From Bugula neritina (taxonomy: Eukaryota; Animalia; Bryozoa): 64,000 nucleotides of DNA. The position numbers and the translations under genes are program-made. The stretch lies in contig OZ037769.1 in the NCBI GenBank assembly GCA_964035545.1, positions 14,290,633 to 14,354,632 of the forward strand, written 5' to 3'. Below, piece by piece: positions 1 through 64,000 of this stretch (its first letter is position 1; each line of letters starts with the position of its first letter). Below the pieces are notes generated by a model. That model saw nothing but the letters and a program-made list of their open reading frames with translations, did not search any database and was not told the DNA's origin.

Positions 1-514
1 ATAATTATGAGAATATATGTTTAATAAATCAATTATAGTTGTATACTTTATCTGCCACTACTTCTCAATCTCTTATGATATTTAATCAATCTAATTCCCT
101 TGTGCATGTCTAACTGCTTGGCATATAGTGCAAATCAAATCAAAAATTGTTTTTTGCCTGCTTCAAATATGCTGAGAGTTTAGTATGTGTTTCTCGTGGT
201 GTTATATGGGGGATGTCGAAATAAATAGTTTTAGGCTGAAAAGTCAAAACCCTAGCTTTTATTTTTTGCATGTATAGGGAACATTAACAGATCCAGTAAA
301 ATTTGCAGCAACTTTTAACAAAAAGAAAGCTTTCTTCTAACATTTCTTTGAGCTTTTAAATCAGTCGATCAACAATCCTTGAACATCAGGGCCAACCAAC
401 CAATTTTATAATCTTGTTTAAACAATGTTTGGCAACTAAAATAATACTATCTATTTCATCAAACTGTGTTCTATGTTATATTATATTAAAAAATTAGAAT
501 CTGTATTCTCTCAG

Positions 515-3500
515 CCAGATTCAACACAGAAGACTGGTTGGTGACTTCCAGGAAGACAGGAATAACGTACAACAACATCTACTGCGCCATCTGTCACGGT
601 GAGCTAGCCTCAGATCCAAAGAGTCTTGGGGGAAGGGTGCCAGACGTCCAGTTCTGGTGGCTCAGAATTAATTGTGAGAAAAGTATGGCTGAACAAGTAA
701 CAAAGAAGTATAAGAACAATATTCTATCAACTTTGATATCATTGATTAACAGCAAGTAAGTTGTCACTTCAACTATAGAACAAGCAATTAGTATTATCTA
801 TTACAATGATTATGTTTATTTATTTATACATTTTAGGCTACTTTCGTGGTCTCAATTGGAGGTTCACAAAAGTACACTGACTTTTTTTGCAATTTCAAAT
901 TTGCTGACAAAAAATTGCTTAAAATTAGTTTTTAGCGGGTTATAGTTTGTAAAAAGTCAATACTGATTTGTAAAGAAAAGTGTAAAATTGCTCATTAATA
1001 ATAATTATTCTATTTGCATAAATAAATAAATAGCAGATCTGGTTTGAATTCAATTTATTTTATGGTGGCATATCGATCTCTGATAGTTCAAATTTTCACT
1101 TCAATATATTTTTTGCTGTACCAGATATTTAAAGCCATTTATTCCAAACATATAAGTAGATTAGTGCTCCCAAGTGATGCGCCTCCTTAACAATTATACT
1201 ATGGATATTCCTATGAGACAGTTAGTGTACTTTATCTTGTTCTTCTACGATTACAGTATTGTAATTTTATAATATTATTATATCAGATGAATATTAACTA
1301 ATTCTTCTATCAGTAAAGCTCACATAATAATTTTTACCAAACTCTTGATTTTGAGCCACCATGCAGTGATTAAATGATGATGTATAGGTAACCTATGAAA
1401 TGATACAAGAAGCACAACATTTTCTTAGCCCATGAAAATGGGTTGGTACCATCTACATAATCTCGAATAATCAGAATGCAATATTTTTATATTGATTTAA
1501 TTACACATAAAATGTGGTAATGAACAATTATGATACTATATATAAAATATTGATGAATAAAGCACTTATGTTGTTGGTATAGTAACAGTGGTACAGTAAA
1601 AGATTTTATTGCTGAGTAATTTCACGTAATCAATAATTAGACTGACCCCTGTAGTATATTGTAATTATAAAGTTGGCGGTTGCTCGAAGAGTTATCATAA
1701 CTTCCCTATCTCTGCTCACTTATATCAACAAAAGAGAAGACAAAAATAATACAACGTATTCAACTGTTGTAAATTGGTAACTTCAAAGTATAGCAACTAT
1801 AGATCACTCTGTAATTTAAGATGTACTCTTGGCCAATTGCAAATCAAATACTTTTCTCATATAAACAAACCTTTTAGCTGTAAATTAATTAATTAAACAC
1901 AATAATAATTAAAACTACAATTAAGTTTTACAAGTATTGACCAACTAATAAAATAGTCTAGAGTCTAGACTTTGCTTCTTTGTTTTTGTTTCTTTATCAA
2001 GATACGTACTCCCTAATGATATTATACAATGTAGAAGAACTAGGGCTAAATAGCTAATAACATAATTTTTTGTAGCCCAATTACAGCTCAAAAATTCAAT
2101 ACTGTAACTGGCATTTGTATAGCTTCCACTATTTTAGTCAATATTAATATACTTCATAATAATATCAGTGTTTATAGGTTAGCGGAACATATACTGTTAT
2201 GTTTATATATGTTGTACCTTGGCTTTTTCTTGTTATCTAAACTACAACGCTTAGGCAAGTTATTGCTGAAGAAATAATAATGTCATAATATTTTATGAAG
2301 AAGTTTTCAATGCAGGTTTTCACATACAACACATTAAGGAGTTGCCTTCTCACATACATAGATATTCTATTATTAGCACGTCATGCAACTGGAGGTACCT
2401 GCCAGGTGTAAGCTATAGCAGTCTGCACCAGTGTACACCTGCAGTAAGGAACTGTCCACCAGATTCCAGTCAAGAGCTCGAGGAGTTGTGTGAGAATTCA
2501 CCTCCAGATTATAGAGAGGGAAACAATGGGAAAACATATCGGAACAAGTTCTGTCAGTTGTGTAACGGACTAAACGCCTCAATATACTGTAAGTAAGAAA
2601 TACTAATTTGAATGACATTAGAAACTGCTCAGCTGCAAGCTTGTTTTGTTTTGCTAAATTGCAAAATGTGGAATCTTTTATATGTTTTATAACTATTAGC
2701 TGAAACAATTTTTATAGTTCTGATAATTTTGTTGACACAGGATAAAGAAAGTCTCTCTTCCGTAAGAAAAACAATAAAGTTATCTCCCGTGTAACCTTAG
2801 TTCTTTCACATGACTGCTCTGTGGTTGTTGCCTATAACTTGTAATAATTTAGCTTGAGGTCACGCTATGGCCAGCAGAGAGCTGCATCTATCTGTATCGT
2901 TTGTACCTACACGTTACTTTGAGCGAGTACGTTGCCGCGTGCTTTATTCAGTGCTATGTATTTCAGCATCACAGCTTTCTCATCTTATGCAACAGCTGTT
3001 AGCATAGATTTAAAAATTTTGGCTCAAACTTTAGAATACAATTGCAATTGTGGTTCAAGCAACTTAGAATGCTTTTAAAACAAATGTAACTTTATTTAAA
3101 AAGACAATAATGTGAAAGCTTGGCAAATTTTAATTCAGAATGTCATTATTGTTATAGCTGTTGATATGTACTATAAAATTACTAATTATAGTTTTTAATT
3201 CAAGCTTAAATGTCTTTGTTTAGAAAAAAAAATATATATATATCCTAGGAGAATGCCAATGGATAATTTTCAATTGTCCTAGGAGAAATGGCAATCAGCA
3301 TCTCTCCTAGCATCTCTCAGCCTTATTACTAAGAGAATTGCTGGTCTAACTAAGACAATTTTTGATTTCCCTAGGGGTAATAGCAATCAACAACTCTCCT
3401 AGGAGAAATGCCAATTGGCATCTCTCCTAGCACCTTTTGGCCTTATTGCTAGGGGAATTGCCAATCTTACTAGGAATATTTTCAATTTTCCTAGTACGGA

Positions 3501-6500
3501 TGCTAATTAAAACTTCTTCTAGAGAAGATGACAATTGCGATTTTACTAGTACAGAGATTGCAAATAGCATATTTTCTAACATATTTTTATGATTGGCAAC
3601 TCTACCAGAAATGTTAACAACATGGAAATAAACCTTATTTTTCTTTTAATGTTCTTTATAGTAGCTGTGACAGCACGAATACTTATGCTCAGGAAACAAA
3701 TGCTACATGCTAACTCAGATTATTACTCGTTGTCAGCAGTCTATATTTTCATGTCGAGTGGTTTTTGCCAAGCACAAAGTACTGCAACATATAATCATCC
3801 GTTGTGTAACTGTAAAACACCACATCAAATATTTCACTGGCTCTAAGATTATTAAACAACTGTATAATAAACAAAGCAGACTCCTTTATATCTTTTATGT
3901 ATTCTGTCTATGTTTTGGTTTGTTTTAGCCCAGCCAAGTCCAAAAAGTACCAACAAAGAAGGTAAGTTAAAATGATGAATTTCTAATATATTTTTGCAAT
4001 TAGGTTACTCAAGCAGCTACAGCTTTCTTTTTCAGTTAATCTTTACTGGTTTAAATAATAAGCTAAGATTTTTTTCGTGACAATTTCTCTCATATTAAAA
4101 TGTCATTCATTGATGTTACTCAGTCTTTTGCAAGGTACTATAAAAGCTATAATTAGTAAGTTATCTAATACTGATTTATTATCATATTATTGTCTTAATA
4201 TGGAATACTTTAATATACATTATGTCCTTATGATGTATTACAGTCACTACATAGTTCATGCAATAGATAAAATGCGACTTCTTTAAAAAGTTACTAATGC
4301 TTGTATTAATTATTACAGAAACTCAAAGTGGTGTCACAGTACTGCAGCTAAAGCCTGTGGTCCAGAAAGAAGATAAATCTAAATTTTCCAGTCGAAATTA
4401 TGTCACAGAGTTGTCTAACTTCACCTACACTTTGGAATCTTTACCGAACAACCCTGATGAACGTTACACAATACCAATGAGCTCCAACACATCTGCAGAC
4501 AGCTACTGGCATCTTGGCAGCATATTATGTAACAGCTCTTACCCCGATGTGTGTAATCATTTTATTAAGGTGCCTCTATCACACTGCTCTGGCCCAGGCT
4601 GTGGTGTAGGAAAATGGCAAGACGTGAATGGCCAGTGTTTTGATATAAATGACTACAGCTATGACTCATCTATTAGAAAGAATATGACCTTCATCTGGCC
4701 TCAGTCGTTGTATGGGAAGCACTACAGCTCCTGCAGTACTTCACCTTATTTAATCAAATACAATATCAACTGTCAGTAAGTGGCTTTATATAGTATATAC
4801 CATCTTAACTGTCCTATGCTTTTTTGCATGTTTCATGGACATATATTATAAAGCTTCCTTGTAAGTCTTGTTATATAATTTGCACTGTGTTGAATATAAA
4901 ATATTACATTTTGATAAAAGGCATCAGGGAAAAAGTCATGGAACTCATTAAATACAATGTCAAGTGCTAATAATTAAAATAAAATAGCTCAATATGCACT
5001 CTAAGAAAAAGCTCTGCCACCAGGCTTTATAAGCTGCAAGCTGTATTTATGTAATTGTAGCACAATTTATTGAAATCTATTTTAGTTGATTCACAAAGCA
5101 GTAAAATATTCTTCTTCTTTATTTATAATAAGCTAATAAGATGTCTTACAGGTGTGATAGCAGATGCCACTTCTTTGACGAATGCTGCGCTGACACGCCA
5201 CAAACAGCAGCTAAAGTCAGCCTGCTAAACTATTCCTGCGTTGAGTACATAGAGAACGAAGTGGGTATAGGTTATGCTGTGGTGAGTGATTGTCCAGCAG
5301 CAACAGATGAAATGTATGCTAGGCTGTGTAGACAAGGAGTTATCAACTCTTGGAGCCCTTTAGCCTGGCCTGTGGATGACTCTTCAACACAGATAAGGTA
5401 ATTATTAAAATTTTAATTGAAAACAAACAGCTTGAATTAATTTTAAAATTATTTTTATCTTCTCATGCATGTGTATAGAATAAGTTTCTAATAATTAAAA
5501 TTGATGCTGATTATATGGTAAGTACTTTTTGTTTATTTGGTTTATTTGGCTTATATTTGGTTAAATTTAGGCTAATTACCAAACATCTAACACTTAACAA
5601 CCACCACAAACGTCATTTTGAGTGTCAACAAAGTTTTAAAATAGACATAAATTGATTCTTTATAGTTACTTAGATATATAGGTTTAAATTTAGTCAAATT
5701 CAGCCATAAGTTTTGTTTATGTCAATAAGAATAAATTTAATCTAACAATATTTTGGAAATTCAAAACTTTACAACAACACCTTATAGTTTGTACTTTTTT
5801 AAGTTTATCAACAAAGCATCAATATTGTTGAAATGTTGAAGTTGTATTCCGAGTGAAGCTATTTAATATTTATGGTTAATTCAATTTATTCAGAGTGTTG
5901 TGTTTATTTTCAGTCACTTTATTGCATTTAGAATATGACGTATTGTTGGTAGCTACAAGAACCTATATTGCGCCCTGTGTAATGACGTAGCACTGTCAGC
6001 TATAAAGTTTTGGGATGTGCTTATAGACTGTGAGTGGACAGAAACTGCTGATCGAGTAAATAATTCATGGTATGATAACTCCCAATATAGACTCTGTTTG
6101 CTTACTTTGCTTAGAAGTCTCATGAGGAATTTCAAGTAAAACCACTATAAAAATTAAACTTAATCACTATAATAAGCATTAATGAAATAATTTTTAAATT
6201 TGGCTGAAAATAGTAAAATTTTATAATTTTAAAGTAATGGTAGCAATTTAATTATCATGACTATTTTTGTGTATATTAAATATGAGAAAGGAAAATAGCT
6301 AAATACTTTTTAACCTCTTCTGTAAGTAAATTGCAGTAGTAGCTATTTATAACATAATATTGCAGATGTTATAAACAACATTAAATATAAGCAAATTCAA
6401 CTAAAACCTTATGGAGTTTCCATCTTGCATTACTTTAATTCAATGATACTAAAAGTTTACAAAGACAAACCAAACAAATTATTTTTCATTTTTTATTATA

Positions 6501-9017
6501 CAAAAGATAACTTGAGTAGTAGAATAGCAAATAAACTACAGGTGATGTGAAGAATAAAAGTGTAGCAAATGACTGCATGATTTAATTTTTGACCAAGATA
6601 AATAAATAATAGCATTTGGCTAATTGATTTTTTGCAATCTGCTATTTTATAATGTCAAGACTTTGTTTCATATGTGAATGAGTAAGCTGCTTTGACAATG
6701 AAATCTATTTGTAAACTAACAGACGCTTAATCATACTTAATAAGTAACTGAGAATTGAATTTTGGAGTTCAATAATTATGAATTACCATATGCTAGAAAA
6801 GCCTCGTTTAGCCATATATATATTAGGGAATACATATACCAGTTTCATGGTTTGCGAGATGCGTATTGCATTATGTCTGTAACTATAGTAACCAGGATTT
6901 ACTTTTATACTCTACTTACAGGGGTAAATGCAGTTTTAGAAAGTTTGCACCAGCCCCTATGATTCAGCCATATTACTGTTTCCTAACTGGAATTGTCTCA
7001 TCTTGCCCGGCCTACTTTGATGACTGGAAGCTCAGAAGTGACTGCGAGGAAAGCCCGTCTGCTTGGGTCTACCACACAAATGGTGTCTACAGAAATGCCT
7101 TCTGCGCCATTTGTAACCTTGGTGACGATATTCTTTCTGCTCAAGTGGAAGGGGTGCCCGGAAAGGGCCTCCTACAGAGTAACTATACCTACAGAATTCA
7201 GGATATTATCTATGACTACGAATGGGACAGGCCAACCACTATTAGTAACACGTTAACAACTGTAGTCAGACTTAACGCCAACACTCGTGAATGTTGCATC
7301 AGCACTACATGTTACAACATCACATACTTCTCTACCTGGAGCACCATACCTACTGGAAATGCCCACTTGTGGTTACCATTCAACACCAGTTATACCAATG
7401 AAAGTAGTCTGCTTCATACTTTCGTGGAAACTGTTGATATATCAAATCTTTGTCTTGGTATAGGAGAGCCATTTGGGATTCCCATAGGAGCTGCAGTTGG
7501 AGGTCAAGTAAACTTCAGCCCTGATTCTGATAGTCAGGAGCTTTCTTACATACAATACTTCCTGAGTCCCATTCCAAGTTCATACGGCCGTTCAACCACT
7601 GCTCCAAGGTGGAGCCAACTCCAAGATAGCTCTAAGATCTGCCCAGATGGAAGTCTCCTCAATTCCGTAACTAACCAAACATACACTGACTTCCAGCTCT
7701 TCTCTGCTCAGGTTCTGGTAAGATTGCTAGCCAACTTAGACAGCAAACATTGCATTTAGTCCATATACTTTTGAATGCAACGTACACTGTTACCGGTGCT
7801 GCTACTGCTACTGATTTTGACTGCATAAACTTGATTACTGCTGCCATCACTGTTGCTACTGTTGCTGCGCTTTATTGGTGCTGCAGTCAAATATTTGAAA
7901 TAACATTGCAGGCATTAGCCTGCACTAACTTCATAACAGTGGCACTATATTATTATTATTATTATTCTTATTGTGCATCACCCTGTGCTAATAATTGATG
8001 CATTAACGCAAATTTGCATTAATACAATAATAGCAACAATGTATGTACTTGTACATAAGCTAAAATCATATTTTTACTGAAAATGTTATTTTATTGCAGG
8101 TAAAAGAGTCAATACAATTACAGACCTACAACTACGTGCTGATCAGTCTGTCAGTAGGGTCCATATTGACTTACATAGTCTGGATATGCTACAGGGTTAC
8201 CAGAATTAAATTCGCTACTTTGGTTACTTTATCAATTTTAGTGACATTCCTTGGGTCTACACTATGTTATGCCTTATCCACAGTTCCAGCGGGTAAGGAT
8301 TACGTAGGATGTGAGGCTATATCAGCTTTATACCAGTTCTTCTTCCTCTCTAGCATAGCATGGACAAATTCTTTAGCTGGAGACATAACTGTAACTATTT
8401 TTAGCTATCGAGTGCAATCGAAATCTTTAAAAAGATACTTCAAGTTTGCCGTTTACGGGTTTGGTTTTCCGTTACTGCTTACACTAATCACAGTGTTGCT
8501 GTCAGAGGGACAAAAAGCAGAGCGAGTACTTATGTTTGCAGAAAGAGTTTATCGGCAAGAAGATATCTGTTTCCTCCAAGAAGTTATTATCGTATATTCA
8601 ATGTTCTTAGGCCCAATCTACTTCCTGATACTCGTCAACATCATCCTGTGTGTTTTAGCGATTCAAAAGATCATGCGAAGCGGTAATATATCAAACAGCG
8701 ACAAGAATAAGTTCAAGAAAAAGATCATTAGTTGTTTTAAACTTTCATTATGTTTGGGTTTGGGATGGATATTTCTCTTCGGAGCTTTGGTGACGCCTAG
8801 TTTATGGCTCGCCTTGCAAATATTTGTTGAGAGCCAAGGCATGCTGGTTGTATTGGGAGACATTATTAACTGGAACTGTATAAATAGACTGGGATCCACA
8901 GTTTCAAGCCGATTCTCAAAAACAAACATTTCAACTATGACTAAATCATCAACAAAGACTACGGGATCTACAGGGTCCAACTCTCAACGCTCCCAGAAAC
9001 CACAAGCTTCCACTTGA
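515..9017 (+). CDS. Class B (secretin/adhesion/Methuselah-like) GPCR with somatomedin-B and Cys-rich extracellular modules; 5' end lies upstream of the window
   Basis: Phase-consistent GT-AG exons: ~515-755 (acceptor ambiguous, 515 or 519), 2377-2588, 3929-3961 (33-nt microexon), 4319-4775, 5152-5397, 5953-6135, 6922-7717, 8100-9017. SMB-like motif C-Q-C-D-S-R-C-H-F-F-D-E-C-C-A-D spans the 4775/5152 junction. There are four YxNx(F/Y)CxxC(N/H) motifs. The last exon encodes seven hydrophobic helices with class B-like signatures (TM3 C..YQFFFLSSIAW, TM4 YGFGFP, TM5 FLGPI..N, TM6 LGLGWIF, TM7 SQG). Confidence 0.88.
3243..3610. repeat. Degenerate minisatellite/foldback repeat of CTAGGAGA..TCTCCTAG palindromic units in a GPCR intron
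   Basis: Recurrent CTAGGAGAAATG(G/C)CAAT...CATCTCTCCTAG units with a roughly 120-bp higher-order period (e.g. 3279 vs 3399). Confidence 0.6.
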
Positions 9018-9257
9018 CTGGTTTTAAACTAAATTAAGTTCACGTTCCATACTATATACTACAGTATTATTTTCACATTTTATTATTTATTCATGCGGTA
9101 TTTTTAAAAACTTAATGAGTGACCCGGTTTGTCTGTAAAAATTGACCATACATTCAAAATTTTATATAGACTAATATGATATATAGATAATATATGTATT
9201 ATATTATATGTAATTTTGTTGTATAATTTGTGTATATATGTGCTATATATATATGTG

Positions 9258-9790
<533 letters not shown>

Positions 9791-11979
9791 TACATACATA
9801 GGTATATTTTTTCTATTATATTACATATGTAATATTATATTCTGTGCTATATATTATCTTATACCATATATATATTTCTAATTATTGAATAATATATTAT
9901 GTTTGATTTTATTCCATTATATTACATTACATTATATTATTATATTGTGTTATAAAATGTTTTATTTTTTGCTAGTATCAATTTAAGCTATAAAACTGGT
10001 GAGGAAAATAGAATTCGTAAGTATTACTTGAACTAAATTTGGAGTTATTTCCTTTTTAGTAGTTTTTTTATAAATATTTTTATGCAGTCAATAAACATTC
10101 AACTAGTTTTCATGTATTATATAATTCACATTGTGGAGCTTTCCCAAATTTAATTATATTATGATGCATCAAAATGCAAATTACTAATTATTTTGTCAAA
10201 AATTAAAAATACATAGTGTATTCATTTTTTATTCTGCTGCAGGGCAAACATGAATGAATTTAAATTGATCTCTCTTTAGAGACTTTTGGGTTTTATTTCA
10301 CTTGCATTTTGTGGAACATTTCAGAAAAACCAAATACTGAAGTTATAGTCGTAATGTAATGTTGCTTAGCACAAAAAATATTCTGATAAATGGGAGTAAT
10401 CTTCTCTATCCGAGAGCTACATACAATAATTATGCAAATCGGAGTTGCTGTCTCTAATTTAAGTGGCTAAATGAAAACTGATTTACTCTCACTTACAATT
10501 GCTTCTCAACTTGTTTAATAGGGAACAATACAATGAACATTACTACATGGGTATAGCAGCACCAAATGTTTGTTTTAGTTTCAATTATTGAGAGCTAACA
10601 AAATAATGATTGTTATTTTTGAAGCGAGTCTTACAATGTTATGTACAGATAACTCTCAGCGAAGACGTCTTTGGTTAAAATAATTAATAATTTTGTAGAT
10701 CCGTACATTATGCCAAATATTGAAACTTTTGTAACCTTATTGTAAGCTTACAGTCTGCTTCCTATAATATATCAGTCTTGGTGTTTAGTAGTTATACTGT
10801 GGTTTTTCTAACCCATTGGGTAGTATTAAAAACTAAACTTTGCCATCATTAAACTCACATTAACTTAACCACCTCCAGTTTGATAAAATCTCTTTGTCTG
10901 GAAGACTGGCATATGCCTTACATAAGATGTGAGTTAATATTTAACTGAATATTACTGAACAGGTGTTTATAGTAGCCAACATTGATCCTGTTTCTCCAGG
11001 ATGTGTCCTGTGGTGGTAATCTAGACTGCAGTCTGAACTTAGCTCAATCCTGATTCATGTGATCTCATGCCAAGTCAGATCCTAGTGCTCAAGTATCAAC
11101 TAGTAATTACTCTGTTCAAAGTTACATTTTGTAATTTGTTTGTTGTTTGTTGTCCTACTGGTGTAGTAGCCAAAGTTCAAAGTGGTTGGAATGAAAATTG
11201 CGTTCAGTTCACTTAGCTTTAGATCCTAGTGCCACATAATGAAATAGGACTAAGGTTGCAACAGGTAAAACATGATTGAAGCTGTAATACAAGATCCCAG
11301 TCTTTAGCTAGTCCTCAGCTTACACTGTACAGTGGGAAAGCTGGGATTTTCCTAATGACTCATGATAACATTTTCATGTTGGCCGATTGTTAGGAAAGTA
11401 GTTTACTTATCAGAAAAATAGATTTAGCTGGGATGGCTAAACAATACAAATAAAATCTGCTTTGATATACATCCTATATCTTCGCCAATTAATTTTCAGT
11501 CTGTGGGTTAAAGCCTCTATAATATTTTATCGAATATGAAAAGCATATTTATATGCAATTTATTTCAAGTTTCACTTTAAATTGCTTGAAAAACTATAAA
11601 AGCCATTGCTGATCTCATGACCTGCATTATATGTTTAAAAGTTGATATAATCATCAGTTGTTGCTAAATAGGCTGTCTGTACATTTGATAAATGTCAAAA
11701 ATAACGTAACTTGTCCTTGATAATGTTATGTTGAAACACCAAAACAGCCTGCAGCCTACTCTCATGTACATTCAACATAAGTTCTACTAGTTGTAACTTG
11801 TCTGCATTACTCATTCAAAGAGTTGGCTTTAACTGAGAAGATGAATATTGTCAGGTGAATGCAGTAGGATGCTGTGTGTACTGTGTAGCGCCTAATGTAA
11901 ACTCAATAAAAGCTTCACAAAACAGAGCTTAACAGAAATAACGTTAAGTTATCCATGCATGACTAATTCTTTAATCGCT

Positions 11980-12200
11980 CTCAACTCACTCATAACTCCT
12001 CATAACTTCTTATAACTCACTCATAACTCACTCATAACTCCTTATAACTCACTCATAGCTTTTCATAACTCACTCATAACTCACTAAATTGACTCATTAT
12101 TGACTCGCCTATATATGACTAGTTTTAGAATCACTGGCCTAACTCACTCTCAACTCACCCATGAATCACTCATGACTCATTCTTGACTCATTCTGAAATC
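11980..12200. repeat. Degenerate (ACTCATA/ACTC)n low-complexity tandem repeat
   Basis: Repeated actcactcataactc units. Confidence 0.75.
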
Positions 12201-15200
12201 GCTGGTGATTCCCTTCTAATTAACTTACTCCTAAAATGTTGCAAAACACTTCAAAGCACAAGTCTATTAGGTGCCTGATTAACACTAAGCAATCGAATCC
12301 TAAAAAGAACCTGAATGTGTGCTTAGGTTTGGTATATACTTTTGGAAGCTTCGGTGCATCTAACAAGCTCATTTTAGTTTTAAAACTAGACTGCTAAATA
12401 TTTATTCTGAATACAAATACATAAATATGTCAATTTTACATAAAGCCATATGTTTTACATATAAATAAAGACTTCAGGAGATCACAACATATAATATCAG
12501 TCTATTGAGCCATCATTCTTGAGCATGAAATATACAGCAGCAGTTCTCAGATTAACTTTATTCCCTTCAGTTGTAATCCACACCACAAGCTTAAAGCTAC
12601 TGTAAACAATATTCAGCTTCACTATTTATACGCCATTTTGAAATTAGCCTGTGTAACAGTGCTATTGTTTTATGATTCAAATCAGGGTTTTAATTTTTAG
12701 ACTGGAGAATGACATGCAAAAAGAAGGAGCCCAAAATGTGGTTAAAACTGGGTTATGACTTGAAATTTGGGTTAGGAGCAAAAGAAGAGTAGAATGCTCA
12801 TGCCATTTCTGTAGTCCTCAAATATTCTAGGTATATATAATAATTTTTGAACAACCTGTTCTGTAAATTAAGGAGTAATAAATTGAAAACTACAGAAGAT
12901 ATCGCTGCTAATTAATGATGTCTAAGAGACAGTCTCATGAATATATCTTTGAAGTCAGCTAACAATTTGGACAGTTATGGCAGCAGTGTGAATAGAACTA
13001 TGCAACTATAAGTCAGCACTGTAGTCTTTGCTGCTTCTATTTCAAAGTCTTTGAATGCTGCTGCTGAAGCACATTCTATAAGTTATATTATATACTGCAC
13101 ATGCAACAACTGAAGAAAAGTATTATAGAGTTTTGACTCTAGTGTTATAATTACAACATTATATTGCATAGTCACTGCAAGCTCAGTTTCTCCAAATGTT
13201 AAATACTGGTATGAAAATTGTAATCTTGATCAATATTTTATGGCATAGTATTTTGGTTTTCAAAATGAACTATATTTATTTTGGCTTCTATGAAAATATT
13301 TTTTCATTTGCCAACAAATTTCAACAAATACAAGTTTTTAAAATTCTATCACTTCCAAGTTTTTTTTCTATAAATCGCATCACAGTAATTCTTTCAATTC
13401 TATTTTTTTGTTTCTAATATCCCTCATATAACATATATTTATTATTTTAGCAGATTGTTTACCCTTTTCAGCTACACATATAATGCTGTTTAAGTTCACA
13501 TTTTATTACTTTAGTACATATGTATATAATAGGTTTTACTTTTAAACTTGAAAATGAAGCATAATATATAAAAGTGCAGCTTTTTGAGACTCTGTGTTCA
13601 TAATTAGCAGCTATAAGCTAGTAAAAATTTGTATTTTAAAAAGAAGAATGCAATTTCACCTGCACTTGTTATACTTTGAATCACGGTATAATTTATTTCA
13701 CTCATAAATGATAAAAATTATAATATTGCTTAGTGTTATAACATTGCACAACTTACATGGAATAAAAACAAAAGTAATTTCATTAAATTAGGTTGTATAA
13801 GTGCAAATCATTCTTTCACAGTTATAATTGCAAAATATTTGTTGAAAAAGCAGTGTTTGAAAGGCTGACATTTGGCGCCAATTTGTTGCAGTATTGTGTA
13901 CTAGCCATGTTATAGTTCTAGTAATAATGGTTCACTTTAGGCTCCGCCTACTCTCTGGTCAACAATCTAGGGTTCACCCGTTTGTTGACCACAGGTTGAT
14001 GGTCTTAATCAGGTCATTACTACTCGATTTATTTCATCACAATGCCTTTTGTCCCCAGCTTCGTAATAAGAACCGACTAAAGAATCAAGGCTATATTCCT
14101 TATTCCGCCATTTTACTCAGCCATTTTGTTTGCAAGGCTAAAGGAAGAAGGTTGCATGTGACAGGGTACCGGCAAGCACCTGCATCAAGTGGAAGAGATG
14201 ATCAGGTAATTTAGTATGCTAATACTAGACTTAGAGAAAGCCTCAGGTGTTGCAAACACTTGTCATTAAGTTGTCAATTTATTTGTTCCAGCTTTTACTG
14301 TTAGAGACTGTGGATATTAAATAATTAATATTATTTCATTTGATAAAGAATGATATCAATTCTCAAAATATAGCAGAATCTTCTGTATTCAGAATTGTAT
14401 AGATCTTAAATCATAATAATATATTATGTGATACTATATTATTTAATAATATTATGCAATACATTTGTATGATTTACCATGAATGATGAATTTACTATAA
14501 TAATCCTTCAATTGTACATTAGTCATGTATTCATTATATTTATTGGATTCATTGCTTATTAATAATTCCTGCCCGGAAAGATTAAATATTACTTTTGCCA
14601 AATATTAAAACTATGCAACATGATTCAGTATAATACTAATTGTCTGCCATTTTTTACTTTAGGTCTTATTGGTGTATTTTTGCTTGAAAATTTGATGTAA
14701 TTTAATAATTTACAAAATAACTTTCTCTGTATAGGCTATAGTGTATTTGCTGTTTGTTATAACTGTGTATCACTGTATCAGTATGGTTCATATTTTACAG
14801 TAAAAATGTGTAAAATTAACATAAATTAAGATGTTCACATTTACTTTAACTTTTATTTTTAAACCTTCAAAGTCAATCTCAATCTGAACAAAATTGAAAT
14901 TTATTGACTATTTTATTATAATTGACATTTATAATTGTCTAATGCATGGCTATATAAGAAGCTCTCAAAGCTAATGCCTATCTATATCTTGCTAAAAAGA
15001 AATTAAAATTTATATTTTGATAACATTTGCTATAATTTAATGGTCCTTTTTGTCTAGAGGGTATATGTGAGGTCTAAGAATTTTAAAATTAATAATGTTG
15101 ATGGCTAGGTGTTGGATAAGTCATGCTCAAAGCTCATGCTCAAAAGCTCAAACTTCTATGAAATCTGTTTATTTTGAAAACACATTATATATTGTGCAAT

Positions 15201-18200
15201 TAGGATTCAAATTCAGTTAGGTGTTCCAAATTTGAGTTGATGCTGTGTATATGCTAGAAATTATTAGTTAATGTTAATTGTTACTGGGATGACTATAATA
15301 GGCCTTTTTTAAATTAAATTTTTAAATTACTGGAAATAAACCAGTTTTGTTATGTTTTTTGTATTTTAAAGTAATTAAATCAAAAACTTACTTAAAATTG
15401 CACAAAATAAAAAAAGGTTTAAAATTAGAGAACATTAAGAAAATAGTGATCAAATTGAATTTTTCTTTTTAAAAATGCATCTATAATGCTAATATTATTG
15501 TTATTTTAAAGAGGTATATATATTCTAACAGAAAATTAAAGCCGTGAAAAGCTATACATATACATCCTTACCAAAGTGTATATGTTCATTTTTTTCTATG
15601 GTTTTTCTAGTTATCTCAATTGCTCTTTTATTCCGTCTATTTAAACTTATATAGATGCTATTTTTGAAAAAGTTTTCAATAAATTGATACAAAATAAAAC
15701 TATTGGAAGTAGACAAGAAATTCTGATATAAAATAAGCCATATAAAATAAGAAACCATGTTTTCAACTGTTTCAATAAAAAAAGTCAAAAAATGGATTTA
15801 TATAAAAATTCTATCTAAGTGCTACATGGAATAAAATTTTGCTTTCAATGCATACTCTGGGCTACTCATGATTGAGTGAGGCACAAAAACTCAAGGCTTG
15901 GTTAGTTATTATGTGCTAGTAGTTAGTAGGGCCCACTATAAAAGGCCTAGCTTTTTACTTGGCAGTATATCAACCCACATCGCTGGTAGACTAACAAAAC
16001 ACTTGATGAAACATGTCTAGTTTTTACTCTTTGCGGTTGACCACAGCTTGATAAAGTGATAGCCCTTGAAAATGTATTGTATTTTTACTGGAAGGGTAGG
16101 TACCCCAGCCCCCAATAGATAAGAGACTGTTCTATTAAGACTATAGTTTAAACAAAACCATTATAATGCATACCCAGACAAAAGTATTAGACTGAGTGGG
16201 GACTGGGCATAATTTTCTTTTCTGTTGCTGGGATGTGTTTCTATTCTGGGACCGTCTTCATTGTTCTTCTTTCATGTTGATCTCTGTTTTATAACTCTGG
16301 TAAAGCAGCCACATTTCTGTACTCTTATACCATGAGCTGTAATCCAATGCAAATCATTATAAAGCGAATAATGCTACTTTTTTGTGGCCTAGTTATTTTA
16401 AGACTTTGTAAAGTTTAAACCAGTTTGAACAGGGGTTGCATATTTATGAAGCTAATTTTCTTTTTTGTGGTGGCTTTCACAGAACAGTATTGTACAAAAT
16501 TAAGCTTTAATAATCAAAATATATATATATGTGTGTGAACAACTCGGTCAATGTGACAGCAGTGCTATCATGGCATGATATATGATTTGACATCATGCAT
16601 GATTTGTATGCCAGCTTTTCCTTATTCCTTGTTAGGACATCCAACAGCAGCTGTAAAACAAGTTTCTATGAAATTGCAATACATTTCAAAATTGGTCGTA
16701 GCAATCACTTTTAGTATTTAAGGAATAAGGAAATTATTTTAAAAAGTCAAACAACTTGAAGTATTTAATTAAATCATTGATTATAATATAACCTACTACC
16801 ATGATGTGGCAGGATTTTACAGTGCTCAAGTGTTCCATAATAGTGTCTATTATACAGCGCAGTATCAGCAGTTTATCCTGTAAGCTGATAGGTGAAGCGG
16901 TAACAATGCTCCGTGACACGACTTTATCTCATCACCAGCTGATGGGGTGATTATTTCCCCGAGAAGTTTCCTGCACGTATTCAATGAAAAACTAAATAAA
17001 ATTTACCATTTGAATATTTGAATTTTAATTGCTTATCTCTACCAAGAATTTCGGTAATAGAATTTATAAAAATGTAATGTTGTTCTTGGAATTCACAACT
17101 GTTTGTCTTCGTGTATATATAACTGCACATTAAATATTTCATGGTGCTGCTAATAGCACAAGCAACTCCCACCCCTAATTTGATGGGTATTCATGGCTAA
17201 GCCCTGGGGCTACTAAAGAGTGAATACTGGCAGGATTTGAAACAGTTGAGCATATTTTTGAAACCTAATTCGCAGCATAACTAACAAAATATTCTGTTTA
17301 ACTAAAGTGGCTGAACTGGGTTTGCTAGCAAGCGGGCTATAAAAATTGAAACTTTTTAATTTCAACTCCGTAATGCAAGGTGTAAACCAAATTATTATTA
17401 TGATTATTGATGCTGGCTTATTTTGTCGCTTGATTGAGTGGAAATTCCCAGTAGCCGGTCAGAAAAACACAACAGCGATATTCTAGCCGACACTGAGAGC
17501 GCTTATAAGTATGCCAAGTACAAATGCACTTTTACATTGTTTTTCAACTGATTTCCATATCCTGTTAGAATTAAAAGACAGCTATTGATTTGACCCAGTT
17601 CTTCATACCTTCCATCAGTCAACCTAATATCTCGTAAACATGTTTATATATAAAGCGCCTGTAAGTCACGTTTGAATAAAATGCTTCTTTAAATCAATTT
17701 CTAACCATTTCCTGATTGAATTCGCGTTATTAGCTTTAAATCATCCAATAGCTAATGGTTACATAAGCGTAATAATATGGTGTGTTGGCTCCTACTTTGG
17801 TAGCTTTAGCTCAGTTCTGTTTTAGCTTTTCTTGTATGGGCTGATGATTTTTCATGTTGAGTTTAGCTGTTACATAACTAATACTGTTTAATAAGCTCTC
17901 ATAGCTCAACATCTTGTAAATATTATATAACTCCATCTATTTAGAGTCGCAAGTCCTGGGAGAACTGGTGATGGTAAGGGATTAGGTGCCCCCCCCCCCA
18001 ACTAATAATATGGTTTGGTAAAAGGGCCATTAAAACCTTTTTTCTCTTACTACCAGATGGCTGCCCTGCTGAGACTTGAACTGTACAAGTAGCTACAACA
18101 TTGACTGTTGAAGAAAAACCTCATATCCCTGAGCTGTGGTCTTTAGGGTTTTTTTTAGCTTATAGAAGCTTCTTCCAGTTAAATTTGAATGCCAGACACC

Positions 18201-18329
18201 AATTACATGGTGTAGCCATATCCTGGAACAGAATCCTGTTACACTAGCCACATATAGCACATGTTGCAATATGTTTTCTAGCCGGTTGTGCCAATACCAT
18301 ACACCTACCTACATTCATCCACACCGGTG

Positions 18330-19470
18330 TAAATAGCTCAGATTTTCAGCGTAAGTCAATTAGCATAAAATATTTTATATGATTGTGTCTAGGAAATTTT
18401 TCTAGCTTAGAGTTTTGGGTGAGGCCAAAGTTAATGGGGTGTGCGCACAATACACTCCTTTCTAAATGAAGAGAGTAGTAACCTTAGAGCTGATTGGCTA
18501 GAGACCAGCATTGATGTTGTGAAGTAGCTTTAATCTGACTCGACTAACAACAGGATAGTAATGCTAGATCCCAGGCTAATGATAACATTGATTCATTGGC
18601 TACGGAGTGACAATGCAAAATAAAAGTTTGTAAACATGTTTCAGCGTGGGCACATGGTGTGTGCGTTTCATAAGACACTCGTGTGGCACCATCATTATGG
18701 AAAGGTTGGATAATGGACTAGCTTTGAAATCACCAGTTTAATCTGTTTACAGTATTTGAAAAGGTAAGCTTGCAATATATCCCAATACTTTCCAACTGAA
18801 TTTTGATGCACGTTAGCTTAGCTTTTAGAAGCAAAGAAAATAGAGCTTTTTTGTAGATGTATAAAGTGCTAGTTTTGCTGCCTGCATTTTTATGTTTAGC
18901 ATAATTTGTGCCACAAACACAATCCGTGTTTGCCCTAAAGATGTTATTGCTAGATTGATGAGTGCACCCGTTATCAGCAGCATAGCTTAAGCTCAGTATC
19001 TTTAGTACTGATGTACCAAAAAGCTCTATTAACTACATTTCAAGCTATTAACAGAGAAAATTGCAATTCTTCGAGTTGATGGTTATTTCAAACAAACCAT
19101 TGTCAGGCCACAAGACTGTAATTAACTGAACTAAGTTTAAGTGCAGCATGTCATGGCTTATGAAAAAAATTTCAGCTGCACTGTGAACTGCTGACCCAAT
19201 TAATTTGTTATCGTCTTTGCTATCACCCAGGCAAGCCTATTCAAATAACAACATCCAGTGATATTTAGTGCATTGATTGATTCTTGTGTTTGCGAAGGTT
19301 AAACTATGAATGGCCGGTGCTATCTGATTCATAGTTATAATACTTCAGTAAACACTCGTGTAGTCCGAACAGTAAGTCAAACGTACTGATAGAACCACCA
19401 ACTGTGCTTTGTCTACGACTGCATAAACTTGGGCTAAAGTCCTGGCATTCAAAGAGATGAAGTTGCAGCA
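18330..19470 (-). mobile_element. Possible highly decayed non-LTR retrotransposon (LINE) apurinic-like endonuclease remnant
   Basis: Minus-strand fragments occur in the expected order: FISLNARTL (~19450), TGDFKA (~18730; cf. GDFNA), LTLASPK..NFLDTII (~18400; cf. TWxSP...IDYI). They are interrupted by stops and frameshifts. Confidence 0.3.
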
Positions 19471-22400
19471 ACAGGAAAGAAGATATTCTCTGACGTGACC
19501 AACACTTAAAACGACTTGATGAAGTCAGGTAAAGTCAATTGAAAAAACATTCATTGTGTTCTGATTTCAAAAAGCCTTTGTTATTTTAAATTTAATTCTT
19601 TTGTTACAATGTGTCATTTTCATTTGACTATACCAGCTTTGTTTAGTAACTGTTGTGGTGAAAGATGACCCTACACTTATCTTGCAAAGGAGGTGATATG
19701 CCTGTGGCATGCTCTCAATAGAGTTCAACTGCTAGCAACTTTCTGTAATAAGTAGTTAATTCCTTACTTCGTGATGTTTACTAAATATAATTGTATTTTC
19801 ATGTTGAACAGTCATTTTGAAGCAATTTGTGCATTTATTCAATCACTCACTAGGTCACTCATGTATCTGATGATTTATTAAATAAGTTTCACTGATTCAT
19901 TTTATGGCATTTCTTCCAAGCTGTGCCAAGATCCTTTTAGCACAACTTATATTATTTGGAGCTAAAGACTGAATGAATGGTTGCACAATGTTCTATTAGT
20001 GCATTGAACCCTGTGCATGCTCATCCCTGGCCTAGACAACTAGGCATGCGTGCTCAGCAAGATGTCATTGCCAGGCAAATACCAGAAGACAATGTAAATC
20101 TGACATAAGTAGAAATCAATGAGTTTGCGTAGGTTACACCCAACTTGTTCATGGTCTCAGTCAGTTATCAAATGTGGAAACCTGATTTTGGAAATTAGCA
20201 ATGCAGCATATTGTAGGTCAACTAGCCATCTGCTATACTGGACTTTAAAAGGAAATGGCAATTTGCAGTTTCTATGGCAACAGACTCATCACCTAAAGAT
20301 TTGATGATTTCACAAAGAAAAGTATGAGATTACCAAGTAATGGCTCAAGAGTTAATCATATTAGTAAGCCTACTAAATAATTTATGCTTAATTATTATCT
20401 CTGTGATGATGTGGTTTGCATGCAGTATAATTCCTCTGTTCAACTGTTCAGAGAGTTCTGCATCAGAGATTGTGTGCGTGCCGGTGTCAGTGCTATAGTT
20501 ATACAACTGACACCCTTGACATGTGCTCCTGTCAACATGTGCTCCTCTTGCTAGCCCTGATGCTTCATATTGCATATGCTGCAGTCTTTGTGTAGGAGAC
20601 TTCTCTCTATTTCTAGTGAACACTGATGTTTCTACTACTTGCTAATGTAATGATGCATATAATACTTTAGCACCAGTACTATTACTGCTACTAGTACTAC
20701 TGCTACTACTATTACTACTATTCTACAACAAACAATCGGCATTACTGGCTTAGCTATTTCTTGTACTTTTACTGCTACAAACACTGCCACTAGTACTATG
20801 AGTTTTCACTTATATAACTACTGCTGCTACACCAATGCAACTACTAATTTTGGTAGTAGTTGTAGTTGTAGTAGTAGTAGAAGTAGTGGCAACGTAGTAT
20901 TAGGAGTAGCGTCACTATTCTAAGGGTCATTGAATCAGATCCATTTTTACCCTTTCCTACCAAAACCAAACTTTCATCTGTCGTATACTGAATCTTAAGT
21001 TTAGAAGAACTTCTGCTAAGATTAGTTGAAAACATCAGTCGAGCTCATTTGTCTAGCAGCTTTCATTTGGTAGGAGTTCGTCCAGAAATATTCAACTCGC
21101 TAAAAGTTCGTCCAGAACTATGAAGCGTGAAGTTGTCTGCCGATGAATGCTCGTCCGATGGTGCTGTCAGTGACATCACCGGGTGAACATTCATCTTTGG
21201 GCTGCTCTTTGGTCAACAAGCTGGAAGTGCCAGCGACTATTCGCTACCCTCAATCTTACCTCCCAGATGCAAGAGCTGGACGCAACTCATCAACAGGAGC
21301 TGTTCAATAACTTTTTGCTATATTTTACCTGTTCTGTGTGCTACTATAGATATTTCGTGTGTCTGTGTTTTCCTTTAGAATATAGCTGCCTGCTGACAAA
21401 GTCAATGTATGGAAGTGTTATTCAGACATCCAGAATTTGGTATTCTAGAAATTACTTTCTTTAAATCATTTTAAATTATCAATTTACATCTAGAAAGTCA
21501 TTCTTTCTTTCTTCCTTATGTGCGTTGCTTTTTCGAGACTAGTTGGTAAATAAAAATTGCTAAATATGTGACCTAACATGTTTTGTACCAGCATTGTACA
21601 TCTATTAGGTGCTTGGCTAATGCTCTTCTTTTTTTAGTTGAACAATGAAAATAATGAATGCGCAATTTTGGCACTTTACCAACATAGAGGCAAATATGCT
21701 CTAGGAAGAGTTCAAATATTAGCTAAGGTCAGTATTGCTTAAGTTAATAATACGCTGGTCAGTACCTGCTCGATAAACAGGCAACGACTGGTCAATCAAT
21801 ATATAGGTCAATCATATTTAAATATGTCATTGAACTTCAGGCTATTGAGAGAAAACAATGTCAGAGAACTTGACTAGTTTAAAGTATTGTTTTGGCTAAA
21901 AAGTAGTACTAGAATCTAATGTTTGAGTAAAACTAGTATTATCAGGTTCCACGTCAACAACCACTTCTCTAGTACTTAGCTCCATGCTGTGTTTCTAATC
22001 CATTGAAGCCATTTCATGTAACCATCTAAAACACTGTATCTCCTTTTGTCTATTGAAACGCATACTAATACTAGTAATCTAAAGGTTTTACTTGGAGCTT
22101 TCCATCAAAACAAAAAGTGTACTCTTGGAACTGTTAACTTTATTCACCAAGTCTATAGAAAAAGGAGTAACCACCATGAATAGAGCATTAAGTTACAATT
22201 ATAAGTAGAACTAAAAGCACCTCTCATTCCGAACTCCATGACTCGGGACTGAGCAGGTGTACCTGGTGAAGCTATGTTTACCTGAGTGGACAGGTGATGG
22301 CCATTATTGTGTAACAATGCTAAAAGCAGCTGCAGTATGTGTTGTGCAGCTTACATCTGCAGGAGTAATACACCAGGAGTTACAACCTGATGTCAAATAA

Positions 22401-23627
22401 CTGATAAATGGGCATCATAATTGGTTCACAAATTTCCACTAGCTGCACAATTTTTTACTCTAAAATTTAGAAAACTTTTCTGGAATTACCATATAAAGTT
22501 TTTACAAAAGATAAATGATAATTTTATGTTAGCAAAAAACCAATATTTAGATATAGAGGAAATTTAAGAAAAGAAAATCGTTTTATCAGAAAAACTATGT
22601 TTCTTGTATCGTTTAATTGAAAATGACTGTTGAATGAGTCAGTTTTAAAACCCTGTAATATAATTATATGTGTTGTTTACATAATGGTGTTTAACTAGGC
22701 GTATACACTTTGAGTAGTTTATGTTAGTCAGCTGGTCTTGAATTACTGGAAATTGTTTAGTGTTTATCACTTTGCAAATGTTTTGATCATAGAATTACTA
22801 CATTTACTCTGCAATCAATAATTACATATCATATTTCCTTATAGACTCAATCCAACTCTAGTTATATTATACTGGTAAACTTTGTATAAGCGTTCACTTA
22901 GTTTTAAGAACGAAACCAGATGACATGCTGAAGCATAGGCTAAGTTTATTTCAATAAGGGTGCCTCTTTTGTCAACTTTTATATCTCTGATTCACACTTC
23001 CTTCCTGTTGAGCAATTTTTGCCAAATAATGGGAAAATTATGTGTCTGTAAACTCACAGAGATACTGTGTACACACCACACTGATATTATCCTGGTATCA
23101 GTTGTTCAAAAGCTCAGGGCTTCGTGATTCATCTCTCTTGTTGGATCATAACAATGTTTGTATGAATATTTTATCTCGTTGAAAAAATCATTGTTTTTCT
23201 TTGACTCTGTGGGAGCAAAAAGAGTGTGCAGGGAATTTAATATTGTTGAATAGAAGTTGTTCTCCCATGTACTGTCTGGCACACTTCAAGTAACGTGCCA
23301 GAAAATAGCTGTATCTTGTTTATGCCAGCATGAATTGCATGACGCGCACTCAGACTGAACCCTCTAGTTGACCGACAGCCAAAAGACATCTTACTATAAA
23401 TAAAGCAGAAGACTGAAACTCTTCCAGACTTGGGTGTATTCTGCATCAAAACAACTCCTTTATGGGTAATTAGGTCAGTAATACTGAAATGTGGTGTTCT
23501 CTATTTATACATGACTTCATTACATCATTTGTACATACAATCTTTAAGCTACATGCATATTCAGAATGATCTACTTTTTGACTAATAGCAATTGTAACAC
23601 AAATTATCAATGCACAGAGTTAGATAT

Positions 23628-23836
23628 CAGTGGTGGTCTAGAGGTGGGAGCGCTCGCCTAATAAACACAAAGTCATGGGTTCGAATCTGACTAGGGCCAT
23701 TGGTGATGTTAGGAAGAGCATTCAGTCATAATTGCTCCTGTGCCTCATCTGAATAAGTCCTTAGCCTGCTTTAACAAAAACCCTTTCTATCAGGGGTTTC
23801 TCACTGCAGGGATGGCGACTATAAACTTACATGAGT
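23628..23836 (+). mobile_element. tRNA-derived SINE, family A, copy 1
   Basis: A-box-like TGGTCTAGAGG and B-box GGTTCGAATC, then a shared core (GCCATTGGTGATGTTAGGAAGAGCATTCAGTCATAATTGCTCC) and tail (GACTATAAACTTACATGAGT) found in four other copies in this window. Confidence 0.8.
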
Positions 23837-24403
23837 ACTTAAAGCTACATGCAGTTGCTGCTGTAGAAGCATCTGCTACAGAATGGATGCACTAACATGA
23901 TATATGCTGCCATGCTGCTGCTGCATGCTGTCATACTGCTTTACTTATTCTGTTTACTGCAAATGATGCAAGCATGCTGTGTAATGATACGCAGATGTTG
24001 GCAAGCATGATATAGCAACAGGTCAAATATTTACCCTGCTAACTCATATATAGAGCACAAGCAATCAATATGTAAACATGGAGTTATCACTCCTTGTCTC
24101 ATAACAGCGTTGAACCGTTTTATAATCATATTACTTAAGTATAATGTCTATTTTCAGTTTAATGAGATATTGAAGAATCTTATTTCTTAACACAATTTTA
24201 GTACATTTTATGGCAAATATAAATATTTCTTTAGATGAAGATCAGATTTGCTATAGACTGGCTTCCAGCAACACAAAGAAATTTTTGATTTCCAGACACT
24301 TTCCATTGCCAACAATAACATTAGCAGAGTTCAAACTAATAGATAAGAGTGTTATATTTTTAGTCAATGATGAATAATAGTGCCTTTCACTTTTGAATGT
24401 TAC

Positions 24404-25045
24404 TGTCACAAATTCTGAGTGTACATATATCTATAGACCTACCAGGTTTTTCCTAATGATTATACAGGAATGTTCATAAATATTCTAGACTGATCAAAGA
24501 GATGGGTCATTGTTCATTGTTATTGTTTTCATTAGTCATGTTAACTACTGCCCAGCAATGTAAACAAGGTGTTGCGCAATAATTGCGAAATAACCATGGA
24601 AATTCCAATGTTTTGTTTTGTTTTGATTTTCTATAAATAGTATTGGCATGTGGGGAAGGTTTTCTACTAGAATCTTCTATACTGGAATGCTTGAGAATAT
24701 TCTAGAGTGTTTTGTTTACTATAAATACTGAGGCAGTTGTGTTTACAGTTCAGTTCATTCTCGCAGTTCCTTTTTATAAGTTCATTCTCGCAGTTCCTTT
24801 TTATAAGTTCATTCTCGCAGTTCCTTTTTATAAGTTCATTCTCGCAGTTCCTTTTTATGAGTTCATTCTTGGAGTTCATTTTAATACATTCATCTGTGCA
24901 TATCTTACTAGAGAAATAAAGTATACTTATATCCACAACTCTATTTATTCACAACTGGATTAGCAAGCTGTATACTACTTGTCTATACACTTCTGACTAC
25001 CAGACTTTTCGAACTCGTCACACTGCTACCAACAGTTTTGTGACA
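24404..25045 (+). repeat. 5' LTR (642 bp)
   Basis: Direct repeat of 28315-28956 at offset 3911; the ORF-track translations from both copies are identical. It contains TATAAAT boxes (~24632, ~24720), four 27-bp tandem units (~24753-24860) and AATAAA (~24915). Confidence 0.97.
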
Positions 25046-25047
25046 AT

Positions 25048-25065
25048 TGGGGGCTGCTCCGGGAA
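25048..25065 (+). promoter_or_regulatory. Primer-binding site, tRNA-Pro-like
   Basis: TGGGGGCTGCTCCGGGAA starts 2 nt after the LTR and matches the canonical tRNA-Pro PBS TGGGGGCTCGTCCGGGAT at 15/18 positions. Confidence 0.8.
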
Positions 25066-25141
25066 GTCTCAGTCGCACACAGGGAAGTTATTAGTTACAA
25101 CGTGAGTATACACAGGATTAATTAACAGTTGTTGAGACATT

Positions 25142-28100
25142 ATGGCGTTGTTGGAGAGAGTGACACAGATGGGCAAAGATCTTGGATTGGTGGAAGACAA
25201 GCTCATAGCTTTTGTTGAAAAAAACCTACCCATTGTTGCTGCACAAGAGGAAAAAGAAAAGGCATGGGAGGAAAAAGAAAAGGACCGAGAGGAAAAAGAA
25301 AAGGACCGAGAGGAGCGTAGATTAGAGCGTGAGGCGGAAAGGATCAAGCAAGAAAATGAGAAAGCCTTAATGGAGATGAAGATAAAAGCTGACCAGGAGG
25401 CAGAAGAGAGAAGACAACGACATGAATTAGATATGGAAAAGCTGAAAGCTAACACAAGTTTGGAGCACTCAAAACATGAAAGCACCAGGTTAGAAATAGC
25501 TAATAAACCAAAACCGAAAATACCATTCTTTGATGAGAAGGTGGACGAAATGGATAGCTATTTAGAGCGGTTCGAGTGGGTTGCCGAAGGATGTAATTGG
25601 GACAAGGGAGATTGGCCCTACCATCTCAGTCAGTACCTAAGGGGTACAGCAACAGAAGCTTACATCCGGTTGTCGCCTACCGATCGCAGAGATTATAAAA
25701 AAGTCAAAGAAGCCTTGTTGGAGCGCTTTAACTTGACTCAAGAGGGCTACAGAAAAAAGCTCAGAGAGGCAGAAGCTTACGAGGATGAAACTCCTGCCCA
25801 ACTATTCACTAGGATAGAAACTTACGTGCACAAGTGGGTGGAGCTTTCAGGGGGCATGGACATAGCCAAACTAGTGGCGACTGAACAATTTATATCATCA
25901 TGCCCAGACGACCTAGCTGTGCATTTAAAGCAAAGTTCCTACAACAGCAGTGAGGATATGTGTGATGCAGCGTCACTGTTTTTGCACGCCCGTGGAAGAA
26001 AACTAGCAAAGACTAAGAAAACTAATACAAAAAGGATGGAAAACACACCCGCCGGTAGCATGAATGCTGAACAAGGAAGTAAAAGCGATGGGGCATGCTT
26101 CATCTGCAAAGATAAGTCACACATTGCTCGTAACTGCCCACGGCGAGCCAAGAAGTACTGTTCACATTGCAAGATGAACAACCACAATACTTCAGACTGC
26201 AGAAAGTATGGTGGGAGATCAGTGCATGCTGCTGCTGCAATAGCAACTACTCAGAATAAGACTATGGTCACAGATCCAGGAATTTCATCTAAAGTGGAAG
26301 AACCTACAGAAATCACAGTTAATGGTAAAAAGTTTTTCAACACTGCTGTCTGCAAGAATGGACCTAAATTCAAAGATGGGGGCACAGCAATATTTGATGC
26401 GGAAGTTAACGGCCAACGAGCGACTGTAATGCGCGACACCGGCTGTGGTTGCATTGTAGTCAATGCAAAGTATGTGCAACCTCAACACTTAACTGGAGAA
26501 TCAGTTTATCTGAATATGGCTGATGCAAGTGTTAGGAAGGCTCAGTGGGCACTTATCTCAGTGCGCTCACCATTTTACAATGGTGTCGTCAAAGCTGCAG
26601 TAATGGACAAGACGATTTGTGACCTGCTTATTGGGAATGTGGATGGAGCAAGATCAGCTGACCAGCCACTGGAAAACTGGAAGGACTGCGCCGTAACCAC
26701 AAGAGCTCAAGCTGTCAAGGAAAAGTCAGGAGACAAACCACTGATGGTTGATTCAAATGCTAACCCATTAAGTATAGGGAAAGATGAGATAGCCAGAATG
26801 CAGAGGGATGACCCCACATTGGAACGTTTCTTCGATGCAAAAGAAGTGAAGGAGAAAAAGGGATGCACCACTAGGTTTGTGGTGAGGAATAAGATCCTGT
26901 ACCGTGAGTACACCGACTCGAAGTCTGTCAGTGTAAAACCAGTTAAACAACTCATGGTACCCAGTTCACTGAGGAAGGAAGTTCTACAGAAAGCTCATGA
27001 CTGCATAATGAGCGGACACCTAGGAGTAAAGAAAACCACTGATAGAGTGCTTTCCAACTTCTTCTGGCCAGGACTAAACGGAGATGTCGTACGTTTCTGT
27101 CAATCATGTGACATTTGCCAGAAGACGGTGAAAAAAGGCTCAGTCATGAAAGTTCCAGTACAGGAAACTCCACTAATTGACACCCCATTCAAGAGATGTG
27201 CAGTAGACCTAGTCGGACCAATTAACCCTCCGAGTGAGAAAGGACACCGCTACATCTTAACTCTAGTTGACTATGCTACAAGATATCCTGAAGCTACACC
27301 ATTGAAGAACATTGACTCAGCTACTGTAGCTGAAGCGCTGCTTGACATGTACAGTCGTGTTGGGATACCAGAGGAGGTGATAAGCGATCAAGGAACTCAA
27401 TTCATTTCGGACTACATGAAAGAGTTTACCAGATTACTTGACATGCGACAACTTCCTACCTCACCATACCATGCAATGGCCAATGGACTTGTGGAAAAGT
27501 TCAACGGAACCCTCAAGAGTATGTTAAAAAAGTTGTGTGCTAAAGAGCCAAGACAGTGGCATCGGTTCATCAATGCGGCTCTATTTGCATATAGAGAAGT
27601 CCCACAGGAATCAACAGGCTTCGCCCCATTCGAGTTACTCTATGGAAGAACTGTGCGTGGACCAATGTACATCCTGCGACAACTTTGGACAAAAGAAGAC
27701 ACTGCCGATGAAGTCAAGACCTGCTATCAACATGTTTTTGAATTGAGAGAGCGTTTAGATGACATGATGGAAATGGCACTAGCTTCGCTAAAAGACAGTC
27801 AAAAAAGATACAAACACTATTTTGATAAGAAAGCTAAGCAGAGAGACTTCAAACCTGGTGACAAAGTGCTCATTCTTCTACCTACAAATGGAAATAAATT
27901 GCTGATGCATTGGCAAGGACCATTCAATATTGAGGAGAAAGTCAGACTGAATGACTACATTATCAACATTAGAGGCAAGAGGAGAACATACCATGCCAAC
28001 ATGCTGAAGAAATACTTTGAGCGGGAGACGCCTACCGACTCTATGACTGTTGGAGCTGTGATGACTCTAGATGCTGCTGGTGCTGGAATTATTGATTACG

Positions 28101-28237
28101 ATAAGGAAAGAGAAGGCGAAGATGATTTGTTGGATCTGTACAATAAGAAACAACAGAGTGATGAGATGGGATATGTATTCACAAAACTTCAGAATCAAGG
28201 TGGAGTCAATCAAAGGAAAGGACAATGTTGGAGCTGA
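25142..28237 (+). CDS. Gag-protease-integrase polyprotein (1031 aa), lacking reverse transcriptase
   Basis: Coiled-coil N-terminus; SCAN-like capsid region (YLERFE..W..LRG.A.EAY...YKKVKEALLERF...EQF); two CCHC knuckles (CFICKDKSHIARNC, CSHCKMNNHNTSDC); aspartic protease RDTG; integrase HHCC (H-DCIMSG-H..CQSC), DDE core (VDLVG, SDQG, LVEKFN) and WQGPF. No YxDD RT motif. Confidence 0.95.
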   Translation: MALLERVTQMGKDLGLVEDKLIAFVEKNLPIVAAQEEKEKAWEEKEKDREEKEKDREERRLEREAERIKQENEKALMEMKIKADQEAEERRQRHELDMEKLKANTSLEHSKHESTRLEIANKPKPKIPFFDEKVDEMDSYLERFEWVAEGCNWDKGDWPYHLSQYLRGTATEAYIRLSPTDRRDYKKVKEALLERFNLTQEGYRKKLREAEAYEDETPAQLFTRIETYVHKWVELSGGMDIAKLVATEQFISSCPDDLAVHLKQSSYNSSEDMCDAASLFLHARGRKLAKTKKTNTKRMENTPAGSMNAEQGSKSDGACFICKDKSHIARNCPRRAKKYCSHCKMNNHNTSDCRKYGGRSVHAAAAIATTQNKTMVTDPGISSKVEEPTEITVNGKKFFNTAVCKNGPKFKDGGTAIFDAEVNGQRATVMRDTGCGCIVVNAKYVQPQHLTGESVYLNMADASVRKAQWALISVRSPFYNGVVKAAVMDKTICDLLIGNVDGARSADQPLENWKDCAVTTRAQAVKEKSGDKPLMVDSNANPLSIGKDEIARMQRDDPTLERFFDAKEVKEKKGCTTRFVVRNKILYREYTDSKSVSVKPVKQLMVPSSLRKEVLQKAHDCIMSGHLGVKKTTDRVLSNFFWPGLNGDVVRFCQSCDICQKTVKKGSVMKVPVQETPLIDTPFKRCAVDLVGPINPPSEKGHRYILTLVDYATRYPEATPLKNIDSATVAEALLDMYSRVGIPEEVISDQGTQFISDYMKEFTRLLDMRQLPTSPYHAMANGLVEKFNGTLKSMLKKLCAKEPRQWHRFINAALFAYREVPQESTGFAPFELLYGRTVRGPMYILRQLWTKEDTADEVKTCYQHVFELRERLDDMMEMALASLKDSQKRYKHYFDKKAKQRDFKPGDKVLILLPTNGNKLLMHWQGPFNIEEKVRLNDYIINIRGKRRTYHANMLKKYFERETPTDSMTVGAVMTLDAAGAGIIDYDKEREGEDDLLDLYNKKQQSDEMGYVFTKLQNQGGVNQRKGQCWS

Positions 28238-28268
28238 TTATCTAAGCCGAATTGACTCAGAATTTTAA
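28150..28268 (+). pseudogene. Out-of-frame remnant of the RNase H C-terminus
   Basis: Alternative frame NNRVMRWDMYSQNFRIKVESIKGKDNVGADYLSR matches the Gypsy RNase H end (R..RW...LQ......IKG.DN..AD.LSR). Its position after integrase gives the Gmr1 PR-IN-RT-RH order. Confidence 0.85.
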
Positions 28269-28302
28269 GTAGTTAGGAGAAATGATCAAGATAATTTCTC
28301 TT

Positions 28303-28313
28303 AGAATGGGGGG
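28303..28313 (+). promoter_or_regulatory. Polypurine tract
   Basis: AGAATGGGGGG ends 1 nt before the 3' LTR. Confidence 0.8.
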
Positions 28314-28314
28314 T

Positions 28315-28956
28315 TGTCACAAATTCTGAGTGTACATATATCTATAGACCTACCAGGTTTTTCCTAATGATTATACAGGAATGTTCATAAATATTCTAGA
28401 CTGATCAAAGAGATGGGTCATTGTTCATTGTTATTGTTTTCATTAGTCATGTTAACTACTGCCCAGCAATGTAAACAAGGTGTTGCGCAATAATTGCGAA
28501 ATAACCATGGAAATTCCAATGTTTTGTTTTGTTTTGATTTTCTATAAATAGTATTGGCATGTGGGGAAGGTTTTCTACTAGAATCTTCTATACTGGAATG
28601 CTTGAGAATATTCTAGAGTGTTTTGTTTACTATAAATACTGAGGCAGTTGTGTTTACAGTTCAGTTCATTCTCGCAGTTCCTTTTTATAAGTTCATTCTC
28701 GCAGTTCCTTTTTATAAGTTCATTCTCGCAGTTCCTTTTTATAAGTTCATTCTCGCAGTTCCTTTTTATGAGTTCATTCTTGGAGTTCATTTTAATACAT
28801 TCATCTGTGCATATCTTACTAGAGAAATAAAGTATACTTATATCCACAACTCTATTTATTCACAACTGGATTAGCAAGCTGTATACTACTTGTCTATACA
28901 CTTCTGACTACCAGACTTTTCGAACTCGTCACACTGCTACCAACAGTTTTGTGACA
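28315..28956 (+). repeat. 3' LTR (642 bp)
   Basis: Appears identical by eye to the 5' LTR; followed by TSD GTTAC. Confidence 0.97.
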
Positions 28957-29139
28957 GTTACCCAAGAATGTTTCTAAGGGAGTTGTCACGCCTACATTCT
29001 TGATTTTATTAAAAGTTGAATAATGTTGTTTGTAGACTAACAATAGCTGTATAACTTTTTTTAAAATTTGTCATATTATAGTTCCTTGCCAGAAATATAT
29101 TACTCAACATAAACAAACAATTGCCAGAGTAACAGAAGT

Positions 29140-29258
29140 TAGGTAGGTAGGTAGGTAGGTAGGTAGGTAGGTAGGTAGGTAGGTAGGTAGGTAGGTAGGT
29201 AGGTAGGTAGGTAGGTAGGTAGGAAGGTAGGTAGGTAGGTATAGGTATGTAGGTAGGT
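29140..29258. repeat. (TAGG)n microsatellite
   Basis: Directly visible. Confidence 0.95.
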
Positions 29259-31255
29259 AAGCTCTGTAGCCGATTGATCACTAGTTACCAGAAGAGTAAC
29301 ATGATTAGTTGAAATGGTAGACAGTAATCTGTGCTAAATCTACTCACGTCTAAATGTCTAATCCTGGCTGTAGCTTCTCTTGTATGCGTTCTAGAAAGGT
29401 AGAGCAACTCCAAATTATCACTTTGGTTGAAAAGACAACTCCAAATCAAGCTCGAAGCTTGCTGCTCGCAACGAATAAATGGAAGTTTATATTTTAGCTA
29501 AATCTGCTAATCCATCGCTGTCATTCATTTAAGATACTTAGTTTAGTCATTATGACAACTCACTCACTGCAAAAATGATTAAATTACTACCTACTAATAC
29601 CATGCAGTATATTATAATAATCAATAGGCAAAGTTAAAACAAAGTTGTTACATTTGCAGTACAACTTTTATAGTTTACTTAACTAAAGAGTAAAAATTTC
29701 TGTTCTTCTACAATCAATCAAAGCAGATAATTAATACTTAATCTTTGTACAGTTAATCAACTAATTAGACGAGATACTAGTTTATATATCGAAGCTTTCT
29801 TTCAATTCCGTAATATTATACAAGTGGTTATGCCTGTTTTGAGGAAACTCAAGCGGTTTATTATTTTTGATAGCAGCATTTTCCATTGATGATGATTGCA
29901 TTCAGGCTAACTAAAATGCCGTGTAATAAATGTAGTTTTATGAATTTATAATTGAATATTTAATCTGTATGAACTCAAGTAATTATATTGGCAAAAAATG
30001 TTATGACTCATTTTTAATTTTTTGTTATGTTTTTCTGATGTTTTAAACTTGTACATTATGCAGATTTATATGCTAGCAGTACAAACAAATAGAATAATAT
30101 CCTGGTTTTTACGCAATATTTTAATGGGATATTTTATTTATAGTAATTAGTCTTTCTTTGTGAGAAAATGAGTATATAAATGATTAGTAAATTCATGAGT
30201 TTAGCTTAAATTCCTGAATTTTTTAAGCCTGCATAGATTTTTAATTACAAAATATTAGCTAGCAAGATACCAGAAATCTGATGAAGGGGGAGGGGGTAAC
30301 ATCGAAATAGCTGTATACTACTATATTGTTATACTTGCATAAAGAAAAGAAATGCAGGAATGTATTTTTGTATTTTATTTACAATAGTTCATTATATATA
30401 AATCAGTTTAGGAAAAGCGCAATATTATGTACTTGAAACATGTAATTCCTTTAGTTAGTTTTATAAAACTTTTAAAGTATTCTCTTTTATCCACAGTAAA
30501 CATTGAATTGAGACAATTAAAAAGTTTTAAATTAAAGACTTGGGTGTATGAATTCAAAATATAAACAGAAGTATAAAACAGAGCAGACAACTTTATATAT
30601 TCGCACGAGGCATAATAAGTTAACAATAAAATAATATTTTAAAGATGGTTATACAGTATGCAAGCAGATATAGCATTAAGAAACAACCAATCAAATAAAA
30701 AACCAAGCAAAAACTGCAAACCCATCAATATTGTGATTGTTTTTAAAGGTGAAAATTAAAAAAAAATTAAGACAAACTGTAAACTAGAGGTGAATCTTTC
30801 GTTTAATATGAACAAATCCAAATTAAACATTGAAAAATTACCTGAGAGATTAATTTCTATGTTATTCAACGTATGTTGAGCAGTCAATGAATACAATATC
30901 AAAGAATAAGTTCATTGATATGTAGAGGGGTAGTTGATTCATCAGTGAGCTTTGACAGGTTTTATGTAGGACATTCAAAGATACGATTGATCAGCTATAT
31001 GCCAAACTCAAATACAACTTTCTAATGAAAATGCTGGTTAGCTGAGGAATTGTCAGCATGCACCTGTGTCGAGATAAAAAGCATTTTTTCAACCTTTGAT
31101 TAGTCACTGATAGATGATGCAGTGTGCATTTATGCATACTACATTTTATCATCATTATTATAAATAAATTTATGCAAATAATAGTAAATAAAGTATGTAA
31201 AGTGTTTGTGACATGTGCAAGCGTGTGTGTTTGTGCCTGTGCGTGTGTGTTCAAA

Positions 31256-31335
31256 TCACAGGTTGAGTTGGAGGCGGAGTCACAGGTTGAGTTGGAGTCA
31301 CAGGTTAAGTTGGAGGCGGAGTCACAGGTTGAGTT
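31256..31335. repeat. Short tandem repeat TCACAGGTTGAGTTGGAG(GCGGAG), about 4 units
   Basis: Alternating 24- and 18-bp units. Confidence 0.8.
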
Positions 31336-31915
31336 TAGTAGTTAGTTATTCATTTACTTTGACCCTTTGAGCAGGGTATAAGAGATGTAATTCAATCAAA
31401 CCACCCGATTTGTAGTCAATAAAAACTTTGTGCTGAGAACATTGTCTAAATCTCTTGAGAATTAGGCTTGAAGTAAAACAGAATTTTCTCCAAAACTCTT
31501 GTGGCACATCAACACACCATAGCTATAAAATGAGTGAGGATAACACCAAATTATAGTGCAGTTGTGACCATTACAGGTAGGCCTATAAATGCAAAAGCTA
31601 CTACGATACTTTTCATAAACGATGAATAACACGGACTTTACATGATTGATGGATTCTAAACTTTTTTCATATAATATTACACACATGATATTATTACAAC
31701 ATAGTATTAACATATATAATATTAAACATGTGGTATAAACTTGTGATATTAACTTATATTATTAATATATAAGATCTCCGTATGATTATTACAGATTATA
31801 TTTCACCCATATTGGTATTCATGTTACATAACAATACGGTTTATAAAATTTCATACATAAATGGTTGAAAGCTTATATAACACAAAGTGAAAGTGGCCAA
31901 TAGCTGTATATTTCT

Positions 31916-32155
<240 letters not shown>

Positions 32156-32232
32156 GAAATTGAAAGGTTGTGTTGAAAAACTCAACATTTTAAATTCGCC
32201 AGTCCATGAATCTAGCCAACAGGCTTAGTTCT

Positions 32233-35200
32233 TCAAAATACAGCTAAAGAAAATTTACGAGCCAAGTCTGTGTAATATTGTCTCACAGCATCTACTCCTC
32301 TCTCACATACTTTAGGTAGCGGCGTTGTGAGAGCATTACAATTATATACAATAAGTACATTAAGTTGAGTTAGTCGTAATATCTTGGGACTCAAAGATGC
32401 CAAGAATTTATTTCGGGATATATCAAGGTACTGCAGACTACGCAACTTGCACACAGGATATGGTAAACTGGTGAAGTTGTTGTCAGCTATGGCGAGCCTT
32501 TCTAACTTCTTTAGATTCTGTATTCTATAAATATAATATGATAAATTGATTGTTACAAATCTCAGTGCAAACACATGGCATGCGAATGACTGAGGTGCAG
32601 TTGTAAACTCATGCAAGTATAACATAGAACAATACATATAATTTTATATTCGAAGTGAAATATATAATAATCAATCTGTTCAAATGTGAATAGCTAAGTT
32701 AAAATTCCGATGCTGGCGTTGAGAATGAAGCATTAGAAAATTTATGCAATGCCAAACCTCTAAGACTGGCTGTGATTGGTTACCCAAAGAGACACAATAA
32801 TGATTTTTGGCATATGCTTTTCTGTGAATGTATGACTAGACAAAACTGATACAATATGTTATATTCATATATTGTTACATTCCAGATATTGCTATATATT
32901 TATTCTATTAGAAACTAAAGCAAGTTTATAGTCACCATCCCTGTGAGAAACCTCTAAAAAGGGTTTTTTATGCTAGCAATTATGACTGAATGCTCTTCCT
33001 GACATCACCAGTGGCCTTTGTAGTGGTTTTAACCCATGACTTCCTGTTTACTAACCCCTAGACCACGGCTGCTCCCTATATTTAATTCTATTACTGCATA
33101 CACACCTGTTTGGTAGAGTCGACAAATTACAGCCATCCACATACAACTCTTTCAACGACAGTAGGGATGTGAATATATTGTCAAGTACACTTTCAGATAG
33201 GTTATTCCCTGATATATTCAATATCTCAAGACTCTTCAGTGAAAATAAGCTATAATATAGCATAAAGGTGTGACATGCAGTGTATAATAGTGTATTAATA
33301 TAAAATTTAATAAGTTAACCAGTTTTTAATCATATAAATAATATATTAAAGGTAAAAATGAACTGGTGAGAAAAGTAAAATGATGCGATGATTAAATATT
33401 TATATTTTTTATAAAAGTAGGAAACAGAAAAAAAAATTTCAGTTTGGTGATTTATCATTTAAATTTGTTTCTTGTCATTGGTTTGCAGCCGAAATGAGCC
33501 TGGGTCAGTACTACGTATCAACTAATAAGTGATCATGGTTTAACTAATTGCCATAGAAAGCAGGTGAACAACAAAGTCAAACACAAATATCATTATTTGG
33601 TAAACTTTGGTGTCCGATGACAACGCATTGTATACGTATGTCACTAGCATGCACATTTGCACAAGAAAATTCATCTAATGTGGGGCTGAGCTAAGGGTAC
33701 AATGTATTGATACTCATGCCATAGACATATATTGTTCTATAATAAACTATATTACTCCATAATACTCACCTGTTTGGTAAAGTTGTCAATTTACACTCTG
33801 ACACATCCAAATCTCTCAATGATAGTAAGCCTGTGAATATATTGTCAGGTAGACCTTCAGATAGGTCATTACACGATATACTCAATTCCTCAAGATTCTT
33901 CAGCAGAGATATGCTGTAATACAGGTGTGACATACAATGTACATATAATAGTACATGAATAAATGAAGTTAATTTAAACAATTTCAGAGCAGATATCAAT
34001 AAGGGAAGCTACTCAGGGTTACAAGTTTCAATAAGACAGAAAAAATACAAAGATGATATATATTACCATATAACATCTTTTACATAACCTTTGTAAAGTT
34101 TTCAAATGCATGAATAGCTATGAATGAGAGAGTGGAAAAAGTGCCATGTCAGTCGTGTGGAGAAAGAGCGTAATAGAGAGCAGAGAAGAAAGATAAGGAA
34201 GCTTATGACAATAAATTGGTACTCCTATCCAAGAGCAGAAGTGGATAGGCTGTATGTGAGCAGATGGAGACACCACACTACATAACATTCTAAAACACAA
34301 ACCCCCCAGTAAAGCATCTGAACATGAAAACAAAGGAATTGAAAGAAAAACTTTACATGCTCAGTATGAAGAGTGGAATTAATGAAACCAGTTAGAATCC
34401 ACTGAGTTGAATATCTCATTAAATTTATAAGCACTACACACCTGTTTGGTAGAGTTTTCAGTTTACAGTTTTGCATGTTCAACTCTTTCAATGATAGCAA
34501 CGATGTGAACATGTTGTCAGGTAGGGTTTCGGCGAGTTCATTACCTGATATATTCAATAGCTCCAGATTGGTCAGTGAAGATATGCTGTAACACAACATA
34601 CAGGCTGTAGATATGAAGATGAAAATAAATGCAAGATAACAGATACACTAAATTAAAATATTTGTCTCAGCTATGCATGGAGTCAAACCCTGGAAAGGAG
34701 TAGAGGTAGGTAGTACACACCTGCTTGGTAAAGTTGCCAGAATACATTCATCTATGTACAACTCTCTCAAAGATAGTAAGGATGTGAATATATTGTCAGG
34801 TAGACCTTCAGATAGGTCATTACGTGATATACTCAATATCTGAGGATTCTTCAGCAAAGATATGCTGTAATAATATACAGACATGAAATAGTCTATATTA
34901 TAATGAATCAGTAGACAAACCAGCTACCTTTAAAAATGCATATGATATTATAAACAACATGATACATATTACAATATAATTATTAAATATGGGTCCTGCT
35001 ACTTACTTGTAGTATAGTACACACTCAAAATCTTCAATTTTGAGCTTTTTTCACAATTTACCTTCCCGTGTATATGGTTTTTGCTCAAAAAAATAAAATA
35101 TCAAAAAAAAAACAACTCAAAACTGGAGGTCTTTTTAATTTTCCTGGATTTCCCATGGCTTTTCCTAATTAGTTAGTTTTGATTTTCGGACATCATGGAA

Positions 35201-37917
35201 AAACCGTGACGGTCCACAAATCCTAACTAACCAGATAATTAGAAAAAACCATGAGAAATTTAACAAAAATAAAAAGAACATTGATTATTTAGCTGTTTTT
35301 ATTTCAATTTTCGTTAGTTTAGACTTTAGAGCAAAAACCCTTTTCACTGGCAGCTGAGCTGTGAAAAAAGCTCAAATCTGAATTTATCGAGTGTGTACTA
35401 TATCAAGTAAAATGACCCACATTACAATATATAATTCACACCTGCTTGGTAAGGTTGCCAGCCCACATTTATCCAGGAACAAATCTGTCAATGATAGTAA
35501 GCCTGTGAATATATTGTCAGGTAGACCTTCAGATAGGTTATTATTTGATATCATCAATGCCTCAAGATTCCTCAGTAGAGACACGCTGTAACACAACATG
35601 CAAATGTGAAAGAGCCTATATTATAATGAAGCAGTAAACAAACTAGTTTTATTAAATAACATAACATAAATAATATAGAATACATTACATAATATAAATA
35701 ATAGTTTAAACACTCTGATCACTAATCTCATGATGTATAATTCACACCTGCTTGGTATAGTTACCAGCCCACAATCATACATGCTCATATCTCTCAATGA
35801 TATTAAGCCTGCGAATATATTGTCTGGTAGACCTTTAGATAGGTTATTATGTGACATACTCAGTGCCTCAAGATTCTTCAGTGAAGATATGCTGTAACAT
35901 AAACATACAAATATGAAATAGTAAGAATAATATCATAACGAAACAGAAAACAAACCAGTTTTATTAAATAATAAATGATATAATATGAACAACATATCAG
36001 ATTATCTCATATGAGCAATACATTATATAATATTCTAATATAAATAATTATTAAATACTTCAATATATAATTCACACCTGCTTGGTAAAGTTACCAGCCC
36101 GCATTCATTCATGTACAACTCTCTCAATGATAGTAATCCTGTGAATATACTGTCTGGTAAACATAGGTCATTATGTGATATATTCAATAGCTCAAGATTA
36201 TTCAGTGAAGATATGCTGCAACATAACAGGTATGAAATTGTTAACAAATACACACCTGCTAGATAAAATGTCAGTCTATTTTTGCATTAATAACTCCTTA
36301 AATGATAATACAGATAAGAATATATGATCAGGTAGACCTTCAGAAAAGTCATTTCTGATACATCCAAAACCTCCAAATTTCTTAGTAGAGACACGGCATA
36401 CATACAAGGTGAGCATCATGTATAATAATGCTACAGTTTACTAACACTGGTTAGCTACAGTACACCTGCTACTCAGTGTCATAGAGTAAATCCACTGTAC
36501 CGACACTGGGTAGCTACAGCACACCTGCTACTTAGTGTCACACAGCTATTATCAATAAATACAACATACTGACACTTTCACCCCACAAGTTGAGTCAGTC
36601 ACTTTTAAGAAGTACATGTAATTCAATTCAACAATATAGTACACACCTGCTAGGTAGAGCTGACAAACTACAGAGCGTCAAGTCCAGTTTCCTTAATGAC
36701 AGTAGAGATGCGAATACATTGTCAGGAAAATATTTGGGCAACTTCTTAAATAGCAGAGAATTGAGGATAGTGTTGGGAAAATTTTCGGGTGACCAATCAT
36801 AAGTAAAACTTAATACCTCAAGACTGCTCATTGAGGATATACTGTAAAATAAAACATTTTTGCATTATTTTGTTATAATATATTGTTTTACATCAATACA
36901 CATATTTGGCTTGTTTTGGTGTATTTTCTTGTGCATAAGTCTTGCCTTACATATATATGAAGAGCATGTTTTTACAGTTAAAGAAGAGTATGCCAACTGG
37001 TTGCTGTATATTAGCAGACACAAATAGTCAACAACTCTGTAGATATTTTGCCCTTTCGGTGATTATCTGAACTCCAAATTATAACCTTACACTATACCTA
37101 GTAAAGTCAGCATCATTGATTGCACCATAAACTGACAGATCTGTGACATGAGGAAATATCATAGCAATGTTTGGAGGATTGCTCTCTCCCATTATTATGT
37201 GGGTAACTTTATGTTGTGAATTTATATCATTAGTCTCTTCTATAGCAACGCATGGAGTAAAATTCTCTACCGTTCTATCAGTTTCTCCATCTGTACTAGA
37301 TGTGTTGAACCACACTCTGTGCTTCTCTACAACAGGAAGTAGTGACTATGAATCCAAATATTAATAGTACAGTTAAAGTCGATTACAAAGGAAGCAGCCC
37401 TGGCCTAGGGGTTAGAGTGTTTGCATAGTAAGCACGGGGTCATGAGTTCGAGCTGACAAAAGCCATTGGTGATGTTAGGAAGAGTATCCAGTCATAATTG
37501 CTCCTGTGTCACATTTGAATATCTCCTTAGCGCGATTTAATAGAAAACCTTTCCATCAGGGGTTTTTCACAGAGATAGCGACTACAAACTTGCGTGAGTT
37601 TTACGATTACTTACCAGTAGATACACTGTACTCTCACTGATAGTTCATACATCACACTGACAAAGTGTAGATATCTACTGATTAGTGATTATATACCACA
37701 CAAGTATCTTAAGTTTATACAGAAGAAAGCTCTGCCATAACTACAACTCACTCAATATTTTTCATATTTACTGCTTTCTTATTAAATCTGCTAGAGGTGC
37801 ACTTAGATATATTCCTTAACTACTGGTCAGAAAGTTTATAATTCACTAACTTGGAGCTGGCGGAGTTGGAAGTTCAGTTTGAGATAAAGTTGAATGGGAA
37901 GTTTGAGTCTGATCCAT
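32233..37917 (-). CDS. Cytoplasmic leucine-rich-repeat protein (~594 aa if all intact exons are joined) built from tandem two-LRR cassette exons; ROCO/MFHAS1-type C-terminal cap
   Basis: Exons (minus strand): 37917-37851 (MDQTQTSH..), 37326-37098, 36841-36647, 36215-36078, 35891-35748, 35585-35442, 34864-34721, 34585-34442, 33913-33770, 33249-33106, 32524-32233. The total is 1785 nt, in frame. LxxLxxLxISxN / LxSLxxLxxxxC repeats; ends LTTPLPKVCERGVDAVRQYY; no signal peptide or TM segment. Confidence 0.85.
32921..33076 (-). mobile_element. tRNA-derived SINE family A copy (internally deleted), in an LRR-gene intron
   Basis: Reverse complement matches the head, core and tail of the 23628 copy. 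Confidence 0.75.
35015..35400. mobile_element. MITE-like foldback element with TA flanks (Tc1/mariner-pogo type), in an LRR-gene intron
   Basis: Termini TAGTACACACTC / GAGTGTGTACTA are flanked by TA; long imperfect inverted arms (TTTGAGCTTTTTTCACA / TGTGAAAAAAGCTCAAA, TTTTGCTC / GAGCAAAA). Confidence 0.7.
36256..36395 (-). pseudogene. Dead LRR cassette exon (pseudoexon)
   Basis: Homologous to neighbouring cassettes (VSLLRNLEVLDVS / NDFSEGLPDHIFLSVLSFKEL.. SR|GTGTGT) but lacks the AG acceptor and has a frameshift and an in-frame TAG. Confidence 0.8.
37390..37600 (+). mobile_element. tRNA-derived SINE family A copy, in LRR-gene intron
   Basis: TGGCCTAGGGG A-box, GAGTTCGAG B-box, shared core and tail. 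Confidence 0.8.
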
Positions 37918-39544
37918 TCTTCAGTCACTGAATATGCTTGCCAGTCTTACCTAATAACCTTAACTCTAATCCATATAATCTGTAACAGTAATTACAGTCA
38001 GTGCAATTATTATTAAGACTAGATATACAAAATATAAAATAATATATCATATACTCTTTTAGTTAAGCAACAAGTGTGACAGTGACAGTTTTCTCTATGT
38101 TCTTTCCGCAGGATTGAAATGTAATTAATATAATGTTAGTTGAACATTACATTTACCTAGAAAATATCGCACCCAAATAACAGAAACCTCTGTTAAAACT
38201 AAAACAGATTCTGCATAAAAAATATACAATCAAAGATCAAGTTACATGCCTACATATTCCAATAATAATAATAGAAGGGGTAAATCTACTAATATTCTTA
38301 TTACCGCAGTCATAGTGGCAAAAAACTTTTTGAGCAGAAAATTATTGTTCCACAGCAACTCCAAGTATTAATTTCATTATTATCTATTTGCATGCCCAGT
38401 CTTACTCAGTGACTCACAGTCAACTTGTTGTACGAAATCAGAATTTTAGTGTCTAACTGAAACATAATATTTATTACACTAGTGATACTGCAAGTGTTAT
38501 GACTAATCACTAATGACTCACTATAAGTCTATACTTCTAACTGCAGAAGTAGAAGTTTTACCATATTATAATTATTATAAATATATCGTGAAATCACATG
38601 CATAAAATAAACATGAAATTGAATAGATGTTTCAATTCAATATTTGTTTTAAAATAAAAATTGATACCAAAGTCCAAAAATAAACTAAAACCTAATTATT
38701 AATTAATAAATTTTTATTTTATGCATTTACTGATTTACCTCTACTAGTACTTGTAGACGTAGTAGTAGTCTAGTACTACTACTAGTACTACTACTAGTAG
38801 TACTACTAGTAGTACTACTAGTAGTGTAGTAGTAGTACTAGTAGTACTACTATTAGTTTTACCACTGAGTATTACAGTTACAGTAATAAATAATTATAAA
38901 TCAGTGTTATGGTTAGTAACTTTCCTTTATATATCTAAAGTTAAATGCAAAATCTAATGCATTTAGTCTTACACTTAGACTCACATACCATGCTGGTGCC
39001 ACTGAAAAGAAATTTAACTGGAGCTCCACGTGAAATGGAATCAATAGAATATTATTTGGTTCGAATCATTCCCGCTTAATTTGCAATTTCCGGCCTTGCA
39101 AAGCCAATGGGCTGCGTTTCTTGAAAAGCTGCCCATTGCTATCACAGTAGGCTCCCTCAATAACAGAAGGAATGCAACTCTCAAATATTACATTATAATT
39201 CAACAAAACTTTGTTCAAAATCAGTTTTTAAATTGAAATTTATAATTTAGGAAAAAAAGTCAACAAAAGTTATAGCTGTCTTACCCAATATTGTAATTTG
39301 AATATATATCTGTGTTTTTATAGATATTCTTTAGTGACAATTTGACAATTTAAGTTGAAAGTGGTCCGTTTCAATTTGGAGCTATTCCGCAGCATTTCGT
39401 AGCATTTTGCAAAGCTCGTGACTCTTAGGTGACCCCTAGAGTCACAATTGAGTACTCTGGCTTGAGTTTACACACCTTCTAAACATGCTTTAGTAGAAAC
39501 ATGAGTTTCTGCTACTGCCAAGGTGTGAGCCATGGTATTCTGTT

Positions 39545-39590
39545 TTGTGCTGATGAGGGGACAAACCCGGAAACAGCTGCTATCCACAGA
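39545..39590 (+). ncRNA. Type I hammerhead ribozyme, degenerate copy
   Basis: Same architecture, but with an AUC triplet (39584) that creates a stem III mismatch, and a CCCG stem II 3' arm. Confidence 0.6.
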
Positions 39591-39819
39591 TTGAGATATT
39601 ACGCTCTCATTTAATGCTCAGCAATGACATTAAATGATTGAGCACTCTCACCATGGTCACAAACTCAAGCTGCTAGCATTTTGCAATGCTCGTGACTCCT
39701 AGGAGACTCCTAGAGTCACTTGAGCACTCTGGCTTGAGTTTACACACTTTTTAAATTAATATGCTTTAGTAAAACTATAAGTTTCTACTATTGCGAAGGT
39801 GTGGGCCATGGTACTCTGT

Positions 39820-39866
39820 TCTGTGCTGATGAGGGGACAAATCCCGAAACAGCTGCTGTCCACAGA
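39820..39866 (+). ncRNA. Type I hammerhead ribozyme, apparently intact
   Basis: Stem I UCUGUG/CACAGA; core CUGAUGA; stem II GGGG/UCCC with ACAAA loop; GAAA; stem III ACAG/CUGU; GUC cleavage triplet ending at 39860. Confidence 0.85.
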
Positions 39867-39868
39867 TT

Positions 39869-40082
<214 letters not shown>

Positions 40083-41413
40083 CCCTGCACGCTTGATTAG
40101 GTATATCTAAAACTCCATGAAATAATCAATTGCTGTACTGATAAGCTGCAGTTAGATTTTCTGTATATAAACAAAACCTATTACAGTTAAACCAGGCCAA
40201 TGCCTGCACACTTGAGTTGTATGGCTTTCAATAACCAACTTCAATTTAACATCAGTTAACAATACAGCTTTCAAAATCGCTATTTATATAGCAACCAGGC
40301 AGCACTATAGCTTCAGGTCAATCAACTATTCAAACAATGCTGTTTGTTTTATTCCCTAAAACTTGAAAGGTGAGAATCTAATGCTATAAAGTTTAGAAAT
40401 ATTAAGTTGGCTACTAGTCTAAGTAAAACTGCTGATTTTCAACAAGAAATATTGTTATTGAATGAGAATATAACGCTGTAGTGTAAAGCAGAAAGTTGCA
40501 TTTACAACGAAGAAAACTAACTTTCATATTAAAAATAACTTCTCGATTGAATAGTGAAACAATCAGAGTTGGAGTGAGTAATAATCATTTAACAACATGG
40601 CAACAGACTATCTCTCAAGAATGTATTGGCCACAACGAGGTCCTGAAACAACCAGAGAAAAGTTGTAAGTTATGCTATTAAATTGTTACAGGCTATCATA
40701 TCATATATGAAATATTGTACTATTAGTTTTGGTATTTGATACTATCAATACTAAATTATAGTTGTGCTTTCAGCAAGCTATATTTTCCTTTTTGGCTTAA
40801 TGACCGCAACTTGACTAAGAATTCAGTTATATGCTGGTTTAAAAATATATTTCGTTAGCTTTTTAAAACAATAAACTTTCTAGATTGTTCTAAAATATAT
40901 AATTACACATCTTTCAATCTAATGAAATAATATGGTTGCAATTATAAAGCAATAATTAATAGTACTTTTAAATTTTTAATCATATATTCAATTGAATGAA
41001 ATACTTTCATAATTGCCTAAAGTTGCTGTTTCTGTGAAAACCCATCATGTGGTGAGGATTTTCGAATGATGCATCAAAATAGCACAGACCACTTTTAACT
41101 GGGTGACCTTCCTAAGAGGTAGATGCAGCAATGGAGAAATTGAGAAAAGCCTGTGTTCTAGATTAGAAATGTAGCACAAGAAGTTATGTTCTCACAAGAA
41201 TTTCAACGGAGGGGGGTATGTGAGGGGCAAGCCATAATTTTATAATAAGATTAAAGAGCTTAGGCTATCTCAATTTCTCCACTACTGCACTTTATAAATG
41301 CTTCCTGGGGTCTCCTATATATGGGACTCAGTCACATTAGACTACTTCCTGTGTATTTATTGAATTATGGGTAATATTTTGCCGCCAGCACTACTTATGG
41401 AAAGACAATTGGA

Positions 41414-54221
<12,808 letters not shown>

Positions 54222-55036
54222 ACTGTAATAGAAATGTGCATAGATTTTGTATGAAATTAATAATTTAGTTGTATATATATTAGTATAACACATTGAATAA
54301 AATATTCTGTAGCATATAATATAGTCATACAGCAAGCAAAAATTAATTTCTGTATTAAATTTTTGCAACGAGATGCTCCTAACATCCTAGAAATTTTTTA
54401 TTTGTAATGCAAATTCAAATCTGTGCCTTTTAGGCATTGCTGTTGTATATACCATGTGTAATATGTGCAGCAACAGAAGTTTTAGAGGCTAATTACATAT
54501 TTGTGAATTGTTAAAAAATTGAAGTCGACTTTTTGTGAAAGTATTCTAATATGCAAAAGTTCTCACAATTAAATCAATTCTTAGCAGTTTTATTGCTAGT
54601 GATGAGCAAAAATAAACTTTGAAATAGATTTATATCAAAATAAAACATGTGGCAAATAATTTTAAATATGTCATATATGTATATATTTATAATATATCTT
54701 TAAAAATTTCATAAAAAAAATATTTTTGAAAAGTTCTTGAGTCAAAACACATAAAACTGTAGATGTAACAAACCGCTCATACTCATAATAATGTAATAAT
54801 TATCAGCATAATTAGCAATATGGTTATGTTAACTCGCAATATAGCAAAATGCCAACCTACTTCATTTCAAGGTTATTTCTTTCTAAGCTAATGATGGAAA
54901 TTAAAAGACGCAAGTTTGAGATCAATAGTTTTTATTAATATTACAAAAATAAGCTGTTTGTAGGCAATTTTTTTTATCAAATGCACAGAAATAAATAAAT
55001 TTGATAACAAACAGAAGTTACTTATGACAATTAGTG

Positions 55037-58000
55037 TTACATAGCAGGTAGAAGGTATTCTCTCTGTTCATACAATTCACATCCTTTGAATGCATTATAA
55101 ACAGGTTTTCCCACTGATTCCTTCAAGTTAATTTTGATTAAACTAGCCCACATGAACCTTGAAACTTCTTCCTGCAACATTAGAGCACACACATTCTAGT
55201 CTACATCTCTCAGTCTATAATATCCGCAACATACGATATGTTCTATATTTCTCGGTATGTAATGTATGTATAATACACAAGTTATTCTAAATTTCTGATC
55301 AGCCTATCATATTTGTAATAGACATTATAAGTTCTATATACTTTTTAGGCACAGTATTACTTATTTAAATATTTAATATAATCATATCAGACTATAATAT
55401 GTCCTATATTGAAATATATACTTTATATTATATTATATATAACATATGCTATATTGAAACATTAAGAATATATTAAAATAATATAAAGAAAATTATATCT
55501 AAACCTACTGGTTGATTATCAAAGCAGTTTGGGTAAAGTATTTTAATTCCACTAATCAGGCCGTTACACTTCATCGAGCAGGTTTTCCCGTTAATTGTGT
55601 CACAGACTTGTAAAATTTCCTTCTCACGAAGTTGCACTGTTGAAAGCAATTTATCTAGGTCACACCCAGGTGCAATTGCTGCAAACAAAAAATAAATATT
55701 CATATAAAAAGTTTTTACTACTAAATATTTAACATGTTAATAAAGTCCATAGTTGATACTAAAACTGGAAAAAATTTTATATTGATCCCTATTATTTTTT
55801 ATATTCTAAGAGATTACGTATAAAGCACTATATATAATATAATGTATAGTGTAACATTTAATATATAAACACAAAATACGATGAATTAAATTTGGTAATT
55901 TCAAGCTATTATATATATTATATTGTGATATAATGTAGAATCTAACACAAAGTATATATAAAATCATTATTGCATATAGAAAATCATATATAGCTTAGTG
56001 TAGCACACAATTTGCAATATCTAATTAATGTATTGTGCAAAATGATTGTTAACATTTTGTTATAACTTTTTGAAGAATGATGAAAAATACTTTTAATCTT
56101 TTATTAATATCCAAAAGGCAAAATAAACTTTTAAGCAACTTCTTCAAAAGGAAATGAATAATAATAATAAAATTAGAATATTAAGAAAGTTTGCAAAAAA
56201 TAGTGAGGGTTATTCTGAAAATGTTAAGTTCTTCAACAAAACTTTTAATATTTAGTTAAAAAGAATTACAAGTTTCTATAGAGAAATTTAAAACTGATAA
56301 TCTACAATATTCATTTTTTCATTCTGCTCAATTTTTGAACTCTAAGTTTGTCAAGTGCTGTTCCCCTTTCAATAATTCAATGCACACTATTTATTGCCAC
56401 ATCTCCCGTTTCGTAGCAACCAATAAATAACTTACTCGCAATGTCATTGCCGCATCTGCCTTTTACAGAAAAACAGTTGTCCACTTTGAAGAGGTTGGCT
56501 GGATAATACGATATCAGTGTTACACACATCTCATCCTAAACAAGATTCAACAGTCTATATGAATAATTTTGTTCATGTATCCAACACATCAAATGCTCTC
56601 TATTGACATGTTATATTATCAATAAGTTGAAATACAAGCTTCCATTCTTTAGAATTATTAGCTGACCAAGCTATAAACATGGTGCATTATTATAGTGGCC
56701 TACTGTGAAAATTTAGATTTTTTTTTCAAAATTGCATAAAAAGAGACCAATTACTTAAACTGGTAGAGCTAGGCTATCTACTAAGTGATGAGTTGGAAAT
56801 GTCAAGAAAAACAATAATTACTCATGTGCTACTTTGAAAGCCCCAAACCATGTTATCAGCTTGGTGGTAGGACGGTCCTGGGCCGCCTTAAAAACAGCTG
56901 GACTTTCACAGGGCTGGAGGCTATAAGCAAATATGACTTCAAAGTTGCTTTGATTGGAAGAAGTCATTATATTATATATTAGAAACTAAAATGGCCGTTC
57001 ACCTTCTAAATTTTAAACTGTAATTAAGCTAATATGGTACTTTGACATATTCAACTTTAAAAACAAATGAGTATATGCTAATTTATTTTTGAAGTTGAAT
57101 ATGTCAAAGTACCATATTATAGCTTAACTTTACAAACACTCCTTTTAGACACTCACATGTGTTCCCGGCCCATTGATTACCCAGTCTTCATTCCCTTCTG
57201 TGCTGAAAGTGCATTCAATCTCCAGTTCATCACCTGAAGAAGACAAAGCATTTAAAAGCATTTCTTTCAACAGGTTAATAGATTAACTGCGTTAGTTGTA
57301 AAAATATCATATTATAAATTTTTAGAATGTAAGGAAAGCAGCCTATCACACTGACTGAGTGGCTGCGTGATTTTATTTATACATATAATGTATGATATAT
57401 GCATATATATGCATGTATATATTTATATATAGATGTGTGTATTATAAGTTTTGTATGTTGAAATTCCTTTGTATACTGTATATTATAATTGGTTAATGTT
57501 TCAGTGCATTACTTTAGTGGACTATTATTACAGTTTTAGGCTTCTGTTGTATTCTTCACTGCTGGCCAGCTGCTGTACAAAATCACCCAGGGTACCTGTT
57601 GAATAATTTTGAACAATGCTGGATTTAATTAGCAGGTCTTCTATGTAAAACATATCAATTTTATTTGAGACTGCTACTTGATGCAATTAATTATGACAGT
57701 ACTTAGAATTCGTACCTTTGTCACTTAGCATCTTAATATTATCAAGCATCGGTGGTTCAGTGGTAGAATTCTCGCCTGCCACGCGGGAGGCCCGGGTTCA
57801 ATTCCCGGCCGATGCATTTTTTTTCGTAATCAAGTTCAACAACCTGCACGGCCACTACTAAATGAGCGAGCATATTTTACTCAAATTTTGTAAAATAACG
57901 AGTCTGACTTGCATAAAAGCTACAACCAATTTTTTAAATTTTGTTAATTGGTTTAGATTTAAGTTAAATTACTCACCAGGCTCAAAGACAACAGGTTCAT

Positions 58001-61000
58001 TGTCAAACCTGTGAATAACAGGTCTGTCATAATGATATGACTCATCTTCCGCTAGTAGCCTGAGGAATCTGCCATTTCTGTAATGTTTAGCCCACATTCT
58101 TCTTCCTAAACACACCATTATTTTTATTGTTATAGTCTAACAAATTGTAAAGTTCTAGAATTTCAATGACCTTGTTTTTTGTTGAAATTTATTGTAGAGA
58201 AAATGTGTTTTCTATATTGCTACAACATCTATTATTGTATAAACAACTTATTTGGGAATTTATGCAAATAATATGTGTGTAGTTATATAATTTGATAATA
58301 TAACGGTATGCCAATGTGACTCTAACATGTTTTTCATAGAATAAAAATTACATAAACTAGAGTCTATATAGGATGACATAATTTATAAAGTTACTTCTAT
58401 TTCCTTTTTAATATTTCTTAACATTTCAAGCAGAATCACACAAAGAATCTTTTAGTTAGCTAAAACTACTTGTAGACTGTACAGAATACTCCTGCTCTTA
58501 CTTAAATCCTTAGTACTTGCTATACATGTAAGCCTACCTACCTGCCCCATGCATATGAAGTATGATGCTTGTCAAGTTAATGGTTCTCTCGAAGGAGCTC
58601 ATGCTACACTCATGAGAACACAAGCCATGCACCTTAAACTCCTTAGAGTTTGGGGGTATGTATATACCCCCATCTCCAGTTTGGAAAATATCAACTGCAT
58701 ATTTCCTTAGATTTGCAGTGTAGTACAACTCCACCCCAGATGAATCTGTTATAATATGAATACAAAACTAATATAGTTGTTCGAGTTTGTTTGTTTATTT
58801 GTTTGTTTGCCTGCTTTATTTCATCAACATAGGATTTAGAAAATATTATAAATGCAGAAAAGGTTAAGACATATTGGTAGACATATAATATATATTATTG
58901 TGCTAAAATACAAAACTTTTGTTTCTCTAATTTATTAGTTATCTTCATGCAATCACTGGGCATTTTAGGAGTTGTTTTCTAAAATTAAGCATTCTTTTAA
59001 AAGCTCCCTTAAATTAACATTTTTTGATTAAATTGTTTGAATCAGATGCTTTTCAATTTATCACAGCAGTTCTCAAACTAACATTGACTTATTTTAAAAA
59101 GCACTCAGGCAAGCCAATGACAAAAGCTACATTTTTTGTCTATCAGTGATCAATAATAGTTTAATACACAAAAAATATTTTCCTAAAAGTCCTAAACACT
59201 CACTATAAATAAACGGGCTTCTCTTAGAATGAAATAAATATTGCATGCTCAATCAGAGTAAATACTAGATGTTGTCTAGGCCTCTATAGAATGCCTTCCT
59301 AGCATTATCCTTATAACTATTTATACACAACTTAGCACATGATTGGACACCATTTTCAGGTCATACTTTTTAGTAGGTCACGGTGACACTACATGCAATG
59401 TGCTTGCTTTACGACTTACCAGTATAGTTGGAGACCAGCTGAGGGTTGTTCCAGTGGTACTGAATAGACACCCATGTTGTCAGATCTTTCCCAAATCTCA
59501 CAGCTCTGTCTTCAGATTGACAGAAGTCTTCCAGTCCAACCGCCCAGATATGGAGCATCTTCTTCTCGCAATACTTCTGGCGCAACTCACAGTTATCAAC
59601 AAGACCATCCTACAGAATGACGAAACTTGAAATAACACCATGCAATGGAAACAAATTTGCAACAAAACAACATTATATACCTTTCTTAAACTTTAATAAA
59701 GCAAAGTGATCAATGGTATAGTTTGAAAAATAGTAAGATACGAAGTTTTACTGCTAAAAAATGAAATTTTATAAGAAACATTTATTTTAAGACCTGACAG
59801 CTTCTTTTTTAGATACGAATAAAAAGTAGGAAAGCACTTTTAGTTTTCCCTTAGTGAAATACATTAAGTTTTAAAAATTAGTATATATTGGGTATAGCCA
59901 TCACCTGCAGCTCGTTCAAGTCCCCAGTGCAGCCATACATAGTCATGTGATGCATTACGTTGGTGTTATCTATGAGAGACTTTGAGGCGACGATGTCGTA
60001 GAGTCGATCTGATGGAATCTGCATACAATCAAAACAAAGAAATTATGTATAAGTTTATTAGAAGTATAGGCAGAGCTGTGATTGTTTCTTGGATTAACAT
60101 TTTAGTTTTCCATGACAGAGAATCTTTACCAGATTTCAAATCGGTTTGCGGTAATAAAATTCAAAAGATGACAAAGAATAACTTTTCAGTCAAAACTTTA
60201 TAAATCTATTGCACACACTGTACAAGTTCTAAGTTAAGCTTATATACTTGCATGTATATTGATGTGCACTGAAATGCTCAAAGTTGCATTTCTGTTTTTT
60301 GTTGGCAACTCTAAATATTTTGAGTCTCATTTTATTACCAGCAGTCGCAAGTAATTAAAACTCAAAATTAATGGTAAAATGACCTTCTTATTGTAACAGA
60401 TGTAAGTGGTCTCCATTGCAGGAACAGCTGTAGGTGGTATAGCTATTTTAAGTTTAGTGATATCTGACTTTTCCGCAGCCGGACACGACCATTTCTTTGG
60501 ACAGACTATTTTTTCGTTTACTCTCTTGCAGCGTGGAGAACTCATGGGCTCACATATACCTTTAAAACATGTTAATATAACTTACATATAACTACTTCAC
60601 CTTGTAGCTAACTAAATGCTTCTGCATGCACTAATACTGGTTTACAGTAGTATTGGTCAATAGGAACTCAAACTAATTAGCCAAGTCAATAAATACTCAA
60701 GTCTAACTATTCAAGTACGCAAGCACTCAAGTCTAGCCACTTAAGACAGAAAGTACTCAAATTAAAACGTTCTCAAGTCTAGCTCAAGTCTAACAATAAG
60801 CTCTCAAAGCAATAAGTGAGTGTGACTTAAATATTGTTCCCGCAGTTTTCACCGGTATTATTTAATAAAATATATAGTATACCTCATATTTTGTCAACTG
60901 CAATTTTAGTCCTTTAATAGTTACAGTTGAAATTAATTATAATATTTGTTTTAATCTGTCTTCATGTCTATGTTCTACATGCATATTGCATCCATATGTT

Positions 61001-62960
61001 ATGCTAGCTATTACAGATGTATGTAAGCTTAATGAGAAATAAATCAACGATATATTTAAATGACAATAATTACTATACCTGGGTGAGTTATGTTCTCTTT
61101 TGAATAGGGAGCTTCACCTTTGACCCAGTTGCATTGTGGGTCGCCAAGCTCCTCCCCATTGGTTCTCCCATCCATATCTGAATCCTCTTTACACAGGTCC
61201 AGAGTCCAAGCTTTCCCAGCCTCTTTAAAAGCCTGAATTTAAAGCAAATGTGATTAATTATAGTACAGGCTACATGGGAAACTTTTGTTGGCTTTTGAAA
61301 AAAGTTTAATTCTACAAATATAAATGGATTAGTTTCTGCAAAAAAGAATTTTTAATTTTAAACCTAGGAAATAAAGTTACGGTAATAAATATGAAGAATT
61401 TTATTATAAGGTGTTCAAAAAAAGAAGGTCATTTTATATATAAAGGGGGCATCCAAAAGAGGAGGCTTTTCAAGGGGTACCCACGTGAAATAGGACTCCT
61501 TTTTTAGATATATAATCATGCCTACCACATGATCTAATATAATGGCTTTACATCCTGGATTATGGTGATAGTTTGATGAAGAATAAATGATATATTAATT
61601 TTTTTTATTTAAATTTATATAAAATTTATATTATAGTTTATTTATATTTTATTATTGACTTTATGAAAATGAAACATCTAGCACAAAATATATATTCTGT
61701 AAGGACACAAGTAATTTACTTATTGTGAGAAAGCTGATCAGGTGTATGTATTGATATTACAATTGAGTTATTTTCTACCTCTAGAGCATTAAACTCATAT
61801 CAGCAATCCGTGTGACACTAGACCAGAGTTTTTATATTCTACATGCTTCCCTACTCAGCAGGGAGTAGTTGAACTGTGTTTGTATGCTGCCTGAAGTAAT
61901 TCAGTATTGATGCTTTGTATTATATAACTATAGAGACATCAAATCTTATCATAAGAAGTCTATTTAAAGGTAGTGTTGCGCAAAAATATTTTTTATCCCA
62001 AGAAAGCCTAGCGCTTATCAAATGCTATAACAGACAGGGCAAAGCTTTTTGCTACTTGAATTCTTATGACATGATACATTGCCTGGCATTGTGGAGGGAT
62101 TAAATAACTCCATTAGCTTTCGGAGAGTCAAAGGCAAGGCTTAACTATATGCTATAATACATAAACTGAGTTACCATTAAAGCTGCAACTTCAAACTTTA
62201 AATAATTTTAAGAACTAATTAATTGGATGCTGAAGTATAAAAAAAAAATTGCAGTATGCATAGGAAGGTTGATGAAGCAAAGCAGCAATTTCCTGAAAAC
62301 AAATCAAGAATTTAGTCTGCTTAAAAAATCCTCTTGCAGTATTCCAAGTGTTATAGTCCAAGCGTTATAGTTGAATAGCTAAACTCTATAGTGCCTGTAG
62401 GTGTGCAAAAGTGTGTTTGTGTAAATATCATTAACTTATATGAGGCTCTGCAATGTTATATTTTTCCTTTAATCAAAATTATGTTACACTGCTCTAATGA
62501 ATAGTTCCAATATTCCAATAAAAATAATAAATGCTAGACTGTAAAAGTAATGATGCTTAGAGTGGTCTAGTATGTCACTGCAGTTCAAGCTAACTAGGGG
62601 TCAGTGTTATTGAATTTCAGTTGCAAATATGTGATAATCTAAAAAATCGAAATATCTCTTGCATGGACAAATAATATCATGTCGTTGAAGTGAAAAGAAA
62701 GAAAATATTATGTCAAACTACATGATATAAGGATCTGAGTACAGCTAAAATCGATCCAATTCATTAATTGACTCACAAACCTTTCCGAAAGCATTTCTGT
62801 CTCCCCCTCCAGCAGGATTCAAGTGACCCACACCATGCCACGTTGACCTGTCACATGGGTTCACCACCTGGTCACCGTTTGGGATGAGTTCTTGGAAGAA
62901 TTTGTAACCAGCAGCTACAGAAATAAGAAGTATCACTGTGATAAAACTACTTGACTTCAT
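55037..62960 (-). CDS. Secreted temptin-domain + copper type II ascorbate-dependent monooxygenase (DBH/TBH/MOXD-like), ~542 aa
   Basis: Eleven phase-consistent exons: 62960-62781, 61232-61079, 60559-60384, 60018-59905, 59609-59420, 58745-58542, 58105-57977, 57233-57157, 56535-56436, 55678-55509, 55171-55037. Signal peptide MKSSSFITVILLISVAAG; temptin motifs IPNG..V.NPC..W.GVGH..GGG.RNAFG and DSDMDGRTNGEELGDP.C.W..HPGICEP; monooxygenase motifs TTYIC, MHHM, YHW, DSSG, LHMH, DEMC. Confidence 0.9.
57024..57126. repeat. Short intronic hairpin/MITE-like inverted repeat
   Basis: 28-bp perfect arms TAATATGGTACTTTGACATATTCAACTT / AAGTTGAATATGTCAAAGTACCATATTA, with outer TTAAGCT/AGCTTAA. Confidence 0.85.
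57746..57816 (+). tRNA. tRNA-Gly-GCC: tRNA-Gly (anticodon GCC)
   Basis: GCATCGGTGGTTCAGTGGTAGAATTCTCGCCTGCCACGCGGGAGGCCCGGGTTCAATTCCCGGCCGATGCA is a 71-nt full cloverleaf followed by a T-run Pol III terminator. It lies antisense inside an intron of the monooxygenase gene. Confidence 0.97.
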
Positions 62961-64000
62961 CTCTTCTTCATGAAGCTAATATAGTTATGAACTAAATGCA
63001 ATGCTTAGCTTGTGTGCCTACAAAGAAAATTGAACTTGTAGTGAGGACCACAGTCTTATCTATTTCTGTTGTAGGCTACAGCAATAGATAAGGTTAGTGA
63101 CTATGTAAATAAGCCTTAGCAATGTGATGCAATTGATCTGGAATTGGTTTGAGGCCTCTTTCTAGCTACCCTAACAACTGAGCTGTTCATGGAGAAGAAA
63201 TTCAGAGCTAACATGATTGATTGGTATATGCTTGGCATGCCAGGTGAGAAATCTCACGCAATTTTCACAAGATCATCGGACTGCAAACACATTCAAGTTT
63301 TGAAATGTATAGAGCTCATGTACAATGTTATAGAAAATGATGTGAAATATTTCACTTTAATTAGCAGCACGCTTTTGTTGCCACTTTTCACTAGCTAACA
63401 AATTCAATTAAAATAAAAGAAAATAATTGTGATAATATTATATCTTACATTATATTTCCTAAATTTCACAAAGTTCTTCCTTACTATAATTTGCTCAACT
63501 CTGTTATTAAGTTCCAGCTCAGTGTAAATGCCTGCAAGACAGCAAGATTTCCCAACTAAAATTTAAAATCTTTGCTATTTTGAAATACAACAGAGTACAA
63601 TAATAGTCAATTAATTGCATGTCGTTTTATTTTAAAAAAGCCCAGCATAAAGCATTGCTGCGAAGCTATTCATAATATTTTCACAAAAGCGTTACATAAA
63701 CAATTAAAATAATTTTTTGAAATTTTTAAAGTTACATGCATGCAATTACTCAGCGTTATATTTCATAAAATTTAAATTTTCCCAACTATAGTTAAATGCA
63801 TGTTTTATCGCCTAATATAGCTCATATTTTTGCGCAAAAAATACCCAACCAAAATTCATAACACCATATATTATATAATTCATTTAATTTGTTTTATTGT
63901 AACTTTTTGCCTTGACTTATAAAAATGTTATTCTGGTTTGCCTGAGAAAGTGCTCTGTAAAGGTGACAACTCCCGACGTGGCTACTATACCCTGCTAATA

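What the first reader, a model, noticed from the sequence alone, without database searches (positions are those of the whole stretch)
33106..36841. Array of interchangeable, surface-hypervariable two-LRR cassette exons: a candidate invertebrate receptor-diversification system
Seen: eight intact cassette exons (six of exactly 144 nt, one 138 nt, one 195 nt) plus one dead copy. All are phase 2-2, so any subset splices in frame. The 144-nt exons encode a 25+23-aa LRR pair (xxN-type then xxC-type). Scaffold residues (GLPDNIFT.LLSL, TLP.R) are nearly invariant, while the non-consensus beta-strand positions differ in every cassette (ELLNISH, EALSMSH, EALMISN, QILSISR, ELLNISG, EELSISC, EILNISG; ELYMNE, DMSMYD, DLFLDK, ELYIDE, ELNMQN, DLDVSE, ELYVDG). 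Most donors are the suboptimal AG|GTGTG. Established: the concave LRR face binds ligand in VLRs and NLRs, and brown-algal ROCO genes diversify by shuffling symmetric LRR exons. Inference: combinatorial skipping and/or exon shuffling under diversifying selection could generate a repertoire of intracellular sensors.
Basis: partly seen in the sequence, partly recalled or inferred. Interest (0 to 1): 0.8.

Follow-up and report, generated by a model that had tools for sequence, protein, structure and literature searches.

The report
LRR-only remnant of ROCO-caspase receptor family
Eight look-alike exons, each coding two leucine-rich repeats with a fast-changing binding face, form the sensor arm of a gene from a family of over 100 GTPase-caspase genes in a probable moss animal (bryozoan), but this copy has lost the GTPase and caspase half, and nothing yet shows that cells mix the exons.

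Summary
On the minus strand lie eight intact phase-2/2 exons (195, 138 and 6 x 144 nt) and one dead copy. The array is the LRR arm of a member of a very large LRR-Roc-COR(-caspase) family. This 216-Mb genome has at least 75 Roc-COR exons and 117 LRR-cap exons, and the nearest named protein is a bryozoan MFHAS1 homolog.

Family-wide I extracted 98 clean 144-nt cassettes from 20 genes:
- Cassette number varies from 2 to 9 per gene.
- Between genes, cassettes are 3.4 times more alike at synonymous sites than the Roc-COR exons, which indicates exchange between genes.
- Concave-face codons show dN/dS of about 2.0 (95% interval 1.3-3.2) and change twice as fast as flanking introns. Scaffold codons show about 0.47.

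This supports germline exon duplication or shuffling under diversifying selection, a parallel to brown-algal ROCO genes.

What is specific to this window: homology to paralogs stops at about 32259, right after the LRR cap, and no Roc-COR or caspase lies anywhere in the 64 kb. It is an old, divergent, LRR-only copy whose ten exons are all still open.

The scan has already found this family several times on other DNA of this genome.

The parts
37098..37326 (-). Family-typical exon preceding the cassettes. It has no Pfam hit, and its 3' part reads as an irregular first LRR. Its donor is phase 2. The start codon and 5' exons were not found.
   Evidence: It is open only in one frame. 43 homologous exons occur in the same genome, the nearest at 52% aa identity. 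Pfam gave nothing.
36647..36841 (-). First cassette, 195 nt. It is a two-LRR unit with a 17-aa insertion in the first repeat.
   Evidence: (nhmmer matches model positions 47-144)
36434..36545 (-). Two 53-nt direct repeats carrying donor-like AGCAG|GTGT remnants of decayed cassette ends, inside the intron.
   Evidence: family D8; sequence read
36256..36395 (-). Dead cassette copy. It is 140 nt, has lost the AG acceptor, is frameshifted and has an in-frame stop. It is 68-77% identical to the live cassettes.
36078..36215 (-). Cassette of 138 nt, with a two-codon deletion in the loop of the first LRR.
35748..35891 (-). 144-nt two-LRR cassette exon
35442..35585 (-). 144-nt two-LRR cassette exon
35013..35402 (.). 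Inverted repeat with 95-nt arms (77% complementary), resembling a small transposon insertion, in the intron between two cassettes.
   Evidence: I1
34721..34864 (-). 144-nt two-LRR cassette exon
34442..34585 (-). 144-nt two-LRR cassette exon. It does not group with its neighbours in the cassette tree.
33770..33913 (-). 144-nt two-LRR cassette exon, the only one with a GTGAGT donor.
33106..33249 (-). 144-nt two-LRR cassette exon, last of the array.
32975..33077 (.). Copy of a dispersed SINE-like repeat in the last intron. Other copies lie at 37380-37620, 23634-23836 and 42059-42222.
32233..32524 (-). Terminal exon holding the last LRRs and the LRR cap. Homology to paralogs ends at about 32259, after '...YYTDLA'. 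Eight unrelated codons and a TGA follow. In paralogs the same exon runs on for about 590 codons into Roc-COR.

Best explanation
The array is the ligand-binding (LRR) arm of a 3'-truncated member of a very large, lineage-specific LRR-Roc-COR(-caspase) gene family in what is probably a bryozoan.

Each 144-nt phase-2 exon encodes one two-repeat building block of the LRR solenoid.

The diversity is made in the germline in three ways: tandem duplication of an exon-plus-intron unit, exchange or conversion of cassettes between paralogs, and positive selection on the x5, x7, x8 and x10 positions of the LxxLxLxx(N/C)xL strands.

The exons are most simply read as constitutively spliced, giving one LRR horseshoe per gene.

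In full-length paralogs this sensor arm would control a Roc-COR GTPase switch and a caspase encoded just downstream. That is inferred from domain order and was not assayed.

The window's copy ends right after the LRR cap, so at best it encodes an LRR-only protein. It is an old, divergent lineage that stayed under purifying selection until recently. Whether the LRR-only form is still functional (for example as a decoy or regulator) or has just started to decay is open, at about even odds.
For: Shown:
- Exon anatomy.
- LRR Pfam hits.
- Paralog L034 has the same upstream exon, then cassettes, then one 702-aa open frame that runs from the LRR cap into Roc. Roc (PF08477) scores 30.7 bits against a cut-off of 27. 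Caspase (PF00656) exons lie on the same strand downstream. JGI contigs L056 and L057 show the same arrangement.
- 75 scored Roc-COR exons, nearly all open over 675-753 aa.
- 117 LRR-cap exons, of which about 98 continue into long frames and about 19 are short or broken.
- The window has no Roc-COR or caspase. Homology stops at about 32259, and the tail beyond it is single copy.
- 98 clean cassettes in 20 genes, 2-9 per gene.
- dN/dS is 2.0 (bootstrap 1.32-3.23) at concave positions defined beforehand and 0.47 elsewhere. Within the window's own cassettes the values are 1.76 and 0.49.
- Concave codons changed at 6.1%, flanking introns at 3.1% and the rest of the exon at 1.4%.
- Synonymous distance between genes is 0.088 for cassettes and 0.298 for Roc-COR, in 97% of 153 gene pairs.
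- The window's cap exon has dS of 0.44-0.88 to intact genes with dN/dS of 0.43.
- Absence of any stop in 1686 coding nt rejects more than 3.9% neutral divergence at P<0.05.
- A Watersipora MFHAS1 homolog has 141-nt phase-2 cassettes, a large cap-Roc-COR exon and an adjacent caspase gene.
Against: - No RNA evidence of any kind exists for this locus, so transcription, the exon joins and constitutive splicing are all inferred.
- The start codon and 5' exons were not found.
- Synonymous differences are also raised at the hypervariable codons (0.152 against 0.080). Part of the dN/dS excess could therefore reflect multiple hits or patchy conversion. The intron baseline (p=0.008) rests on only 10 pairs.
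- Low synonymous distance between cassettes of different genes could partly reflect constraint on synonymous sites rather than exchange.
- COR (PF16095) was not reported for L034 itself, only for more distant homologs.
- Fusion of the caspase into the same protein was not verified here.
Confidence: 0.72

Rival explanations
1. The cassettes are alternatively and combinatorially skipped, so that one gene yields many LRR surfaces: a somatic or regulated repertoire.
For: All cassettes are symmetric in phase and any subset stays in frame. Brown-algal ROCO genes with one-LRR exons do show splice variants with different LRR content (PMC11378527). LRR solenoids tolerate different repeat numbers, as the 2-9 cassettes per paralog show.
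Against: Donors are CAG|GTGTGT, one mismatch from consensus and the family-wide standard. No conserved intronic docking or selector pairs were found. The observed diversity is fully accounted for by germline differences between cassettes and genes.
Confidence: 0.1
2. The locus is simply a dead gene fragment: a partial duplicate that never had, or long ago lost, its function. Its regularity is only inherited.
For: It has no Roc-COR or caspase. No start codon or 5' exon was identified. About 19 of 117 cap exons in the genome are likewise truncated or broken. Repeat insertions and a dead cassette lie in its introns. In brown algae a third to a half of ROCO loci are pseudogenes (PMC3341825, PMC11378527).
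Against: All ten exons are open and all splice dinucleotides are canonical. More than 3.9% neutral divergence is rejected. Yet the lineage is old (dS of at least 0.44) with dN/dS of 0.43, lower than between intact genes at 0.64. Scaffold codons of its own cassettes show dN/dS of about 0.5 after their duplication. The one unselected copy in the array shows what decay looks like.
Confidence: 0.3
3. The truncation is an assembly artefact, and the gene really continues into a Roc-COR exon.
For: A long (TA)n tract at 31919-32155 lies about 100 bp beyond the breakpoint and could confuse an assembler.
Against: The break in homology is at about 32259, within unique sequence and not at the microsatellite. 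The 107-bp tail is single copy in the genome. Other loci show similar LRR-only ends.
Confidence: 0.05

Closest known systems
Brown-algal LRR-ROCO genes with shuffled LRR exons (Zambounis et al. 2012, PMC3341825; Teng et al. 2024, PMC11378527)
   Same: Both have LRR-Roc-COR architecture. LRR units sit in separate symmetric exons of fixed length. Exon number varies between paralogs. Positive selection acts on concave-face positions. Many copies are truncated or pseudogenised. Both are proposed immune receptors.
   Different: Here the organism is an animal (probably a bryozoan). The unit is two LRRs (144 or 141 nt), not one (72 nt). The family is larger: at least 75 scored Roc-COR exons against the 9-47 genes reported per brown alga. 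Caspase exons follow Roc-COR. Alternative splicing is documented in Ectocarpus and untested here. Common descent of the exon architecture is unlikely, so the likeness is probably convergent.
MFHAS1 / MASL1 (animal LRR-Roc-COR ROCO protein)
   Same: The domain order is the same. The Watersipora gene has the same phase-2 two-LRR cassette exons, and a caspase gene lies 121 bp downstream.
   Different: Vertebrates have a single MFHAS1 gene without a known cassette-diversified LRR arm. Here there is a family of more than 100 genes. The window's own copy lacks Roc-COR altogether.
NLR / NLRP LRR domains encoded by tandem symmetric exons (own knowledge, not tested here)
   Same: LRR units are encoded by same-length, same-phase exons, so that exon skipping keeps the frame. 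The LRR acts as the sensor arm of an NTPase switch.
   Different: The switch differs (NACHT ATPase against Roc-COR GTPase), the LRR class differs (28-29-aa RI-like against 23-25-aa), and there is no homology beyond the LRR fold.
Lamprey VLR and insect Dscam diversification
   Same: The idea of building many binding surfaces from arrays of similar cassettes.
   Different: VLR cassettes are non-spliced donor segments copied somatically into an incomplete gene. Dscam uses mutually exclusive exon clusters guided by docking and selector RNA pairing. Here the cassettes are ordinary exons with their own splice sites, several are needed at once to form a solenoid, and no docking or selector pattern was found.

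Membership tests
Leucine-rich repeat domain | Tandem LxxLxLxx(N/C)xL repeats recognised by LRR profile models | tested here: met
   LRR_1, LRR_8, LRR_4 and LRR_14 hit the cassettes and the terminal exon. The consensus comes from 98 cassettes.
ROCO proteins (window's own gene) | Roc GTPase domain followed by COR in the same protein | tested here: not met
   tblastn of a paralog's 702-aa cap-Roc-COR frame against the whole window matches only aa 16-116, at 32559-32257. DNA homology ends at about 32259. The gene is a derivative of a ROCO gene, not a ROCO protein.
ROCO proteins (the gene family the window's exons belong to) | Roc domain | tested here: met
   PF08477 scores 30.7 bits against a cut-off of 27 in L034. 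PF08477 is precomputed for most database relatives.
ROCO proteins (the gene family) | COR domain after Roc | tested here: inconclusive
   PF16095 was not listed for L034, but it is listed for homologs at 38-42% identity, P0032, P0034, P0035 and P0039. About 400 conserved residues follow Roc in all paralogs.
ROCO-caspase fusion (family) | Caspase (Peptidase_C14) encoded in the same transcript as Roc-COR | not testable with these tools
   Caspase exons lie on the same strand 0.7-3 kb downstream in L034, L056 and L057, and 121 bp downstream in Watersipora, where NCBI calls a separate gene. No RNA was available to show the join. There is none in the window.
Exon-shuffled LRR receptor system (brown-algal ROCO type) | LRR units in symmetric exons of fixed length | tested here: met
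   95 or more of the cassettes are exactly 144 nt, AG..GT, phase 2/2.
Exon-shuffled LRR receptor system (brown-algal ROCO type) | Cassette number and order differ between paralogs, with exchange between genes | tested here: met
   There are 2-9 cassettes per gene. The tree is interleaved. Synonymous distance is 0.088 for cassettes against 0.298 for Roc-COR. The window's own array shows no recent duplication: each of its cassettes is 20 or more differences from any other cassette.
Exon-shuffled LRR receptor system (brown-algal ROCO type) | Diversifying selection on concave-face residues | tested here: met
   dN/dS is 2.0 (1.32-3.23) against 0.47. Divergence is twice that of introns, p=0.008. 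This used a counting method on sister pairs, not a codon-model likelihood test.
Exon-shuffled LRR receptor system (brown-algal ROCO type) | Alternative splicing of LRR exons | not testable with these tools
No transcript contigs were found.
Dscam-type mutually exclusive splicing | Conserved docking site and selector sequences pairing across the exon cluster | tested here: not met
   Only one short inverted pair was found (26 nt, 81%; 33653-33678 with 36915-36940), plus a transposon-like inverted repeat. There is no per-exon selector series.

The most novel reading that the evidence does not exclude
The eight symmetric cassettes are skipped in many combinations, in this LRR-only gene and its full-length paralogs. 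An animal without antibodies would then make a somatic repertoire of LRR surfaces on top of its germline family of more than 100 genes. The LRR-only products would act as soluble decoys or regulators of the Roc-COR-caspase receptors.
Probability: 0.08. Interest if true: 0.9.

Novelty: new variant of a known kind. Interest (0 to 1): 0.55.

Why it matters
LRR receptors diversified by exon shuffling and tied to a Roc-COR switch are so far described only in brown algae. There they were proposed as a route to receptor diversity, and 9-47 genes per species was called the largest ROCO repertoire known (PMC11378527).

This animal genome holds more than twice that number. It uses a two-LRR exon module that another bryozoan, Watersipora, also has, and caspase exons lie next to the switch. 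That points to a one-piece sensor-switch-executioner receptor family, a candidate for immunity or for self/non-self recognition in a colonial animal.

The window adds a specific point: the family also sheds LRR-only copies that stay open for a long time. This is the raw material for decoys, as seen with truncated plant and animal immune receptors.

The claim that would make it exceptional, combinatorial splicing, remains open and is directly testable with long-read cDNA.

Tried and rejected
2. Independent assemblies of this locus. The search for related loci on metagenome contigs with the gene-specific upstream exon found none. An exact look-up of the terminal-exon ORF found none. The contigs found through P0009 are DNA, not transcripts.
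3. Fetching more paralog flanks.
I used 26 sister pairs instead and did no reconstruction of my own.
5. A segment upstream of the first known exon (41100-41300), shared with two paralog loci, looked like a family promoter or 5' exon. It is a dispersed repeat with 2231 candidates genome-wide. Rejected.
6. A short ATG-to-GT mini-exon within that repeat would fit phase 1 but is not conserved. Rejected.
7. 'The window and the C7 paralog L054 share one truncation event.' Rejected, because their breakpoints differ by three codons, their tails are unrelated, and L054 runs into a SINE. The window's cap exon is also closer to full-length C1 genes (71%) than to L054 (58%).
8. 'Suboptimal donors imply skipping.' Rejected, because this donor is the family standard.
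9. The spliced protein was neither searched nor folded.
10. The big representative-protein search, structure prediction and complex prediction were not used, because nothing in the claim depended on them.


Full report
**1. Observation**

Reading the minus strand of 32000-37600 and locating donors and acceptors by script gives eight exons:
- 36841-36647 (195 nt)
- 36215-36078 (138 nt)
- 35891-35748, 35585-35442, 34864-34721, 34585-34442, 33913-33770 and 33249-33106 (144 nt each)

Each exon is bounded by AG and GT and is open in a single frame. Each starts with one base that completes a codon and ends with two bases, so all introns are phase 2. All lengths are multiples of three, so any subset is in frame. 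Every junction codon is AG+C or AG+T, which reads Ser.

A ninth copy at 36395-36256 is dead: it has no AG acceptor, is 140 nt long and has an in-frame stop. Two 53-nt repeats at 36434-36545 carry donor-like remnants. Pfam LRR models hit the cassettes and the terminal exon.

**2. What the gene is**

The window is eukaryotic and AT-rich (about 32% G+C).

The cassette is not private to this gene. A search of the window's own 216-Mb assembly gave 170 candidates, of which 40 were scored, at 82-86% identity. They cluster on contig 1 at 32.5-35 Mb and at several places on contig 5.

A paralog 0.4 Mb away (L034) shows the full architecture:
- the same upstream exon
- four 144-nt cassettes
- one 702-aa open frame that begins with the last LRRs and the LRR cap and runs into a P-loop GTPase, matching Roc (PF08477) at 30.7 bits against a cut-off of 27
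- caspase (PF00656) exons on the same strand downstream

The Roc-COR part has 113 candidates in the genome. 75 were scored and nearly all are open over 675-753 aa.

The LRR-cap exon has 117 matches. About 98 continue into long frames, and about 19 sit in short or broken frames.

The nearest named protein is 'malignant fibrous histiocytoma-amplified sequence 1 homolog' of the bryozoan Watersipora subatra, at 33% identity. Closer unnamed proteins come from JGI metagenome contigs, which carry the same Roc-then-caspase order.

The Watersipora gene itself has two 141-nt phase-2 two-LRR cassette exons, a large cap-Roc-COR exon and a caspase gene 121 bp downstream. The module is therefore older than this genome's expansion. 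I infer that the organism is a bryozoan. Earlier notes of the scan name Bugula, which I did not test.

**3. What is special about this window**

A tblastn of the paralog's 702-aa frame against all 64 kb matches only its first about 100 residues, at 32559-32257.

At DNA level the homology stops at about 32259, just after the codons for '...YYTDLA'. Eight unrelated codons and a TGA at 32233 follow. The 107-bp tail is single copy in the genome. It lies about 100 bp before a (TA)n tract, so the break is not at the repeat. No caspase-like sequence is in the window. The gene is an LRR-only derivative.

The paralog with the most similar upstream exon (L054, contig 7) is also LRR-only. It breaks three codons earlier and runs into a SINE-like repeat. 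The window's cap exon is closer to full-length genes (71%) than to L054 (58%). The two truncations are therefore independent.

I could not find the start codon or any 5' exon. No convincing open frame lies upstream. A shared upstream segment turned out to be a dispersed repeat with over 2000 candidates.

**4. Is this copy alive?**

The lineage is old. Its cap exon has dS of 0.44-0.88 to 18 intact genes, against a median of 0.23 among intact genes. Its dN/dS is 0.43, lower than the 0.64 seen between intact genes.

The upstream exon gives dN/dS of 0.55-0.77.

Its ten exons hold 1686 in-frame coding bases, and 4.5% of possible substitutions in them would create a stop. The absence of any stop therefore rejects more than 3.9% neutral divergence at P<0.05. 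The dead cassette inside the array, 68-77% identical to the live ones, shows what neutral decay looks like.

The copy was thus under purifying selection until recently. I cannot tell whether the truncation is recent or the LRR-only form is itself selected.

**5. How the diversity arises**

With an nhmmer profile I extracted 98 clean 144-nt cassettes (AG..GT, open) from 20 genes, at 2-9 per gene. Some arrays are perfect tandem units of about 275 bp, which shows duplication of an exon-plus-intron unit.

In the maximum-likelihood tree, cassettes of different genes and chromosomes interleave. Four of the window's six 144-nt cassettes form a clade with long branches, and two sit elsewhere with weak or long-branch support.

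Across 153 gene pairs the synonymous distance of cassettes (median 0.088) is 3.4 times lower than that of the Roc-COR exons of the same genes (0.298). It is lower in 97% of pairs. This is the signature of exchange or conversion between genes, or in part of constraint on synonymous sites.

Ancestral reconstruction was not available, so I compared 26 phylogenetically independent sister pairs:
- At the concave-face positions defined beforehand (x2, x3, x5, x7, x8, x10 of each LxxLxLxx(N/C)xL), dN/dS is 2.0. The bootstrap 95% interval is 1.32-3.23, and none of 2000 replicates is at or below 1.
- At all other codons dN/dS is 0.47.
- Within the window's own cassettes the values are 1.76 and 0.49.

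The hottest codons are 14, 38, 39, 36, 41, 43, 11 and 16 of the cassette.

In ten recent pairs with alignable introns, the concave codons differ at 6.1%, the flanking introns at 3.1% (Fisher p=0.008) and the rest of the exon at 1.4%.

Caveats:
- These are counting methods on short sequences.
- Synonymous differences are also raised in the hot codons (0.152 against 0.080).
- Conversion blurs the tree.

**6. Splicing**

No transcript contigs were found by other routes.

From sequence alone nothing favours regulated skipping. The donor CAG|GTGTGT has one mismatch to the metazoan consensus and is the donor of 75 of 95 family cassettes. Acceptors have ordinary pyrimidine tracts. The only inverted pairs are a transposon-like repeat within one intron and one 26-nt, 81% match that is probably chance.

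Skipping remains possible and has a precedent in Ectocarpus ROCO genes (PMC11378527).

I left out the step of joining them into a spliced protein for searches or folding.

**7. Comparison and novelty**

The closest known system is the brown-algal LRR-ROCO family (PMC3341825; PMC11378527). It has one-LRR 72-nt symmetric exons, shuffling, positive selection on four concave positions, many pseudogenes, splice variants and 9-47 genes per species, described as the most of any organism.

The present family shares all the features I could test. It differs in these ways:
- It is in an animal.
- Its module is two LRRs.
- It has more than 75 genes.
- Caspase exons lie beside the switch.

My literature searches found no description of it.

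This scan has already met the family several times on other DNA of this genome, with the same conclusions (truncated members). My results were obtained independently of those notes and agree with them.

For this window the verdict is a real, well-described cassette array. It belongs to a new animal variant of a known kind of receptor-diversification system, in a copy that has lost its signalling half. The splicing hypothesis remains untested.

Noticed in passing
window 24404-28956: LTR retroelement. A 1031-aa open frame (25142-28237, +) has gag-like, zinc-knuckle, protease-like and integrase-like parts. Flanking direct repeats contain identical 89-aa ORFs (24667-24936 and 28578-28847), which suggests a recent insertion. 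No reverse-transcriptase-sized segment was obvious in the translation.
   Followed up: no
window 37380-37620, 23634-23836, 42059-42222, 32975-33077; L054 2186-2394: A SINE-like dispersed repeat of about 200 bp (67-84% identity between copies). One copy sits exactly where the LRR-only paralog on contig 7 loses homology to the family. ARAGORN finds no tRNA in the copies within 32800-37700.
   Followed up: partly
window 41100-41300: Dispersed repeat of about 170 bp with 2231 first-look candidates in the genome at 79-84% identity. It also lies upstream of two paralogs, which at first made it look like a family promoter element.
   Followed up: yes
window 39400-40100: Another reader noted tandem hammerhead ribozymes at 39400-39875. 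An Rfam scan of the whole window at gathering thresholds reports only one tRNA (57746-57816, +) and no hammerhead. The more permissive threshold was not tried.
   Followed up: partly
window 4297-9017 (+): Exons of a cysteine-rich ectodomain followed by a 307-aa open frame with seven hydrophobic segments (8094-9017), which looks like a 7TM receptor gene on the plus strand. A very long (TA)n tract follows at about 9100-9880.
   Followed up: no
window 48883-49095 (+) and 50609-53656 (+): An exon that reads like part of a cyclic-nucleotide-binding domain, with further plus-strand exons and a tandem peptide repeat ([11 protein letters not shown]) at about 50750-51050.
   Followed up: no
window 33653-33678 and 36915-36940: A 26-nt inverted pair (81% complementary). 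One arm is in the intron before the first cassette and the other in the intron before the last. It would bracket seven cassettes if it paired in RNA, but it is probably chance in AT-rich sequence.
   Followed up: no
L059 (Watersipora subatra OY755165.1, 4587795-4614301): The MFHAS1-homolog gene has a 14-kb intron between its second cassette and the cap-Roc-COR exon. NCBI calls the caspase 121 bp downstream a separate gene, so the ROCO-caspase linkage may be mis-split there or truly separate.
   Followed up: partly
own genome, one search list: About 19 of 117 LRR-cap exons sit in short or broken frames (for example C1:33923792, C6:3526434, C6:3624313, C6:3874393, C7:8034248, C3:4062345). LRR-only or broken derivatives are therefore a recurrent by-product of the family.
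   Followed up: partly
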